This document shows, one piece after another, positions 1 through 64,000 of a stretch of DNA of 64,000 nt; the stretch's first letter is position 1; every line of letters starts with the position of its first letter. This DNA is from Candidatus Latescibacterota bacterium. Lineage in GTDB: Bacteria; Latescibacterota; UBA2968; UBA8231. The notes below the pieces were generated by a model, which was given only the letters and a program-made list of their open reading frames with translations, did no database searches and was not told where the DNA came from. The DNA is taken from contig CBDCXV010000011.1 of the NCBI GenBank assembly GCA_965223905.1, positions 1,280,001 to 1,344,000 of the forward strand, written 5' to 3'. Made by a program: the position numbers and the translations under genes.

Positions 1-2
1 GC

Positions 3-323
3 TACAGCATCCTCGCCGGTTTCGTCGAGGCCGGGGAGACCCTCGAGGCCGCGGTGGTCCGCGAGATCCGCGAGGAGGTCGGAATCGAGGTTCGCGACGT
101 CACCTACTTCGGCAGCCAGCCGTGGCCGTTCCCCCACTCCCTGATGGTCGGCTTCACCGCGGAGCACGCCTCCGGGGAGATCGCCATCGACGGCGAGGAG
201 ATCGTCGACGCGGGCTGGTACGGCGCCGATCCCGAGCAGCTTCCCGAGCTGCCGAACCGGATCAGCATCTCGCGGCGGATCATCGATTCGTTCCTGAACG
301 CCCACGGGGTGCACCTCCCGTGA
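3..323 (+). CDS. nudC: NAD(+)/NADH diphosphatase NudC, 5' part outside window
   Basis: Frame is open from base 3: [28 protein letters not shown] (Nudix box) plus the NudC signature [11 protein letters not shown]. Confidence 0.92.
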
Positions 324-982
324 CGGCCCGGGGCAAGCCCTTCACCCGGGCGCAGAAGGCCGAGGTGATCGCCAACACCCTCGACGAGCTGTTCCCGGCC
401 CCGGCGATCCCCTTGCGGCACCGCGACCCCTACACCCTGCTGGTCGCCGTGGTGCTGTCGGCGCAGTGCACGGACGTTCGCGTCAACGAGGTGACCCCGG
501 TGCTGTTCGCCGCAGCGGATACCGCGAGAAAGATGGCGCGGCTGACCGCGGCGCAGATCGAGAAGATCATCAAGCCCTGCGGGCTGGCCCCCACCAAGGC
601 CAAGAACATCCGCGAGACCTCGCGCATCCTGGCCGAGCAGTACGGCGGAGAAGTGCCGCGCGGCCTCGCCGAGCTGGAGGAGCTGCCAGGAGTGGGGCAC
701 AAGACCGCGCAGGTGGTGGTGTCGCAGGCCTTCGGCATCCCCGCCTTTCCCGTGGACACCCACATCCACAGGCTGGCCTACCGCTGGGGGCTGTCGACGG
801 GCAGGAACGTCGTGCAGACGGAGAAGGACCTGAAGCGCACCTTCCCGAAGGAACGCTGGAACGACCTCCACAAGCAGATCATCTACTTCGGCCGCCAGTA
901 CTGCCCGGCCCGCGGCCATGACCCGGAGGAGTGCGTCCTGTGCCGCGTCGTCGGCCGCAGGAGTCTGTTTCCTAAGCGGTAG
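320..982 (+). CDS. nth: Endonuclease III (HhH-GPD DNA glycosylase/AP lyase)
   Basis: Motifs [22 protein letters not shown] (HhH) and VDTHIHR. A GTG start at 320 overlaps the nudC TGA (GTGA). Confidence 0.92.
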
Positions 983-3330
983 GGTGAGGTGGGAAGGTGG
1001 GTGGGGGTCTGGGGGTCTTGAATCCTTCGGTTACCAGTACTGGACTCCGAACCGTTCGTTCAGGTTGTCCAGCTCCCGGTTCGCCTCCAAATGTGTAGGC
1101 CAAATCCGTTCCAGCCGTCGAAACTCTGGAGTGTGGCCTTCATGGAGGTGGACGTGCAGGAACTCGTGCCAAAGCAGGAACCTGATCGTTTCCGAGGAGA
1201 TGTCGGGACTGTTCAGCAGGCAGTTGATGCGGATCCGCGGAGGCCGCTCTTCGTAGTAGGCCATCCCGTACCATCCCTTCAAGATCCGGCCCGTCCACTC
1301 AAGGTCCCCGGGGTATTCCAGCTTGGTGGGAAGCTCCAGCAACTTTGCCCCTGCATCGAGAACCTCTGCCATCAGTGGATCAAGGTCGTGTTCAGGTCCT
1401 TCCGACAGCGTCTCTTCGCCACGAGGGTGAAAGACCGGAACCGCCTTGGCTCGCTGAGTGGCCTCGTCGGGGTGGTCGATTTCCCATAAGGCGTCGTCGA
1501 TGGCCGCCTGATACTCCCGCGGATTTGGATAAATCGCTTTCGCCAGAGAGGAGTCGGAATAGGTACTCTCCACGAGCTGTCGAGTACCGCGATACCCAAG
1601 TTCTTCCTGGACGATGCAACGAGCGACTTCGTGAGGATCGCACTGCTTCCGGTTGCTCAATGGATGGTATTCAGGATCTTCTCCCCCTTGCGCGAAATGT
1701 TCCACGATCATGCCGACGTGATGCCGCGATGGTGCAGGACTGTCGCAGTCGCCGAAGAACTCCTCGTACAGCGCATCCAATTCCTCCAGTCCTGAATCTG
1801 CTTTCCGGGATTTCAAGCACCCGACAAGGGCGTCGTAGCATGGGCGCTGATGTTCGTAAACGGAAATCGGAACGCGGATGCTCTCGTCCTCATCCTCCCG
1901 TTCGAGAAGAAACCAGCCATCAGGTACAGCCTCGAAGGCGTCTGCCTTGTGTTCCACCGAAAGGCGGCGCATCGTGGCTGCGACCGCCCGAATCGTCTCC
2001 CAGGGAAGGTGTTCGTACAGAGACTCCACATCGCGAATCGGCGCGCTCTCGATATCCTCGGGTACGGCGATGGCCTCGATATCAGGAACGAGATCAAAGG
2101 GGCTGTCCCAGTCGCTGAACCGATCCCATGTGTCTTCAAAACTCACAAGGAAAGCTTCGTGTGAACCACCCATTGCGGGACCCCGGAGAGCACGCCCGAT
2201 CATCTGCCGCATCAGGATCTCGCTGTTCGTAGGCCTGGCCAGGAAGACCGTCTTTATCATTGGCAGATCGACGCCCTCCGTGATCATCTGGACGTTCACG
2301 AGCACGTCAAGGTCGCCATCCCGAAACCGCTGAGTCACGCTGGAAGATTCCCCGTCGCTTCCATCTGGTCGGTAGCTGGCGACGTAGTCCGCACGAACAC
2401 CGACGGCTTTGAGCTCCTCCGTGAGAAGAGCGGCGTGCTTGACGTTGACCGCAAATACGAGGGTCGGCCCGTATTTGTCCTGCCGTTGCAGATAGTGCTC
2501 CACGATGGTTCTGTTGCGCTCGGACAGGTGGGCAATGCGGTCGAGCCAAGGTTCGCTGAGTTCTCCGAAACGGTCATAATGGCGCCGGTCCTCGTCGGTC
2601 AGCCCTTCTTCGATCTTCGCATTGGTCCGCACCACAACCGGAATCGGGCGGGCGAGGATTCTCTTCTCCACGAGTTGGGGAAGATCGACCTTGGCGATTA
2701 CGTTGCCCCCAAACAGCCGGGTCAACAGGGGGCGTTCCTGCTCGAGGGTCCGCGTGGGCGTGGCGGTCAGGCCAAGAATGCGCCACTGTTTCTTCGCCTT
2801 GAACTCATCGATGATGTCCCTGTAGGATTTCGCCGGGGCATGGTGTGCCTCGTCGATGACGATGAACAGTTTCGGGTCATCCAGCAGCTGACTTCTGACT
2901 TCCGGATTTCGCGCAAGGCTTGAAACCGAAGCGACGACGACATCGTCCGCGGGATCGATCTGCGTCGTGGCGCAGTGTTCCCCGGATACGATCCGGACTC
3001 TTAGGCGTTCTTTCGTGGTCACGAGCCCCGAGAGACTGTGGAATTGCTCCGCTGCCTGGTTGAGAAGTTCGCTTCGATGCGCCATCCACAGCACTCGAAG
3101 TCCCTCATCCAGAACCCGCCTGCACAGCCAGTGAACTGCAGTGAACGTCTTGCCGGATCCGGTGGGCATGACGAGCATGCCCTGAAAAACGCCGGTGGTG
3201 TTGGACTCTGCGAGGGTCGTGTTCAGCTTGTCCCAAGCCTCGGCTTGGTAGGAGTGAGGGCGGGTCGGATTTTCCGGTTGGTCACCGGGGTTCAAGACGA
3301 CAAAACGGCGTATGAAATTGAAATCAAATT

Positions 3331-4794
3331 GGGTCTATCCGGGTTTTTCAACGCCGAAACGTAAGTACGGAAAGTACCTGAGCCCTTGCTGTCCATCTGA
3401 GTACATGACAAGGCCATAGGTCGTTCCCTATGCTTGGTGTATCCCCATCAAGCACTCCCCAAGAAAGGGAAGGGAAGGCGACCTATGACCGCTATGAAGT
3501 TCGTCTCCAAGCTGTTCCAATTCAAGGGATTTCGCGCGGTGGGCGTGTGGTTCGAAGGACACGGGGAAGAAGCGGCCGTCGTGGTCGCGGTGAAGCCCCA
3601 AAGGAACGGGTGCCGGTGTCCCGAGTGTGGGCGCCGCGGCAAGATCGTACAGGTCATGGAGTTCCGCCGCTGGCGCGACGTCCGCGTTTGCGGCCGTACC
3701 CTCTGGTTGCACCACGCCCCTCGGGAGATCCGCTGCCCGACCCACGGCCGTCGCGTCGAGGAGGTGCCCTGGGCGGCGCCCTCGGCCCAGGTCAGCTACC
3801 GCTTCGAATACCTGCTGCTGAGGTACTGCCAGTGGATGACGCAGGCCGCCGCCGCGCGCCTGCTGGGTCTGGCCCCGTCGACCCTGTCCGACCAGCTGCA
3901 CCGGCTCATCGAGCGCCGGCGTACGGGGCACCGCATCCGCCGGCTGAAGACCCTCGGCATCGACGAGATCTCCTACGCCAAGGGCCATAAATACGCTACC
4001 CTGGTCTACGACCTGGAACGCTCCCGTGTCGTCTGGGTCGGCAAGGGCAAGGCACGGAAGACCATCGACGCGTTTTTCCGGGACCATCTCAGCGCCTTCC
4101 AGAAGGACCGCATCCGCTGGGCCTGCTGCGACCTGAGCGAGACCTTCATCGGCGCCATCCGGCAGCATGGTCCCAACGCCGAGTTGGTCCTGGACCGATT
4201 CCACGTCGTCAAGGCCCTCAACGAAGCCGTCGACGAGGTGCGCAAGGAGCAGTGGCGGCAAGCCTGTGGCGAGGACCGCAAGCTGCTCAAGGGCCTGCGC
4301 TGGGTGCTGCTGCATCACTCCGCCCAGCGCTCGCGAAAGGATCGGCGCACGCTCCAAACCCTGGAGAAGGCCAACCGCCGCATCTACCGCGCCTGGCGCC
4401 TGAAGGACGAGTTCGAGCACTTCTGGCGCTACAAGGCGCGCTGGGCCGCCGAACGCTTCCTCAAGAAGTGGACGACGGCGGCCCTGCGCAGCCGCCTGCA
4501 GCCCCTGCGCAAGTTCGTCAACACGGTGCGCAAGCAGGCGGCCGGCATCACCGCCTTCGTCGACACGCACCTGACCAACGCCGCCGCCGAAGGGCTCAAT
4601 CGCATTATCCGCATGGTCAAGAATCGAGCCAGTGGATTTAAAACTCTGGATGCCTTTGCCGACCTGATTTACCTGTGCGTCGGAGACCTCGATATCCCTG
4701 CGCAGATTCCGGCCCGATTCCGTACAGTATGAAACCCTAAAAATCTCATTGGGGAAACGCTATAAATACCACGTTGAAAAACCCGTATATAGCC
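3331..4794 (+). mobile_element. ISL3-family insertion sequence, 1464 bp
   Basis: Left IR GGGTCTATCCGGGTTTTTCAACG (3331-3353) matches the reverse complement of the right end, GGCTATATACGGGTTTTTCAACG, at 20/23. 8-bp TSD ATCAAATT at 3323-3330 and 4795-4802. Confidence 0.95.
3485..4732 (+). CDS. ISL3-family transposase
   Basis: Zn finger CPECG...CPTH, then LGIDE, CCDL, DRFHVVK and AEGLNRII motifs typical of DDE_Tnp_ISL3. The start at ATG 3485 is inferred. Confidence 0.93.
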   Translation: MTAMKFVSKLFQFKGFRAVGVWFEGHGEEAAVVVAVKPQRNGCRCPECGRRGKIVQVMEFRRWRDVRVCGRTLWLHHAPREIRCPTHGRRVEEVPWAAPSAQVSYRFEYLLLRYCQWMTQAAAARLLGLAPSTLSDQLHRLIERRRTGHRIRRLKTLGIDEISYAKGHKYATLVYDLERSRVVWVGKGKARKTIDAFFRDHLSAFQKDRIRWACCDLSETFIGAIRQHGPNAELVLDRFHVVKALNEAVDEVRKEQWRQACGEDRKLLKGLRWVLLHHSAQRSRKDRRTLQTLEKANRRIYRAWRLKDEFEHFWRYKARWAAERFLKKWTTAALRSRLQPLRKFVNTVRKQAAGITAFVDTHLTNAAAEGLNRIIRMVKNRASGFKTLDAFADLIYLCVGDLDIPAQIPARFRTV

Positions 4795-5456
4795 ATCAAA
4801 TTCACCTTCGTCCTGATTGTCCTGATCCCCATACCGAATCATCGCTTCGCACAAGTACTGACGAAGGCGCTTCGAATTCCTGCACTTCTTGATGTAGCCA
4901 ACGTACCCGCGTTGGGACCGCGGACGGCCCATGGGCCCGATGCCGATATCCAGCAGTCGCTCCACGATTTCCTTTGCTCCGGCGTATTCCGGCAGCCAGG
5001 CTCGTTGAAGAACCTCCTTCGTTTCCCCTACGAACTCCGGCGTGGGTCGTTTGACCTTCGTAGAGAGCCATTTCCTCGCTTCCGCGAAAGGGCCGTCGAA
5101 TCCGATGGCATTGGCCAAGTGGAGGACCGTTCGATCGTTGAATGTGTCCCATGAAAAACGGTACGATGGCATCGCTTTATTACTCGCTCCTGTGTCGTTC
5201 GGCTTTTAGAAAAACAAGGGGTGGTTTTATCCCATCCCCGCTACCTTGACGAGCCTTCCGGCTTCGAAGATGGGCTTGAATTTGGATCGACAGCGCGTGC
5301 GTTTCGGTTTACGGGAATCTTCCCGCGGCCCGATGAAACCTTCAGGCGACTACGGGTTATGGTTTGGTTCCAAGTGGACCGCCCATGCAGGGTGTGATCC
5401 CCTGTGAGGTTCGGCAACGCCGTTCTCCGGTCATCCGTTTGGGCTTGCCGAGTTTT

Positions 5457-6092
5457 TCAAGTGGGTTTGAGGGTTTGCAGGTACTCCACGAGGCAATGAA
5501 CCTCGGTCGAAGGGTCGTATCTTGCCGTCGCCTCGACATCTGACAGCGCGAGTCTCGCGTTGGACTTCGCGTTTTCCATCCGGTCTTCCAATTCTTCGAA
5601 CACGCCTGCGTTACCCTTTGTGTAGCCGGGCAGGTACTGCCGCAGCTCTTTAACGCAATTCTCCGCCGCGGTCCTGTTGCCTGATGGGGCGTAGGGCCGA
5701 CGGTGGTAGACAAAGTGCAACAGAAGCCAGAATTCGAAGCACGGCCATGAGCGGGCCAGCTTCAGTTTGGCGGAATGTGCTTCAAAAGTCGCGGTGTCGA
5801 AGTGCGCATGCTCGTCACGGTCGAAAACGCAATAGACCGCGTCGTATCGGTCTCCCCGTCGTTTCTCGTCGTCCCGCAATCTTTTTGCCCTATTGACCAG
5901 CGACCTGGGATCCGAGCCGCTTGCCGCAACATCGATGTTGGCGGTGCTCAGCCGGAACTGATCCACCAGGGACCGGAAGTACGACGGCTCCGTTTTTTCC
6001 CCCTCACAGAGGATGAGCACTCGATCGTACGGCTCCCGTTCAGGCCCCCTCCGTTGAAGCTGGCCACGTCGGCGTCCTTCTCGTCGAGCCAT
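5457..6092 (-). CDS. rloB: RloB family protein (Toprim-like)
   Basis: Motifs LILCEGEKTEPSYF, YCVFDRDEH, SWPCFEFWLLLHF and PSTEVHCLVE; lies directly downstream of an AAA_21-type ATPase. Confidence 0.88.
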   Translation of the reverse strand: MARREGRRRGQLQRRGPEREPYDRVLILCEGEKTEPSYFRSLVDQFRLSTANIDVAASGSDPRSLVNRAKRLRDDEKRRGDRYDAVYCVFDRDEHAHFDTATFEAHSAKLKLARSWPCFEFWLLLHFVYHRRPYAPSGNRTAAENCVKELRQYLPGYTKGNAGVFEELEDRMENAKSNARLALSDVEATARYDPSTEVHCLVEYLQTLKPT

Positions 6093-6095
6093 CGC

Positions 6096-7373
6096 TCAGT
6101 CTGATGGCTGGCAGCCCGACCCTCGGATGTAGGGAAGCGCTCCAAAACGCCCGGCCAGATATGCCTTTTCCAGGTTGTCAAAGCCCCTCCTTAGCCGGAA
6201 ATCGCTGAGCGGAAAAAGGCTGGTCTCCAGGCGTTCATTGCGTTCACAGAACCAGATCTGATCTGATCGCAACAAACCCTGATCGAGAATAGACGTATCG
6301 TGGGTCGAGAAAACGAGCTGTGCTCCGTGCGGATTCGCTTCCGGATCGTGGAAACGGTTGACCAGGAACCGGACAAGTTCCGGATGCAGATTGTCATGCA
6401 GTTCATCGAACACAATGACGTTGCCTTCAGCAAGGGAATGGAGCCAGGGACCGGCGAGAGCGAACATCTTTTGGGTTCCGTCCGACTCTTCGTCTATATC
6501 CAGTTCCGCGGGCCTACCGCCTATCGGTTTATGCTCCAAGAAGATATCCACGGTCTTTTTTCTCGTGAGTTCTTTGGCGACATGCTCTTTCAATTCCTTG
6601 GGCATATCTGCGGGAAGCATATCCGGGGAGAAATCCTTTTCGACGATCCGCATGCCGGCAACCGCAAGATCGGCTGCCGCGAGAAACTCAACGACGCCGG
6701 CTTTGTCGTTGTTGTTACAGTATTCCAAGGAAAAACCGGGGTTCCATCCACCCACGTCGGCGATGTGGAGCCGCTTGCGGAACCAGTCGAAAAGGGGTTG
6801 CATCTGAGTGCTGTTGAGCGAAACAGCCGTCGACAAGAACAGTGCTTGGGGACGGGTTGCTCTTCTCCAGACCTCACGGTCCCCCGTGAGCTTCCCGCCG
6901 AGCTTCCAGGAGGGTTCACCGGACGTCTCGCTGCGGCTTCTCTCGAACCAGACCTGCATCCTTCCGCTCGGCCACGCATAAAGCCACTCGCCGGTCACCT
7001 CTTGGGGTGTGGCGGAAAAGCCGTATTGGTATCGAACGCCATCCGCGATACACACTACCTCGAAAGATGTCGGCCGGTCGTTGCATGCGGGATCGAATCG
7101 GAACGTCGTCACGGGGAGTCCTTCGAGACTGCCGGAGGCTCGGAGCACGATGTCGTGCATCGTCTGCAGGCCCCTGAGGAGATTGGTCTTGCCCGAGGCA
7201 TTCGCACCGTAGATCGCCGCCGATCGCAGGAGCCGAATCGGTCGTGCGTCTTCGGAAAGATTGGGCACGACCACGTTGGAGTCACCATGCTTCTTGTCGT
7301 TGCCGGCGACGAGGCTGAGACGTGCCTCTTCCTTGATCGATCTGAAATTGGTAACCGAAAATTCAACAAGCAT
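6096..7373 (-). CDS. AAA_21/AbiEii-like ATPase (RloA-type partner of RloB)
   Basis: Motifs NFRSIKEE, Walker A YGANASGKTN, signature ESDGTQK, Walker B FDELHDNLHP, QLVFSTHD, DQIWF and YLAGRFGALP. Confidence 0.88.
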   Translation of the reverse strand: MLVEFSVTNFRSIKEEARLSLVAGNDKKHGDSNVVVPNLSEDARPIRLLRSAAIYGANASGKTNLLRGLQTMHDIVLRASGSLEGLPVTTFRFDPACNDRPTSFEVVCIADGVRYQYGFSATPQEVTGEWLYAWPSGRMQVWFERSRSETSGEPSWKLGGKLTGDREVWRRATRPQALFLSTAVSLNSTQMQPLFDWFRKRLHIADVGGWNPGFSLEYCNNNDKAGVVEFLAAADLAVAGMRIVEKDFSPDMLPADMPKELKEHVAKELTRKKTVDIFLEHKPIGGRPAELDIDEESDGTQKMFALAGPWLHSLAEGNVIVFDELHDNLHPELVRFLVNRFHDPEANPHGAQLVFSTHDTSILDQGLLRSDQIWFCERNERLETSLFPLSDFRLRRGFDNLEKAYLAGRFGALPYIRGSGCQPSD

Positions 7374-7522
7374 ATTTCTAAGGTTCCGCGAAATTACCTC
7401 ACCGGAAGACGCGAATCGTCTTCGGGCACCAAGGTTTTCAAATCAGGCATAATAAGGCGCCATCTATCGATATTCAAGGCGATTGGAACGTGCGAAAAGG
7501 TCACGCAAGGTCTCTGACGAGA

Positions 7523-10500
7523 ATGTTTGCGGTTGCTCGAGGCGCGACGAAAAAAACCCCATCGGGCAGACCATCGCCGTCGGCAGCGGCTTCCCGGAGC
7601 CGCCGCGTGACGATAGGTGCGGCGATCCTCCTTCTATGCGCCTGCCTGCTCGCCCCGGGCCCGGGAAGCGCCGTCGAGTTCTTCGTCTCCCCGGACGGCG
7701 ACGACGCCAACCCCGGCACCCGGAAGCGACCCTTCGCCAGCCTCGAGCGCGCCCGCGACGCCGTGCGCGCTTCCGCAGCGGGCGATACCGGAAGCGCAGG
7801 CGCTGCTGTCTGGATCCGGGGCGGCCGCTACTTCAGGGACGCGGAGTTCCGCCTCGGCCCCGGGGATTCCGGCGGCGAGGGAGCCCCGGTTGCGTACAAG
7901 GCCTTCGACGGCGAGGTCCCCCGCTTCATCGGCGGGGCCGCCATCGAGGCGGACTGCTTCTCCCGAACGGGGGCGGACTCCCCCGTCTGGCACCGGCTCG
8001 ATGCATCCGCCCGCGGAAACCTCGTCGAATGCGACCTGCCCGCCCTCGGCATCGCCGGCTTCGGCGACCTCACCAGCGCGCACTACCGGCCGATCCACTC
8101 CGAGCTCAGCTTCAACGGCGAGGTCATGCCCCTGGGCCGCTGGCCGAACGAGGACTTCGCCCTCATCTACCGGGCCCTCAGCGAGACGACCTTCGTGTAC
8201 GACCACGACCGCCCGGACCGCTGGACGGAAGCCACGGCCCCCTGAGTCAACGGGTACTGGCGCTACCTGTGGGCGAACAAGTACCTGCCGGTCACCGCCA
8301 TCGACACGGTCGCCAACGTCTTCACCATCGCCGACCGCCCGGGGTACCCGATCGCGACCGGCCGCTTCTGGTACGGACTCAATCTCCTCGAATAGATCGA
8401 CCTGCCCGGGGAGTGGTACCTCGAACGCAACCCGGATGCGCCCGGGACCTACGGCAAGCTCTATCTCTGGCCGCCGGACAAGCTGGATACCGCCGAGATC
8501 ATGCTGTCCCTGCACGGGGGCGACGGCTCGGCCCTCGTCCGTCTCGACAGCGTCCGCCATGTCCGCTTCGAGGGATTGACCTTCGAGCTGACCCGCGGCG
8601 ACGGCATCGTCATCGAGAACTCGCGCGACGCGGTGATCGACCGCTGCGTCCTGCGCAACATCGGCGGCCAGGGGATCACGACGGACAGTTGCACCCGCGT
8701 CGGCGTGCTCAACAGCGAGCTCTACGGCATCGGCTCCGAGGCGGTCCGCCTTTCGGGAGGTGACCGCCGCACCCTGACGCCGGGGGGCAACTATGTGCGC
8801 AATTGCCACATCCACCACTTCGGCCGCTGGAAGCGCACCTACTCGCAGGCGGTCCGGTTTGACGAGGGAGCCGGCAACGAGGCGACCCACAACCTCATCC
8901 ACGGCACCCCCCACATCGCCATCCAGTACAGCGGCAACGAGCACCTGATCCAGTACAACGAGATCTTCGATTCCTGTTGGGAGACCGGCGACGCCGGGGT
9001 CATCATGGGGGACTGGGGATGGGACAGCCGCGGCAACCGCATCGTCGGCAACTACCTCCACGACAACGTCAGCCGCGTCCCGGGCCGCGGAGGCTTCAAC
9101 GCCGTGTACCTCGACGGGTCCTGCGCCGGCGACACGATCGCCGGCAACATCATCTACGACTCCGGCGAGTTCGGGGTCATGCACAACAGCGGCCGCGAGG
9201 TCGTGATCGACAACAACGTCTTCGTCGGCGCCAAGGCGGCCATCCACGCGACGGCGCATGGGTGGTACGACACGACCAACGGCCACGCGATGAACTTCCT
9301 CGAGCGCATCCAGAAATTCGACTACCGCAATCCACCCTGGAGCCGGGCCTATCCGGCGCTCGCCGCCACCCCCGGCGACCGCAGCCACCCGGACTTCGAG
9401 CGGTTCAAGTTTCCCGTCGGCAGCGTGCTCGTGCGCAACGTCCCGTGGCGCAACCGCTACTGGCTCGACCCGCGCCGCCTGGAGGCGTACGACCACTACG
9501 AGCGCATCGCCGACAACATCGACGGGGAAGACCCCCGGTTCCTCGACGAGGCCGGGCGCCAGCTGGCGCTTCGCGGCGATTCGCCGGCGTGGGACATTCC
9601 CGGTTTCCGGCGTATCCCCTTCGAGAAGATGGGCCGCCTGAAGCCGAGCAAAGCCTCCCGCCCGCATCCCCCGGACGGGTACGACTACCCTCTCCCCGAG
9701 GGCGGAGAGGAAATGCTGCGCTGGGCTCCCGCCCTCGACGGAGTCGCCCGCGATCTCTATCTGGGCGAAGATCCCGGCGACCTCGAGGGCAAGCCGGCCT
9801 CGACCGGGATGCAGAGCGAGGAGTTCGCCGCTGCCAACCTCGAACCCGGGAAGCGGTACTTCTGGCGCGTCGACGAGCGGGGCGCCGGGGGTGAGGTCCT
9901 TGCCCGCGGCGACGTCTGGAGCTTCACGACCGGGCTCGGCCCGGATGCCCCGGCCGGGGCGGCAACCTGGCGCTTCGACACCACCCGTCTCACCGCTGAC
10001 GTCGGCGGCGGGTTGTTACGCGGCGAGGTCGAAGACGGGGTCGCCGTGTACCGGTTCGATGACCTCGAGGTCCCGCCAGGAGTAACCGTGGTTGGCGCAG
10101 GGCAGCGCGCCCTGGAGCTGAGAAGCGCCCGCGATATCGCGGTTCGCGGCGTCATCGACGTTTCCGGCGAGGGCGGCGGGGACGGTTTCGCCGGCCCGGC
10201 TCGCGGAGGCCAAGGCCGGCTGGGAGGTTTCGATGGAGGAGACGCGGGCGCGACCGATTCCACCGGCAGCGTGGGAATGGGGCCGGGGGCGGGAGGTGCG
10301 AGCACCAGCATCTTCCTCGCCGACGGGGTGACGGCAGCGGCTTTCGCCGCACCGGAGGGGGCGGCAGCGGGGGCATGATCGCGCTGCAGGCCGAAGGCGC
10401 CGTCGAGATCGAAGGGCGGGGCCCTTTTCAGCGCCCGCGGGGGAAAGGGGGCGACTGCGCCTGGATGGGGGCCAACGGCGGAGGAGGCGGGGGCGGCAGG

Positions 10501-10686
10501 ACCTCCATTGCCGCCCAGCGCTTGACGATCAGCGGCGGCCCGCACCCGCCCGGGCCGGTCCCCGACGCCCCCGAGCTGGTGGTTTCCGGTGGCCGCGGGG
10601 GGGGGGGGTATTATGCGGTTGACGCGGTCAACAACGCCGCTAAGGGTTCCGACGGCACCGTGTTCTTCAGGGTCAGCGAAAAATGA
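7523..10686 (+). pseudogene. Secreted right-handed parallel beta-helix protein (glycan-active-like) with Gly-rich C-terminus; disrupted
   Basis: Signal peptide, then FFVSPDGDDANPGT..PFASLERA and beta-helix repeats. In-frame TGA at 8243-8245 (expected W) and TAG at 8393-8395 (NLLE*IDLPGEWY, expected E). Frameshift near 10325-10350 into the GGGGSGGMIAL frame ending at 10686. Confidence 0.8.
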
Positions 10687-10863
10687 AACCCGGATGCGAG
10701 CAAACCGCACAGTTTCCCCTCCCTGAACCTAGGCTGCCAAGATTGGCGACAACCCGGAAATCATTCCCTTGATCCGGGGCGTTTTTCAAGCCCGCGTTCG
10801 ATTGCCAGATCATCGGCGGCAAGGAAACGCAAACGTTCCGCAAACTGGTTAAATTCAATCCGG

Positions 10864-10959
10864 AAGAACTGGCCCACGCGTGAGAACCCATACATCAACA
10901 CCGCCTACTGGCACAGCTCTTGGCTGCTCGTGTTGCTCGGATTGGAACCGGTAGGATGA
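10864..10959 (+). pseudogene. C-terminal remnant of a family-5 ABC substrate-binding protein
   Basis: Reads KNWPTRENPYINTAYWHSSWLLVLLGLEPVG*, a typical C-terminus of oligopeptide/oligosaccharide SBPs. It ends 34 bp before the permease and has no upstream ORF. Confidence 0.72.
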
Positions 10960-10993
10960 GGTACGGCGATTCCGGCGCGTCGCCGCGGCCGGC

Positions 10994-12004
10994 ATGAGTC
11001 GCAGTTTCGTCCTCCGGCGCGTCGCCCTCTTCGTCGTCGTCATCTGGGCCGCGGCCAGCATAAACTTCTTCATACCCAGACTGGCAACGGGTAGGGACCC
11101 CATCCGCGAAAAACTGGGACTGCTCGCGGCCACGGGCGGTCTGCGCCAGGAAGGCGTCGAGGCGATGGTCAAAGCCTACCAGGTCAAGTTCGGTCTCGAC
11201 AAACCGCTCTACGTGCAGTACCTGAACTTCCTCAGCGACACCTTCCGTTTCGACCTGGGATACTCGCTGGCCAACTATCCGATTCGCGTTGGCCGGATGA
11301 TCGGCGATGCCATGCCGTGGACGATCGGATTGCTGCTGGTCGCCACGTTAATGGGGTTCTCCGCCGGCACCTTGACGGGGGCCCTGGCCGCCTGGCCACG
11401 CGCGCCGGCTTTCTTCCGGCATGCCGTGTTCCCCTTGATGACGCTGTCGGCGATTCCCCCATATCTCCTCGGCCTGGTCGTCCTCTACTTCCTGGGCTTG
11501 CAGTGGAAGCTGTTTCCTCTTTCGGGTGGATATGGGCCCGGGACCCTACCCAGCTTCAGGCTCGACTTCATCCTGGAGGTCATGCACCATTCCACCCTGC
11601 CCGCGCTGGCCATCGTCCTGCAATCGATGGGATTCTGGGCTCTTGGCATGCGCGGCATGATGGTCAGCACCACAGGCGAGGATTTCATGGCCCTGGCCCA
11701 TGCCAACGGCTTGAGACGGCCCACCATATTTCTTCGGTACGCGGTGCGCAACGCGTTCCTGCCACAGTATACGGCGCTGGGACTCTCCCTGGCATTCGTC
11801 GTGACCGGACAGGTGATTGTCGAGGTGATTTTCGCTTATCCTGGTGTCGGGACCTTGCTGTTCAAAGCCATCCAGGGGTCTGATTACACCGTTATCAACG
11901 GCATCGTTTTCATCACCATCCTGTCCATCGGGCTGGTGACGATGGTTATGGATTTCACCTATCCACTGCTCGACCCCCGAATATCCCATCACCGGCACGA
12001 CTGA
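10994..12004 (+). CDS. Dpp/Opp-type ABC transporter permease (DppB-like)
   Basis: Motifs FGLDKPLYVQY, FDLGYS, EAA-loop-like FMALAHANGL and FAYPGVG; multiple TM segments. Confidence 0.9.
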   Translation: MSRSFVLRRVALFVVVIWAAASINFFIPRLATGRDPIREKLGLLAATGGLRQEGVEAMVKAYQVKFGLDKPLYVQYLNFLSDTFRFDLGYSLANYPIRVGRMIGDAMPWTIGLLLVATLMGFSAGTLTGALAAWPRAPAFFRHAVFPLMTLSAIPPYLLGLVVLYFLGLQWKLFPLSGGYGPGTLPSFRLDFILEVMHHSTLPALAIVLQSMGFWALGMRGMMVSTTGEDFMALAHANGLRRPTIFLRYAVRNAFLPQYTALGLSLAFVVTGQVIVEVIFAYPGVGTLLFKAIQGSDYTVINGIVFITILSIGLVTMVMDFTYPLLDPRISHHRHD

Positions 12005-12006
12005 TA

Positions 12007-12864
12007 GTGGAACGTCTGCTGGCCGCCCTGCTCTATCTGCGAGAGAGCCCCATGCTCGGTGGCGGGTTGGCGGTGATGGGCCTGATCCTGGTGTTCGCGC
12101 TGGCGGGTCCCCTCTTTGTGGACACCGATGCGGCGCAGCCGCTGTCTGCCACTCCCCGTTTGGCCCCTTCAGGGGCGCACCCGTTCGGCACGGACGATTC
12201 GGGGCGGGATTTGCTCGCGGTCATGGTCGTCGGCGTGCCGTTGACCTTGCGCATCGGCTTTCTGGCAGGGGCGGTCGGCCTCGGGATCGGCATCGTTCTC
12301 GGATTCCTCAGCGGCTACGTGGGCGGCAAGATCGATGCCGTCGTGCGGGGCACCGTCGACACGCTGCTGACGGTTCCCGGCCTCGTCGTGCTGATCTCCA
12401 TCGCCTCGACCATTCGAGAGGAGATCAGTGTCAACCTGATGGCGTTGGTGGTCGCCTCTCTCGCTTGGATGTGGCCTACCCGGACCATCCGGTCTCAGGT
12501 TTTGACTCTGCGGACGAGAGCCTACGTGGACATGGCAAAGCTCAACGGCATGAACACGATGGAGATTATCTGGCGCGAGCTGGTCCCCAACCTGCTTCCC
12601 TACCTGGCCTCCAACCTGGCAGGCGCCGTGTCGTGGGCGATCCTGGCCACGATCGGCCTCGAAGCCCTCGGCTTGGGTCCGCAGAACGAGCCCACCGTCG
12701 GCATGACCATCTACTGGTCGATCACCTTCAGCGCCCTCATCCGCGGCCTGTGGTGGTGGTGGTCGATTCCCATCGTCTTCCTGGTGCTGCTGTTCGTCAG
12801 CTTGATCATGATCGCCGCAGGCCTCGACGAGCTGGCCAATCCCAAGCAGCGCAGGGCGGTCTGA
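12007..12864 (+). CDS. Dpp/Opp-type ABC transporter permease (DppC-like)
   Basis: Motifs PSGAHPFGTDDSGRDLL, RSQVLTLR and GLDELANP. Confidence 0.9.
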   Translation: MERLLAALLYLRESPMLGGGLAVMGLILVFALAGPLFVDTDAAQPLSATPRLAPSGAHPFGTDDSGRDLLAVMVVGVPLTLRIGFLAGAVGLGIGIVLGFLSGYVGGKIDAVVRGTVDTLLTVPGLVVLISIASTIREEISVNLMALVVASLAWMWPTRTIRSQVLTLRTRAYVDMAKLNGMNTMEIIWRELVPNLLPYLASNLAGAVSWAILATIGLEALGLGPQNEPTVGMTIYWSITFSALIRGLWWWWSIPIVFLVLLFVSLIMIAAGLDELANPKQRRAV

Positions 12865-13859
12865 TGACGCGTTCGGGGAGCCGCATACTGCTGCAGACCG
12901 CGGGGCTGGAGGTTCAGTACGAGACGCGCCGGGGTATCGTCCGCGCCGTCAACGAACTGGACCTGACGCTCTACGAAGGGGAGCGCTTCGGTCTGGTCGG
13001 CGAGTCCGGAAGCGGCAAGACCACGGCCATCCTGGCACTGCTGCGCTTGATCGAGGCACCCGGACGTATCGCCGCGGGTGAAATCCACATGGATGGCGTC
13101 GATCTGTTGCAGCTGTCGGAAGAAGAGATGAGGCAGGTTCGACTGGCCCGCATCGCCATGGTCCCGCAGGGCGCGATGAATTCGCTCAATCCAGTCGCGC
13201 GAGTCGGGGATCAGATGCGACTGACGATACTCGAACACGAACGGGAGCTGAACAGGGACGACGCCGAGAGCCGTGTCGTCGAGCTGTTGCAGATGGTCGG
13301 CCTCTTGCCTTCTGTAGCGAAGCTGTATCCCCATGAGCTCAGCGGCGGCATGAAGCAGAGAGTGTGTGTCGCCACCGCCATCTCGCTCCGCCCGCGGCTG
13401 ATCCTGGCAGACGAACCGACGAGTGCCCTGGACGTGGTCGTCCAGCGTCAGATCATGCAGACGTTGCGCTCGTTGCAGGAGCGCATTAACGCGACGGTCC
13501 TGCTGGTGGGACACGACATGGGGCTGATGGCGCAGTTCGTCGAACGCATCGGCATCATGTACGGAGGCAGACTGGTCGAAGTGGGAAATGTGCAGGATAT
13601 CTTCCGCAACCCGCGTCATCCCTACACGCAGTTGCTGATATCGAGTATCCCTTCCTTCGAGACCCGGGGAGAGTTCAAAGGCATCCCCGGCGTCGGACTG
13701 TCGCTGCTGCACCCGCCCAGCGGCTGCCTCTTCCACCCTCGGTGTCCACGCGCCCTGGAGGAATGCGCGGAGGCGGTCCCAACTCTCAACCGTGTGACCG
13801 ACACCCAAAGCGCCGCCTGCCTGCTGTACGGAGAGGAGCATCATGCCTCCGATACTTGA
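12864..13859 (+). CDS. Dpp/Opp-type ABC ATPase (DppD-like)
   Basis: Motifs GESGSGKT, YPHELSGGMKQR, ADEPTSALD, HPYT and GCLFHPRC. ATG overlaps the upstream TGA. Confidence 0.92.
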   Translation: MTRSGSRILLQTAGLEVQYETRRGIVRAVNELDLTLYEGERFGLVGESGSGKTTAILALLRLIEAPGRIAAGEIHMDGVDLLQLSEEEMRQVRLARIAMVPQGAMNSLNPVARVGDQMRLTILEHERELNRDDAESRVVELLQMVGLLPSVAKLYPHELSGGMKQRVCVATAISLRPRLILADEPTSALDVVVQRQIMQTLRSLQERINATVLLVGHDMGLMAQFVERIGIMYGGRLVEVGNVQDIFRNPRHPYTQLLISSIPSFETRGEFKGIPGVGLSLLHPPSGCLFHPRCPRALEECAEAVPTLNRVTDTQSAACLLYGEEHHASDT

Positions 13860-14874
13860 GGCGCGACGGGTCCGCAAGGTGTTCCACGGCGGCGGCGTAT
13901 TCGGCCGCGGGTCGGAAACGGTGGCCGTGGAGGATTTCTCCCTGAGCGTGTCCCCCGAATCGCCGTCCTTCATCACGATCGCCGGCGAGAGCGGCAGCGG
14001 CAAGACGACGATCGCCCGGCTGCTCCTCGGCCTCGCAGCCCCCTCCAGGGGTCAGGTTCTCTATCAGGGCGACGACGTGCAGAAACTCAAGGGCGACAGA
14101 CTGCGAGCCTTTCGCAAGGACGTGCAGGCTATCTTCCAGGATCCCTTCGAGGTGTACAACCCGTTTTACAAGGTGGACCATATCCTGACAACGCCGATCC
14201 GCAAGTTCAGACTCGCCGACTCGAAGGCCCAGGCCCGCGAACTGGCCGCCGACGCTCTGGAGACGGTGGGCTTACGGCCCGACGAGACCCTCGGTCGCTA
14301 TCCACACCAGTTGAGCGGGGGACAGCGCCAGCGCATTACCGTCGCGCGGGCGTTGATTTTGAAACCTCGGTTGATTATCGCCGACGAGCCGGTGTCCATG
14401 GTCGACGCCTCCCTGCGGGCGACGATCCTCGAGAGCATGCATCGACTGTACAGCGAGTTTGACATTTCCTTCATTTACATCACGCACGATTTGACCACGG
14501 CCTTCCAAGTCACCGACAACATCATCATTCTCTACCATGGCGCCGTGGCGGAAGCAGGGCCGGTAGAGGAGGTAATCGATGATCCGAAGCACCCTTATAC
14601 CAGGGAGTTGATCGGTGCCATCCCGGTTCCAGACCCGACCGTGGGATGGCTCGACGACAAGGTCGCACAGACTGCGGATGAAGACATGTCGACCGAAGCC
14701 GGCGGATCGGGATGCAACTACGCCGCTCGCTGCGTCGATGTCATGAAGCGCTGCCGATCGGAGGTCCCGGCACTATATCGGACCGACGCCGGTCGGGCAT
14801 GCGCCTGCTTCCTGCACGAGGCGGCGCCCACCCGAGTGCAGGGAGACATAGCAACCCTCTTTACGGACTCGTGA
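13843..14874 (+). CDS. Dpp/Opp-type ABC ATPase (DppF-like)
   Basis: Motifs GESGSGKTT, IFQDPF, YPHQLSGGQRQR and ADEPVSMVDAS. Confidence 0.92.
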   Translation: MPPILEARRVRKVFHGGGVFGRGSETVAVEDFSLSVSPESPSFITIAGESGSGKTTIARLLLGLAAPSRGQVLYQGDDVQKLKGDRLRAFRKDVQAIFQDPFEVYNPFYKVDHILTTPIRKFRLADSKAQARELAADALETVGLRPDETLGRYPHQLSGGQRQRITVARALILKPRLIIADEPVSMVDASLRATILESMHRLYSEFDISFIYITHDLTTAFQVTDNIIILYHGAVAEAGPVEEVIDDPKHPYTRELIGAIPVPDPTVGWLDDKVAQTADEDMSTEAGGSGCNYAARCVDVMKRCRSEVPALYRTDAGRACACFLHEAAPTRVQGDIATLFTDS

Positions 14875-15154
14875 CCTGATCGCCGTAAATTGCGCGCCGC
14901 GGTGTCCGCGGCCGCTCGCACATTCCCCAGAACCTTGCGCGCAATTCCCCCCGACTCCGACGCCGTGTCCTCCTTCTTCCTGGGTTTTCGAAATGGAAGT
15001 CCCGGCAGGTCCACGGGAACAGCCGCGGCCGAAGAAAGTCGAGATCCCTGCGGATGATCCCTTTCGGAAAAGGTTTGTCAGCTCCCGCCCGTCATGCGTG
15101 GAATGCAGTGCCGCAGCGGCATCAACACACCATTCCCAATATCAGGACCATCGT

Positions 15155-16849
15155 TCATCGGCCGATCAGGATCGTCACCCGGTGCGGCTCGGTTCCCGGC
15201 GGCCGTTTCCGGGCTCCGTGAGCATCGCGCAGGGTGAACGGGTGATGCACGAGGATGTCCTGCCTGCCGTCCCTGTCGAGGTCCACCAGCCAGGCGAACT
15301 CCCCGTCGTGCAGCGACACCGCCACCTTCCTGGGCCGCCGGGCGAACAGGTCCGGCCCCGGAACTCCGGCAAAAACGTCAAGCTCTCGGAATTCGGGTTC
15401 GATCAGCAGGTCCGAGCGGCCGTCGCCGGTCACGTCCCCGATGAGCAAGGCCCGGTTGAATGCGCGCGGCCAGGCTTGTTGCGTCATGCGGCTCTCGTGC
15501 GTCCCCCCTCGGAGCAGGATGTCCAGTGGAACCCAACCCGGTTCGCGATGACTGGGCACACCGTCCAGCGCAATTCTGTGGATGGCGTTGGGTGCGTCCG
15601 GGAAGGGGCCGTCTCCCGTTCGGTAGAACTCGAGATTCAGGACGACGTCATCCCCCATGAACCCCTTGATTCTCTTCCAGAGACTGCTCTCGAGGAACCT
15701 CGCCTCGATAGTCGTGAACATCAGGTCGATATGGCCGTCGCCATCGAAGTCGTGACGGTCCATCCCGAGCTGAATGTTGCCGTCCGACTGGAACCTGGCC
15801 CCGGCCTCCGGCGCGAAAACGGTACCGCCACCGGGTGTCCGGGCGCCGAAATGCACCTCGCAGGCGGAACGCTTGCTGGAGATGCGACTGCCCTCCAGCG
15901 AGAAAACCACCAGGTCGGCGACGCCATCGCCGTTCAGGTCGGTCAACGAGTGCAGCGCCCTCCCCGTCATGTCTCCGGTGGCGAGCGAGGAGAGATCGTC
16001 CGATTCGAACTCCACCTCGGTTGTGAAGGTCCGGCCCACAGGGGGAAACAGACCGCGCTCGTCCTGGAGATGAACTACGAAGTGGTCCTCGTTCCAGAAC
16101 ACCAGGTCCCCGCGACCATCTCCGTTGTAGTCCATCTCGTGGATACGGCTCTGGCTCCAGGGATCGTATCGGTAACCGTCGGCTCCCAGAATCCGGCGCA
16201 TGTCGGTGGAGGGGCCGATCTTCACCGGATCTGCGTAGGTTCCGCCGCTCATCTGGATGAACACCCGGAAGCCGTCGACATCCGGCACCAGAAGGTCGTC
16301 GCGGCCGTCGCCGTTCACGTCACGGGTGACGTCCACATGGGGAATTTCCGTTTTGCGAGGGGGGGCGAAGTTGGAAGAAACCGCAAGCAGCGGGCGCTCC
16401 GTCCCCGATTCGGGATCGAACCAGCTCAGGCGGCCGGGTTCGAAGGTGACCAGCCGGTCGCGGCCGCCGATGCCGGCCACGTCGACGAAAGCCACTTCGG
16501 GACGCAGGGTTGCCTCGAGTCCCGGAACCCAGGTGCCGTCGCCGAAGGCGTAGATGCGCAAGAGGCGGTCGCCGCTGTCTTCGACGGTCAGCACCGCAAG
16601 TTCCGCGACAGCCCCGCCGAGAAGGAATCCCGTCAGAACGGTCTGGCGTTTCGCCAGGCCGGTGACAACCTCGAACTGCTCGAAACCGAATTCCGCGGCA
16701 ACAGATTCCCCTATCCAGGTTCCCTCCGGGGTCGTGAATCTCGACAGGAATACGGCAAGAACCAGTATGAAGAACCGGCTGCGTCGATACTGCCTCCGAC
16801 ACCGTTCCAGGGGAACCCTTTCCCCAGGGAGGAATCGAATCATTTTCAT
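15155..16849 (-). CDS. FG-GAP/VCBS repeat-containing exported protein
   Basis: Repeated DxNGDGxxDL motifs (DVNGDGRDDL, DYNGDGRGDL, DLNGDGVADL, DFDGDGHIDL, DVTGDGRSDL, DLDRDGRQDI) and a hydrophobic N-terminal segment. Exact start uncertain. Confidence 0.8.
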   Translation of the reverse strand: MKMIRFLPGERVPLERCRRQYRRSRFFILVLAVFLSRFTTPEGTWIGESVAAEFGFEQFEVVTGLAKRQTVLTGFLLGGAVAELAVLTVEDSGDRLLRIYAFGDGTWVPGLEATLRPEVAFVDVAGIGGRDRLVTFEPGRLSWFDPESGTERPLLAVSSNFAPPRKTEIPHVDVTRDVNGDGRDDLLVPDVDGFRVFIQMSGGTYADPVKIGPSTDMRRILGADGYRYDPWSQSRIHEMDYNGDGRGDLVFWNEDHFVVHLQDERGLFPPVGRTFTTEVEFESDDLSSLATGDMTGRALHSLTDLNGDGVADLVVFSLEGSRISSKRSACEVHFGARTPGGGTVFAPEAGARFQSDGNIQLGMDRHDFDGDGHIDLMFTTIEARFLESSLWKRIKGFMGDDVVLNLEFYRTGDGPFPDAPNAIHRIALDGVPSHREPGWVPLDILLRGGTHESRMTQQAWPRAFNRALLIGDVTGDGRSDLLIEPEFRELDVFAGVPGPDLFARRPRKVAVSLHDGEFAWLVDLDRDGRQDILVHHPFTLRDAHGARKRPPGTEPHRVTILIGR

Positions 16850-17500
16850 TCAATCCAGCCCCGGCCCAATTCCACCGCGACGCTCTTCTTGCCCTTGTCT
16901 TCCACCGCCTGATCCGCGTTGTCATCGCCGACGGGTCCGAGGATCTTTATCCCCGAGCATCCATCGACATCGACGGGCATCCCGACAAAGCGCGGCACCT
17001 CGTCCATATAGAGCAATCCCACCCCCGGACTCGGGAACTTCAGCGCATCTCCCGCGCCCAAAGCGGCCAGCTCTCAAGCTCTGGCCCATCTGCGCGATTT
17101 CCTCGACGCTGCATTTCCGACCGCCCTTTTCCCATACCGCGTCCGTCACGAAAAGCGGCGTGCCTTTGACAGCCGCCACGCACATCGCGTCGCTGGGCCT
17201 GGCGTCCAGCTCTGTCACCGTTTCGCCGCTGCGGACCACGGCCACCGCGTAGTAGACATCCTGCTCCAGTTTTTCCACCCGCACCTCCACCAACTCCGCC
17301 TCGAGCGCATCGAGAATGTTGGCCGTCAACTGCGCCCCCAACGGGCGCGGGAAGCTGATTCCTCGACGCAAATACTTCAGCGCGGAGCCCTCGGCCTCGC
17401 CGATCACCACCGGCAATCTGCGTTTGCCATCGCGGTCCAACAGCCAGACCAGGAACTGGTCGCCCTGGGAGATCACATCGGCGATTTCAACCTTGGTCAT
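16846..17500 (-). pseudogene. Bifunctional nuclease (DUF151/BFN) domain protein, probably frameshifted near 17072
   Basis: Motifs RRLPVVIGEAEG, PRPLG and ELDARPSDA. After QSL the alternative frame reads ELAALGAGDALKFPSPGVGLLY and stops overlapping the next gene's ATG (ATGA at 16846-16849). Confidence 0.6.
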
Positions 17501-17581
17501 GTCCTGCTTCCTTTCATCGATATCGCCAGCAATAGCCCAAAAGCCGCTGAAGGCGGGTTGAAGATCGTCCCGCCTGGGAAC

Positions 17582-17909
17582 TCACCCGGCCGCACGATCC
17601 GTTCTTTCAGGTCGCCGAGGAGTCGACGGCGGTTCGTAGCGCACTACCTCGATCTGGTCTTCGCCCCTGCGAGCCTGCGCCAGATCGTACGAAGCCTGCC
17701 GGCGCAGCCAGAACTCCGCGCTCGACCATCCCGCCTTCTCCAGGCGAATGGCCATCTCCGGTGAAACGCCCGCATGGCCGTTCAATACGCGCGAAAAGCG
17801 TGTGGCGGGCGACACCCAACACTCTTGCCGCCTCGGTGACGTTCAGACCAAGAGGTTCCAGGCAGTTCATCCTGATGCTGAGGCCGGGATGGGGGGGGTT
17901 CATGGCCAT
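17582..17909 (-). pseudogene. higA: HigA antitoxin, frameshifted
   Basis: MNPPHPG..LNVTEAARVLGVARHTL continues as SRVLNGHAGVSPEMAIRLEKAGWSSAEFWLRRQASYDL in another frame; one extra base in the A4 run at 17794-17797. Confidence 0.85.
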
Positions 17910-17926
17910 GGTTTTTCGCCTCTTCG

Positions 17927-18070
17927 CTAATGGTAGTCGATCAAGTCGACATCCCAGGCGTCACCCTCCTCAAAGCGGAAGATGATTCGCCGGTTGGCGG
18001 AAATCGAGATGCTCCAGACCCTTTCAGACTACCCTTCAGCGGATGAAGCCGATACCCCGGTAACAGGAAC
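17927..18070 (-). pseudogene. higB: HigB (RelE/ParE-type) toxin remnant
   Basis: Reads LPGYRLHPLKGSLKG then, after a 1-nt deletion, WSISISANRRIIFRFEEGDAWDVDLIDYH*. The N-terminal half is not recognisable. Confidence 0.82.
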
Positions 18071-18492
18071 GCCCATACCCTGGCGGGCAGGGAAGCTCCC
18101 AGCCTAGGGACCGCTGAACCCGCGGAATTCTGGTAGCGGCACCCTGTTATGGCGATTATCTCGCCGGCGCGGCCGCGCTTGCGCCAGGGTTACGTCCACC
18201 GGCTCCAGCCCCCGGACCTGTTCATTCGAGGATCTCCGTCACCATGGCTCAGCAAAGGTAAGCCCGGCACGCCGTCATGAGCCTGCGAGCCGAGGCTGCG
18301 CGCAGCCGCCCCGATTTCATCCTGTTCGTGCCCCGAGGAGGAGGAGGCTATGGAAAGCCCCATACCCCGGCGCCGGAAGCAGCCGTACCACCTCCTGGGT
18401 CAAGGTCTGTGAGGCCACGGGCACTGCCGGGAACGGACCCCTGGTCGCCCGAGGCGACAGTGCACCATCGTAATCAATGGGGAGTTGAGTTC

Positions 18493-21400
18493 ATGAAGGC
18501 GGCAATCATCTGTTCCATCGCGCTGTTCGGGTCTTTCGGCCATGCAGAAGCCCAACCCCTGGTCGAGGGCCGGGTGCGGCTTTCATCGGGCCAACCCGCG
18601 GCCGGCGCCCAGGTGCGGCTGTTCGATCTGTCCGATCTGCGGCGCTCGCTGGCAACGACGACCGATGAGACCGGGTACTTCGCCCTGCCCTCCGGGGCAT
18701 TGCGGGTGCCCGCGGCCGGGGACCTCCACTTGGGGCCGAACTACCCCAATCCGTTCAACCCCTCCACAGTCATCCCGTTCCACCTGCCGGCCTCGACGCC
18801 GGTGCGGCTCGAGGTCTTCAACCTCCTCGGGCAGCGGATCGCCACCCTGGTCGACGGGGAGCTGACCGCCGGATATCACACGGTTCCCTGGAACGGCACG
18901 GACGCCGCGGGGCGGCCGGTCGCCGCGGGGGTCTATCTCTACAGGCTGAGCTTTCCCGGAGGGGCGGAGACCGGGTCGATGGTGCTGACCGACGGCCGGG
19001 CGGGTGCTCCGGGCGCTGGCGGGGGCGCTCCTGCCGCGGCCCCCGGGCAGACCGCGGAGTCCGCCCCGGTGTACGGGCTGACGGTAGCCGGACCTGGCCT
19101 GGAGGCCTTCGTAGACCCGGCCTTCCGGGTGGAGGCAGGCATGGCCCCGGTCGACCTCGTCGTCGAAGCCCTCGGGGGCAGGCCGCGCCCCAAGGCCGCG
19201 GCAGCCTCCGGGCTGTTGGGGGACGTCGACAACAGCGGTCTCGTCGATATCGTCGACGCCCTGCTCCTCGCCATGTACAGCGCCAACCCCTCCATCGTCA
19301 TGCCCAACGGCGGCGACATCTCCCTGGGGGACGTCAACCAGGACGGCACGACCGACTTCACCGACGCCTGGCTCGTCGCCAGATACAGCCTCGATCCGTC
19401 CGATCCCTTGCTACCCCCGGGGATCGGAGAGCCGCTGGCTCCCCCCGCGGCCCTGTCGCCGGACCCGTCCACCGTCGAGTTCGGGAACGACGGCGCCTGG
19501 CACGCCTTCACGGTCCAGGCCGGCGAGCCCGTCGTGGTGGTGGCAAACCCGGGGGAGGGCGCCCCGCTGATGGAGATCAGCGCCAGGAGCACCCGGTTCA
19601 GCTTCTGTCCGGCCGAAGCCGGCGACGCCGTATCGACCGAGGACGGCAGCTCCATCTACCTGTCCGGGTGCGAGGCCGGCACCGGCACGGTCGAGCTGCG
19701 GCGGGCGGAGGACCAGTCGGTCCTGCGGACCTACACCATCGAGATCGAGGATACCGGCGGCAGCCCCCCCGACCTCGTCGTCGACCTCCCTGCGGTCAGC
19801 GACAGCAGCCTGAATACCGGACAGTCCTTCACCCTGAGCGTCACCGTCCGCAACCAGGGGGAGAAGGAATCGGAGGCGACCACCCTGCGCTACTACCGCT
19901 CTACGAACCGAACGATCTCCAGCTGGGATACGGAAGCCGGCACCGGGGCGGTGGGTGCTCTTTCCGCGGCCGGCACCGGCACCTTGTCGATCTCCCTGAC
20001 GGCACCGGCGAGCCCGGGAACCTGGTACTACGGCGCCTGTGTCGAGAGCGTCAGCGGAGAGGGGAACACGCGGAACAACTGCTCCCGAGGGGTGAAGGTG
20101 ACCGTCGGCAGCGCCGACCTCATCGTCGAATCCCCTGCGGCCAGCGACGCCAGCCCGGACGCCGGGGCGGCCTTCACCCTGAGCGCTACGGTCCGCAACC
20201 GGGGAGACAGCCGCTCGACCCTGACGGTGCTGCGCTACTACCGCTCGGATGACGCCACGATCTCGACCAGCGACACGCAGGTCGGCACCGACGCGGTGAG
20301 CTCCCTTTCGGGAAACGCCACCAGCCCCGAGTCGGTGCGGTTGACGGCACCGGCGAACCCGGGAACCTGGTACTACGGGGCCTGCGTCAGGCCCGTGCCC
20401 GGAGAATCCGACACCGGCAACAACTGCTCCGCGGCGGTCGAGGTGACCGTCGCAAGCTCCGACCTGGTGGTCGAGTCCCCCGCGGTCAGCGACGGCAGCC
20501 CGGAGACCGGGGCCTCCTTCACCTTGAGCGCCACGGTCCGCAACCAGGGCAGCAGCCAGTCCGCCTCGACCGTGCTGCGCTACTACCGCTCGCAGGACGC
20601 GGCGATCTCCACGAGCGACGCACAGGTGGGAACCAACGCTGTGGGTGCCCTCCCCGCCTCCGGCACCAGCGCCGAGTCGATCTCCCTGAGGGCTCCGGCG
20701 AGCCCGGCAACCTGGTACTACGGGGCCTGCGTTTCCCCGGTGTCAGGGGAATCCGATACCGGGAACAACTGTTCGTCCGCGGTGGAAGTAACGGTCACGG
20801 CCCCGGAGCCTCGGCTCTCGAAGATGTACTGGACCGACTGGGGAACCGACAGGATTCGCCGCGCCGATCTCGACGGCTCTCAGGTGGAGGAGCTGGTTGC
20901 CGGGGCGGGGCTTGAGGGCCCGGACGGGCTGGCCATCGACGCGGACGGCGGCAGGATGTACTGGACCGACGCGGGCACGGCCAAAATCCAGCGGGCCAAC
21001 CTGGACGGATCCGGGGTGGTAGACCTGGTGACCTCCGGACTCACCATACCCGCGGGGATTGCCCTCGACACGGATGCCGGCAAGATGTACTGGGCCGACG
21101 CCGGCACCGGGAAGATCCAGCGCGGCAACCTCGACGGCTCCGGGGTCGAGGACCTGGTCACCCGGGACGACGGGCTGGCCTTTCCCACGGGGCTGGCTCT
21201 CGATCCGGCGGGAGGGAGGATCTACTGGACGGACCCCGGCACCGACAGGATCCAGCGCGGAAACCTCGACGGCTCCCAGGTGCAGGACCTCGTTACCAGC
21301 GGGATCGACAATCCATCGGCGATCGCCCTCGATTTGAACGGGGGCAGGATGTACTGGACCGACCGCGGCACCCGGAAAATCCAGCGGGCAAACCTCGATG

Positions 21401-21615
21401 GTTCTGGGGTGGAAGACCTGGTCCCCAGGGACCTGGATCTTCCCGGCGGGATGGCGCTGGACCTGCGTGGCGGAAAGATGTACTGGACCGACCGGGGCAC
21501 CGGAAGGATCCTGCGGGCAAACCTCGACGGATCCGGGGTCGAGGAACTCCTGACCAGCGCGGTCGGGTTGGAGAATCCGTCGGGGTTGGCCCTGGCTCCG
21601 GAGGCCGGGAATTGA
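18493..21615 (+). CDS. Secreted modular protein: FlgD/T9SS-CTD-like domain near N-terminus, dockerin-like, 3x CARDB, YWTD (LDLR class B) propeller
   Basis: Signal peptide MKAAIIC..AEA after GGAG RBS; NYPNPFNPST; GDVDNSG..GDVNQDG; three PDLVV..YYGACV..NNCS units; six YWTD-like repeats. Confidence 0.88.
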   Translation: MKAAIICSIALFGSFGHAEAQPLVEGRVRLSSGQPAAGAQVRLFDLSDLRRSLATTTDETGYFALPSGALRVPAAGDLHLGPNYPNPFNPSTVIPFHLPASTPVRLEVFNLLGQRIATLVDGELTAGYHTVPWNGTDAAGRPVAAGVYLYRLSFPGGAETGSMVLTDGRAGAPGAGGGAPAAAPGQTAESAPVYGLTVAGPGLEAFVDPAFRVEAGMAPVDLVVEALGGRPRPKAAAASGLLGDVDNSGLVDIVDALLLAMYSANPSIVMPNGGDISLGDVNQDGTTDFTDAWLVARYSLDPSDPLLPPGIGEPLAPPAALSPDPSTVEFGNDGAWHAFTVQAGEPVVVVANPGEGAPLMEISARSTRFSFCPAEAGDAVSTEDGSSIYLSGCEAGTGTVELRRAEDQSVLRTYTIEIEDTGGSPPDLVVDLPAVSDSSLNTGQSFTLSVTVRNQGEKESEATTLRYYRSTNRTISSWDTEAGTGAVGALSAAGTGTLSISLTAPASPGTWYYGACVESVSGEGNTRNNCSRGVKVTVGSADLIVESPAASDASPDAGAAFTLSATVRNRGDSRSTLTVLRYYRSDDATISTSDTQVGTDAVSSLSGNATSPESVRLTAPANPGTWYYGACVRPVPGESDTGNNCSAAVEVTVASSDLVVESPAVSDGSPETGASFTLSATVRNQGSSQSASTVLRYYRSQDAAISTSDAQVGTNAVGALPASGTSAESISLRAPASPATWYYGACVSPVSGESDTGNNCSSAVEVTVTAPEPRLSKMYWTDWGTDRIRRADLDGSQVEELVAGAGLEGPDGLAIDADGGRMYWTDAGTAKIQRANLDGSGVVDLVTSGLTIPAGIALDTDAGKMYWADAGTGKIQRGNLDGSGVEDLVTRDDGLAFPTGLALDPAGGRIYWTDPGTDRIQRGNLDGSQVQDLVTSGIDNPSAIALDLNGGRMYWTDRGTRKIQRANLDGSGVEDLVPRDLDLPGGMALDLRGGKMYWTDRGTGRILRANLDGSGVEELLTSAVGLENPSGLALAPEAGN

Positions 21616-21656
21616 GATCTGGTACCGTGCGGAGTTTTTTATCAAAGGAGATGTAA

Positions 21657-21911
21657 TTGATGAACGAATCAGCAATACGACTCCGTATCGAGCCTTTGGA
21701 TGAAGGAGGGTTTCTCGCCACGAGCCCTGACGTTCCAGGCTTGGTTGCACAAGGTCGCAGCGTCACTGAAGTCGCGGAGATAGCACAGGGGCTGGCACGA
21801 AAGATTGCAGAGTCGTGCATTGAACACGGCGACCCCCTGCCGCACGCATTGAGATCACACCCGAAGGATCACACCGAAATCGATCTGATGGTACCCGTCA
21901 GCGTTCCGTAA
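21657..21911 (+). CDS. hicB: HicB-like antitoxin
   Basis: Motif EPLDEGGFLATSPDVPGLVAQGRSVTE; GGAG RBS; TAATG coupling to the hicA relic. Confidence 0.8.
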   Translation: MMNESAIRLRIEPLDEGGFLATSPDVPGLVAQGRSVTEVAEIAQGLARKIAESCIEHGDPLPHALRSHPKDHTEIDLMVPVSVP

Positions 21912-21970
21912 TGGGACGACTCTCCGGGTTCAAGTATCGAGAAGTCGTTTGGCGCCTGCGATATTTTTAG
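21911..21970 (+). pseudogene. hicA: HicA toxin, truncated after 19 aa
   Basis: MGRLSGFKYREVVWRLRYF* resembles HicA N-termini; the catalytic GSH motif is absent downstream. Confidence 0.65.
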
Positions 21971-22092
21971 CACAAGCTTACCCTCCTGCGGTAGGCGCCT
22001 AAAAGAATCTTCAGCTTCGAATTGGCCAATGTGGCACCCATGCCGGACATGCGGGGGCGCCATTTCCAGGACATTGAAACTCTCCTGAATCC

Positions 22093-22248
22093 AGCGGCCA
22101 GGTTTTGTCCCCTTGCGAAAACCGGTCCACCCCGGCAACTGCCCGCCATTTCAACTTTACAGCAATTGTCTGCATTGCCATGCGGGGCAGACGATTGAGT
22201 CCTGTCAATGCGTAGCACTTAAAAAGCGGTCAGATTTTGTCCCCTTGC
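22093..22248. promoter_or_regulatory. Two 24-bp direct repeats AGCGGYCAGRTTTTGTCCCCTTGC flanking a hairpin, upstream of the Omp85 operon
   Basis: Copies at 22093-22116 and 22225-22248 (22/24 identical); inverted repeat CAATTGTCTGC/GCAGACGATTG at 22163-22197 lies between them. Confidence 0.55.
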
Positions 22249-22470
22249 ACTTTTTTCCGGCCCCCAGGTCGACTGCTCGCTTGTTTCAATTCTTTGGAAT
22301 CTTATGCATCCCATGCAGGTCAGACATGAACCCTGTCGATCTGAAGCACGCTGAATGGTGTCGGTCTATGAGCCGGCCTTTCTGATTTTACGGTTTCGAT
22401 CTCCAGATTGCGTTTGACGCGCCCCACGCGTCCTGACTAGGATACAGGCCATGCAAAAGGTGAACCCTGC

Positions 22471-23829
22471 ATGATAACCAAAGGTGTCACGATGCTTCGA
22501 TCCCTTTCCCTTGTCCTGGTGTTGACCGCACTGGCTGCGCCGGCTGTGGGGCAAACCGTCCCCACCGCAGCCGCGGAAACCGACACAACCGACGTCTACG
22601 AGACGCGGAACAACCACGTGCTCGCCTTTCCGAAGTACGTCTGGAACGCCCTGGTGTTCCCGCTCGGCAAGTTCACCATCTGGCTCGAACGGAAAGAGGT
22701 TCTCCAGCGGCTGATCGAGATGTTCACCTTCCAGGACATCTTCGAGCTGTATCCGAACGCGACCCTGGGTGGGGAAACCGGAACCGCCGGCGGATACGAG
22801 ATGTTTTACACCAATCTGTTCGGACGCGGAAAAGGGATCTCGACCAGCCTGATCGCCAACCGCTCCAACTACAGCTGGGTCGTCCTGTACGAGGACCCGG
22901 GGATCGGCGGCGGTCCCTGGTACTGGAACGCCTCTGTCGAAGCGCTGAAGACGGGTTATGAGGACGCCACCATAAACGGCGAGCTGCGTGGGTCGGGGTC
23001 CCTGCTCGAGCACGAACAGAGAGATACCAGGATTTCTTTTGGGCGCCGCTCCAACTACGGCGAGACCGAGGGGTACGAACCGGAAGCGGTTCTCGAGCTG
23101 CGGCTGTCCCACGGCTTCCGCGAGTTCGCGGCAGGCGATCTCCACCCCGGCGACTTTCCCGGCCTGAACGAGTCGGTCAACCTGTTCTCGGTCGGCGCCA
23201 TGGCGGCCTTCGACGACCGGGACTTCAAGCCGCCGGCCGCCTCGATCAGCCTTCCGCTGAACTACCAGCTGCCCGGGCGGGTCCTTCTTTTCGCCGACGA
23301 CCGCTACTACAGCTTTCGCGACACCGCCTTCCCCGAGCGCGGAGGGCTCGCCCGCATCGAGGCGGATTACGCAGCCGGCTCCGAGGACGTCCGGTATTTC
23401 CGTTACACAGCCGAGCTCCAGCGCTTCTTCACCCTGTTTTTCAGGAACCGCATCCTCGGGATCAGGGCGCGGCTCGAGAAGGCGCATGCCCTGGGAGACG
23501 TCAGCTTCATCCCCTATTCCGACATGCCCACTCTGGGCGGCGATGGGCAGTTGCGCGGGTACCGGCGCGGATTCTTTCGCGACACGGGCAGCCTGCTGTT
23601 CAGCGCCGAATACCGCTACCCGATCTGGGACACCTGGAACGCCGTCCTGTTCTGGGACGAAGGGCAGGTGTTCGGCAAGTACGGCGACCTCGAACCGGGC
23701 GGGTTCGAGTACAGCTACGGCGCCGGCATCAGCGTGCGCACGGAGCGTTCCTTCCTGTTCGGGGTGCGCATCGCCCGCAGCAAGGAGGAGAAGGCGTTGA
23801 CCGGCTTCTCGCTGGAAAAGGAGTTCTGA
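22471..23829 (+). CDS. Omp85/BamA-TamA superfamily outer-membrane beta-barrel without evident POTRA domains
   Basis: Signal peptide; LGGDGQLRGY (VRGF/Y lid-loop motif), SAEYRYPI, LFWDEGQV, SYGAGI; terminal Phe. Confidence 0.82.
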   Translation: MITKGVTMLRSLSLVLVLTALAAPAVGQTVPTAAAETDTTDVYETRNNHVLAFPKYVWNALVFPLGKFTIWLERKEVLQRLIEMFTFQDIFELYPNATLGGETGTAGGYEMFYTNLFGRGKGISTSLIANRSNYSWVVLYEDPGIGGGPWYWNASVEALKTGYEDATINGELRGSGSLLEHEQRDTRISFGRRSNYGETEGYEPEAVLELRLSHGFREFAAGDLHPGDFPGLNESVNLFSVGAMAAFDDRDFKPPAASISLPLNYQLPGRVLLFADDRYYSFRDTAFPERGGLARIEADYAAGSEDVRYFRYTAELQRFFTLFFRNRILGIRARLEKAHALGDVSFIPYSDMPTLGGDGQLRGYRRGFFRDTGSLLFSAEYRYPIWDTWNAVLFWDEGQVFGKYGDLEPGGFEYSYGAGISVRTERSFLFGVRIARSKEEKALTGFSLEKEF

Positions 23830-25505
23830 TGGGCTCTCGGCGAGTCGCCATGCTGCTGGTTCCTGTGCTGTTGCTGCCGATCGCCGGCATGGCCGCCCCG
23901 GAGCTGACCGCCGATCCCGTCAAGTGGTTCGACGCCGACAACAAGCCGGTCCCCGAGCCGGCCGAGGCCGAGGAGAACAAGGTCTGGGACTTCATTGACA
24001 AATCCTCCTTTTACCAGGTCGGCAAGGTGCTGGACCTGGGGTGGACCGCGCGTCGAGTCGGAGACCTCCTCGGCGTCGTCGGACCGCGCCAGGCCGACAA
24101 CGTCAACGCCCTCGACGAGGTCCCCAACTCCTCCTGGTTCACCAACCGGCACTTCCTGCTGCCGATGACCCTGGAAGAGCTGGCGGAAGGACCCGGTTTC
24201 GCCGAAGCCGACGACAGCGGCCCCTGGGAGATCGTCGCCGGCAAGTTCGAGGGGATCACCGCGGGTTTCACCATCAAGGACGCCTCGAAGCGGTACTTCC
24301 TGCTCAAGTTCGATTCCGAAGGGAACAACGAGATGGGATCCGGGGCCGAGGCGGTCGCCACCAAGGTGCTGTACGCGGCCGGCTACAACGTTCCCCACAA
24401 CTCCGTCCTCTACTTCGATCCCGGACAGCTGCAGATCGGACCGAAGGCCAGGGTGCCGGCGAAAGACGGCGGCAAGCGGCCGATGACCCCGAAGGACCTC
24501 CGGGAAATCCTCGCCCACATCACCCCGCAGCCCGACGGCACCCTGCGCTGCCTCGCCAGCCAGTTCCTCACGGGAAAACCGGTCGGCGTCTTCAACTACA
24601 ACGGGCGACGCAGGGACGACCCCAACGACCGGGTCGACCACGAGCACCGGCGCGAGCTGAGGGGGCTGCGCGTCATCGGCTCCTGGCTCAACGATGCCGA
24701 CCGCCGGGCGGCCAATACCCTGGACATGTACGTGACCGGGGCGGACGGCCGCCGCTACGTCCGCCACTACCTGATCGACATGGGCTCCGCCCTCGGCAGC
24801 GGCAGCTGGAGACCGCACCAGCCCAAGCACGGCAACGAGTACATGGTGGACCCGCGCACGATCTTGCGGTCGCTGGTATCGCTGGGGTTCTACATGAAGA
24901 AGTGGGAAGAGCCGGTGCCGATGCCGTACATCTCGCTCGGATACTTCGAGAACGAGACCTTCCGTCCCGGGGGCTGGGTGCCGGACTATCCCAACCCGGC
25001 GTTCGAACGCTGCACCAACCGGGACGGGTACTGGGGCGCCAAGATCGTCATGGGCTTCCGCGACGACGAAATCCGCGCCATGGTCGAGAGGGGGCGCTAC
25101 TCCGATCCGGGCGCCACCGCGGAGCTGACCCGGCTCCTGGCCGAACGCCGGGACATGATCGGGCGCTACTGGTTCGAGCGCGTCAACCCGCTGGATCGCT
25201 TTGAAGTGGAAGACAGCCGGCTTCGGTTCGTCGATCTCGCCGTGGAGGGGGAGCTGGTACCGCGCGAATCGCGGCAGTGGCGGTATGCCGTTGTCGATGC
25301 AGACGGGGACCGTATTGCGGAGCCGCGTGTTATATCCGAGCCGGTCATCCCGATCGGCGAGGAGGCGCGGGCGGGGCAGTTCTTCGGCTACCGGATCCGG
25401 AGCCGCAGCGGCGAGAGCGGGAAGTGGAGCAAGAAGACCACGGTGTTTCTATACAAGCACGAGGACGGCCGCCTGCAACTGGTGCGGATCGACCGGGAAG
25501 AGTGA
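23829..25505 (+). CDS. Exported protein with atypical kinase-like fold (HipA/PI3-4K/CotH-like motifs)
   Basis: Signal peptide (MLLVPVLLLPIAGMAA); GKFEGITAGF, YFLLKFD, GAEAVA, WLNDADRRAAN and YLIDMG in kinase order. TGATG coupling with the Omp85 gene. Confidence 0.6.
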   Translation: MGSRRVAMLLVPVLLLPIAGMAAPELTADPVKWFDADNKPVPEPAEAEENKVWDFIDKSSFYQVGKVLDLGWTARRVGDLLGVVGPRQADNVNALDEVPNSSWFTNRHFLLPMTLEELAEGPGFAEADDSGPWEIVAGKFEGITAGFTIKDASKRYFLLKFDSEGNNEMGSGAEAVATKVLYAAGYNVPHNSVLYFDPGQLQIGPKARVPAKDGGKRPMTPKDLREILAHITPQPDGTLRCLASQFLTGKPVGVFNYNGRRRDDPNDRVDHEHRRELRGLRVIGSWLNDADRRAANTLDMYVTGADGRRYVRHYLIDMGSALGSGSWRPHQPKHGNEYMVDPRTILRSLVSLGFYMKKWEEPVPMPYISLGYFENETFRPGGWVPDYPNPAFERCTNRDGYWGAKIVMGFRDDEIRAMVERGRYSDPGATAELTRLLAERRDMIGRYWFERVNPLDRFEVEDSRLRFVDLAVEGELVPRESRQWRYAVVDADGDRIAEPRVISEPVIPIGEEARAGQFFGYRIRSRSGESGKWSKKTTVFLYKHEDGRLQLVRIDREE

Positions 25506-25528
25506 GCGCAAGGAGAAAGGAATAGGGA

Positions 25529-26977
25529 ATGGACGTTCTGGGGTTCGAGTTTTTCCAGGGTTTCATGCATTACCTCGGCGTGCTGCAGTGGCCGCTGGTC
25601 GTCGTCTTCCTGCTGTTCATCGCCTGGCAGATACGGGGTTTCGCGCCGGAGGAGCGGCTGCAGACCGGCCTGATGTTTTCCTACTTCTTCCTGGTGATCA
25701 CGACCTTCTGGATCCTCAAGCCGATCAAGAAGGGGCTCTTCATCAGCTACTACAAAGAGGTCGGCGGCTTCGACCTGCTGGGCTGGTGGCAGTTCGACGC
25801 GGCGCAGGCCGAGCTGCTTGCCAAAGTCCTCAACATGGCGGTCGCCGCCGCGGCGGTCGCCGTCTTCACCCTTCTCGCCCGCTCCTTCCGTCGCCAGCAG
25901 CTCACCTTCATTCTGTCGGGCTTCTTCATTCTCTGTTACCTGGCCTACAGCTTCCTCCTCGACAATGCCGGCGGCGGCACCGTCTGGACCTTCTACCTGT
26001 TCGGCGACCTGTTCAGCACGTTGATGGTCGCCACCTTCTTCGCCTTCCTCAACGACAGCGTCGATCCTTCCTCCGCCAAGCGGCTCTACGGGCTGATCGG
26101 TCTCGGGGGGGTTTCGGGAGGTTTCTTCGGCAGCGCCGTCGTCGGCGTCAACGTCAAGAGCCTCAGCCCGGCGCTGTCCATGTGGTTGTGCCTGGCGATC
26201 GCCGTCGCCATCGCGCTTGTCGCCCTGGCCGCGGGCCGGGTAGTAAGCCGCAAGCTGGCGGCGCAGGAAACCGGGGGAAGCAAAGCGGAGGATGCATCCG
26301 ATTCTCAAGCCGCCCAGACTGAAGATCAGCCCCAGGGGAATCCGGCCTGGGAAGGTGCGCGGCTCGCCCTGCGCTCGCGGTATCTACTGTCGGTGGTGGC
26401 CATCGTCGGTCTCTACGAAATGGTCTCCACCATAATGGATTTCCAGTTCACCTCGACGGTGCTCCACTACCTCGACGGCCCGCAGATCGGAGAGCATTTC
26501 CCGCGCGTGTTCACGTTCACCAACATGGTCGCCCTCGTCGTTCAGCTGTTTCTCACCAGCTTCGTGATGACGCGGTTCGGTGTCGGCCCGGCGCTGCTGT
26601 TCCTTCCGGTTGCTGCCCTTCTGGGTTCGGCAGGATTCCTGATCGCCCCGGTGCTCCTCCTCGGGAGCCTGTTGAACACGACCGACAACGGCTTCAGCTA
26701 CTCGATCAACCAGTCGGCGAAGGAAGCCCTCTACGTTCCCACCACGCGGGACGAGAAGTACAAGGCCAAGGCTTTCATCGACATGTTCGTGCAGCGGTTC
26801 GCCAAGGCACTGGCCGTCGGCCTGAGTCTTTTGATTACGACCCTGTTTGCAGGGTATTCGAGCATTCGCTGGTTGTCGCTGGTGACCGCCGCCATCCTGT
26901 TGTTGTGGATCCTCGCCGCCCGTTACGCAGGCCGGAGTTTCCGCGAGAAGGAGGAGGGGGCTGCCGCGTCGGTGTGA
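25529..26977 (+). CDS. NTT/Tlc (ATP/ADP translocase, Npt1/Npt2-like) MFS transporter
   Basis: About 12 TMs; motifs WILKPIKKGLF, SAKRLYGLIGLGG, YSINQSAKEALYVP and KYKAKAFIDMFVQRFA. Confidence 0.82.
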   Translation: MDVLGFEFFQGFMHYLGVLQWPLVVVFLLFIAWQIRGFAPEERLQTGLMFSYFFLVITTFWILKPIKKGLFISYYKEVGGFDLLGWWQFDAAQAELLAKVLNMAVAAAAVAVFTLLARSFRRQQLTFILSGFFILCYLAYSFLLDNAGGGTVWTFYLFGDLFSTLMVATFFAFLNDSVDPSSAKRLYGLIGLGGVSGGFFGSAVVGVNVKSLSPALSMWLCLAIAVAIALVALAAGRVVSRKLAAQETGGSKAEDASDSQAAQTEDQPQGNPAWEGARLALRSRYLLSVVAIVGLYEMVSTIMDFQFTSTVLHYLDGPQIGEHFPRVFTFTNMVALVVQLFLTSFVMTRFGVGPALLFLPVAALLGSAGFLIAPVLLLGSLLNTTDNGFSYSINQSAKEALYVPTTRDEKYKAKAFIDMFVQRFAKALAVGLSLLITTLFAGYSSIRWLSLVTAAILLLWILAARYAGRSFREKEEGAAASV

Positions 26978-27061
26978 CAGACAGAAGAGACGAAACGGGA
27001 CCGAAGTCATTCAGTCCCCCGGCGGCCGTGTGACGCCGATCCTCGGGGTGCTCGCTTCTTT

Positions 27062-27277
27062 GGTCGGAACGAAGGGCACGACCGCTCGATCCGTATGACC
27101 TGCGGTCTAAGGCCGTCCAAAAGCTTAACTCCGATCCGGGCAGCACCTGGAATAGCCTCAGCTGAGAACTGGGCGCTGTCATTCCGCTAGGAACGGATGG
27201 CGGTGGCAAACCTGCGAGGCGACCGTCGCCTTGCCCCCCTGATCTATCGTTCGACCCTGGACCGTTGGTAAGGTCCA
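27062..27277 (+). ncRNA. Candidate structured RNA between convergent genes
   Basis: Nested pairings GGTCG/CGACC, AACGA/TCGTT, GGGCA/TGCCC, GCCGTCC/GGATGGC; a 12-bp helix 27139-27150/27169-27180; UAUGA..UCUAAG tetraloop-receptor-like motif. G-U pairs favour the + strand. No known family recognised. Confidence 0.4.
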
Positions 27278-27378
27278 TGTTCTGAGTCTAATGGCTGATT
27301 CTATCTATATTATCCCCCAAAATAAACCCAGGGGGATTCGGCGGCTCCTGGAGGATGCTCTGCAACTTAAGTGCCTGC

Positions 27379-28302
27379 TCAAACATGGACACCGGGGATC
27401 GATGGTTCTCCTGAGGGGTGTTCGAGCGAGAAATGGCGGTAGGCAAACTCTATCCGGTCGTTCTTGCCGAAGGCGTCGACGATTTTCCCCACGATCTCGC
27501 TGGAGATGCGTTCCCGCTCCACCGCAATGGACTTGTACCGCAGCCGCATCGTTATGCCGGAATGAAAGAATTCAGCACGGACGAACGGAGTCTCTCCGGT
27601 CTCCTCGATGATCTCCGGGGTCACCTCGGAGGCGCAGTCGATCAATGTCTGTTCCGACAGCCGGTATTCCGACTGATAGGAGATACGGACCGGAACCTCG
27701 TCGAGTATGTACTTGGCTTCCTGGGAAACTGCGTAGTTGGTGACCATCTGGTCGAACAGTACGGCATTGGGGATAAGAACCGCTCGATTGGATTTTTCTT
27801 CCCCGCCGATAGTCCCGCCCACTTCCCCCAGAAGAATATGGGTGGGACTTATGTCCAGCACGTCCCCCCGCACTCCCTGAAGTATGATCCGGTCGCCGAT
27901 CTGGAAGGGCCGTTTGATCATAACCATGAGCCAGGCGGCCACTCCGGTGACCGGCCGTTGGAGAGACCAGCCCAGGATCATGCTGAGGAAAGCAGCGCTT
28001 ATCCCCATGGCCGCGAATGAACCGGACAAGCTGACGACAATCAGAATGATCCCCGCCAAAAGAAAGGTGTACTTCAACAGGGAGTGGACCCGGTGGATCT
28101 GCACCTCCCGGCGATTCTGGGCTCGCATGGCTCCCAGGACCACACCCTTGACCGTTTTGTAGATGATATAAATGACGACAAGCGCCAAAGTTGCAGGCAG
28201 GAGGTATAGTATCACTTCAAGGATATCCCTCACCAGTTCAGGGACATGGTGGGAGACCCATCCCTCGGTGCTGTTCAGCCAGTCAGTTATTACCTGTGGC
28301 AT
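27379..28302 (-). CDS. mscS: Small-conductance mechanosensitive channel (MscS family)
   Basis: TM region, then RPFQIGDRI, GDVLDI and IPNAVLF. ATG 28302 is preceded by a purine-rich RBS. Confidence 0.85.
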   Translation of the reverse strand: MPQVITDWLNSTEGWVSHHVPELVRDILEVILYLLPATLALVVIYIIYKTVKGVVLGAMRAQNRREVQIHRVHSLLKYTFLLAGIILIVVSLSGSFAAMGISAAFLSMILGWSLQRPVTGVAAWLMVMIKRPFQIGDRIILQGVRGDVLDISPTHILLGEVGGTIGGEEKSNRAVLIPNAVLFDQMVTNYAVSQEAKYILDEVPVRISYQSEYRLSEQTLIDCASEVTPEIIEETGETPFVRAEFFHSGITMRLRYKSIAVERERISSEIVGKIVDAFGKNDRIEFAYRHFSLEHPSGEPSIPGVHV

Positions 28303-28697
28303 CGGTCGGTTCCTCTTTCCTCTTCCTTGGCGATGGTAAAATGCCTTTGGTACCTCGGTTTCATCGGGATGCCGCGCCAAAGGCATCCCGGTCCACGGCC
28401 GGTCCGGCTCCCCCCTTCCCTGACGCGCCGTCCGCGATCCTTTGATCAAAAAAGAAGCCTGTCATCTGCAAGCTATCCGGACAGAAAAGCGCGTCAACGC
28501 ACCCGGGGTTCTGGTTCCGTGCCCAGGAAGGCCGCTGGCTTTACCGACGATCCGGATGCTCACATCGAGACAATCCGGTGCCTGATCCCCTCAAGGGTAA
28601 ACCTGCCCATGCCCTGGCTACCATCCTCAACAGGGCTTCCGGTGAGTCGGGGCGGGATCCGCGTCTGTAGGGGAAGCGGCTTCGCTGGAATTAAAAG

Positions 28698-28761
28698 GGA
28701 CAGTAACTGTCCGCATTGAGATTTTTTTTTACATGCTGGACGCAACGGACACCCCCTGTCC
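28698..28761. promoter_or_regulatory. Two palindromic boxes GGACA-N5-TGTCC, putative WYL-regulator operator
   Basis: GGACAGTAACTGTCC (28698-28712) and GGACACCCCCTGTCC (28747-28761) directly upstream of the WYL gene, with a T9 tract between them. Confidence 0.6.
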
Positions 28762-28798
28762 CCTTGGAGCCCATCTTTATCGTCGGGAGGATGAAGCT

Positions 28799-29794
28799 AT
28801 GCTCATTGCCGATGCTATCCACAAGGCGGATCGACTCGAACAGATAAAGGTACTGTTCCGGCGGCGGCCCGAGGGGGTAGGGACCGGTGAAATCGCCCGG
28901 CTGTTGGGGGTCAGCCAACGGACCGCCCGGCGCTATGTGAAGGAGCTGTCGGAGCACGGACGGCTGCCGGTGTACCGGGAAGGCCGTGTCTGGAAGTTGG
29001 TGGAAGGCGGGCACATCGACCTGCTTCGCCTCCAGCTGAACCTCGACGAGGCCCTCTCGCTCTACCTGGCGGCGCGGATGCTGTCCGCCTACAGCGACAA
29101 GCACAATCCGCACGTGGTAGCATCCCTGCTCAAGCTCGCGGCAACCTTGCCCGACGCCATCGGGGCGCACGTCGAGCAGGCGGCCGTGGCGGTTTCCCAA
29201 AGACGGCTTGCCCCGGACTACATGAAAGTCCTCGAAGGTCTCACCCGGGCCTGGGCCGGCCGGCGGCAGGTACAGATCGTTTATCGCGATCCCATCACCG
29301 GGGCGCGCTCCGAGCGCCTGTTCGACCCCTTTTTCATCGAGCCTTCCTTCTTGGGCTATTCCTGCTACGTGTTCGGGTTCGATCACTTCCGCCGGGCGAT
29401 CCGCTCCTTCAAGGTCGAGCGGCTGGAAGAGGTCGAGGTGTTGGATTCCCGTTTCGAGCCGTTGCCGGATTTCGATCCCTACGACTACCTCAGGCACGCC
29501 TGGGGGATCAGGGGCGGCGACGAGGTGGTGGAGGTGAAATTGCGGTTTTCCATGAACGCGGTCTATCGGGTGAATGAATCCGACTGGCCGGGAGTGATCG
29601 CCCGGGAGGAAGACCGGGAGGGGCGTTGTACGCTGACGTTCCTGGTCAATCACGTTCTGGAAATCAAGTCCTGGATCAGGGCATGGGGACCCGAGTGCGA
29701 GGTGCTGGGCCCGGAGGAGTTGCGCCGGGAGATCGGGGAGGAGATGAAGGCGGCGACGGAACTGTATACGAACAACCCGGGAGTAGGGAGCTGA
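28799..29794 (+). CDS. wHTH-WYL-WCX transcriptional regulator
   Basis: HTH EIARLLGVSQRTARRY; WYL core with YVFG..RSFKVERL; WCX SWIRAWGPECEVLGPEELR; GGGAGG RBS. Confidence 0.9.
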   Translation: MLIADAIHKADRLEQIKVLFRRRPEGVGTGEIARLLGVSQRTARRYVKELSEHGRLPVYREGRVWKLVEGGHIDLLRLQLNLDEALSLYLAARMLSAYSDKHNPHVVASLLKLAATLPDAIGAHVEQAAVAVSQRRLAPDYMKVLEGLTRAWAGRRQVQIVYRDPITGARSERLFDPFFIEPSFLGYSCYVFGFDHFRRAIRSFKVERLEEVEVLDSRFEPLPDFDPYDYLRHAWGIRGGDEVVEVKLRFSMNAVYRVNESDWPGVIAREEDREGRCTLTFLVNHVLEIKSWIRAWGPECEVLGPEELRREIGEEMKAATELYTNNPGVGS

Positions 29795-29944
29795 AATCAG
29801 CGGCATGCGGCCTGGTAGCGCCCTCTCCCGAGAAATTGGTCGGCGATTCCGGATGGATACGGGATTCGGGTAAAACCTGATTGCTCCGCCGAGCCGGCAC
29901 CAGATGCCCCGTCAGGGTGCGTACCTACCTATAGGATAGACCAG

Positions 29945-32900
29945 ATGAAGAATGCAATCGGCGGTCTCATGTGGCTGTTGTCGAGCCTGCACGCAGGAGC
30001 GGAGCCACTTGTGGAGGGGCGGGTCAGGCTGGCCTCGGGGGGACCGGCGGCCGGGGCGCAGGTGCTGCTGTTCGACCTGACCGACCTGCGCCTGGCGCCG
30101 GTCGCTGCGACCACCGATGAAGCGGGGTACTTCGCGCTGCCTTTCGGAGGGTTGCGGTCATGGGTGGCGGTTTTTCCGGAGCGGTTCGAGTTGGGGCAGA
30201 ACTATCCCAATCCATTCAATCCTTCCACCATAATCCCCTACCAGCTCCCGGCCTCGACCCGGGTGCGGCTCGAGATCTTCAACATCCTTGGACAGCGGGT
30301 GACGACCCTGGCCGACGGAGAGCGGGCGGCCGGCTTTCACACGGCTCGTTGGCACGCCACCGATTCCGCGGGGCGCGCCGTGGCCGCCGGGGTCTACTTC
30401 TACCGGCTGAAGGGCGAGGGGGTTCATCAGACCCGGCGCATGGTGTTGATCGACGGGCAGGCGGGGATTCCTTCGGCAGGGCCGGGCGGTCCGCCCGCCG
30501 CAGTCCTGGAGGCAGAGGAAACAACCCCGGTCTTCGGATTGGCCGTCTCGGGTGCGGGGCTTGTCCCCTACGTCGACCCCGCCTTCCGGGTGGAGGCGGG
30601 CATGGCTCCGGTGGACATCGTCGTCGAAGCTTCCGGCGGGATCCTGCATGCGAAGGTGGCCTCAGGCGGGATCCTGGGCGACGTCGACAACAACGGCCGG
30701 GTCGACATTTTCGACGCCCTGCTGGTTGCCGTGTACAGCGCCAATGCCAACCTCGTCATGCCGAACAACGGCGATATAACCCTCGGTGACGTCAACCGGG
30801 ACGGCCAGACGGATCTCACCGACGCCTACCACATCGCCACCTACACAGTGGATCCCTCCGATCCGACGCTGCCCGCAGGAATCGGGGAGGCCCTGGTCCA
30901 AGGGACGGCATCGCTGTCCCCCCTTCCCTCCACCGTCTCCTTCCAGGACGACGGAGTCTGGCACCGGTTTACGGTCCAGGCCGGCGAGCCGATCGTGGTG
31001 GTGGCCAATCCCACCGGAACCACCCCGCGTGTGGAGATCAACACCAGCAGCGGCTCCAATTACTGTCCGGCGGAAGCCGAGGACGACCGGGCGCGCCAGG
31101 ACGGTGAGGAAGTCTACCTCGCCGGCTGCTCCTCTGGTACGGGTACAGTTGAACTGCGACGGGCGTCCGACCAGACCGTCCTGCAAACCTATACCTTCAC
31201 GATACAGGGACAGGGAACAGGGGGAGGGGGAGGCGGCAATGCCCCCGACCTGATTGTCGAGACCCCTACGGTCACCAACAGCAGCCCGACCGCCGGCGCC
31301 TCCTTCACCCTGAGGGCCAGAGTCCGAAACCAAGGTGCGGCCCGGTCCAGCTCGACCACCCTGCGCTACTACCGCTCCACCGACGCGACGGTTTCCACCA
31401 GCGACACCCAGGTCGGCACCGACCTCGTGAGCAGCCTGTCCGCTTCCCGAACCAGCTCCGAGTCGATCAGCCTCCGCGCTCCCTCCAGCGCCGGAACCTA
31501 CTACTACGGCGCCTGTGTCGAGAGCGTCAGCAGCGAAACCAATACCGGGAACAACTGCTCCGCAGCGGTGACCGTAACCGTGGGCGCCGCACCGGCCCCG
31601 GATCTCCTCGTCGATGCTCCTACGGTCAGCAACAGCAGCCCGGCTGCCGGCGCCTCCTTCACCCTGAGGGCCACCGTACGAAACCAGGGTGCGGCCCGGT
31701 CCGGCTCAACCACCCTGCGCTACTACCGCTCCACCGACGCCACCGTTGACTCCAGTGACACCGAAGTCGGCACCGACCTGGTCAGCAGGCTGTCCGCTTC
31801 CCGAACCAGCTCCGAGTGGATCACCCTACGCGCACCTTCCAGCGCCGGTACCTACTACTACGGGGCCTGTGTCGAGAGCGTGAGCGGGGAAACCAATACC
31901 GGAAACAACTGCTCCGCTGCCGTAACCCTAACCGTGGGCGCCGCACCGGCCCCGGATCTCGTCGTCGATGCCCCAACGGTCACCACCAGCAGCCCGGCTG
32001 CCGGGGCCTCCTTCACCTTGAGGGCCACCGTCCGCAATCAGGGCGCCGCCCGGTCCAGCTCGACCACCCTGCGCTACTACCGATCCACCGACGCGACCGT
32101 TTCCACCAGCGACACCCAGGTCGGCACCGACCCGGTGAGCAGCCTGTCCGCTTCCCGAACCAGCTCCGAGTCGATCAGCCTACGCGCCCCCTCCAGCGCC
32201 GGGACCTACTACTACGGTGCCTGCGTCGAGAGCGTCAGCGGAGAAACCAATACCGGAAACAACTGCTCCGCTGCCGTGACCGTAACCGTGGGCGCCGCCC
32301 CTGCCCCCGACCTGGTCGTCGATGCCCCTACGGTCACCAACAGCAGCCCGGCTGCCGGGGCCTCCTTCACCTTGAGGGCCACCGTCCGCAACCAGGGAAC
32401 CGGGCGGTCCGCCACGACCACCCTGCGCTACTACCGCTCCACCGACGCGACGGTTTCCACCAGCGACACCCAGGTCGGCACCGACCCGGTGAGCAGCCTG
32501 TCCGCTTCCCGAACCAGCTCCGAGTCGATCAGCCTGAGCGCTCCCTCCAGCGCCGGGACCTACTACTACGGTGCCTGCGTCGAGAGCGTCAGCGGAGAAA
32601 CCAATACCGGCAACAACTGCTCCCCTGCCATAACCGTAACCGTGGGCGCCGCACCGGCCCCGGACTTGGTCGTCGATGCCCCTACGGTCACCAACAGCAG
32701 CCCGGCTGCCGGGGCCTCTTTCACCCTGAGGGCGACCGTCCGCAACCAGGGAACCGGGGGGTCCGCCACGACCACCCTGCGCTACTACCGATCCACCGAC
32801 GCGACGGTCTCCACCAGCGACACCCAGGTCGGAACCGACCCGGTGAGCAGCCTGTCCGCCTCCAGGACCAGTGCCGAATCGATCTTCCTCTCCGCCCCGT

Positions 32901-35900
32901 CGAGCGCGGGCACCTACTACTACGGCGCCTGCGTCGTCAACGTCAGCGGGGAAAGCAATACCGGGAACAACTGCTCCTCCGCAGTGACCGTAACCGTTCC
33001 CGGGACCGTCACTCAGCCAACACCCCAACCCGGGGCGTCGAAGCTGTACTGGTCGGATTGGGGGACGGACAAGATCCAGCGGGCCAACCTCGACGGCTCC
33101 GGGGTCGAAGACCTGATTTCCGGTGCCGGACTCAACGGTCCGGACGGGCTGTCTCTTGATCTGGCCGGCGGCAAGATCTACTGGGCGGATGCGGGCACCA
33201 ACAAGATCCAGCGGGCCAACCTCGACGGCTCCGGGGCCGAAGACCTCGTCACCGGCCTGGGGATTCCATACGGCCTGGCCCTGCACGTGGCCGGCGGCAA
33301 GATGTACTGGACCAACCGGCAGACGAACAAGATCCAACGGGCCAACCTCGACGGCTCCGGGGTCGAAGACCTCGTCACCAGCGGCTTGACTTTCCCCGGG
33401 GCGCTGGCACTCGACGCAGCCGGCGGCAAGATGTACTGGACGAACTCGGGCGCGACGAAGATCCAGCGGGCCAACCTGAGCGGCTCCAATGTCGAAGACC
33501 TCGTCACCAGCGGCTTGAGCAGTCCCACCGGGCTGGCACTAGACGTAGTCGGCGGCAAGATGTACTGGACCGACCGGGGCACGGACAAGATCCAGCGGGC
33601 CAACCTGAGCGGCTCCAATGTCGAAGACCTCGTCACCAGCGGTCTGAACACCCCCAGTGGGCTGGCCCTCGACGTTTCCGGCGGCAAGATCTACTGGGCC
33701 GACACGGGTACGGACAAGGTGCAGCGGGCCAATCTCAACGGCTCCGGGGTCGAGGACCTTCTCACCAGCTCCGACGGACTGGTCGATCCATCCGGTATCG
33801 CCATCGGGGGAACCGCCCAAACCGGGTCCGGAGGAGGAGGAGGAGGAGGAGGCGCAACGCAGACTCGGACGGCGTTTGAATCATCCACGCCATCAGGTTA
33901 CACCCGAATAACTCTGGACGATGGGGGTCGGGTTTGGGGAGTTCCTACAAAGTACACCGCTGATTCCAACACCGGTACCGTGGCATATATGGTGCTGGGA
34001 GGACTGAAGGAATGCGCCTTCGCAAATGCGGAAGCCGACCGGCAGAGCAAAGTGTACGTCAAGACACAGTCATTGGGGCACCTGTCCAATTATGAGTCGG
34101 ACACGGTGTGCCGGAAGACCAGTACCCAGTATTCTTCTTGGCCTGGGCTTCGGATCACACATATACGGTTTTTCGACGAAAGCAGTCCCACCAATGTCAG
34201 TGAGGCTGTTTACAATGCCTCAACCGGTCAAATAGAGCTTGGTGGCGGGGGTGATGGAGGCGGTGGTAGTAATGGCGGTGGTGACACCTCCCCGGCCCCC
34301 GACCTGGTCGTCGATGCCCCTACGGTCAGCAACAGCAGCCCGACCGCCGGCGCCTCATTCACCCTGAGGGCCACCGTCCGCAACCAGGGTGCCGCTCGGT
34401 CCGCCACCACCACCCTGCGCTACTACCGCTCCACCGACGCGACCGTTTCAACCGCAGACACCGAGGTCGGCACCGACCCGGTGACCACCCTGTCCGCCTC
34501 TCGCACCAGTTCGGAGTCGATCTTCCTTTCCGCCCCATCGAATGCCGGCACCTACTACTACGGGGCCTGCGTCGAGAGCGTCAGCGATGAGAGCGATACC
34601 GGAAACAACTGTTCCTCAGCCGTGACCGTTACCGTGGGCGCCGCACCTGCTCCTGACCTGATTGTCGATGCCCCTACGGTCAGCAACAGCAGCCCGACGG
34701 CCGGCGCCTCTTTCACCCTGAGGGCCACCGTCCGCAACCAGGGTGCCGCTCGGTCGGGCTCGACCACCCTGCGCTACTACCGCTCGACCGACGCGACGGT
34801 TTCCACCAGCGACACCGAGGTCGGCACCGACCCGGTGAGCACCCTGTCCGCTTCCCGAACCAGCTCCGAGTCGATCTTCCTCTCAGCCCCATCGAATGCG
34901 GGCACCTACTACTACGGCGCTTGCGTCGAGAGCGTCAGCGACGAAAGCGATACCGGGAACAACTGCTCCGCAGCCGTGACCGTAACCGTGGGCGCCGCAC
35001 CTGCCCCGGACATAGTGGTTGGTACGCCTCGCGCAAACCCCAGCACTCCGACCGCGGGAGCCTCCTTCATTCTGAGCGTCACAGTAGAAAACCAGGGCAA
35101 TGGTCAGGCGGCGGCGACTACCCTGCGCTTCTACCGCTCGACCGACGCGACGATCTCTTCCAGCGACACACAGCTGGACACGGACTCGGTGCCACTTCTT
35201 GGCACAGGTGGAGGGTACGTTGCAAATACCAATCCGACTGCCCCTTCCAGCGCCGGAACCTACTACTACGGTGCCTGTGTCGAGAGCGTCAGCGGAGAAA
35301 CCAATACCGGAAACAACTGCTCCGCAGCCGTGACATTAACCGTGGGCGCCGCACCGGCCCCCGATCTCGTCGTCGATGCCCCTACGGTCACCAACAGCAG
35401 CCCGACGGCCGGCGCCTCCTTCACCCTGAGCGCCACCGTCCGCAACCAGGGTACCGGTCGGGCCGGCTCGACCACCCTGCGCTACTACCGATCCACCGAC
35501 GCGACGGTTTCCACCAGCGACACCGAGGTCGGCACCGACCCGGTGAGCAGCCTGTCAGCCTCCAGGACCAGCTCCGAGTCGATCAGCCTCAGCGCTCCCT
35601 CCAGTGCCGGCACCTACTACTACGGCGCCTGCGCCGAGAGCGTCAGCGGGGAAAGCAACACCGGGAACAACTGCTCCGCAGCCGTGACCGTAACCGTGGG
35701 CGCCGCCCCAGCCCCGGACCTGGTCGTCGATGCCCCTACGGTCAGCAACAGCAGCCCGACTGCCGGCGCCTCCTTCACCTTGAGTGCCACGGTCCGCAAC
35801 CAGGGAACCGGGGGGGCTGGCTCGACCACTCTGCGCTACTACCGCTCCACCGACGCGACGGTTTCAACCGGAGACAGCCAGGTCGGCACCGACCCGGTGA

Positions 35901-37135
35901 GCAGCCTGTCAGCCTCCAGGACCAGCTCCGAGTCGATCAGCCTCAGCGCCCCCTCCACCACCGGCACCTACTACTACGGGGCTTGCGTCGAGAGCGTCAG
36001 CGATGAAAGCGATACCGGAAACAACTGCTCCTCGGCCGTAACCGTAACCGTCTCTGCGACCGTCACTCAGCCAGAGCCCCAACCCGACGGGGCGTCGAAG
36101 CTGTACTGGTCGGACTGGGGCACGGACAAGATCCAACGCGCCGACCTCGACGGCTCCAATGTCGAAGACCTGGTGACAACCGGACTGGATGGACCGGACG
36201 GGCTGGCCGTGGACGCGGCCGCCGGCAAGCTGTACTGGACCGACGCGGGCACTGCCAAGATTCAGCGGGCCGACCTCGACGGCTCCAATGTCGAAAACCT
36301 GATCACAAGCGGTCTGGGGATCCCATACGGTCTGGCCCTGGATGTTTCAGGCGGCAAGATGTACTGGACCGACCGGCAGTCGTCCAAGATCCAGCGGGCC
36401 GACCTCGACGGCTCCAATGTCGAAGACCTCCTGACCCTGGCCGGATTGGCTTTTCCAGCAGAAATAGCCGTCGACGTGGCCGGCGGAAAGATCTACTGGA
36501 CGAACCCGGGAGCGGACAAGATTCAACGGGCCGATCTGGACGGCTCCAATCTCGAAGACCTGGTAACCATAACCAGCGGTTCGGCCAGCCCCAACGGGGT
36601 GGCCCTGGACGTGGCCGGCGGCAAGATCTACTGGACCGACCGGGGCACGGACAAGATCCAGCGGGCCGATTTGAACGGCTCCAATGTCCAAGACCTGGTA
36701 ACCAGCGGGCTGAGCGGTCCCAATGGTCTGGACCTGGACGTAGCGGGGGGCAAGATCTACTGGACCGACGCGGAGACGAACAAGCTGCAGCGAGCAAACC
36801 TCGACGGTTCCGGAGTCGAGGACCTTCTCACCAGCTCCGACGGACTGGTCGATCCATCGGGGTTGGCCCTGGGAGCCGAGAGCGCCAGTGGCAGCAACGG
36901 CGGTAGCAGCAACACCTATGGAGTGGGCGATGCGCTCCCGAATGTCCCCACCGGTTCCTTCTTTCCAGCGCGCCTTACCGGTGGTGCAAGTCTTACCAGC
37001 TCTGGGAGCACGACGACAATCACTTTCAACAATGGCGGCCAGATGGAACTGCAGGATGGAACCACTTATACCTGTATTGCAACAGGGGGATGCAGGGTCG
37101 AGAACGGACGCGTCACCATGGGGGAATTTGAATAG
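29945..37135 (+). CDS. 2396-aa secreted modular protein: N-proximal FlgD/CTD-like, dockerin-like, 5x CARDB, YWTD propeller, unique domain, 5x CARDB, YWTD propeller
   Basis: Paralog of 18493..21615; ten ~118-aa PDLxV..YYYGACV..NNCS units and two YWTD blocks. Confidence 0.9.
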   Translation: MKNAIGGLMWLLSSLHAGAEPLVEGRVRLASGGPAAGAQVLLFDLTDLRLAPVAATTDEAGYFALPFGGLRSWVAVFPERFELGQNYPNPFNPSTIIPYQLPASTRVRLEIFNILGQRVTTLADGERAAGFHTARWHATDSAGRAVAAGVYFYRLKGEGVHQTRRMVLIDGQAGIPSAGPGGPPAAVLEAEETTPVFGLAVSGAGLVPYVDPAFRVEAGMAPVDIVVEASGGILHAKVASGGILGDVDNNGRVDIFDALLVAVYSANANLVMPNNGDITLGDVNRDGQTDLTDAYHIATYTVDPSDPTLPAGIGEALVQGTASLSPLPSTVSFQDDGVWHRFTVQAGEPIVVVANPTGTTPRVEINTSSGSNYCPAEAEDDRARQDGEEVYLAGCSSGTGTVELRRASDQTVLQTYTFTIQGQGTGGGGGGNAPDLIVETPTVTNSSPTAGASFTLRARVRNQGAARSSSTTLRYYRSTDATVSTSDTQVGTDLVSSLSASRTSSESISLRAPSSAGTYYYGACVESVSSETNTGNNCSAAVTVTVGAAPAPDLLVDAPTVSNSSPAAGASFTLRATVRNQGAARSGSTTLRYYRSTDATVDSSDTEVGTDLVSRLSASRTSSEWITLRAPSSAGTYYYGACVESVSGETNTGNNCSAAVTLTVGAAPAPDLVVDAPTVTTSSPAAGASFTLRATVRNQGAARSSSTTLRYYRSTDATVSTSDTQVGTDPVSSLSASRTSSESISLRAPSSAGTYYYGACVESVSGETNTGNNCSAAVTVTVGAAPAPDLVVDAPTVTNSSPAAGASFTLRATVRNQGTGRSATTTLRYYRSTDATVSTSDTQVGTDPVSSLSASRTSSESISLSAPSSAGTYYYGACVESVSGETNTGNNCSPAITVTVGAAPAPDLVVDAPTVTNSSPAAGASFTLRATVRNQGTGGSATTTLRYYRSTDATVSTSDTQVGTDPVSSLSASRTSAESIFLSAPSSAGTYYYGACVVNVSGESNTGNNCSSAVTVTVPGTVTQPTPQPGASKLYWSDWGTDKIQRANLDGSGVEDLISGAGLNGPDGLSLDLAGGKIYWADAGTNKIQRANLDGSGAEDLVTGLGIPYGLALHVAGGKMYWTNRQTNKIQRANLDGSGVEDLVTSGLTFPGALALDAAGGKMYWTNSGATKIQRANLSGSNVEDLVTSGLSSPTGLALDVVGGKMYWTDRGTDKIQRANLSGSNVEDLVTSGLNTPSGLALDVSGGKIYWADTGTDKVQRANLNGSGVEDLLTSSDGLVDPSGIAIGGTAQTGSGGGGGGGGATQTRTAFESSTPSGYTRITLDDGGRVWGVPTKYTADSNTGTVAYMVLGGLKECAFANAEADRQSKVYVKTQSLGHLSNYESDTVCRKTSTQYSSWPGLRITHIRFFDESSPTNVSEAVYNASTGQIELGGGGDGGGGSNGGGDTSPAPDLVVDAPTVSNSSPTAGASFTLRATVRNQGAARSATTTLRYYRSTDATVSTADTEVGTDPVTTLSASRTSSESIFLSAPSNAGTYYYGACVESVSDESDTGNNCSSAVTVTVGAAPAPDLIVDAPTVSNSSPTAGASFTLRATVRNQGAARSGSTTLRYYRSTDATVSTSDTEVGTDPVSTLSASRTSSESIFLSAPSNAGTYYYGACVESVSDESDTGNNCSAAVTVTVGAAPAPDIVVGTPRANPSTPTAGASFILSVTVENQGNGQAAATTLRFYRSTDATISSSDTQLDTDSVPLLGTGGGYVANTNPTAPSSAGTYYYGACVESVSGETNTGNNCSAAVTLTVGAAPAPDLVVDAPTVTNSSPTAGASFTLSATVRNQGTGRAGSTTLRYYRSTDATVSTSDTEVGTDPVSSLSASRTSSESISLSAPSSAGTYYYGACAESVSGESNTGNNCSAAVTVTVGAAPAPDLVVDAPTVSNSSPTAGASFTLSATVRNQGTGGAGSTTLRYYRSTDATVSTGDSQVGTDPVSSLSASRTSSESISLSAPSTTGTYYYGACVESVSDESDTGNNCSSAVTVTVSATVTQPEPQPDGASKLYWSDWGTDKIQRADLDGSNVEDLVTTGLDGPDGLAVDAAAGKLYWTDAGTAKIQRADLDGSNVENLITSGLGIPYGLALDVSGGKMYWTDRQSSKIQRADLDGSNVEDLLTLAGLAFPAEIAVDVAGGKIYWTNPGADKIQRADLDGSNLEDLVTITSGSASPNGVALDVAGGKIYWTDRGTDKIQRADLNGSNVQDLVTSGLSGPNGLDLDVAGGKIYWTDAETNKLQRANLDGSGVEDLLTSSDGLVDPSGLALGAESASGSNGGSSNTYGVGDALPNVPTGSFFPARLTGGASLTSSGSTTTITFNNGGQMELQDGTTYTCIATGGCRVENGRVTMGEFE
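31241..33000 (+). repeat. Five tandem 354-bp CARDB-coding repeats
   Basis: Near-identical units; the antisense shadow ORFs recur at 354-bp multiples (31504, 32212, 32566). Confidence 0.9.
34291..36055 (+). repeat. Five tandem 354-bp CARDB-coding repeats (third unit divergent)
   Basis: Same unit as above; shadow ORFs at 34558, 34912, 35266 and 35620. Confidence 0.9.
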
Positions 37136-37186
37136 GCATTCCTGACCGATGAAAAGCCCAAGCACGAATCGGGAAAATCCCCCCGG

Positions 37187-37271
37187 GGCCGATCGTTCCA
37201 TGGCAGGGGAATCTACTGGCTGGTAAGGGCCGGGGGCGTCCTGAGGCAGAAACTCACTTTTTCAACGGTGA
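37187..37271 (+). pseudogene. Degenerate relic of the C-terminal sorting-domain tail of a lost paralog
   Basis: Reads GRS..GIYWLVRAGGVLRQKLTF(Q)R*, compared with GRPLASGVYLYRLVGAETVLTQKLTLLR* in neighbouring genes. Confidence 0.5.
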
Positions 37272-37337
37272 GCGAACGGTTTGCCAGAATTCCAGCAGGG
37301 GTTGCGGGACATCGAAAGGAACAGGGGGCATTACCCT

Positions 37338-40300
37338 ATGAAAACTCCCGTTTTTCTTTCTGCCTTCATGGGGTTGCCCGCTTTTTTTCTTACACCGCTG
37401 GCTGTCGCCTATGCTTCTCCTCTTCCACCCGACCGCGTGCATTTCTGCCAGCCCGTCGATCCCGACCAGTTGAACCGCCATCAGTACCCTCCTTCCGCAA
37501 AGCGCCTGCAGGATCTGAACGTCGGCGAACCGCGCACCGTGCGGCTCTTCTACTTCCTGCCCAACGACCGGCCGTATCGCACCGAGGTCGTCGATTCGCT
37601 GAAATCGGGGATTCTTGATCTCCAAACCTTCTTCGCCGACCAGATGGAGACGCATGGGCACGGTCGCAAAACTTTCGATTTTGAAACCGATGACCAAGGC
37701 GACCCGATCGTCCACCGCGTCGATGGGGACTCCTCCGACAGCCACTACAGCAGCCGAGGTTATACAGAGGGCGAGATTAAACGAGCATTCGACAACTCTG
37801 CCAATATCATACTGATCGTCATGGACGTTAGTGCCAGATCCGTGCATGGAGTCGGAACAGGCTCGAAGGGCAGCGGATGGGCGATGATTTACGGCGAATG
37901 GAACTGGTTTGCCGCCGCGCATGAACTTGGGCATTCCTTCGGTTTGCACCATGACTTCCGTGATAATGAATACATAATGTCGTACGGGCGAGCGGATCGG
38001 GCATCAGCGAAATTGTCACCTTGCGCCGCCAAGTTTCTAGCGGCGAATCCATACTTCAATTCCGATGTCCCACTTCAAAATGAATCGTCCCCCACGGTGG
38101 AGCTTGTTTCATCTTCTGAGTATCCTTTCGGATCAGCAAGTATGCCCGTCCAACTGAGAGTTCGAGATGATGATGGACTTCACCAGTTAATCCTGTTCGT
38201 GATGCCCAAAAACCCCTTTTTGGGCGGCACTCCCGAAGTGAAAGCGTGTCATGGATTGTCGGCTGAAACAGATACCGTTGTTGAATTCAACTTTGATGGC
38301 AGGCTTCCGTCCGACAACGTCGGCACTAGCCCTGAGGCTCATACGACGCTTTCCAACACGGTTCAGCATCGAATTCATGTCATAGCGGTCGATACAGATG
38401 GCAATCGGAATAATATCCCCAATAGCGATAAGCAGTTTAATCTTGAGGCAGGGCATTCGCGGCAACACATCGCCACAGTTGACCGGCCTTATTACTATGA
38501 CATCGGCGGCATGGCGATTTCTCATGATGGCTCGCATTTGGCGATCGGGACGGGAGGTATAGTCGAATTGATGGACGCTACGGAAAGGGAACGCATAACC
38601 GACTTTCGCCATACCGAGGGCAACAGATACACGAACTGGTCCGTCGCTTTTTCACACGACGGGACGCTGCTCGCTTCCGGATCGGCGAATGGCACAATCA
38701 AGGTGTGGAACGTGAACACAAGAGAAGAAGCCGCCTCGCTCGACGGGCATACGGGCCAGGTTCTGGCTCTGGACTTTTCGCCCGATGGAACGCTGCTCGC
38801 TTCAGGGTCTCGGGATAACACGGTCAGGCTGTGGAACGTGGCAACAGAAGCACATGTCGCTACGCTTGAAGGACATACGGATGGGATTGTCTCACTCGAC
38901 TTTCTTCCTGGTGGGAAGCTCGCCACCAAATCCTGGCGGGATGGAACAGTCAGGATTTGGGATGTGCAAACGAGGTCACAGAACTCCACCATTAACACGG
39001 ATGCGGTTGGCACCGTGGCGTTGTCACCGGATGGTGCAACTCTCGCATCATCGATTTCCTGGGCCATCAAGCTATGGAGTCTGTCGACAGGAGTACAGAC
39101 CGGCGCCCTCAACCATATGCGGGAATACAATTACGCGCAGCTGGCGTTTTCGCCCGATGGAACAATCCTCGCGGTAACCGCAAATGGATTGATTGAAATA
39201 TGGAACGTTCCGACGAGAGAACTCCTGGCCACCATTTCAGGGGGACCGGGAGGGGTGGGAAGGATGTTATTTTCACCCAATGGAAAGCAACTGATCGGCA
39301 CTGCGGACAAGGGGATCAAATTCTGGGACGTGTCCGAGTGGACCGCTCCCATTACCGCCGTCAGCCAGCGCACCTCTCAAGTTCGTGAGGCGATTCTCGG
39401 CGTAGTCCGCCTTGATTATCCGAACATCTCCAGCTATGCAGACATTACCGGGACGCATCTTGCGGAGATTACTGCCCTGTATCTCAACGATAGAGACATA
39501 ACCTCCTTGAAACCCGGAGATTTTGAAGGGCTCACAAGTTTGGAAGAACTCCGACTGTGGGGTAATCAACTTACGAGTCTGCCTGAGGACATTTTCTCCG
39601 GGCTATCTTCCCTGGCAACGCTTCGCTTCGGCCTCAACCAGTTGACGACACTGCCAGCAGATCTATTGGAAGGACTCTCCTCGTTGACAGACCTTCGTAT
39701 GATCGGCAACCAGTTGACCTCGCTTCCAGATGGCATTTTTGAAGGACTGACCGGGCTGTCCAGACTCGCTTTGCAGAGTAACTCTGTTGATCCCCTGCTC
39801 CTCACCGTATCCCTGAGGAAATCCGGAGAGGGGCAGTTCAGGGCCGTAGCACCTACCGGTGCACCCTTTGATATTGTCCTGCCGCTCAATGTTGCGAACG
39901 GCAGTATCAACGGCGGCGCAACTACGATCACCATACCTGCCGGCACTGTGGAAAGCGATGCGCTCACTGTGACCCGCACCCCCGGCACGACATTCCCTGT
40001 CACCGTGGATATCGGCACCTTGCCGGGATTGCCCAGTAACCATTTCGGTTACGAACTCGTCAAATCCGCCGACATGCCATTGGAGGTTATCGATCCTTTG
40101 GCGGGAGGCAACACCCCCGTCTGTGACCGCACGCCGCAGGTGCGCGACGAGATTGTGCGTGTGATTCCCGGCGTAAGCGATTGCCGTAATGTAACCGAAG
40201 CCCATCTCGCTGGGATCAGGGGACGTTTCACCATGAGCTACCCCTCCACTACAGTACTAAAAGCCGGGGATTTTTCCGGGTTGACGGCAGTAACACGTCT

Positions 40301-41639
40301 CAGCATAGAGAACACACCCCTAGATGAATTGCCGGTGGGGGTCTTTTCCGGGTTGACTGGACTGAAGACACTCAGCCTGAATGGCAACCAACTGACCAGC
40401 CTACCCACGGGAGTATTTTCCGGGTTGACGGCCCTGACCCACCTGTACCTGGACCATGGCCTATATACCACCCTGGCCGACGGGGTGTTTGACGGGCTGT
40501 CGTCCCTGACATTTCTCCGGATGAGTCACAACCAATTGACCACCTTTTCAGCCGAGGTGTTTTCCGAGCTGACCGCCTTGGACACGCTCTCGCTGCACAA
40601 CAACAAATTTTCGACCCTTCCCGGGAAAGTATTCTCCGGGCTAAGAGCTCTGAGATACCTCGACTTGGAATACAACGAGTTCAGGACGCTCCCAGGGGGC
40701 CTGTTCTTCGGGTTGACATCTTTGGCAGATCTCGACTTGAGCTTTAACGAGTTTACGACGCTTCCAGCGGGTCTGTTCTCCGGGTTGACGGCACTGAGAA
40801 AGCTTTCGTTGTGGAAAGGCAACGCGGTCAACCTCGTACCCCTTACCGTGACGCTGGAGAAGGTTAAGGATGGTCAGTTCAAGGCGGTTGCCCACCCCGG
40901 CGCGCCCTTTTATTTGGTCCTGGCGATCACTGTTGTAAACGGCAGCACCAGTGGCGGCGCGACGACTATCACGATTCCCAAGGGAAGCGTCGAAAGCCAG
41001 CCACTCAATGTAACCCGCACCTCCGGCACAACCGCTGCCGTAACCGTGGATATCGGCAACTTGCCGGGATTGCCCAGTAACCATTACGGCTACGAACTCG
41101 TCAAATCCCCCGACCTGCCGCTGGAGATCATCGGTGACGTCACCGCCGCGCAAGCCTCGACGGATTTCAACGGCGATGGCCGGACGGACTTCGTGGATTT
41201 CTTCCTCTTTATCGACGCGTTCGGCGGCACGGACTCCCGCTTCGACCTCGACGGCAGCGGTACCGTCGATTTCGTCGACTTCTTCCAGTTCGTGGACGCC
41301 TTCGACCAGTCGGGGCAGGCCAAGTTGCTGGCGCTGGCCCAGGAGTTGATCGGCTTGCCTTCCGAAACCGACCTGCAGCAGAACTGGCCCAACCCCTTCA
41401 ACAGCGAAACCGTAATCTCCTGGTTTCTGCTGGAGCCGGGTCCCGTGCGGCTGGAGGTCTTTTCCCTGACCGGGCAGCGGCTTGCGGTCCTGCACCAGGG
41501 GCCGTTGCAGGCCGGCTTCCACCGCATCCACTGGGACGGCCGCGACGATAAGGGCCGCCCCCTGGCCAGCGGGGTATATCTCTACCGGCTAGTGGGCGCC
41601 GAGACCGTTCTGACGCAGAAGCTCACCCTGCTGAGATAA
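37338..41639 (+). CDS. Secreted metzincin metallopeptidase + WD40 + 2 LRR blocks + dockerin/EF-hand + C-terminal FlgD/T9SS-CTD-like domain
   Basis: HELGHSFGLHH with Met-turn IMSYG; GHT..WNV repeats; LxxLxLxxNQLTxLP repeats; DFNGDG..DFVDFF; NWPNPFNSET..KLTLLR. Confidence 0.9.
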   Translation: MKTPVFLSAFMGLPAFFLTPLAVAYASPLPPDRVHFCQPVDPDQLNRHQYPPSAKRLQDLNVGEPRTVRLFYFLPNDRPYRTEVVDSLKSGILDLQTFFADQMETHGHGRKTFDFETDDQGDPIVHRVDGDSSDSHYSSRGYTEGEIKRAFDNSANIILIVMDVSARSVHGVGTGSKGSGWAMIYGEWNWFAAAHELGHSFGLHHDFRDNEYIMSYGRADRASAKLSPCAAKFLAANPYFNSDVPLQNESSPTVELVSSSEYPFGSASMPVQLRVRDDDGLHQLILFVMPKNPFLGGTPEVKACHGLSAETDTVVEFNFDGRLPSDNVGTSPEAHTTLSNTVQHRIHVIAVDTDGNRNNIPNSDKQFNLEAGHSRQHIATVDRPYYYDIGGMAISHDGSHLAIGTGGIVELMDATERERITDFRHTEGNRYTNWSVAFSHDGTLLASGSANGTIKVWNVNTREEAASLDGHTGQVLALDFSPDGTLLASGSRDNTVRLWNVATEAHVATLEGHTDGIVSLDFLPGGKLATKSWRDGTVRIWDVQTRSQNSTINTDAVGTVALSPDGATLASSISWAIKLWSLSTGVQTGALNHMREYNYAQLAFSPDGTILAVTANGLIEIWNVPTRELLATISGGPGGVGRMLFSPNGKQLIGTADKGIKFWDVSEWTAPITAVSQRTSQVREAILGVVRLDYPNISSYADITGTHLAEITALYLNDRDITSLKPGDFEGLTSLEELRLWGNQLTSLPEDIFSGLSSLATLRFGLNQLTTLPADLLEGLSSLTDLRMIGNQLTSLPDGIFEGLTGLSRLALQSNSVDPLLLTVSLRKSGEGQFRAVAPTGAPFDIVLPLNVANGSINGGATTITIPAGTVESDALTVTRTPGTTFPVTVDIGTLPGLPSNHFGYELVKSADMPLEVIDPLAGGNTPVCDRTPQVRDEIVRVIPGVSDCRNVTEAHLAGIRGRFTMSYPSTTVLKAGDFSGLTAVTRLSIENTPLDELPVGVFSGLTGLKTLSLNGNQLTSLPTGVFSGLTALTHLYLDHGLYTTLADGVFDGLSSLTFLRMSHNQLTTFSAEVFSELTALDTLSLHNNKFSTLPGKVFSGLRALRYLDLEYNEFRTLPGGLFFGLTSLADLDLSFNEFTTLPAGLFSGLTALRKLSLWKGNAVNLVPLTVTLEKVKDGQFKAVAHPGAPFYLVLAITVVNGSTSGGATTITIPKGSVESQPLNVTRTSGTTAAVTVDIGNLPGLPSNHYGYELVKSPDLPLEIIGDVTAAQASTDFNGDGRTDFVDFFLFIDAFGGTDSRFDLDGSGTVDFVDFFQFVDAFDQSGQAKLLALAQELIGLPSETDLQQNWPNPFNSETVISWFLLEPGPVRLEVFSLTGQRLAVLHQGPLQAGFHRIHWDGRDDKGRPLASGVYLYRLVGAETVLTQKLTLLR

Positions 41640-41651
41640 GGAAGTTACCAG

Positions 41652-44012
41652 ATGAAAACCCCACTCTTCAATCGAAAACTCATCTTGTGGACCATCGCGG
41701 CGATGCTTGTGGTATGTCTCTTGCCAGACACCAGCCACGGTGCAGGGACAATTGATGATGTTGTCGAAGGAATCGAAGACGTCACCGAAGGAATTTTCGA
41801 CGTCACCGAAGGAATCATCGACTTCACCGTCGGCCTCGTGGAGGTCGCCGTCGAGGTGGTTGAGGTCGCCGTCGAGGTCCTCGACCTCACTGTCAGCCAC
41901 CTTGCCACCCTCACCCTCCATACGGCTGCCGTCACGGGCGCAATCTTAACCCTGGACGGCGAGACGCTGATCAGCTCCAGTTACGACTTCACAATTGCAG
42001 TGTGGGATCTCACGACCGGGGTGCTCAAGGCTTCCCTGGAGCTTCTGTCTCCTGTCCTTAGTCTGGCCCTCTGTCCGATCGATGGCTGCCTGCTGGCCAG
42101 TGGGACCGAGGACGGAAAGCTGCACTTGTGGGAACCCGACACCGGGGAGCTCACCACTCTCATCGGGCACACCGCCGCGATCCTGGGCACCGCCTTCAGT
42201 CCCCGTGACCACAGCCGGCTGGCCAGCGGTAGTGCGGACGCGACCATCCGTCTCTGGGACGCGGAAACCGGTACCCACCAGCGGACGCTCACCGGGCATA
42301 CCGACAGTGTCTTGAGCGTTGCCTTCAGCTCCACTGGCGACAAACTGGCCAGCGGCAGCGCGGACTCGACCATCCGTTTCTGGAACCCGGGGACAGGTGC
42401 GCACCAGCGCACTCTAACCGGGCACACCGAAGCCGTCAGGAGCATTGCTCTCAGTCTCAACGACAGCCTGCTGGCAAGTGGCAGTACGGATGGAACATTG
42501 CGCTTATGGAATGTTCTCACCGGGGAACACCTCGCCACGCTCGATCACCAGTCTCCCGTCCTGAGCGTGGCCTTCGGTCCCGGCGATACCCTCTTTGCCA
42601 GCGGCAGTGCGGACGGCAACGCGCGCTTGTGGCACCTTACTAGAGGACTCCTGGCCACACTCGGGCACGAGTCTCCTGTCCGCAGCGTGACCTTCAGTCC
42701 GGATCGCCGCATGCTGGTCAGCGGCTCAGAGGACGGCAAGGTCCGCCAGTGGCAGGTAACGTCCGTTGTAAAGTGTTGCCCCCGGGACCCCGGGAACGAT
42801 TTCAACACGATGAAAGCGGCCGGAAACCAACAGCCACGAGGCATCTGGTCGGACGGCACCACCATGTGGGTGGCGGACGATGTGGACCACAAGCTTTACG
42901 CCTACGACATGGCATCCAAGACCAGGGTACCCGCCAAAGACTTCGATACGCTGAGAGCTGCCGGAAACCAATGGATAGGAGGCATCTGGTCGGATGGAGC
43001 AACCATGTGGGTGGCGGACAATTTGGACGACAAGCTTTACGCCTACGACATGGCATCCAAGACCAGGGTACCCGCCAAGGACTTCGAATTGGATATTCGC
43101 CCTACGGGCATCTGGTCGGACGGAGCAACCATGTGGGTGGCGGACTTTTGGTACTGGAACCTTAACCCCTACGACATGGCATCCAGGGCCAGGGTACCGA
43201 CCAAGGGCTTCGAATTGGATATTCTCCCTGCGGGCATCTGGTCTGACGGAGGGACTCTGTGGGTAGCAAACACCAACAATTATTTCAAGCTGACCGCCTA
43301 CAACCTGACCACCGGGGCGGAGGAACCGGTCAAGGATTTCCACCTAAGGGATGCCGGAAATACACTCCCGTACGGAATGTGGTCGAACGGCTCCACCATG
43401 TGGGTTGCCGACCGATTGGACAAGAAGCTGTACGCCTATGACATGCCAACCGATGGGGATACACCGGTCGCAGACGCACCCCAAGACCCAGGTACGGGTA
43501 CAACCACACCGCCAACTCAAACCCCTGCCGCTACCGATTTCAACGGCGACGGCAAGACGGATTTCGTCGACTTCTTCCAGTTCATCGACGCTTACGGCGG
43601 CAGCGACGCCCGTTTCGACCTCGACGGCAACGGCACGGTCGATTTCGTCGACTTCTTCCAGTTCATCGATGCCTTCGATCCGCCGGAGCGCGCCAAGATG
43701 GTGGCCATGGCCCGGGATATGATCGGCCTGCCTGCGGAAACCCAGCTGCACCAGAACGCGCCCAATCCGTTCAACAGCGAGACCATCATTTCCTGGTTCC
43801 TGTTGGAGCCGGGTCCGGCCCAATTGGAAGTGTTCGCGCTGACCGGACAGAGGGTGGCGGTCCTGCGCCAGGAGCCGCAACAGGCCGGCTTCCACCGTGT
43901 CCACTGGGACGGCCGCGACGATGCCGGCCGTCCCCTGGCCAGCGGCATCTATCTGTACCGGCTTGTTACGAACGAGGCTGTTTTGACGCGCAAGCTCACC
44001 CTGCTGCGATAG
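41652..44012 (+). CDS. Secreted WD40 + GIWSDG-repeat propeller protein with dockerin/EF-hand and C-terminal sorting domain
   Basis: Signal peptide, acidic heptad repeats, GH..SGSAD..RLW repeats, five GIWSDG..MWV-type repeats, DFNGDG motif, NAPNPFN..KLTLLR. Confidence 0.88.
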   Translation: MKTPLFNRKLILWTIAAMLVVCLLPDTSHGAGTIDDVVEGIEDVTEGIFDVTEGIIDFTVGLVEVAVEVVEVAVEVLDLTVSHLATLTLHTAAVTGAILTLDGETLISSSYDFTIAVWDLTTGVLKASLELLSPVLSLALCPIDGCLLASGTEDGKLHLWEPDTGELTTLIGHTAAILGTAFSPRDHSRLASGSADATIRLWDAETGTHQRTLTGHTDSVLSVAFSSTGDKLASGSADSTIRFWNPGTGAHQRTLTGHTEAVRSIALSLNDSLLASGSTDGTLRLWNVLTGEHLATLDHQSPVLSVAFGPGDTLFASGSADGNARLWHLTRGLLATLGHESPVRSVTFSPDRRMLVSGSEDGKVRQWQVTSVVKCCPRDPGNDFNTMKAAGNQQPRGIWSDGTTMWVADDVDHKLYAYDMASKTRVPAKDFDTLRAAGNQWIGGIWSDGATMWVADNLDDKLYAYDMASKTRVPAKDFELDIRPTGIWSDGATMWVADFWYWNLNPYDMASRARVPTKGFELDILPAGIWSDGGTLWVANTNNYFKLTAYNLTTGAEEPVKDFHLRDAGNTLPYGMWSNGSTMWVADRLDKKLYAYDMPTDGDTPVADAPQDPGTGTTTPPTQTPAATDFNGDGKTDFVDFFQFIDAYGGSDARFDLDGNGTVDFVDFFQFIDAFDPPERAKMVAMARDMIGLPAETQLHQNAPNPFNSETIISWFLLEPGPAQLEVFALTGQRVAVLRQEPQQAGFHRVHWDGRDDAGRPLASGIYLYRLVTNEAVLTRKLTLLR

Positions 44013-44125
44013 AGACTGCACCAATGGGCTGGAGCCTGAATGACGGGGGCAATCAGAGGATTGATACGCTCACCAAACTCTTTTGGAAGACTCCCTCAAA
44101 ATGTATCCTTGAAAAGGAGAAAGAT

Positions 44126-44842
44126 ATGCTACGGTTTATCCCGGTCGTGTACCTGACTGCTCTTATAGTGACTACGCCGCTTTTCCCCCAGCAGATGGAG
44201 GATGTCGTCCACTTGAAGAACGGAAGCGTCGTTCGGGGTACCATCATCGAGCGGATTCCCGGCCAATCGCTGAAGATCCAAACCCAAGGTGGCAGCGTTT
44301 TCGTCTATGCCATAGACGAGATCGCCCAAATCGCCAAGAAACCTGTGATGGAGACGGAAGAGGCCGCCACCGGGGCCGAAATCGGAACGCTCTTCGGGTT
44401 CTCTCACCTTTCTTCTGATGGCGATGGGATAACTATGATTGGGGCGCCGGGTGGCTTTATAGGTGGCTTCGGGACCCCTTCGCTTTACGTATCCTGGTTT
44501 CCGAGTGAAAAGCTGACCATTGGGCCCGAATTCAATTTCGGGCGTATTGCAGTAGACGGAGATGGCATCACTTCACTTTATCTTGGGGGCCGGGGTGCAT
44601 TCTTTCCGAATAGCAACGCATTGCCCGGTGTCTACATACTAGGACAGAGCGCTTTAATCGTCCTGAGCGACGAGTACGACTCGGAGACTGATTTCTCCGC
44701 CGGAGCCGGCTTGGGTTATCAGTGGCGTCTGGGCCCTGCTTTCGTCCTTCGGGCGGAAGGGCGGTATCGGCTATGGTTTGAGGACGAAGTTAATGACTTC
44801 TCGCTCCTGCTCGGGCTGGGTACCAGACTCAATGGCAAATAG
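44126..44842 (+). CDS. Outer-membrane beta-barrel-like protein with N-terminal DVVxLKNG domain
   Basis: AAGGAG RBS, signal peptide, DVVHLKNGSVVRGTIIE; amphipathic strands such as AGAGLGYQW and LRAEGRY. Confidence 0.7.
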   Translation: MLRFIPVVYLTALIVTTPLFPQQMEDVVHLKNGSVVRGTIIERIPGQSLKIQTQGGSVFVYAIDEIAQIAKKPVMETEEAATGAEIGTLFGFSHLSSDGDGITMIGAPGGFIGGFGTPSLYVSWFPSEKLTIGPEFNFGRIAVDGDGITSLYLGGRGAFFPNSNALPGVYILGQSALIVLSDEYDSETDFSAGAGLGYQWRLGPAFVLRAEGRYRLWFEDEVNDFSLLLGLGTRLNGK

Positions 44843-44921
44843 ACAAAATGGTCGACATTTTTGGGGTTTGCGGCGCGTCCCGGCCCATTTTGCCCCTTGA
44901 TTCGTAAGGAGGAACGAAATT

Positions 44922-45602
44922 ATGCAGCGTTTTTTAACGGTTTTCTTTTTGACGGCGCTTGTAATTCACTCGCCGCTCCTCGCCCAGAAGATTGAAGATG
45001 TCATTCACCTGAAGAATGGAGAAACCGTTCGCGGCACCATCATTGAGCAGATTCCCGGCGAATCGTTGAAGATACAAACCGCAGACGGAAGCGTTTTCGT
45101 CTACACGATATACGAGATCGCCGAAATCAGCAGGGAACCGGTGATGAAAATGGAAGAAGGATTCATCAAGGCCAAAAAGAAAAATCCCTGGCTTGCTTCC
45201 GGCCTGTCGTTGCTGATTCCCGGTACCGGACAATTCTATAATGACCAATACGACAAAGGGCTGCCCCAACTCGGAGTTGCACTGGCAGGGGCAGGGTTTG
45301 TGTGGTGGGGTTTGAGGGATAATTGGGAGGAATGGGACAACCCGAAATCGTCCTGGAACCCGCTCCAGTGGGTCGATGAGGATGAAGATGATTGGACAAT
45401 CTTTATCGGGGCTCCTCTTTGGTTAGGCAGCTTGATGTGGTCGGTGATTGACGCAAACCTCTCTGCCAATCGCATCAATCAGGAAGGTCAGCAACCTGAT
45501 TTCAGCCATCTGCTGGAGTTTGGTGAAGACCGAGCCACGTTGGGATTGGATCCCGTTTGGGGGCGCTACGGGCCAGGTGCGAAACTGATGCTTCATTTTT
45601 AA
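44922..45602 (+). CDS. DVIxLKNG-domain protein with TM2/DUF5683-like membrane domain
   Basis: AGGAGG RBS; N-domain nearly identical to the preceding gene; [22 protein letters not shown]. Confidence 0.7.
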
Positions 45603-45745
45603 TCTCCTTGCCAGCGCCAGCCCTTTCCATCCTGGCCATGAGAGTTCAACAAAGTCCTGAACTTTTCCCGAGGCAACTGAATCAAAAAATGACTGATAAA
45701 CTTTTCAAAACCCCGTTTTTCCAGCCAACCGCAAGGAGGAAGGCT

Positions 45746-48193
45746 ATGAAATACTCCGCACTGTTTTTGCTATTGGCTTTCAGCCTCGCCGCATGCAGAG
45801 GACCTCAGGGCCCGCCGGGCAAGGATGGCACATCGGGCCAGATGGGCCCGATGGGGCCTTCAGGCGAACAAGGATCCCAGGGCGATCAAGGACCTGAAGG
45901 ACCCAAAGGCGAAGGCGATCAAGGACCCCAAGGGGATCAAGGCGATCAAGGACCTCAAGGGGATCAAGGGGATCAAGGACCTCAAGGACCTCAAGGGGAT
46001 CAAGGCGATCAGGGGCCTCAAGGGGAAAAGGGCGAAGGGGAACAAGGACCGGAGGGACCCCAAGGACCCCAGGGCGATCAAGGACCTCAAGGACCCCAGG
46101 GCGATCAGGGACCCCAAGGACCTCAAGGCGATCAAGGACCTCAAGGCGAAGGCGAACAAGGACCTGAGGGGCCTCAAGGACCCGAGGGACCCCAAGGACC
46201 CCAAGGCGAAGGACCCCCAGGACCTGAAGGACCCCAAGGGCCTGAGGGTCCCCAAGGACCTGAAGGGCCTGCGGGCACCGGAGATGGCGAACCAGGGCCT
46301 CCTGGCCCCGAAGGACCTCAAGGCGAACAAGGGCCCGAGGGACCTCAAGGACCCCAAGGCGAAGGACCCCCAGGACCTGAGGGACCCCAAGGACCCCAGG
46401 GCGATCAAGGACCTCAAGGACCCCAGGGCGAAGGCGAACAAGGACCCCAGGGCGATCAGGGACCTCAAGGACCCCAGGGCGATCAAGGACCTCAAGGACC
46501 CCAGGGCGATCAGGGACCCCAAGGACCTCAAGGCGATCAAGGACCTCAAGGCGAAGGCGAACAAGGACCTGAGGGGCCTCAAGGACCCGAGGGACCCCAA
46601 GGACCCCAAGGCGAAGGACCCCCAGGACCTGAAGGACCCCAAGGGCCTGAGGGTCCCCAAGGACCTGAAGGGCCTGCGGGCACCGGAGATGGCGAACCAG
46701 GGCCTCCTGGCCCCGAAGGACCTCAAGGCGAACAAGGGCCCGAGGGACCTCAAGGACCCCAAGGCGAAGGACCCCCAGGACCTGAAGGACCCCAAGGGCC
46801 TGAGGGTCCCCAAGGACCTGAAGGGCCTGCGGGCACCGGAGATGGCGAACCAGGGCCTCCTGGCCCCGAAGGACCTCAAGGCGAACAAGGGCCCGAGGGA
46901 CCTCCAGGCGAACAAGGCGACCAAGGACCTGAAGGGCTTCCAGGCGAACAAGGCGACCAAGGACCTGAAGGGCTTCCAGGCGAACAAGGCGACCAAGGAC
47001 CTGAAGGGCCTCCAGGCGAACAAGGCGACCAAGGACCTGAAGGGCTTCCAGGCGAACAAGGCGACCAAGGACCTGAAGGGCCTCCAGGCGAACAAGGCGA
47101 CCAAGGACCTGAAGGGCTTCCAGGCGAACAAGGCGACCAAGGACCTGAAGGGCTTCCAGGCGAACAGGGACCTGAGGGACCTCCAGGGCCTGGAGGATCC
47201 GGAGACGGACCAGGGGGACAGGAACCTCCCGTCTTCGAGGCCACGGGAGACAGCGCCGCTTTGGTCTCTCTTTACTATACTGCGGGCGGGGAAGCCTGGA
47301 CGGATAAGTCCCGGTGGCTCAGCTCTGCCCCCATCAGCGAATGGTACGGTGTCACCACCAACCCCAGCGGCCGCGTCGTCCTTGGGCTGGATTTAAGGGA
47401 GAATGCTTTGTGGGGGACGATCCCACCCGAACTGGGAAACCTCACCTTCCTGGAAACTCTGTACCTCTTCGGTAATCAGTTACGGGAGGAGATTCCACCG
47501 GAACTGGCAAACCTCGAAAACCTTAAATACCTGGGTCTGTCAGGAAACGATTTGCAAGGGGAAATTCCACCGGAACTCGGCAATCTCGAAAACCTGGAAT
47601 TCTTGAATCTGGAAAACAACGAGTTGCAGGGGGAAATACCACCGGAACTGGGGAACCTCCTCAACCTGAAAACCCTGTCCCTGAGTGGCAACAGGTTGGA
47701 GGGGGAAATTCCTCCAGAACTGGAAAACCTCCAGAACCTGGAAGTTCTGGGCTTGAGCAGAAACAGGTTGGAGGGAGTGGTCCCGGATTTTTTGGCGGAC
47801 TTCCCCAACCTGGAAGACCTGTTCCTCAAGGGAAACACCGAACTGAATGGATGCTTGCCGGAGGGGGCATCGGTGCCGTACTGCTCCATTCCAACGAGCT
47901 TAAAGGCTCTGCTGAAGGAGGGTGTACACCTCACTTGGGATCCCGTGGAAGGGGCTACCCATTACAATCTTTACTGGGAGGATAGTCGGTTCCAAGATAA
48001 CTGCACAGTGAGCTCTGGTGGTTCAACCGAGGGGTTCTCCGGTTGTGAGGAAATAGCTACCGAAATCTTTGAGACAACCTACATCCACAATACCACCCGG
48101 GCGGAGTCCTTCCACCTCTACTGGGTTACTGCTTGTACCAGCGATGGGTGCTCGACCATCGATAGCAGGGAGGATCCCGGAGCCGGCATTTAG
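45746..48193 (+). CDS. Lipoprotein: long collagen-like (Gly-X-Y) stalk + LRR + Fn3-like domain
   Basis: AGGAGG RBS; lipobox LAAC; roughly 460 aa of GPQ/GPE/GDQ triplets; plant-type LRR ([12 protein letters not shown]) with N-cap; [20 protein letters not shown]. Confidence 0.9.
45800..47195 (+). repeat. Collagen-coding low-complexity repeat with higher-order duplications
   Basis: GGACC(T/C)CAA triplet units; the [13 protein letters not shown] block occurs 3 times; terminal 27-bp GEQGDQGPE(GP/GL)P-type units are repeated. Confidence 0.9.
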
Positions 48194-48208
48194 GATTGGA
48201 TTACTTGA

Positions 48209-48277
48209 AAGAGGAGTACTCATCCGACCACTGTTCAGGCGTCAGCACAAACCCCAGGCTGGATGAGTACGCCTCTT
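48209..48277. other. Intergenic 17-bp inverted repeat (hairpin)
   Basis: AAGAGGAGTACTCATCC (48209-48225) and GGATGAGTACGCCTCTT (48261-48277), 16/17 complementary. Confidence 0.6.
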
Positions 48278-48331
48278 CCCTGCCCGACGGCTTGGATCTG
48301 ACTCGCAGGAAATACTCCTTCACCCAGGAAG

Positions 48332-48703
48332 ATGGAACCCATGCTCGGACGGAGGCGAATCCCCCTTCTCGGGTTGCTGTTGGGCTGGGCCGCTTGTGGA
48401 GCCAGCGGCAAGGGAACCGGGCCGGAGCCGGTAGTTGAGCCGGAACCGGTTGTTGAATCGGAACCGGTAGTTGAATCGGAACCGGTTGTCGAATCGGAAC
48501 CGGAACCAAAATGGAAGTGGTCTTGTACCGCTACTGCCACTGGCAGAGACCGCCTCTTCGGAGGGCAAGTTTCTGGCACCATCAGTGTCTCTGAAGACAC
48601 CGAGGCAGAAGCCCGACAGGGTCTGCAGGACGCGGCCTGCTTGATATTCAAAGATTGTGGACAGCTTCAGAACATATCCTGTGATGAACGGGAGGAATCT
48701 TAG
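48332..48703 (+). CDS. Small lipoprotein with (EPVVES)n linker and Cys-containing C-domain
   Basis: Lipobox WAAC; 18-bp tandem repeats at about 48421-48507; four Cys in the C-terminal domain. Confidence 0.65.
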
Positions 48704-48762
48704 ACGTGGGCGAACCACGCACCCGTGCCGGTTTACTTATTGCATCCGGAAGGAGGCAGTCG

Positions 48763-49881
48763 ATGAACTACTTTGCGTTCATACCGTTGTTAGCTTTCGG
48801 CCTCGTCGCCTGCGAAGGACCTCAAGGGCCGATGGGGCCTCCAGGGCCCCAGGGCGAACAAGGGCCTCTAGGGCCCCAAGGCGAAGGCGAGCAAGGGCCT
48901 GAGGGACCGCAAGGGCCCCAAGGGCCTGAGGGACCCCAAGGGCCTCAAGGCGAACAAGGACCTCAAGGACCGCAAGATGAACAAGGATCTGCTGCCTCCC
49001 CTGCCATGTCAGACAGTACCGTACTGATCGCGTTCTACGATGCCGCGGGCGGACAGAGCTGGAAGGACAACACCAACTGGTTGAGTGAGGTCCCCATCAG
49101 TGAATGGTACGGCGTCACCACCAACCCAGGCGGCCGTTACGTCATCCGGCTCGATCTCCCGGAGAACGGGTTGTGGGGAACGATCCCGCCGGAACTGGGC
49201 AACCTCCCCTACCTGGAATTCCTCAACCTGCGTAGCAACGAGCTCCGGGGGGAGGTTCCGGCGGAACTGGCCAACCTTGGCAACCTGGAAACCCTGGGCC
49301 TGGAGAACAACAAGCTGCAGGGAGAAGTTCCGTCGGGATTGGGCAAACTTGGCAACCTGCTGGCGCTGGCCCTGGGGAACAACAAGCTGCAGGGGGAGAT
49401 TCCAACGGTCCTGGGAAACCTCGAAAACCTGGAATACCTGAGCCTCAACGATAACAGGCTGGAGGGAGTGGTCCCGTCCGAACTGGGAAACCTCGAAAAC
49501 CTGCAAATCCTGTTTCTCGATGGAAACAACCAGCTGAATGGATGCCTGCCCGAGGGGGCGTCGGTGCCGTACTGCACAAGTCCAGGAAACCAACGATTCG
49601 GGTGGGATGAGGAGACGATAGTCGTCAGTTGGGAACCTGTGGAAAGGGCTACCCACTACAATATCTACTGGGACGATTTCTTCACATCCTGCCATCTGGA
49701 GCAAAGCGGCAAGCCGAGCTGGTGCGAGGAACTTGCTACACAGGTCTCCGAGACGACCTACGTTCACACTGACGCACCGGAACCAGGCCTTTTCGACATC
49801 AACTACTGGGTCACCGCCTGCAACAGCGATGGGTGCTCGAGGATCGACACTGAAAACCCGGCCAGGTCCTCGGCGCAGTAG
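48763..49881 (+). CDS. Lipoprotein: short collagen + LRR + Fn3-like (paralog of 45746..48193)
   Basis: AGGAGG RBS; lipobox LVAC; same LRR N-cap and [14 protein letters not shown] motif as its paralog. Confidence 0.9.
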
Positions 49882-49946
49882 AAAAAAAACCTTGCAAGAG
49901 GGCATTCATCGGAAAACCAGCCCTCTTCATCTGAAAGGAGCAGGAA

Positions 49947-50939
49947 ATGAAATATTTCGCGCTTTCTTTGATTTTCGCTTTCGCCCTCGCCGCATGCACA
50001 GGCCCTGAGGGCCCAACGGGACCTCAAGGGCCCCAAGGAGAAAAGGGTGAACCAGGATCTCAAGGACCTCAAGGCGAAGGCGAACAAGGGCCCCAAGGGC
50101 CAGAGGGACCCCAAGGGCCTCAAGGGGAACAAGGACCTGAGGGACCCCAGGGGGAAGGGGAACAAGGACCTGAGGGACCTCAAGGACCTCAAGGCGAACG
50201 AGGGTCGACGTACAGAATACTGTACTGGGCGGACTCCGATGCGGGCAAGATTCAGCGCGCCAACCTCGACGGTTCCGAAGTTCAAACCATCGTCTCCGGA
50301 TTGGAGGATCCGGAGGGAATTGCCCTCGACGCGGGCAGTGGGAAGATATACTGGACGGAATGGGAGAGCATTAAGCGGGCCAACCTCGACGGATCCCAAA
50401 TCGAAAGCCTCGGCACCGTATGGGGAAGTGACATCGCCCTGGACGTGACCGAAGGCAAATCTTACCTGGCGAACTGGAAAGGGATAATCTACCGCACCGG
50501 CCTCGGCGGTTCCCCGGTCGAAACCGTCGTCCCCGAAGCGGGTGCGTCAGAGGCCATCGCCCTGGATCTGAGCAGAGGCAAGATGTACTGGGGGGGCTGG
50601 CGCGGGGAGGAGATCAGGTGGGCCGACCTCGACGGATCCCAACTCGAAATCATCGTCACCGGGGTGGATCGTGCACGCGACCTGGCCGTCGACGAGGGGG
50701 GGGGCAGGATATACTGGGCCTCGGATGCCGGAGTTCAACGGGCCAACCTCGACGGTTCCCAGGTCGAAACCCTCTTCTCCGAACACAGTATGGGCATTGC
50801 CCTCGACCTGGGCGGGGGCAAGATATACTGGACCGAATGGATCGAGGAGAGGATTCGCCGGGCCAACCTCGACGGGTCACAGGTCCAAACCATCGTCACC
50901 GGGTTGGAGTGGCCGCGCGATATCGCCTTGGGTCCCTGA
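49947..50939 (+). CDS. Lipoprotein: short collagen + YWTD propeller
   Basis: AAGGAG RBS; lipobox LAAC; G-X-Y repeats; [17 protein letters not shown] repeats. Confidence 0.9.
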
Positions 50940-51034
50940 AATCTGAAATGAGCGGGAACAGTCCGGAAAGGTTGCGGTTGGACCCCGGGCTGTTTCCAAA
51001 GCTTTTCGACGGCATTCCGGAACCATAGATATTC

Positions 51035-52630
51035 ATGAGCAAACAACTCTTACCCTGCGTCATTTATTTTGTAACGCCTTGGATTTTTAGTCCAGGGTTC
51101 ACCGCGGCACAGATAGATGTCGATGTCGTTGCTGAAAGCATCGTCCGTGTCAGGGCGTACGAGAATAACCAGGTTGCGGTCGAGGGAGCCGGGTTTGTCG
51201 TCAATGAAACGGGACATGTCCTGACGAATGCCCATCTCGTTGAGGAAGCGGAGCGAGTAACGGTATTGTCCCTGAAAACGGGCGCCGAGTCGGTTCCCGA
51301 GCCGGTGTTCGTCGACCGCGAAATCAACCTTGCCCTTTTGCAAGCCGATGGTTTGGACCTGCCTCCCCTCAGACTGTCGGAAAAGGCAGCAGATACAGGC
51401 CGAACCGTCCGGACGCTGCGCTTCGATGTAATGGGGGGTGTCCGGCTTTCTCAGGGAACGATAGGCGCTTACGAAACCATTTTTGACAAAAAGGCGGGCC
51501 TCGCCGTGGGGCGCCTGCTGCAACACAATGCCCTGATAACGGAAAAAGCCTTCGGTATGCCCTTGTTCAACGAATGCGGAGACGTGGTGGCAATCAACAT
51601 GCCGAACCCTCGCAGCGGACCGTGGCCGTTTCGGACAGCGAAACCGAAAGGAGCGGTTTTTGCCTTGAGCAGCAAAGACATGGTAGCTGCTCTCGACGAC
51701 CGCAAAATCGCGCATCAGGCGGTAAATACTGAATGCCTGAGTGCTCTCGAGCGGGCGGAACGGGACAAGCTGGCGACTGCGGATAGCCTGAAGCTGGCAA
51801 GGGCGCAGGCCGACTCGGCTAGAAGGGCCGCAAAAGAGGCAAAGGAGAAAGAAGAGGCGGCCCGGCGGGAGGCGGAAAAGGTGAAAGCGCGAGCGGACGC
51901 TGCGAGAAAGGCGGCGGCCGAGAGCATTCAGGCAGCCAAAGCCCAGGCGGAAAGTCTGAAGATCGCGACAGCACGTGCCGACACCGCGGTAAAAGCTGCG
52001 GCCGCTAGCCTGCTGGCGGTTCAGGCCCAAGCCGAAAGCCTGGAGACAGCGAAAGCGTCGTCCGATTCGGCGACTGATGCGGCCGCCGGCAGCAGTAAGG
52101 AAGCTGCGCAGGAGATCCCGTTGAGCTTGAAGTGGGGAATTCCAGTCGGGGGGGCGCTGGTGTTGCTCACCCTTCTCGGTTGGCTGCTTGCCTCCAACCG
52201 CAGGAAGGAACAATTACGCAGTGCCGAGTCCCGTTTGAAGGCAGCGGAAAAAAACGCTGATGAAGCACACCAGGCTGCGGCCGCCGCACCGAAACCCGCC
52301 CCTTTCAGATGCCTGTTGGAAGGCCGGGACAGCTCCGGCCGGCCATTCGCATTGACCATATCGGCATTGGCATTGAGTGATCCGGCCGGCGTAACGCTGG
52401 GAAGAAGTCCGGAAAATGCCGATTTCGTCATCGACCACGATGAGGTCTCCCGCGAACACGTTCGCCTGAGGTACACAGGCGCCACCCTCTACGCGGAGGA
52501 CTTGGACGCCCTGAACGGGACCAAGGTCAACGGCCGCCTGCTGAACCCGCATGAAACCGCGGTTCTGAGAAACGGGGATCGACTCGAGACAGGCCCGATT
52601 GTTTTCTCGGTGCGCCTGGTCCAGGAGTGA
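51035..52630 (+). CDS. Trypsin-like domain (catalytically degenerate) + coiled coil + TM + FHA
   Basis: GAGFVV..LTNAHLV is present; NLALL and ITEKAFGMPL replace the canonical DLALL and NPGNSGGPL; TM IPVGGALVLLTLLGWLL; FHA motifs LGRS..VSREH..LNGTKVN. Confidence 0.85.
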   Translation: MSKQLLPCVIYFVTPWIFSPGFTAAQIDVDVVAESIVRVRAYENNQVAVEGAGFVVNETGHVLTNAHLVEEAERVTVLSLKTGAESVPEPVFVDREINLALLQADGLDLPPLRLSEKAADTGRTVRTLRFDVMGGVRLSQGTIGAYETIFDKKAGLAVGRLLQHNALITEKAFGMPLFNECGDVVAINMPNPRSGPWPFRTAKPKGAVFALSSKDMVAALDDRKIAHQAVNTECLSALERAERDKLATADSLKLARAQADSARRAAKEAKEKEEAARREAEKVKARADAARKAAAESIQAAKAQAESLKIATARADTAVKAAAASLLAVQAQAESLETAKASSDSATDAAAGSSKEAAQEIPLSLKWGIPVGGALVLLTLLGWLLASNRRKEQLRSAESRLKAAEKNADEAHQAAAAAPKPAPFRCLLEGRDSSGRPFALTISALALSDPAGVTLGRSPENADFVIDHDEVSREHVRLRYTGATLYAEDLDALNGTKVNGRLLNPHETAVLRNGDRLETGPIVFSVRLVQE

Positions 52631-52637
52631 GCTGAAA

Positions 52638-53588
52638 ATGAAAAGACGCAGACCGGAACTCACGATTTTCAACATGTCCGCGCTCGATCTGCTCGCATCC
52701 GCCCTCGGAGCTTTCATCCTGATTACCGTAGTGCTTATCCCCCTTTTTCCGAATCTGGAAATCCTGGGCCAGGTGAGGGGGGAGTTGGCTCAGGCAAAAA
52801 CCGATTTGAAGCAGACGAAGGCAGACCTTGACCTCGCCAAGGCCGAACTGGACCGGAAAGAATCCAGATCCCGGTTGGACCAGGAAAAATCAGAGCGTGA
52901 AAGAACCGAATTGGAGCGAAAAAACGTCGAGCTGAAACAGGAAAAGACCAGGCTCGAGCAGAAAAAGGCATTGGCCCAACAAACAAAAACCGAACTTGTA
53001 GAACAGGTCCAGGCGTTGCAACAAAAGATAGACGACACGAGCGTTCTGCTCGGCATAAGAACAATTGCCAAAAGGTTCGTATTCGTCATAGATATGTCGG
53101 GGAGCATCTACCATCCTGGAGAGCACGACTACCGCCAGTTCATAACCCTGTCCATACAGGACATGCTCGCTGCCTTCAAATCCGAAATAGAGGTCTGCCT
53201 GATCGGTTTTCAGGCTCCTGAACGGGGAACCGCGTTGCATTTCTGGCCCGAAAACAAGGAATACTTCCAGGTCAGGAAGGATGCAGAAAATCAGCTGATA
53301 GAAAAGATAAACGACTGGATGGGAATGGTTGATGGCGTCACCCCCACCCGCGCCGCCTTGCTGGCGGCCATTGCCCTGCACCCCGAGGAAATCATCCTTC
53401 TGAGCGATGGTGCACCCTCGGAGGATTGGCGCACGGTCGTGCGAGCCGTAACCGCCGAAAACAGGCAGAGAATACCCATACACGCAGTAGCCGTGGGGAA
53501 TTATACAGCCGACCGGAAATTCATCGATTTTCTCGTGCATTTGACAAAGCAGAATAACGGGTACGTGGTGGGAGCAAAACCGGGCTGA
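52638..53588 (+). CDS. N-terminal TM (ExbD/MotB-like Asp) + coiled coil + vWA domain
   Basis: FNMSALDLLASALGAFILI; MIDAS residues in FVIDMSGS, GVTPT and LLSDGAP; IPIHAVAVG. Confidence 0.82.
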   Translation: MKRRRPELTIFNMSALDLLASALGAFILITVVLIPLFPNLEILGQVRGELAQAKTDLKQTKADLDLAKAELDRKESRSRLDQEKSERERTELERKNVELKQEKTRLEQKKALAQQTKTELVEQVQALQQKIDDTSVLLGIRTIAKRFVFVIDMSGSIYHPGEHDYRQFITLSIQDMLAAFKSEIEVCLIGFQAPERGTALHFWPENKEYFQVRKDAENQLIEKINDWMGMVDGVTPTRAALLAAIALHPEEIILLSDGAPSEDWRTVVRAVTAENRQRIPIHAVAVGNYTADRKFIDFLVHLTKQNNGYVVGAKPG

Positions 53589-53614
53589 AATGAACAGCCC
53601 AGAGGAGGATAGGC

Positions 53615-54415
53615 ATGGCGAAATCGAACATGGTCAAAGCGAAAATGATCAACTTGGAGCAACGCCTGATCGCCAGCGCCGTCAGTCTGACAGGGGGCAT
53701 CTTATACATAGCGGCTCTGAGCTTTGTTTTCGATCGTCCCGATTCCATTGCAGGCGATTTCCTGTTGGACCGGAACTCCAAAAACTTCTCCTACCCGTTC
53801 ACCATCCAGAACCTCATGTGGCTTTTGTTCTGGTTCGGTTGCGGTGAGCTCTGTGTGCGATTCAACCAGGCCAAATTGGAAATGCAGCAGATTTCCAAAG
53901 GTTACCTGCCGGAAGGGGATGAGGTTATGCTTCAGGCCCACGAATTGGGGCCCTTGCACCAGAAATCCATGCCCGTAGCCAGGGAGCGGACCTTTTATCT
54001 ACCGCGTCTGATCGTGCGTTGCATTCTGCAATTCCAGGGAAGCCGCTCCGTCAACCAGGCCAACTCTCTACTGAATTCCTCCCTTGAATTGTTTCAGCAC
54101 GAGCTCGATCTCAAATATTCGATGCTGCGCTATCTCGTCTGGCTCATACCGACGCTGGGTTTTGTAGGGACTGTCCTTGGCATCGCCCTGTCGTTGGACT
54201 ATGCCGCCAAAATCGTAGACCCGCATGACCCGACCTTGCTGCGCCAGATCACGGGTCGGCTTGGCGTCGCCTTCTACACCACCCTGCTTGCCCTGGTCCA
54301 GTCCATTCTTCTGGTGTTTGCGCTCCACATTGCTCAAACCCGGGAGGAGATGGCCCTTAACCAATCCGGGCAATACTGCCTCGACAACCTTATCAACCGG
54401 CTCTACGAAAAGTAA
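53615..54415 (+). CDS. MotA/TolQ/ExbB proton-channel family protein
   Basis: TM motifs LIPTLGFVGTVLGI and LGVAFYTTLLAL. Confidence 0.88.
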   Translation: MAKSNMVKAKMINLEQRLIASAVSLTGGILYIAALSFVFDRPDSIAGDFLLDRNSKNFSYPFTIQNLMWLLFWFGCGELCVRFNQAKLEMQQISKGYLPEGDEVMLQAHELGPLHQKSMPVARERTFYLPRLIVRCILQFQGSRSVNQANSLLNSSLELFQHELDLKYSMLRYLVWLIPTLGFVGTVLGIALSLDYAAKIVDPHDPTLLRQITGRLGVAFYTTLLALVQSILLVFALHIAQTREEMALNQSGQYCLDNLINRLYEK

Positions 54416-54467
54416 GTCTCCGTCGAGACCTCTGCGCCTTTGGAAACCCCCAGGAAGGGAGGGAACC

Positions 54468-55124
54468 ATGCCCGTTTTTCGCCGCCCCGATGGCAATATC
54501 ACCGAGAAAAAGACCGAGAAATCCGAACAGGATTCCCCCTCGCCCGACCAGGCCAAAAGGCCGCTGCCACCGGCATCTCAGGAAGGCGATCAAGCAGCTG
54601 GCCCCGGGCGTTTCGATGCAGCCACCAAACGGATGGAGACTGACCATCCTCCGCTCGAATCCGGAGAGGAGGAGAAAACGCGGCTGGTGGGTGGTGGACG
54701 GGCGCGGCGGCCAGGCAAAGGGGTACGCCAGGAAAGCGCCGAAGAGGGCCGCGGTATGGATGATCCGGTTGTGGGATGGTTGGTGATCGTCGATGGGCCG
54801 GGAAAAGGCAGGGCCGTGCAACTGGGGTATGGATCCAATTCCCTCGGGCGCGGCGCAACCGACCGCGTCAAACTCGATTTCGGCGACGACCAGATTTCGC
54901 GAAACGGCCATGCGGTGGTCACGTACGATCCCCGCGGACGGAAGTTTTTCGTGCAGCACGGCGGCGGCACCAACCTGACGTATCTCGGCGACCAGCCCGT
55001 TCTCGCACCGACCGAGTTGCCGGCCCAGGGCCAGATCGGCATCGGAAAAACGGTTCTCCGGTTCGTGCCCTTCTGCGGCGTCGCGTTCGACTGGCAGGAC
55101 TCGGAAGGAAACCAAGACCCTTGA
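54468..55124 (+). CDS. FHA domain protein with disordered N-terminus
   Basis: GGAGGG RBS; PVVGWLVIVDGPGKG, LGRG..DDQISRNGHA, TNLTYL; N-terminal Thr-containing motifs (DAATKR, EKTRLV). Confidence 0.85.
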   Translation: MPVFRRPDGNITEKKTEKSEQDSPSPDQAKRPLPPASQEGDQAAGPGRFDAATKRMETDHPPLESGEEEKTRLVGGGRARRPGKGVRQESAEEGRGMDDPVVGWLVIVDGPGKGRAVQLGYGSNSLGRGATDRVKLDFGDDQISRNGHAVVTYDPRGRKFFVQHGGGTNLTYLGDQPVLAPTELPAQGQIGIGKTVLRFVPFCGVAFDWQDSEGNQDP

Positions 55125-56065
55125 CCGAAGGCGGTCGCTGTGCCGCGAAGCAAATCCGCGGCAAACGGAGCTACCAGGAAGATGATTACGGCTTCGTGGA
55201 TGCACGGGCCCTTGGAAAAGACCGTAACGAACACTCCCTGTTACTGGTGGCCGACGGCATGGGCGGGCATGTCGGCGGTGCTGCTGCCAGCGGCCTTCTG
55301 AGAAGGATCTTCGTCGAGGCCTACCCGCGGGCTTCCGGGTCGATCATCGATCGCCTCCAAGGCTGTCTCCAATCGGCAAATACAGCCATCGCCGACGCCA
55401 TTGCCCAAAACCCCGAACTGGACGGCATGGGTTCCACTTTGGTCGCGGCTGTTGTCTCGAGCGAAGGCCTGAACTGGATCAGCGTGGGGGATTCCCCGTT
55501 GTGGTTGTTCCGCAAAGGCGCATTGGAACGGTTGAACGCAGACCACTCCATGGCACCGGTTCTCGCGGACCTGGTAGCTACCGGGAGGATGACCGAAGAG
55601 GAAGCCGCCCGGGATCCAAGCCGGCATTCGCTGCGGGCAGCGGTCATGGGGGATAACCTGCATCTGGTGGACGTATCGCGGCAGCCCGTTCCCGTGGAGA
55701 AAGGCGACCGGCTGTTATTGGCGAGCGACGGTTTGATGACCCTCGGCGATCGGGAGATCGCCGGTATCCTCGAGAAAACGCAGGACGCGTCATTGGAGGA
55801 CAGCGCCGCGGCCCTTATTCAGGCCGTTAAAGCCGCCGGAAATCCCCGTCAGGACAATACCACCCTCTTGTTGTACTCCCCTGCCGAGGGCCCGGAAACA
55901 GCTGCTGATGTTGCTGAAGTTGAAGCCCCAGGTATGCCCCGATTGAAACGTTGGGCCAGACTGTTGGGACGAGCCGCAGGCTGGAAACGAAAAAGGTTCC
56001 AGCCGGAAGAAGGAGACGAGAGTGTAGGGCCGTCGCCGCTACCATCCACCCCCGGTTCCGACTGA
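55121..56065 (+). CDS. PP2C (PPM) Ser/Thr phosphatase
   Basis: Motifs RSYQEDD, VADGMGGH, MGSTL, SVGDS, LASDGL and QDNTT. The TTG start overlapping the FHA stop is inferred. Confidence 0.92.
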   Translation: MTEGGRCAAKQIRGKRSYQEDDYGFVDARALGKDRNEHSLLLVADGMGGHVGGAAASGLLRRIFVEAYPRASGSIIDRLQGCLQSANTAIADAIAQNPELDGMGSTLVAAVVSSEGLNWISVGDSPLWLFRKGALERLNADHSMAPVLADLVATGRMTEEEAARDPSRHSLRAAVMGDNLHLVDVSRQPVPVEKGDRLLLASDGLMTLGDREIAGILEKTQDASLEDSAAALIQAVKAAGNPRQDNTTLLLYSPAEGPETAADVAEVEAPGMPRLKRWARLLGRAAGWKRKRFQPEEGDESVGPSPLPSTPGSD

Positions 56066-57954
56066 TGGGAGAGGAACAACAGCATCGCCTGGCGTTGCCG
56101 AAAGGGACTCGCATACGCGACTTCGAGTTTCACCGGGTTCTCGGCCACGGCGGGTTCGGGATCACCTACCTGGGATGGAATGTCACTCTGGACATCCCCG
56201 TGGCGATCAAGGAGTACTTCCCCGCGGACCTGGCTACCCGCGAACGGAACCTGTCGGTCGTTCCGCAGACGGACCAGGCCGCCCCCGATTTCCAATGGGG
56301 CCTGGAGCGCTTCCTGGACGAAGCCCGCATCCTCGCCCGCTTTCACCATCCCGGCATAGTCCGCATTCACCACTTCTTCGAAGCCCACCGCACAGCCTAT
56401 ATCGTAATGGACTACGTGGAGGGGGAAAGTCTGTCCGCGTATCTGACGCGCAAGGGAACGCTGAGCGAAAACGAGCTCCATGGCATTCTGGATTCGTTGC
56501 TGAGCGCGTTGGAAGTGGTGCATCGAGCAGACTTTCTGCATCGAGACATCAAGCCCGGCAACATCGTCCTCCGGGCAAAGGATGGCTCCCCGGTGTTGCT
56601 GGACTTTGGCGCCGCGCGTCAGGCAATGGGCGCGAAAAGCCGCTCGGTCACGTCGATAGTAACGCCGGGATATGCGCCGATCGAACAGTATTCGACCCGG
56701 GCGGCTCAAGGAGCCTGGACGGACATTTACGCGCTGGGGGGAGTGTGTTACCGGGCGCTGACCGGAGAAAGCCCTTTCGACGCAACGGACCGGATGCGGA
56801 ACGACCCGCTGATTCCGGTGGCTGAGCACTGCGCGGGCAAAGCAAGTCCAAAGTTTCTTGCGGCGATAGACACTGCCCTGGCGGTAGATGCCCCGGATCG
56901 TCCGCAGAGCATTGCGGCGTGGCGAGAGTCCCTGAGCGATGCGGGGAAAGCGCGCAGGCCCCGGAAGAAGCTTCCATACAAGCTCGTTGCAGCAGTCCTG
57001 GGTCTGGCGGCTCTCCTGATCGGGGGCGAGAGGTATATGGAGCATGCCGAACAGGTGGCATTGGAGGAGAAACGCCGGGAGCAAGCGGCCCTGGAGAAAC
57101 AGGCTCAGGAGCAAGCCGCCCTGGAGAAACAGCGCCAGGACCAGGCCGCGTTGGAGAAGCAGGAGCAGGAAAAAGCCGCCCTGGAGAAACAGCGGCGCAA
57201 ACAAGCCGAATTAAAGAAACAACCGCAGGAACAAGCGGCGCTTGAGAAACAGGCTCGGGAACAAGCCGCCCTGGAGAAACAGCGCCAGGACCGGGCGGCT
57301 TTGGAAAAGCAGCAGCGGGAAAAAGCGGCCCTGGAGAAGCAGCGGCGGGAAGAAAAGGCTGCATCGGAGAAACAGCGCCGGGACCAGGCCGCGTTGGAAA
57401 AACAGCGGCAGAAGGAAGCGTTCGTCGCAGAGGTGGGGCGCCCTCCACATCCGGGCGGAATGAACGACGGCGATAGCGACCTGCATGTTGCCGCGAGACT
57501 GAACCTGCCACTGTTGACCGTATCTCTGCTCGAGCAGGGAGCCGATGTCCTCGCCAGGAACAAGGACGGCTGGACACCGCTCCACGTTGCCGCGAAGGAA
57601 GACGCTTCTGCAACCGCCGAAGTCCTGCTCGAGCAGGGAGCCGATGTCAACGCCAGGGAAACATTGTTTGGCTGGACGCCGCTGCACCTGGCCGCGGCCA
57701 AGGAAGATGCTTCCGCAACCGCCGAGGTCCTGCTCCAACAGAAAGCCGATGTCAACGTCAAGGACAAATTCGGCTGGACACCGCTGCATTCCGCCGCTTC
57801 AAACAATGCTTACAAGACCGCGGAGGTTCTGTTGAACAGCGGGGCTGATGTCAACGCCAGGGACAATCACGGTTGGGGGCCGCTTTACTGGGCGTCGCGG
57901 AAAAAGGCATTCCAGGCGGCGGAAGTCCTGCGCCGTTACGGCGGTCGAGAATGA
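56065..57954 (+). CDS. Hanks-type Ser/Thr kinase + TM + 10-aa repeat stalk + ankyrin repeats
   Basis: Motifs LGHGGFGITY, VAIKEYF, HRDIKPGN, LLDFG and TPGYAPIEQ; TM; about 11 copies of EQAALEKQxx; GWTPLH..GADVNA repeats. TGATG coupling with PP2C. Confidence 0.93.
   Translation: MGEEQQHRLALPKGTRIRDFEFHRVLGHGGFGITYLGWNVTLDIPVAIKEYFPADLATRERNLSVVPQTDQAAPDFQWGLERFLDEARILARFHHPGIVRIHHFFEAHRTAYIVMDYVEGESLSAYLTRKGTLSENELHGILDSLLSALEVVHRADFLHRDIKPGNIVLRAKDGSPVLLDFGAARQAMGAKSRSVTSIVTPGYAPIEQYSTRAAQGAWTDIYALGGVCYRALTGESPFDATDRMRNDPLIPVAEHCAGKASPKFLAAIDTALAVDAPDRPQSIAAWRESLSDAGKARRPRKKLPYKLVAAVLGLAALLIGGERYMEHAEQVALEEKRREQAALEKQAQEQAALEKQRQDQAALEKQEQEKAALEKQRRKQAELKKQPQEQAALEKQAREQAALEKQRQDRAALEKQQREKAALEKQRREEKAASEKQRRDQAALEKQRQKEAFVAEVGRPPHPGGMNDGDSDLHVAARLNLPLLTVSLLEQGADVLARNKDGWTPLHVAAKEDASATAEVLLEQGADVNARETLFGWTPLHLAAAKEDASATAEVLLQQKADVNVKDKFGWTPLHSAASNNAYKTAEVLLNSGADVNARDNHGWGPLYWASRKKAFQAAEVLRRYGGRE
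57050..57420 (+). repeat. 30-bp tandem repeats encoding (E/D)QAALEKQxx helix
   Basis: Repeated GCCCTGGAGAAACAG cores at about 30-bp spacing. Confidence 0.85.
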
Positions 57955-58018
57955 AAATTACCCGGAACCCATTCTTCACAACCTCCCCGGATTCATCCGG
58001 CCCACAGGAGGATTCCCC

Positions 58019-61000
58019 ATGAAAATTCCGGTTCTCGCATGTATAGTGTTTTTCGCTGTTCTGCTGTTGCCGGCCTCCGGCAATGCCTCCCCCTCCCCTA
58101 TCGACTGGGCGCGTTCCTGCCGGCCGCTCGATGCCGAGAAGTTGGAGCGCGACCATACCGGCAGTCCGGCCGCCAAGTCGCTGACCGATTCGGACGCCGG
58201 CCAAACGCGCACAGTGAAGTTGATCTACTTCCTGCCCAACGACCGCTCCTTCAACTCCGACGTGGTCGACTCCATAAAAGCAAGGATTCCCCGCATTCAG
58301 ACCCTTTACCGCGACCAGATGCAGGCTCGCGGATACGGCAACAAAACCTTCCAGTATGAAACCGACGACCAGGGCGACCCGGTAGTGCATCGCGTGGACG
58401 GGCCGGACTCCGATGCCAGCTATCTCCGCTCGTACCGCAGGGTCGGCGTCGGCAACGTGCTCAACGACCTGAAACCGACATTTGATTCCAGTAGCAGCAT
58501 TCTTTTCATCGTCGTCGACCACAGCACTTACGACAATCTCGGTTGGGGAAACGTGGCGGGGTTTGGCGGGCAGTGGGGCAAAGACAGCGGCTATGCGCTT
58601 CTTCCCCCCAGCTTCACCGTCGAAACCGCGGCCCATGAATTGGGCCATGCCTTCGGCTTGCAGCACGATTTCAACAACGGCGCCAACATCATGTCGTATG
58701 GTCCGGGATGGAACCAGTTATCGGCGTGCAGCGCAGGGTTCCTGGCCGTGCATCCCTACTTCGATGCCGATGTCCCGATTGAAGAACAACAGACCTGGGA
58801 CCTTCTGGCGCCGACCATCGAGCTTGTTTCACCCCTGAGATATCCCGCCGGGTCAACAAGCCTCTCCCTTCAATTCAGGGTCACGGCTTCAGGGGACCGG
58901 GGACTACAGCAGGCCCTTTTCTTCCTCAGATCGAGAGCGCCCCACCCTGCTGCGGGGTCTCACGAGGTGAAGGGGTGCCATGACTTGCAGGGTGTGCGGG
59001 ATACCGTCGTTGTATTCCAACATGACGGGGTTATCCCGTCCGAGGGCTCCGGTAGTCTTTCCGAGTCCCCTACGCATTTCGTTTCCGTGCAGGGAGTCGA
59101 TACCGAGGGGAATGCGAACAGCGGACCCTATCGCGACTCTCATTTCGTCCTGGCGGAAGATTCGCCGCACCATCTCGCCACGCTCTTCAGGTATACGCGA
59201 GATACTTCCCCGGAGATCTATGGCGCCGAGTTCTCACCGGATGGAACGATCCTCGCCGTCAATTCGTCCGCGGGGATCCAGATATGGAACATGGCGACGC
59301 GAGCCGTGGTCGCTACTCTCAGCGGGCGCAGCTCTGCGCTGGCGTTTTCGCCCGACGGGGCCACCCTCGCTTCCGGGTCTTCCTGGACCAACGAGGCCAA
59401 TCTCAAGCTGTGGAACGTGGCCAGCCAGACTCTTGTCGCTACGCTGCCGGGGCATACGGGGGGACCTACAGGTGTCACTTCCCTGGCGTTTTCGCCCGGG
59501 GGGGATACCCTCGCTTCCGGGTCAGGGGATCAGACGATCAAGCTGTGGGACGTGGCGAACCAGACCCTTATCGCCACCCTTACCGGGCATACGAGTCATG
59601 TCTGGTCGGTGGCCTTCTCGCCCGATGGAACCCTCGCTTCCGGGTCGCGGGACGGCACGGTCAAGCTGTGGGACGTGGCATCGCAAACCAATACCGCAAC
59701 CCTGGAGGGAAATACCGGCCGGGTCCTCGACGTGGCGTTCTCCCCCGACGGGACAATCCTCGCTTCGAGCACGGACGGCCCCATGCTGCTATGGAACGTG
59801 GCGACGAGGGATACTATCGCCATCCTCCAGGGTCATGGAGAGGCGTCCTTTTCCCCGGACGGGGCGACACTTGTCACGGGTGGAGGACTGGGCCAGATCC
59901 TGCTATGGAACGTGGCGACGGCGAAGAGCATCGCAAAGCTCGGGCATCCTGACCGGCTGGGGGACACCTGGGGTTTCGGGATCAACGGGGTGTTTTCTCC
60001 CGACGGATCCCTGCTCGCTTCGGAAGGCCTGAAGGGGATCGAGCTGTGGGACGCGTCCGAATGGACGGGAGTCTCTCCGGTGACCTCCGTTCCCGCTCAC
60101 CCGGACAGTGTCGCCCTGGTTGCTCTTTACAATTCCACCAGCGGCGCCAACTGGCGGGACAAGACGAACTGGCTGGGCACCAGGCCCATCGGCGAATGGG
60201 AAGGCGTAAGAACGAACCTCGGTCGGGTATATGATCTGGAAGTCAGTTGGAACGGGTTGAACGGGCCAATTCCCTCTGAACTGGGCAACCTCACCTTCCT
60301 GTCTTCCCTGTACCTTTATGGAAATCAGTTGAGCGGAGAGATACCCTCCGAAATAGGGGACCTCTCAAACCTCAGGTATCTGGAGCTGAACCATAACCAG
60401 TTGAGTGGGCAGATCCCCTCCGAACTCGGCAACCTGTCCAAGCTGGAAACACTGTCGCTCCAGAGTAACCGGTTGAGCGGAGTGGTCCCCGCCGAGCTAA
60501 GCCAGTTGAGCGCCCTGAAGAGACTTTGGCTCTCCAGTAACCAGTTAACTGGTACCATACCGGCAAAGTTGGGAAACCTGACCAACCTGGAGGTCTTGGG
60601 GCTTTCCGGTAACCAGCTGACCGGAACGCTTCCTTCCGAACTGACCAGCCTTTCCGAGCTCGAGTGGTTGTTTCTCTCCGGCAACCAGCTGACCGGAACC
60701 ATACCGGCGGAATTGGGAACCCTGACCAACCTGACGCGCCTGTACCTCTCCGGCAACCAGCTGACCGGAACCATACCGGCGGAGTTGGGCAACCTGACCA
60801 ACCTCACGCACCTGTACCTCGCCGGCAACCAGTTGAGCGGGTGCCTCCCCGCGGGCCTGCGGGACGTGGCGAACAACGACCTGGCCCCGCTCGGTCTGTC
60901 CGACTGCGGCGAGCAGACCACGCATACCCAGGCCACGACCGATTTCAACGGCGACGGCCAGACCGATTTCGTCGACTTCTTCCTCTTTGCCGATGCCTAC

Positions 61001-61417
61001 GGCGGCACGGACGCAAAGTTTGACCTCGACGGCAGCGGCACGGTGGATTTCGTCGACTTCTTCCAGTTCGTCGATTCCTTCAGTTCGTCGGGGCAGGCCA
61101 AGCTGCTGGCGATGGCCCAGCAAATGCTCGGATTGCCTGCGGGCCCGGAACTTCACCAGAACGCCCCCAATCCCTTCAACAACGAGACCGTCATCTCCTG
61201 GTTCCTGCTGAAGCCGGGTCCGGCGCGGGTGGAGGTGTTTGCCCTTACCGGACAGCGGCTGGCGGTCCTGCACCAAGGGCGGCAGCAGGCGGGACGTCAC
61301 CGCGTTCACTGGGACGGCCGCGACGACGAGGGCCGCCCCTTGGCCAGCGGCGTCTACCTGTACCGCCTGGTGACTGGCGAGGGTATGTTGACTCGCAAGC
61401 TCACCCTGCTGCGGTGA
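58019..61417 (+). CDS. Secreted metzincin + WD40 + plant-type LRR + dockerin/EF-hand + C-terminal sorting domain (paralog of 37338..41639)
   Basis: AGGAGG RBS; HELGHAFGLQH and IMSYG; WD40 repeats; LSGNQLTGTIPAELG repeats; DFNGDG; NAPNPFN..KLTLLR. Confidence 0.9.
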   Translation: MKIPVLACIVFFAVLLLPASGNASPSPIDWARSCRPLDAEKLERDHTGSPAAKSLTDSDAGQTRTVKLIYFLPNDRSFNSDVVDSIKARIPRIQTLYRDQMQARGYGNKTFQYETDDQGDPVVHRVDGPDSDASYLRSYRRVGVGNVLNDLKPTFDSSSSILFIVVDHSTYDNLGWGNVAGFGGQWGKDSGYALLPPSFTVETAAHELGHAFGLQHDFNNGANIMSYGPGWNQLSACSAGFLAVHPYFDADVPIEEQQTWDLLAPTIELVSPLRYPAGSTSLSLQFRVTASGDRGLQQALFFLRSRAPHPAAGSHEVKGCHDLQGVRDTVVVFQHDGVIPSEGSGSLSESPTHFVSVQGVDTEGNANSGPYRDSHFVLAEDSPHHLATLFRYTRDTSPEIYGAEFSPDGTILAVNSSAGIQIWNMATRAVVATLSGRSSALAFSPDGATLASGSSWTNEANLKLWNVASQTLVATLPGHTGGPTGVTSLAFSPGGDTLASGSGDQTIKLWDVANQTLIATLTGHTSHVWSVAFSPDGTLASGSRDGTVKLWDVASQTNTATLEGNTGRVLDVAFSPDGTILASSTDGPMLLWNVATRDTIAILQGHGEASFSPDGATLVTGGGLGQILLWNVATAKSIAKLGHPDRLGDTWGFGINGVFSPDGSLLASEGLKGIELWDASEWTGVSPVTSVPAHPDSVALVALYNSTSGANWRDKTNWLGTRPIGEWEGVRTNLGRVYDLEVSWNGLNGPIPSELGNLTFLSSLYLYGNQLSGEIPSEIGDLSNLRYLELNHNQLSGQIPSELGNLSKLETLSLQSNRLSGVVPAELSQLSALKRLWLSSNQLTGTIPAKLGNLTNLEVLGLSGNQLTGTLPSELTSLSELEWLFLSGNQLTGTIPAELGTLTNLTRLYLSGNQLTGTIPAELGNLTNLTHLYLAGNQLSGCLPAGLRDVANNDLAPLGLSDCGEQTTHTQATTDFNGDGQTDFVDFFLFADAYGGTDAKFDLDGSGTVDFVDFFQFVDSFSSSGQAKLLAMAQQMLGLPAGPELHQNAPNPFNNETVISWFLLKPGPARVEVFALTGQRLAVLHQGRQQAGRHRVHWDGRDDEGRPLASGVYLYRLVTGEGMLTRKLTLLR

Positions 61418-61490
61418 TTGGACGGGTGTCTCAGATGCGACCGCTGCCCCCCGACATAGCCCTCAACCGAAAGCACAGGACGATAACCTT

Positions 61491-63934
61491 ATGAAAACCT
61501 CCGTTCTTCACTCCGTGTTTTTGGCGTTGCTCATTCTCCTGCTGTCGCCGCCCGCAGGCGACGCTTTATCCGGGTCACAATTGTCCCGCACTTCCAAACA
61601 GACAGCGCCTGAAAACCATAATGTGATGTTAAGGGTTGTACGCGTAACGCCAGAATGGATGCCCTATGCGTCCACTGGCGGCTGGACCGAGGCCGTTTCT
61701 GTGAAAGAAAGTGATGTTCTCAAATTTTACGAAGCCGCTATCTGGGAGGAGACCTCATCGGTCCACCTTTATGCATTCTCCAATAGTTACGATGCGGGAT
61801 ATGGAAACCAGCCAGGCGTCACCGTCACCGACGAGCAGAAGATCGCCCACCGGGAGCAATTCCTTATTCGCAAGTATACGGATATGCCGGCGGCGTGGAC
61901 TGAAGAAAGAAGTGTCTTTCTGAAGTCGGCATTTGTGGATATGGCATCATATCTGGTAAATCAACACCCTGATTCCGATCATCATCTGATGTACTCCGGA
62001 CACGGAGGCCCTGGCGGAAAGCTGTTTGCCGCGCAGTTATATGAGAATCACGCTAACGAGTTCCTGAAGTCGTGGACGCAGACACTGGGGAGACCATTGG
62101 GCGTGATTGACATGGGAGGACCCTGCACCAAGGGCAGTTTTTCAGACCTCGATAATTTCTCTGATTATGCGACATATTATGTCGCGTCAGACCTGCCCAA
62201 CGGCGGATATACAATGGACCATTGGACTTATGAGAAACACCAAGAAACCGATCCCGAGACACAATATCACAATCTGGTTTCAACCAACGAAAGTCTGGAG
62301 GATGTATTAAAGGGTCGTATCGACCTGAAAAGAAAGGGATATGAATACTCACGAAACAACATGATAACGAATGAAGTCGCTCAAGCGAATTATCTCTATT
62401 CGTGCGCCGCGTTTCGCACCTTCAGCCCCGACTTCAAGACATTTCTCGGCAGCGCACATACCAGTTATAGTATTTATGATGCCTGTACCAGTATATGATC
62501 GATAATGGGGCTCCATCGACTCTGATTGCGCAGTTCACCAGCGTAATCGTGCATAAAGCGGACAACAAGGATTTTTTCGCGTGGAGCGAAGTCAGGAATG
62601 GAATTTCAATGCCCCATCCGGAAGTTACCCCTCCAGTCTCCACGGTGACGCCGCTCAGCGAGCGCACGCCACAGGTGCGGGATGCGATCGTGACCGAAGC
62701 GAGGCTCGCATCGTTCTACTCTCTCGCGCTGGACAGTTGGAACATCACCTCGCTGAAAGCAGGCGATTTTGATGGACTGACGTCATTGACAACGCTCAGC
62801 CTGTCCAACAACCAGTTGGGCACGCTACCGGCGGGTATTTTTAACGGGCTGACGTCACTGACATCGCTGGACCTGTCCAGCAACCAGTTGAGCGCGCTGC
62901 CAGCAGATATATTTGACGGGCTAACGTCACTGGCAACACTCAACCTTTGGAGCAACCCCCTGAACACGTTACCGGAGGGTCTATTCGAAGGACTGACGTC
63001 ATTGACAACGCTCAACCTGGGTTACAACCATTTAAACAACCTGCCGGCGGGAATTTTCGTCGGACTTGCGGAACTGCAATCTCTCCACCTGTACGGAAAC
63101 GCGACTGACCCGTTGCCGCTTCCCGTTTCAATCGAAAAGATTGCGGACGGTCAGTTCAAGGCAGTAGCGCCTACAGGAGCCCCCTTCAATATTGTGCTCC
63201 CGCTCATCGTTACGAATGGAACAATCGGTGGCGGTGCGGCGGGCAGCGTCACGATTTCCACCGGCACCGCGGAAAGCCCGCCCTTCACGGTGGCGCGCAC
63301 CCCCGGCACGACGGCCGCTGTCACGGTTAATATCGGCACCCTGCCCGGACTGCCCACCGAGGTGAATCGATTTAACATTCCACTGCATCAGGGCTACACG
63401 CTCGTCAAATCCGGAGATTTGCCACTGGCAATCATCGCCGCCGCGGCGGCGGCAACGGATTTCAATGGTGACGGCAGGACCGATTTCGTGGACTTCTTCC
63501 TCTTTGCCGATGCCTACGGCGGCACGGACGCAAAGTTTGACCTCGACGGAAGTGGCACGGTCGATTTCGTCGACTTCTTCCAGTTCGTCGATGCCTTCGA
63601 TTCGTCAGCGCAGGCCAAGCTGCTGGCGCTGGCCCAGGAGATGTTCGGTCTGCCCACGGGCCTGGAACTTCAGCAAAACGCCCCCAATCCCTTCAACAGC
63701 GAGACCGTCATATCCTGGTTCCTGCTGGAGCCGGGCCCGGCGCGGGTGGAGGTGTTCGCCCTGACCGGGCAGCGGCAGGCGGTCCTGCACAGGGGGCCGC
63801 AACAAGCCGGCCGCCACCGCCTTCACTGGGACGGCCGCGGCCACGAGGGTCGCCCCCTGGCCAGCGGTGTATACCTCTACCGGCTGGTGACGGCAGATGC
63901 GGTGATGACACGTAAACTCACCTTGTTACGATAA
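61491..63934 (+). pseudogene. Clostripain/caspase-fold-like peptidase domain + LRR + dockerin/EF-hand + sorting domain, split by a 1-nt frameshift at about 62481
   Basis: ORF1 (61491-62498) has the signal peptide, HHLMYSGHGG and IDMGGPC. ORF2 (62495-63934) lacks a signal peptide but carries the CTD. Inserting one base (TAT GAT G[A]C CTG TAC CAG TAT ATG) gives YDDLYQYMID. Confidence 0.65.
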
Positions 63935-64000
63935 GCCTCTACCATGCGGACAAAGTTTAAAGCGAGCCCCAAAATGCTATGTCTCCAGTCCTTCCGAAGA

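Follow-up and report, generated by a model that had tools for sequence, protein, structure and literature searches.

In textbook accounts the bacterial periplasm is free of ATP, and processes at the outer membrane draw their energy either from the inner membrane, by way of relays (TonB, Lpt, Lol), or from folding (BAM). In eukaryotes the Fam20-type enzymes of the secretory lumen depend on an ATP/ADP exchanger (SLC35B1/AXER). HipA kinases are cytoplasmic toxins. Omp85 proteins of the so-called noNterm type were reportedly treated by Heinz and Lithgow in 2014.

The Fam20 kinases, including Fam20C (PDB 4kqa, 5xom, 5yh0), combine an atypical kinase fold with action outside the cytosol. CtkA of H. 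pylori, considered here with the HipA-type kinases (PDB 3akj, 4pu3, 5k98), is a secreted bacterial kinase, while the spore-coat kinase CotH (5jda), PI4KIIalpha (4pla) and MavQ (7m7a) share the superfold and act near cytosolic ATP. With respect to nucleotide transport, a passage of Major et al. (2017; PMC5381601) presents all characterised bacterial NTT carriers (NTT/TLC, TC 2.A.12) as importers in their natural setting, and the same source ascribes to NTT-HEAT fusions a wide distribution among free-living bacteria and an unknown function (Major, Embley & Williams, 2017). According to PMC11632070, Synechococcus and E. coli cells that express NTT carriers export ATP in response to external ADP, so transport in the outward direction is feasible. 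A passage of a study on Leptospira paralogs (PMC11358297) refers to the function of the noNterm Omp85 subgroup as poorly understood; the word “kinase” does not occur in the main text of that paper, nor do “kinase”, “Omp85” and “periplasm” in the main text of PMC5381601. A search of the literature outside subscription journals and supplementary files found no published description of a gene set joining a barrel, a kinase-like protein and a carrier.

Such a set is present in the window analysed here, a stretch of 64,000 nucleotides from a Candidatus Latescibacterota bacterium (contig CBDCXV010000011.1). The initial annotation had reported three adjacent genes, the first two coupled by TGATG, and the ORF list agrees with it: the Omp85 and kinase-like genes overlap by one base, and the spacer before the ATG of the carrier gene is 23 bases long with AGGAGA inside (Table 1). 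A paralogous Omp85-kinase pair of this genome (L003, 5219-6652 and 6652-8328) shows the same 1-base overlap, and there is no NTT gene beside it. The gene set is more than a chance arrangement since it recurs in dozens of loci of other genomes.

Table 1. Features of the barrel, kinase-like and carrier genes (positions in the window; residues are those of the encoded protein).
Feature	Position	Strand	Size or residues	Basis or remark
Omp85 barrel gene (ORF1)	22471-23829	+	452 aa	ORF list
TGATG stop/start overlap, Omp85/kinase-like genes	23827-23831	+	1 base	couples both genes
Kinase-like gene (ORF2)	23829-25505	+	558 aa	ORF list
Signal-peptide-like N-terminus	23829..23900	+	1-24	sole hydrophobic segment at 6-24
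Conserved N-terminal extension	23901..24179	+	25-117	conserved alignment columns; predicted Omp85 contact
Atypical protein-kinase-like core	24180..25184	+	118-452	VIA-align and Foldseek
GKFEGITAG, Gly-rich hairpin	24240..24266	+	138-146	between strands 133-141 and 144-150
LLKFD, candidate ATP-binding Lys160	24300..24314	+	158-162	end of strand 156-160
DADRRAAN, catalytic-loop-like, D291-x4-N296	24693..24716	+	289-296	between helix 280-287 and strand 296-303
LIDMG, DFG-like, candidate Mg-binding Asp317	24771..24785	+	315-319	D317 ends strand 309-317
FN3-like beta-sandwich, C-terminal	25185..25466	+	453-546	pLDDT >90
NTT/TLC carrier gene (ORF3)	25529-26977	+	482 aa	ORF list

A scan for sigma-70-like promoters returned a single site (22414-22443) against 0.8 expected by chance, which is no evidence for a promoter. 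Evidence from RNA is weak: contigs 95-99% alike over parts of the three genes came from two metatranscriptome runs of one study, with several bins left uncovered, and contigs from RNA libraries are no proof of transcription. In these two runs no contig spanned any gene junction with at least 31 letters on both sides. Both RNA libraries with contigs matching this stretch carry the label sponge metagenome, so its organism may live with a host.

The middle gene encodes a member of an undescribed family, for which at least 2879 clusters were counted at 50% identity. The 558-residue protein matched nothing in Pfam or NCBIfam at E ≤ 0.1, the profiles of Fam20 (PF06702), HipA, CotH and PI3_PI4_kinase included, and a profile built from 27 relatives matched no PDB sequence at E ≤ 10. 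In the ESM Atlas the protein was placed with unnamed clusters at 0.98, and named kinase families appeared at 0.79-0.81, the level of a lead. The kinase-like fold had been proposed from the order of motifs, and the AF2 model of the protein (pLDDT 78.5, pTM 0.83) sustains it, as the Foldseek and VIA-align matches include Fam20, CtkA, CotH and HipA, all of them named beforehand. VIA-align ranked CtkA at the top (Z 12.5, 221 aa, rmsd 4.2), followed by Fam20C (12.1), DrFam20C1 (11.9) and CotH (11.3), and then by actin-fragmin kinase (10.3), PI4KIIalpha (10.1), HipA (9.7) and MavQ (9.0); the best kinase-domain matches were exclusively atypical kinases, with Z of 9-12.5 over 212-265 residues. The best Foldseek match was Fam20C (E 5.8e-5), and TM-scores over the whole model were low (0.26-0.34). 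The C-terminal sandwich resembled about 40 FN3 or cytokine-receptor domains (Z 8-10, rmsd 2.1-3.1 over 79-92 residues).

In the predicted model the elements of the PKL superfold follow each other in a fitting order, with an N-lobe sheet that carries the Gly-rich hairpin, a strand-3 Lys paired with a helix-C Glu, a helical C-lobe, and an Asp-x4-Asn followed by a metal-binding Asp. All the motifs quoted in the initial annotation (GKFEGITAG, LLKFD, GAEAV, DADRRAAN, LIDMG) were found in the translation, and the catalytic residues occupy the expected secondary-structure elements; E174, the partner of K160, lies in GAEAV (residues 172-176) within helix 169-183. Among 243 relatives K160 is kept in 235 and position 174 is E or D in 235 as well, while the hairpin glycines G142 and G146 are present in 235 and 221, respectively. 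The D/N/D residues, which a kinase should conserve, are indeed kept, each in at least 236 of the 243 sequences (D291 239, N296 236, D317 237). In the reading preferred here the protein would be an active atypical kinase that binds ATP and transfers phosphate.

The proposed export of the middle protein is also supported: a signal-like segment is found at its N-terminus and at that of 224 of 235 relatives, 80 of those 224 with a lipobox-like motif, as counted with a crude pattern rather than SignalP. A Tat signal, considered because of an “SRR” near the N-terminus, was rejected since relatives do not conserve the twin Arg. The conserved extension that follows has low pLDDT when the protein is modelled alone.

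Compared with the systems outlined above, the kinase-like protein resembles Fam20 in its fold and predicted location outside the cytosol, but it has no sequence similarity to that family (PF06702 unmatched) and differs in its N-terminal extension, its FN3 tail, the bacterial periplasm as its predicted compartment and an Omp85 partner. Although CtkA is its top structural match, a HipA-family Pfam match is absent and no HipA kinase is known to have a barrel or carrier partner. It is likewise no sequence-level member of the CotH, PI4KIIalpha or MavQ families; the matches to the lipid kinases PI4KIIalpha and MavQ keep a lipid substrate possible.

The upstream gene product was recognized by the Omp85 profile of Pfam (PF01103, E 4.3e-17, 63.1 bits against a cut-off of 24, residues 115-424), and no POTRA domain was detected at E ≤ 0.1 (Pfam), in agreement with its earlier description as an Omp85 protein without POTRA. 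It has one hydrophobic segment, signal-like, at residues 8-26. The AF2 model (pLDDT 82) is a 16-strand BamA/TamA-like barrel, with Foldseek matches to BamA (E 7e-14) and TamA (4e-12), and its periplasmic part before the barrel consists of helices 52-74 and 77-84 alone. The lid-lock motifs that PMC11358297 describes, (L/M)RG(W/Y) for loop 6 and FxDxG for strand 13, are present as LRGY (361-364) and FWDEG (394-398); among 27 barrels compared, G398 never varies and at least 90% retain F394 and D396. ORF1 lacks the one to five POTRA domains of BamA, TamA and TpsB, and since it has only short helices before the barrel it was assigned to the noNterm subgroup, whose members it resembles in its 16-strand BamA-like barrel, short periplasmic N-terminus and lid-lock motifs and from which it differs in having a fixed kinase-fold partner.

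Modelling of the two proteins together supports the prediction that they bind each other. The complex scored 0.71 (runs 0.71, 0.74 and 0.70) against 0.00 for the best control. Of 157 solved complexes 116 reach the mark of the barrel-kinase pair, as do 2 of 215 mismatched pairs; the runs shared at least 77% of contacts, with partner pLDDT of at least 87. On the kinase side the N-terminal residues at the modelled interface are 32-74 and 90-99, and the most confident contacts involve the N-terminal helix of the barrel and its periplasmic turns 324-327 and 381-393, for which kinase residues 345-353 are the predicted counterpart. One contact patch, Omp85 260-267, belongs by strand parity to an extracellular loop of low confidence; this would mean a flaw in the docking model or else entry of the N-terminal extension into the barrel.

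The third gene encodes a carrier of the TLC family (PF03219, E 1.5e-19, 70.7 bits against a cut-off of 21). It resembles known NTT/TLC carriers in its 12 hydrophobic segments, which a crude hydropathy scan places in groups of 7 and 5 before and after a long loop (234-284), and in its matches to the solved ADP,ATP carriers 9j3n (E 1.5e-12) and 9j3j (E 2.6e-10), which include the C-terminal K-x-K-x-K-A-x-ID. In contrast, its score against TIGR00769 (NTP/NDP exchange transporters) was 62.4 bits, far under the cut-off of 387.2, indicating a divergent branch whose substrate is not readable from membership and could differ; the outward direction proposed here is a further difference. ATP is the proposed substrate, and its transport would be outward. 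A search of this genome, which is 93.6% complete, gave no further PF03219 match and hence no gene of the NTT-HEAT type.

Conservation of the linkage was evaluated in 78 kinase-family loci from named genome records. An Omp85 gene lies directly upstream of the kinase-family gene in 63 of the 69 loci with enough flank. Where at least 3 kb of downstream sequence were available, 39 of 60 loci had an NTT or NTT-HEAT gene, immediately adjacent in 28, and the remaining 21 had no NTT within about 6 kb; the long NTT neighbours are NTT-HEAT fusions. Across about ten phylum labels the carrier gene may follow the kinase-family gene, precede it or lie on the opposite strand, and this varied gene order argues for selection for proximity. 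Five of five genomes without an adjacent NTT have one elsewhere; the one of N. moscoviensis lies upstream of the barrel gene, at a distance of about 8 kb. In 23 of the 78 loci there is a gene for a PAP2 protein that has a signal peptide and intact active-site motifs, and one of these neighbours gave a weak PhoC match (E 2.5e-4).

Co-occurrence points in the same direction. NTT genes were present in 2/2 kinase genomes vs 7/119 others in the Nitrospirota sample, and in 5/6 vs 14/295 in the Bacteroidota sample; pooled, this amounts to 7 of 8 kinase genomes, one lacking an NTT, vs 21 of 414 others (Fisher p 2e-8, for genomes that are not phylogenetically independent). The linkage is therefore not sporadic, a point on which the initial annotation had staked its proposal. 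Records with the names Nitrospira moscoviensis and Salinibacter altiplanensis contain the set, as do groundwater, soil and marine MAGs, and on this taxonomic range the alternative offered at the outset, scavenging of host nucleotides by a symbiont, was rejected as a general role. That many bacterial phyla keep barrel, kinase-like and carrier genes together suggests that ATP is shipped to the periplasm for phosphorylation.

Based on this evidence, the best reading, to which we give about an even chance as a whole, is that the three genes form one operon and encode an envelope phosphorylation module, in which an active kinase is docked under the Omp85 barrel and fed with ATP by the NTT carrier. 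The barrel would sit in the outer membrane; the kinase-like protein, exported by its signal peptide and probably a lipoprotein in many relatives, would bind the barrel from the periplasmic side, by means of its N-terminal extension and a C-lobe helix. In the inner membrane the NTT would carry cytoplasmic ATP out and periplasmic ADP in, the direction imposed by the gradients of a free-living, ATP-making cell, and in this way the kinase would have a phosphate donor in a compartment normally held ATP-free. Many relatives also have linked genes for a second carrier (the NTT-HEAT fusion) and an exported PAP2 phosphatase, and this linkage speaks for a phosphate mark that is reversibly placed on some component of the envelope, which may be a lipid or glycan, or an outer-membrane protein. 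Periplasmic ATP could escape through porins, which counts against a kinase supplied in this manner. Extended to diderms of at least 10 phyla, there may be a periplasmic ATP economy in which NTT and NTT-HEAT carriers export ATP in return for ADP, the barrel-bound kinase writes an outer-membrane mark and PAP2 erases it; we regard this generalization as plausible, if somewhat short of an even chance.

Other readings share part of the evidence. Transport could run inwards, the NTT importing nucleotides or another phosphorylated solute from the periplasm, with the kinase-fold protein and PAP2 processing or binding extracellular nucleotides before uptake and the barrel admitting nucleotides or anchoring the enzyme. 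Natural import is what Major et al. (2017; PMC5381601) give for characterised bacterial NTTs. The nucleotide-acting class A acid phosphatases belong to PAP2, in line with the weak PhoC match (E 2.5e-4), and the sponge metagenome label makes host life possible for this organism. Such handling of nucleotides is nevertheless unlikely, given that the conserved residues (at least 236 of 243 relatives) are the catalytic Asp, Asn and Asp, beyond those for binding, that the set is found in records of a cultured free-living nitrite oxidiser and a named halophile, and that a periplasmic kinase would still need a phosphate donor. In addition, to our knowledge Omp85 barrels are not solute channels. It is rather improbable, too, that the barrel sends the kinase-like protein to the surface or the medium to act on external or host targets like CtkA, a proposal modelled on two-partner secretion or lipoprotein surface exposure. 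Translational coupling and predicted binding of barrel and partner, the secreted CtkA as top structural match, and the loop 260-267, outside the cell by strand parity as if the N-terminal extension entered the lumen, are all in its favour, and a passage of PMC11358297 discusses lipoproteins beside noNterm Omp85 genes as possible cargo in Leptospira. However, Pfam detected neither the two POTRA domains of a TpsB protein nor the TPS domain of a TpsA partner, the contacts predicted with most confidence fall on the periplasmic side, at turns and at the N-terminal helix, the barrel bears the lid-lock motifs of closed BamA-like barrels, and the linkage with an inner-membrane NTT would have no explanation unless the carriers supply ATP anyway.

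The tight, near-universal 1:1 pairing with Omp85 (63/69 loci) and the confident interface would also suit an ATP-driven motor or switch, in which the carrier-fed kinase fold gives the barrel energy for insertion, gating or the movement of lipids at the outer membrane, where no local energy source is known. Mechanical ATPases are rare among kinase-fold proteins, though, and a PAP2 phosphatase as neighbour (23/78 loci) better suits a phosphate mark that is written and erased, leaving this reading with little probability. Least expected of all is a pseudokinase or scaffold that makes no use of nucleotide, its NTT linkage being due to shared regulation only: the lack of sequence-level similarity to kinase families (Pfam, NCBIfam, PDB profile search) would fit it, but the full catalytic set is conserved and the linkage survives rearrangements across about ten phylum labels, which makes it very improbable.

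The proposed barrel-docked envelope kinase supplied with ATP by the carrier is directly testable, as the set is present in records named for the cultured Nitrospira moscoviensis and Salinibacter altiplanensis. If true, an exported, catalytically intact kinase together with ATP/ADP-type carriers would break the rule of an ATP-free periplasm. A new kinase family would be added, and two large orphan groups would gain a function, namely the NTT and NTT-HEAT carriers of free-living bacteria and the POTRA-less Omp85 barrels. The module would also represent the first native periplasmic ATP supply line and, for the inner face of the outer membrane, the first case of energy-dependent enzymology.

The three adjacent genes of the initial annotation, the first two described as TGATG-coupled, were recovered: ORF1 and ORF2 overlap by one base in the TGATG at 23827-23831, and ORF3 follows after a 23-base gap that includes AGGAGA. 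No terminator-like sites were detected within the ORF1-ORF3 gaps, in a scan whose eight matches overall were not above those of shuffled sequence. Based on the overlap, the short gap and the terminator-free gaps, ORF1-ORF3 are read as one putative operon. The proposed identities of the products also held. ORF1, claimed as a POTRA-less Omp85, matches the Omp85 barrel (PF01103, E 4.3e-17) and has no Pfam match to POTRA; all the motifs quoted for the middle protein occur in the ORF2 translation, and its predicted signal peptide corresponds to a single hydrophobic segment (residues 6-24); ORF3, claimed as an NTT-type translocase, matches TLC/NTT (PF03219, 70.7 bits, cut-off 21) and two solved "ADP,ATP carrier protein 1" sequences (9j3n, E 1.5e-12; 9j3j, E 2.6e-10). 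ORF3 contains 12 hydrophobic segments, scores far under the NTP/NDP-exchanger cut-off and is the sole PF03219 gene found in the genome of the window.

Coordinates of the gene set, its neighbors and related features (L, fetched related loci; G, sampled genomes, G000 being that of the window; positions after a handle are local)
Feature	Position	Strand	Length
Very large exported protein	18277-21615		1112 aa
ORF just upstream of ORF1	21657-21911		84 aa
ORF1, Omp85 barrel	22471-23829	+	452 aa
ORF2, kinase-like	23829-25505	+	558 aa
ORF3, TLC/NTT carrier	25529-26977	+	482 aa
MscS-type channel	27379-28449	-	
WYL/WCX-domain HTH regulator	28733-29794	+	
Very large exported protein	29945-37135		2396 aa
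Second barrel-kinase pair	L003:5219-8328 (G000:C11)		
PAP2 gene beside barrel-kinase pair	L074:3474-4421, L052:3528-4466, L059:1561-2529 and 20 further loci		
Lipoprotein-like ORF	L074:7649-8614 and 12 further loci		~320 aa
More distant kinase branch	G386:C1:1245080-1246420, G126:C16:198141-199460		
Kinase pieces	L042 and L043, 5908-7167 and 8746-9246		

The short ORF ahead of the operon gave no Pfam match and presumably, judged by eye, resembles HicB-type antitoxins. The gene for an MscS-type channel is convergent with the operon end and adjoins that of a WYL/WCX-domain regulator. Two very large exported proteins are encoded nearby; the shorter carries (Pfam) CARDB repeats, six LDL-receptor class B (YWTD) repeats and FlgD-Ig and dockerin-like domains, and the longer resembles it by eye. 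Contigs covering parts of all three genes (95-99% alike) were found in two metatranscriptome runs of one study, labelled sponge metagenome, a weak hint that the genes are expressed; the eukaryote-like repeats of the large exported protein fit this label.

ORF2 received no family assignment in Pfam or NCBIfam, and the sole name given by any source to its relatives is "hypothetical protein". These are numerous: at least 3221 proteins at E<=0.001 in a word-indexed search (8000 candidates scored), and 2879 clusters at E<=0.001 (807 at E<=1e-30) when representatives at 50% identity were searched exhaustively with HMMER. The comparison with HipA, CtkA, CotH and Fam20 kinases suggested for this protein points to a kinase-like predicted fold. 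Its AF2 model (27 relatives; pLDDT 78.5, pTM 0.83) retrieved Fam20C/Fam20 at the top of a Foldseek search against PDB (E 5.8e-5 to 5e-3), with PI4KIIalpha and CtkA ranking next. An independent aligner, run over 48,161 chains, matched CtkA (Z 12.5; 221 residues, rmsd 4.2), Fam20C (12.1), DrFam20C1 (11.9), Hydra Fam20 (11.4), CotH (11.3), actin-fragmin kinase (10.3), PI4KIIalpha (10.1), HipA (9.7), HipT (9.6) and MavQ (9.0), all in one superfold and above the best Z of 7-8 that is common even for unmatched models; residues 453-546 match FN3 domains (Z 8-10). Since no membership in a known kinase family was found by sequence (Pfam, NCBIfam, profile search of PDB sequences), the predicted protein is considered a new family within a known superfold.

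The D/N/D residues, whose conservation had been in question, are kept among 243 full-length sequences (the window's protein plus 242 of 269 stored relatives, 27 outside 480-650 aa being dropped): D291 in 239, N296 in 236 and D317 in 237. K160 is kept in 235, and position 174 is E or D in 235. In the model, K160 lies at the end of strand 156-160, E174 in helix 169-183, D291/N296 in the loop ahead of strand 296-303, and D317 at the end of strand 309-317, the positions that such residues take in a kinase. Further residues (D264, D267, H271, R275, H313) are invariant and particular to this family. By crude pattern matching, 224 of 235 Met-starting relatives have a hydrophobic run in the first 60 residues, ending in a lipobox-like motif in 80 of those, many relatives thus being probable lipoproteins. 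A more distant branch matches residues 89-548 only and hence appears to lack the N-terminal extension. In two Latescibacterota chromosomes (L042, L043) the kinase match breaks off at residue 394 and resumes in another fragment ~1.6 kb on, an arrangement suggestive of an insertion within the gene.

The ORF1 model (pLDDT 82) shows N-terminal helices (52-84) followed by a BamA/TamA-like barrel, and both lid-lock motifs, LRGY and FxDxG, are present in ORF1; a 2024 paper lists these motifs for noNterm Omp85 proteins and terms the function of such proteins poorly understood (PMC11358297). Among 78 related loci from named genome records, 69 had at least 1300 bp of flank, and in 63 of these a barrel gene lies directly upstream of the kinase gene on the same strand (62 by script plus L029, whose miss was a script artefact according to the locus map). 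Five of the six exceptions (L019, L021, L022, L023, L041) lack a barrel gene at the locus; in the sixth, L058, the barrel goes with another copy of the kinase. A second pair is encoded in the genome of the window, ~65 kb downstream and outside the window, with a kinase 81% identical to ORF2, the same one-base overlap, and TypA/BipA next, not a carrier gene; upstream of this pair, on the opposite strand, is a gene for a DUF2279 lipoprotein.

A complex model of barrel 27-452 and kinase 24-558 scored 0.71 (runs 0.71, 0.74, 0.70; best control 0.00), a value that 116 of 157 solved complexes attain, as do 2 of 215 mismatched pairs, a rough calibration here as own alignments were used. With at least 77% of contacts in agreement between runs and partner pLDDT of at least 87, the modelling supports binding between barrel and kinase. 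The most confident pairs join barrel 383-391 and 327 with kinase helix 345-356, and barrel 51-55 with kinase 65-70. By model strand order, barrel 324-327 and 384-389 are periplasmic turns, and helix 52-74 also lies in the periplasm, so this prediction places the kinase under the barrel; a further patch, barrel 260-267, is an extracellular loop by strand parity, at low confidence.

Carrier linkage, proposed as a check, was counted in the 60 related loci that extend 3 kb or more past the kinase gene on its downstream side. An NTT-family ORF is present in 39 (downstream on the same strand in 33, immediately adjacent in 28) and absent from 21; long forms occur in 27, short forms in 30 and both in 18. 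The position of the carrier varies (downstream, upstream or opposite strand), and linkage occurs under the labels Latescibacterota, Gemmatimonadota, Planctomycetota, Calditrichota, Cytophagia, Rhodothermales/Salinibacter, Balneolaceae, Nitrospira, Ignavibacteria, Zixibacteria and KSB1. Five of five genomes whose locus lacks a carrier encode one elsewhere; in N. moscoviensis it precedes the barrel gene by ~8 kb. Co-occurrence was likewise borne out, in seven of eight kinase genomes: NTT was found in 2/2 kinase-bearing and 7/119 other genomes of an even Nitrospirota sample (121 genomes), and in 5/6 and 14/295 of 301 Bacteroidota genomes, those five having it within ~5 kb on the same contig; G386 is the only kinase-bearing genome of the sample without an NTT match. 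Fisher p values (Nitrospirota 0.005, Bacteroidota 3e-6, pooled 2e-8) overstate independence because related genomes share traits. As TLC and HEAT repeats occurred in 5/5 long forms tested (HEAT above cut-off in four), these are, by domain content, the NTT-HEAT fusions that Major et al. (2017, PMC5381601) describe as widespread among free-living bacteria and leave without function; "kinase", "Omp85" and "periplasm" are absent from its main text.

In 23 of the 78 loci, BLAST clustering revealed ~310-aa ORFs, of which 3/3 tested are PAP2 phosphatases; in N. moscoviensis the protein carries a signal peptide, and its KX6RP, PSxH and SRX5HX3D motifs are intact. In Nitrospira the gene lies upstream of the barrel-kinase pair and is co-oriented with it, and in Salinibacter relatives it is oriented divergently; the window has no PAP2 neighbor, its genome having only distant PAP2 genes elsewhere. 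In 13 loci (Nitrospira and one labelled Gammaproteobacteria), the kinase or NTT-HEAT gene is followed by a lipoprotein-like ORF that has no family in Pfam or NCBIfam.

No published description of the gene set or kinase family was found, subscription journals and supplementary files being outside the scope. Nucleotide scavenging by the gene set, the alternative of the initial annotation, is unlikely, and a barrel that secretes the kinase encoded beside it somewhat more so; an ATP-driven motor acting on the barrel appears improbable, and a pseudokinase, set beside the retained K/E/D/N/D positions, very improbable.

An exported kinase supplied with ATP by the carrier has, in our estimate, an even chance of being correct as a whole. 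The outward direction of ATP would follow from the gradients in a cell making its own ATP, and an endosymbiont has reportedly been proposed to export ATP to its host via an NTT-type carrier. NTT carriers expressed in Synechococcus and E. coli, which exported ATP on ADP challenge (PMC11632070), are an experimental precedent. The kinase would be held beneath the Omp85 barrel and receive its ATP because the carrier would swap cytoplasmic ATP for periplasmic ADP; it would phosphorylate an envelope component, a mark that in many lineages a PAP2 enzyme may take off.

Follow-up and report, generated by a model that had tools for sequence, protein, structure and literature searches.

A Latescibacterota operon predicted to link a TolQ/MotA-like channel and a vWA-tipped partner to a phospho-threonine circuit

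The window analyzed here is a 64,000-nt stretch of DNA from an uncultured Latescibacterota bacterium, and at positions 51035–57954 it holds six tightly packed genes (g1 to g6), all on the + strand, encoding in order a pseudo-HtrA–TM–FHA protein, a TM(Asp17)–long helix–vWA protein, a MotA/TolQ/ExbB-family channel subunit, an FHA adaptor, a PP2C phosphatase, and a Hanks-type kinase followed by a TM helix, a repeat stalk, and ankyrin repeats. Intergenic gaps of 7 nt (g1–g2), 26 nt (g2–g3), and 52 nt (g3–g4) are followed by overlaps of 4 nt (g4/g5) and 1 nt (g5/g6), and ORF and domain scans located all six parts of the same-strand operon proposed in the initial annotation. Scanning of 50700–58300 returned one promoter-like site, inside the neighboring gene downstream of the operon, against an average of 1.8 in shuffled sequences; the sole + strand terminator-like site in this interval is weak and lies within g5. 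Of the 19 sequencing runs listed, none is of RNA. The six flanking proteins scanned include collagen-repeat/LRR, LDL-receptor-class-B propeller, and WD40/LRR proteins, and this placement among collagen-repeat, LRR, and propeller proteins is kept in the operon's nearest relatives. The initial annotation had called the surroundings a host-interaction array: the array is there, and a role for its members in host interaction stands as a presumption.

The first gene, g1 (51035–52630, + strand; ORF and Pfam), encodes a protein with Pfam matches to Trypsin_2 (1.4e-16, aa 51–187) and FHA (9.4e-16, aa 453–518). Its chain runs from a weak signal-like N terminus through an HtrA-like domain and an Ala/Lys/Glu-rich helical stalk (~aa 230–355), which gives a weak TolA-like profile match (7.4e-5), to a TM helix (aa 363–386) and a cytoplasmic FHA domain. 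When aligned to HTRA1, the catalytic triad retains its His (TNAHL) and carries Asn for Asp and Phe for Ser, as expected from its earlier description as a pseudo-trypsin, and the same H/N/F pattern is common to every aligned g1 orthologue.

The TPH-vWA protein encoded by g2 (52638–53588, + strand; ORF, Pfam, AF2, and Foldseek) begins with the basic sequence MKRRR and continues with a TM/transpore helix (aa 10–36), a single helix of ~90 residues (aa 42–133), and a vWA domain (aa 135–316). Its Pfam VWA score (1.5e-4, 22.5 bits) is marginally below the 23.8 cut-off; the AF2 model (pLDDT 88.5) confirms the vWA fold, and a Foldseek search with this model gave 246 PDB matches at E ≤ 1e-3, with the ITIH1 vWA domain at 5.3e-9. 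The MIDAS residues are complete (DMSGS...T...D), so the MIDAS vWA domain assigned in the initial annotation is confirmed by both residues and fold. The same annotation had singled out an Asp in the motif SALDLLAS. This is Asp17 of g2 (codon 52686–52688, + strand), located within the single TM helix and, given its conservation in homologues, a candidate proton acceptor. Its invariance held when tested, in 120/120 close homologues and across a 32-sequence alignment reaching down to 22% identity, where the TM positions S14, A20, G24, F26, and P35 are likewise invariant and the stalk varies freely. A profile search collected 1680 cluster representatives (50% identity clusters) at E ≤ 1e-3, and the N-terminal Asp motif occurs in 140 of the best 150; of the ten without it, nine are truncated at the N terminus or have no N-terminal part, and the tenth is an unrelated protein of 688 aa. 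Searches for a relationship to the known partner subunits gave no ExbD, TolR, or MotB match for g2 in Pfam at E ≤ 0.01 and no significant hhalign match of its N terminus to the 13 ExbD paralogues of the same genome (probability 0.5%, E 0.11). The sole local hhalign match to ExbD aligns Asp17 with the ExbD Asp, at an overall score that is not significant. The match of g2 to the ZorB1 profile is weak (6.5e-4).

The third gene, g3 (53615–54415, + strand; ORF, Pfam, and AF2 model), encodes a 266-aa protein that matches MotA_ExbB (PF01618) at 6.6e-10 (39.3 bits; cut-off 22.9) and whose model (pLDDT 82) is without a long tail. Four TM helices are predicted (aa 18–36, 64–83, 163–192, and 207–236), one more than in TolQ, the additional helix being N-terminal. 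Across 27 sequences there is no variation at Thr186 and Thr222/Thr223, which lie in the last two TM helices, and alignment to Acinetobacter baumannii TolQ places T186 on the Thr of its GTV motif and T223 on the Thr of its IAT motif (profile match E 0.0046); the cytoplasmic C terminus is also conserved (REExALNxxGQYCLDNLINRLY). Among the matches listed in a Foldseek search of the PDB with the g3 model, 23/24 are TolQ, ExbB, MotA, or PomA chains and the odd one out, at rank 38, is a designed helical bundle. These structural matches are modest: the best E value is 3.4e-3, none is ≤ 1e-3, and TM-scores are 0.39–0.66 by target length and 0.36–0.56 by query length.

The genome holds nine MotA_ExbB matches, and six of the seven strong ones adjoin ExbD genes. 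No ExbD gene lies beside g3, the closest ExbD match on the contig being ~430 kb off, and Pfam finds no tolR, exbD, or motB among the six operon genes; the additional gene in the cassettes of relatives encodes an FHA protein rather than ExbD. Collectively, the invariance of Asp17, the synteny, and this absence of ExbD support the earlier proposal that the Asp-bearing TM–vWA protein replaces ExbD/MotB beside an orphan ExbB/MotA-type subunit, and synteny and conservation point to g3 and g2 as putative binding partners.

The remaining three genes encode phospho-signaling proteins. The cytoplasmic adaptor g4 (54468–55124, + strand; ORF and Pfam, with a GGAGG-like site ahead of its ATG) has an FHA domain (Pfam 6.9e-6, aa 125–193) behind a disordered N-terminal part in which Thr16 and Thr71 (EEKTRLV) are invariant in 24/24 sequences and the rest is variable. 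The phosphatase g5 (55121–56065, + strand; ORF and Pfam), with an assigned TTG start that overlaps the g4 stop, matches SpoIIE and PP2C_2 in Pfam (5.6e-11 and 1.1e-9) and Stp1_PP2C (1.1e-40), and the metal-binding motifs ED, DGMGG, SDG, and DNTT were seen by eye. The Ser/Thr kinase g6 (56065–57954, + strand; ORF and Pfam) combines a Pkinase domain (3.3e-38, aa 20–244), with its VAIK, HRD, and DFG motifs all there, with a TM helix (aa 303–325), a stalk of 10-residue repeats, and ankyrin repeats (2.6e-32, aa 473–606). The periplasmic stalk is encoded by 11.1 copies of a 30-nt tandem repeat at 57073–57407 (+ strand), the protein unit being approximately RREQAALEKQ. The analysis identified no phospho-acceptor in either g2 or g3. 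Hydropathy and the positive-inside rule predict that the trypsin-like domain, the vWA domain, and the ankyrin repeats face outward from the membrane, with the FHA domains, PP2C, and kinase on its inner side, in agreement with the three external heads originally proposed.

The co-occurrence of these genes holds beyond the window. The cassette was found at 24 genome loci of the Latescibacterota type, where the neighbors of the TPH-vWA gene include an ExbB-like gene at 23, FHA at 24, a Ser/Thr kinase (STK) at 24, PP2C at 22, and a trypsin-like gene at 22, and relatives occur in other gene orders in metagenomes. At 12 metagenome loci, chosen for at least 4 kb on each side, an ExbB-like gene is present at all 12, an FGE-type domain at 11, FHA at 7, and STK at 6, making the ExbB-like gene the most constant neighbor of the TPH-vWA gene (23/24 genome and 12/12 such metagenome loci). 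Order and orientation of the parts are permuted at loci L039, L064, L109, L113, and L115; one permuted relative was typed as Gammaproteobacteria, and in other lineages the cassette adjoins quite different genes. In a quick tree of the ExbB-like proteins, FHA and STK genes occur to either side of the deepest supported split; the sampled family shows the kinase/FHA association in each of its two main branches. A well-supported marine subclade of 10 loci has the ExbB-like gene and neither FHA nor kinase, so the motor need not be accompanied by the phospho-circuit. The TPH-vWA gene is single in the operon and at 24/24 genome loci; two are present at 66/80 metagenome loci, and a tandem pair is found at another location in two genomes of the phylum. 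Distribution is patchy (34/168 genomes of the phylum, 17/31 in one genus), and kinase paralogue arrays with differing periplasmic heads adjoin the cassette in relatives.

A putative class of "TPH-vWA + TolQ-like" motors has independently been put forward on computational grounds (Mol Biol Evol 2025, msaf138, section 8, Fig. 4c-d; PMC12204202), with AF3 models that place the TPH-vWA Asp in the Thr ring of the TolQ-like channel and with genes described as "predominantly" heterologous pairs, mainly in Proteobacteria and Verrucomicrobia. The operon shares with this family, as it is described there, a single-TM vWA protein with a conserved Asp, close linkage to a tolQ-like gene, the lack of tolR/exbD, and conserved channel Thr residues. 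It differs in its lone TPH-vWA gene, its occurrence in Latescibacterota, and its two FHA proteins, PP2C, kinase, and pseudo-protease. The initial annotation had regarded the operon as an unrecognized machine; since the motor core is already predicted in PMC12204202, this cannot be said of the core. It may hold for the link to kinase, phosphatase, and FHA: the main text of PMC12204202 contains neither kinase nor phosphatase and has FHA only within "FhaC," and no literature linking a TPH-vWA motor to FHA, kinase, or PP2C was found in a search that covered few of the subscription journals. The system is real and conserved, a variant of a recently predicted kind of motor, and the operon is a reduced variant with a lone TPH-vWA gene, a conserved pseudo-protease, and ankyrin repeats instead of an FGE-type kinase head.

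The reading we favor, and consider reasonably probable, is that the operon represents, in Latescibacterota, a widespread cassette in which a motor formed by TolQ/MotA-like g3 and vWA-tipped g2 is wired to a phospho-threonine circuit. In such a motor, two g2 helices would be surrounded by five g3 subunits, and protons would pass the Asp17 and Thr186/Thr222-223 positions, rotating or shifting g2; the stalk would transmit this motion to the vWA head, and the head would grip an envelope ligand. The membrane kinase g6 would sense a periplasmic cue via its ankyrin head and phosphorylate Thr residues, with Thr16 and Thr71 of g4 as the strongest candidates. On the cytoplasmic side, the pThr marks would be read by the FHA domains of g4 and g1 and reset by PP2C g5, and the circuit as a whole may switch, assemble, or position the motor. 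The envelope- or contact-sensing role suggested in the initial annotation stays conjectural. A more specific version, which we put forward only tentatively, is a 5:2-type ion-driven motor switched by Hanks-type Ser/Thr phosphorylation, with membrane kinases as receptors whose periplasmic heads are interchangeable (ankyrin in g6, FGE-type in other cassettes, frequently arranged in arrays), FHA proteins (one of them anchored to a periplasmic pseudo-protease) that clamp or release the cytoplasmic face, and a vWA-tipped shaft that works mechanically on an envelope target.

Two other functions are each unlikely, to a similar degree. The first is a Zorya-like conflict or defense system, in which the motor and periplasmic heads detect an envelope breach by phage or another invader and a kinase/FHA response follows, possibly with depolarization through an opened channel. 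Weak ZorA2 (5.5e-6) and ZorB1 profile matches, the patchy occurrence within the phylum and genus, the arrays of kinase paralogues with varied heads, and a CHAT-domain protein adjoining the gammaproteobacterial cluster L081 are all compatible with defense. However, the operon has no nuclease or other recognizable effector, g3 (266 aa) lacks a long ZorA-type tail, the PADLOC matches are weak (mad6 and PD-T4-6 being generic kinase-domain matches), and the flanking genes encode secreted repeat proteins rather than defense proteins. The second is a machine for adhesion or surface movement, in which the motor drags or exposes an adhesin-like vWA head for contact of a symbiont with host matrix or cells. 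The complete MIDAS and the setting among repeat proteins retained in the nearest relatives would suit this function, and the Myxococcus Agl–Glt system includes the vWA adhesin CglB. Yet the ~92-residue helix ties the vWA domain to the inner membrane, with the periplasm within its reach and the cell surface not by itself; Glt-like outer-membrane parts are absent from the operon, and the neighbors of the cassette in other lineages are of quite different kinds. Also in favor, PMC12204202 raises a gliding-type role for the SHLS-type vWA transducers that it reports beside tolQR-like genes; for the TPH-vWA family, which includes the operon, it names none. Least probable is a signaling module only, in which vWA, PP2C, kinase, and FHA form a phospho-regulated complex like TerY-P or ArnA–ArnB and the ExbB-like gene would be a simple channel or a passenger unrelated to the complex, for although such sets do recur (e.g., DRA0331-0334 and ArnA/ArnB), the ExbB-like gene persists in the marine subclade, where kinase and FHA are missing, the buried Asp and TM motif are the best-conserved portion of g2, and the predicted topology leaves the vWA domain and the FHA, PP2C, and kinase domains on different sides of the membrane.

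The putative TPH-vWA motors would extend the ion-driven rotary engines by another branch of very wide occurrence (1680 representatives of 50% identity clusters), and the operon and its relatives show that this branch is in large part inherited together with kinase, phosphatase, and FHA readers. That link raises the possibility that Ser/Thr signaling gates a proton motor, and it offers handles in Asp17, in Thr16 and Thr71 of g4, and in the kinase head. A phospho-switched 5:2 motor, if true, would mean that motors of this class have a new regulatory logic and that bacterial Ser/Thr signaling has an output of a new kind. In addition, the operon belongs to a sponge-type symbiont lineage rich in eukaryote-like repeat proteins, and the system may bear on the sensing or gripping of its surroundings.

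Several known systems combine some of these parts. The T6SS threonine-phosphorylation pathway PpkA/PppA/Fha1 resembles the operon in that an envelope machine is controlled by a membrane-bound Hanks kinase whose head is periplasmic, with PP2C as the eraser and an FHA protein as the reader; in contrast to g2, where the vWA domain is on the motor subunit, it is PpkA, the kinase, that bears the periplasmic vWA domain. An accessory module of this kind was ruled out, as the sheath gene VipB/TssC has no match in the 93.6%-complete genome, and no T6SS domains occur in the six operon and six flanking proteins scanned. In the TerY-P triad, genes for vWA, PP2C, and a Ser/Thr kinase lie side by side; the operon contains these domains, and a recurrent vWA + PP2C + kinase (+ FHA) set is also reported for the Deinococcus DRA0331-0334 operon and archaeal ArnA/ArnB. 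The same signaling domains are encoded together in each case, as the initial annotation had remarked for TerY-P; the likeness to TerY-P is only compositional because the vWA domain of g2 is predicted to be periplasmic. This domain is TM-anchored through the transpore helix to which it is fused, and its gene is next to a channel gene. The vWA proteins of the TerY-P, Deinococcus, and ArnA/ArnB sets act in the cytoplasm with FHA partners. Zorya ZorAB shares with the operon a MotAB-like unit outside flagella, and g3 and g2 give weak matches to its profiles; the operon differs in lacking the ZorA tail and ZorC/ZorD-type effectors, with a pThr circuit instead. PADLOC matched none of the six proteins to ZorC, ZorD, or ZorE, and gave no strong match of the operon to a known defense system, so that neither T6SS nor defense supplies the characterized counterpart that had been considered for it.

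MotAB, ExbBD, and TolQR are 5:2 ion-driven motors, and together with GldLM and ZorAB they show that a single small rotary engine has been put to use in swimming, import, envelope maintenance, gliding/secretion, and phage defense. The operon would be reminiscent of these systems in that g3 has both the MotA_ExbB family match and the fold and g2 is an N-in partner with a single TM helix and a buried Asp. The sequence of g2 has no detectable relation to ExbD/TolR, and where MotAB, ExbBD, and TolQR carry a peptidoglycan-binding or TonB/TolA-coupling part, g2 bears a long helix and a vWA domain.

The six + strand genes of window 51035–57954 (g1–g6) lie 7, 26, and 52 nt apart and then overlap by 4 nt and by 1 nt, spacing that fits a single translationally coupled operon. 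Domain searches recovered each of the six products listed in the initial annotation. Specifically, g1 (51035–52630) encodes an HtrA-like Trypsin_2 domain with an FHA domain at its C terminus, g2 (52638–53588) a TM protein bearing a vWA domain, g3 (53615–54415) a member of the MotA_ExbB family, g4 (54468–55124) an FHA protein, g5 (55121–56065) a PP2C protein, and g6 (56065–57954) a Hanks kinase followed by ankyrin repeats. Read by eye, the g5 PP2C motifs ED, DGMGG, SDG, and DNTT and the g6 kinase motifs VAIK, HRD, and DFG are intact. Hydropathy combined with the positive-inside rule would place the trypsin-like (g1), vWA (g2), and ankyrin (g6) parts outside the membrane and leave the FHA, PP2C, and kinase domains on its inner side. 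The coding sequence of the g6 periplasmic stalk consists of a 30-nt unit repeated in tandem (window 57073–57407; 11.1 copies, 70% matches, 10-residue unit); arrays of this type readily change length, and the stalk may therefore differ in length between strains. Flanking the operon (window 45749–50939 and 58019–63934) are genes for lipoprotein-like proteins in which collagen triple-helix repeats are joined to LRRs or to a propeller of LDL-receptor class B type, for a 1132-aa WD40+LRR protein, and for an LRR protein. The last has a C-terminal FlgD_ig-like match, and the C terminus of the WD40+LRR protein is similar by eye.

The vWA assignment of g2 was at first equivocal, the Pfam match (22.5 bits) falling slightly below the curated cut-off of 23.8, and was resolved by an AF2 model (pLDDT 88.5), since this contains, after a TM helix (aa 13–36) and an unbroken helix (aa 42–133), an alpha/beta domain (aa 135–316) that resembles solved vWA domains in structure searches (ITIH1, 5.3e-9). 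The MIDAS residues are present, and the C-terminal domain is, by its modelled fold, the MIDAS vWA that had been proposed. The best-conserved part of g2 is the Asp-bearing TM: across 32 aligned sequences, with identities as low as 22%, the TM Asp (D17) singled out in the initial annotation is invariant together with S14, A20, G24, F26, P35, and the MIDAS Asp residues, and the stalk is free of constraint. A g2 profile run against 1.84 billion cluster representatives gave 1680 matches at E≤1e-3 and 425 at E≤1e-10. The motif ...FSxSALDLFASAxGAF... begins 140 of the best 150 of these 1680 representatives, 91 of the 140 also having DxSxS; of the other 10, nine are truncated or without the N-terminal part, and the tenth is a long, unrelated protein. 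Among the close homologues P0001–P0120, the span from the TM Asp to the vWA start ranges from 78 to 158 residues, with distances that cluster 7 residues apart (70 of 118 in one modulo-7 class, sequence kinship being ignored), the pattern that a coiled coil changing length by whole heptads would give.

Several observations bear on the proposal that g2 is the stator partner of the channel g3. The AF2 model of g3 (pLDDT 82) retrieved TolQ, ExbB, MotA, or PomA chains in 23 of the 24 structure matches listed, the sole exception being a designed helical bundle. These matches are modest, with a best Foldseek E of 3.4e-3 and a TolQ profile E of 0.0046. The Thr positions of g3 that align with the TolQ pore Thr are kept; unlike TolQ, however, g3 has an additional N-terminal TM, giving a MotA-like four-TM, N-in topology. 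Six of the seven strong MotA_ExbB paralogues of the window's genome have adjacent ExbD genes, and g3 has none. Elsewhere on C11, the contig that carries the window, a weak MotA_ExbB match (G000:C11:111636–111857, 27.9 bits) likewise has no ExbD match nearby. Pfam searches of g2 gave no ExbD/TolR match, and hhalign comparison of its N terminus with the genome's 13 ExbD paralogues gave a probability of 0.5%, so that g2 is not detectably ExbD/TolR; the lone local alignment does pair Asp17 with the Asp of ExbD. The match of g2 to the ZorB1 profile is weak (6.5e-4). At the level of sequence, fold, and synteny, the g2 vWA protein stands as a putative stator partner of g3.

In comparison with HTRA1, g1 retains the catalytic His, with Asp replaced by Asn and Ser by Phe, a pattern common to all g1 orthologues aligned; the replacements support the earlier pseudo-trypsin call, and g1 is by its sequence a pseudo-protease. 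The N-terminal half of g4 is variable and probably disordered, and within it Thr16 and Thr71 are invariant in 24 of 24 sequences. The context of Thr71 is EEKTRLV, in which the +3 residue is hydrophobic, as favoured by many FHA domains. Thr16 and Thr71 are the leading candidates for sites of kinase action and FHA binding. No conserved cytoplasmic Thr was found on g2 or g3.

The cassette occurs once in the window's genome (7.9 Mb, 11 contigs, 93.6% complete). A scan of the genome collection identified 24 related loci, of which 22 are titled Latescibacterota/Latescibacteria; the remaining two, on MAG contigs titled Acidimicrobiaceae (L015) and Gemmatimonadota (L023), nest within the Latescibacterota clade of an ExbB-like tree, as would result from binning or labelling errors or from a recent transfer. 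By profile annotation, neighbours at the 24 loci are ExbB-like (23), FHA (24), kinase (24), PP2C (22), and trypsin-like (22) genes. Synteny of the genes immediately flanking the operon extends to its nearest relatives (L014, L016, and L017). A g2 relative at E≤1e-10 was present in 34 of 168 sampled genomes of the phylum. Matches are restricted to 3 of 14 families (22/75, 9/31, and 2/22 genomes) and are patchy within genera (for example, 17/31 in one genus), and the cassette is therefore accessory, not core. In the same-genus genome G001, two g2 copies with equal scores (G001:C3:843051–843998 and G001:C3:2424561–2425508), each 90% identical to that of the window, reflect either duplication of the region or an error of assembly.

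Most Latescibacterota relatives carry two extra genes (L019–L037; for example, L019:7700–8990 and L019:9890–10258): another trypsin-like-TM-FHA gene, whose His/Asp/Ser triad is intact, and, separating the vWA gene from the channel gene, one for a 122-aa FHA protein. The former was lost in the window's clade and the latter is missing there. Many relatives also have several additional kinase paralogues; in L020, L022, L026, L035, and L036, up to ~7 kinase genes flank the cassette, with ankyrin, FGE-type, or no recognised heads, which suggests many inputs to one motor or fast turnover of receptor heads. Lacking both extra genes, and with a single kinase gene, the window's cassette is a reduced version.

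Scanning of metagenomes yielded 381 relatives, and 80 loci were retained from these. Their usual layout is two TPH-vWA genes (the TM-vWA family to which g2 belongs), a small FHA gene, an ExbB-like gene, a ~500-aa X-TM-FHA protein that is recognisably trypsin-like in several loci, and a kinase-TM-FGE-sulfatase domain protein, with or without PP2C. The tandem vWA pair is present in 66 of the 80, and the 12 loci flanked by 4 kb or more on each side have ExbB-like (12), FHA (7), kinase (6), and FGE-type (11) neighbours. In L039, L064, L109, L113, and L115, the same parts occur in altered orders and on opposite strands, which favours a functional link over mere inheritance of gene order. In a marine subclade of 10 loci (L048–L058, L100), the vWA pair and the channel are accompanied by a 528-aa FGE-sulfatase-domain protein, with no FHA or kinase; there, no kinase domain seems to be needed for the FGE-type head to work. 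In a quick tree of 59 ExbB-like proteins, rooted at the midpoint, neighbouring FHA and kinase genes are found on either side of the deepest split that has support. For one paired type, the close relatives that carry names are MAG proteins of Gammaproteobacteria/Xanthomonadales, and directly upstream of one gammaproteobacterial TPH-vWA cluster is a gene for a 1032-aa CHAT (caspase-like) protein (L081:3769–6867, − strand).

The system is real and conserved, and its anatomy as initially read holds up within the limits of sequence, fold, and synteny. It had been put forward as uncharacterised. For the motor core this requires revision: g2 and g3 match a computational description (PMC12204202; Mol Biol Evol 2025) whose main text reports TPH-vWA genes that co-occur very tightly with tolQ homologues, without tolR/exbD and mostly as heterologous pairs, and AF3 models that put the Asp in a Thr ring, the motors being computationally predicted. 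In that main text, kinase and phosphatase do not appear and FHA occurs only within “FhaC.” A literature search covering few subscription journals likewise found no paper linking a TPH-vWA motor to kinase/FHA/PP2C signaling. By profile searches of the six proteins, the operon is not a recognisable Zorya anti-phage system. A T6SS accessory module, the other known system considered, was rejected, no TssC being found in the 93.6% complete genome. As far as searched, the predicted family-wide coupling to Ser/Thr signaling is not in print. In contrast to the mostly paired family described in the main text of PMC12204202, the window has a single TPH-vWA and, judged from its sequence, is a variant of the motor kind predicted in 2025, in which this protein is joined by a conserved pseudo-protease-FHA, a PP2C, and an ankyrin-headed kinase whose stalk comprises 11 tandem repeats of 10 residues.
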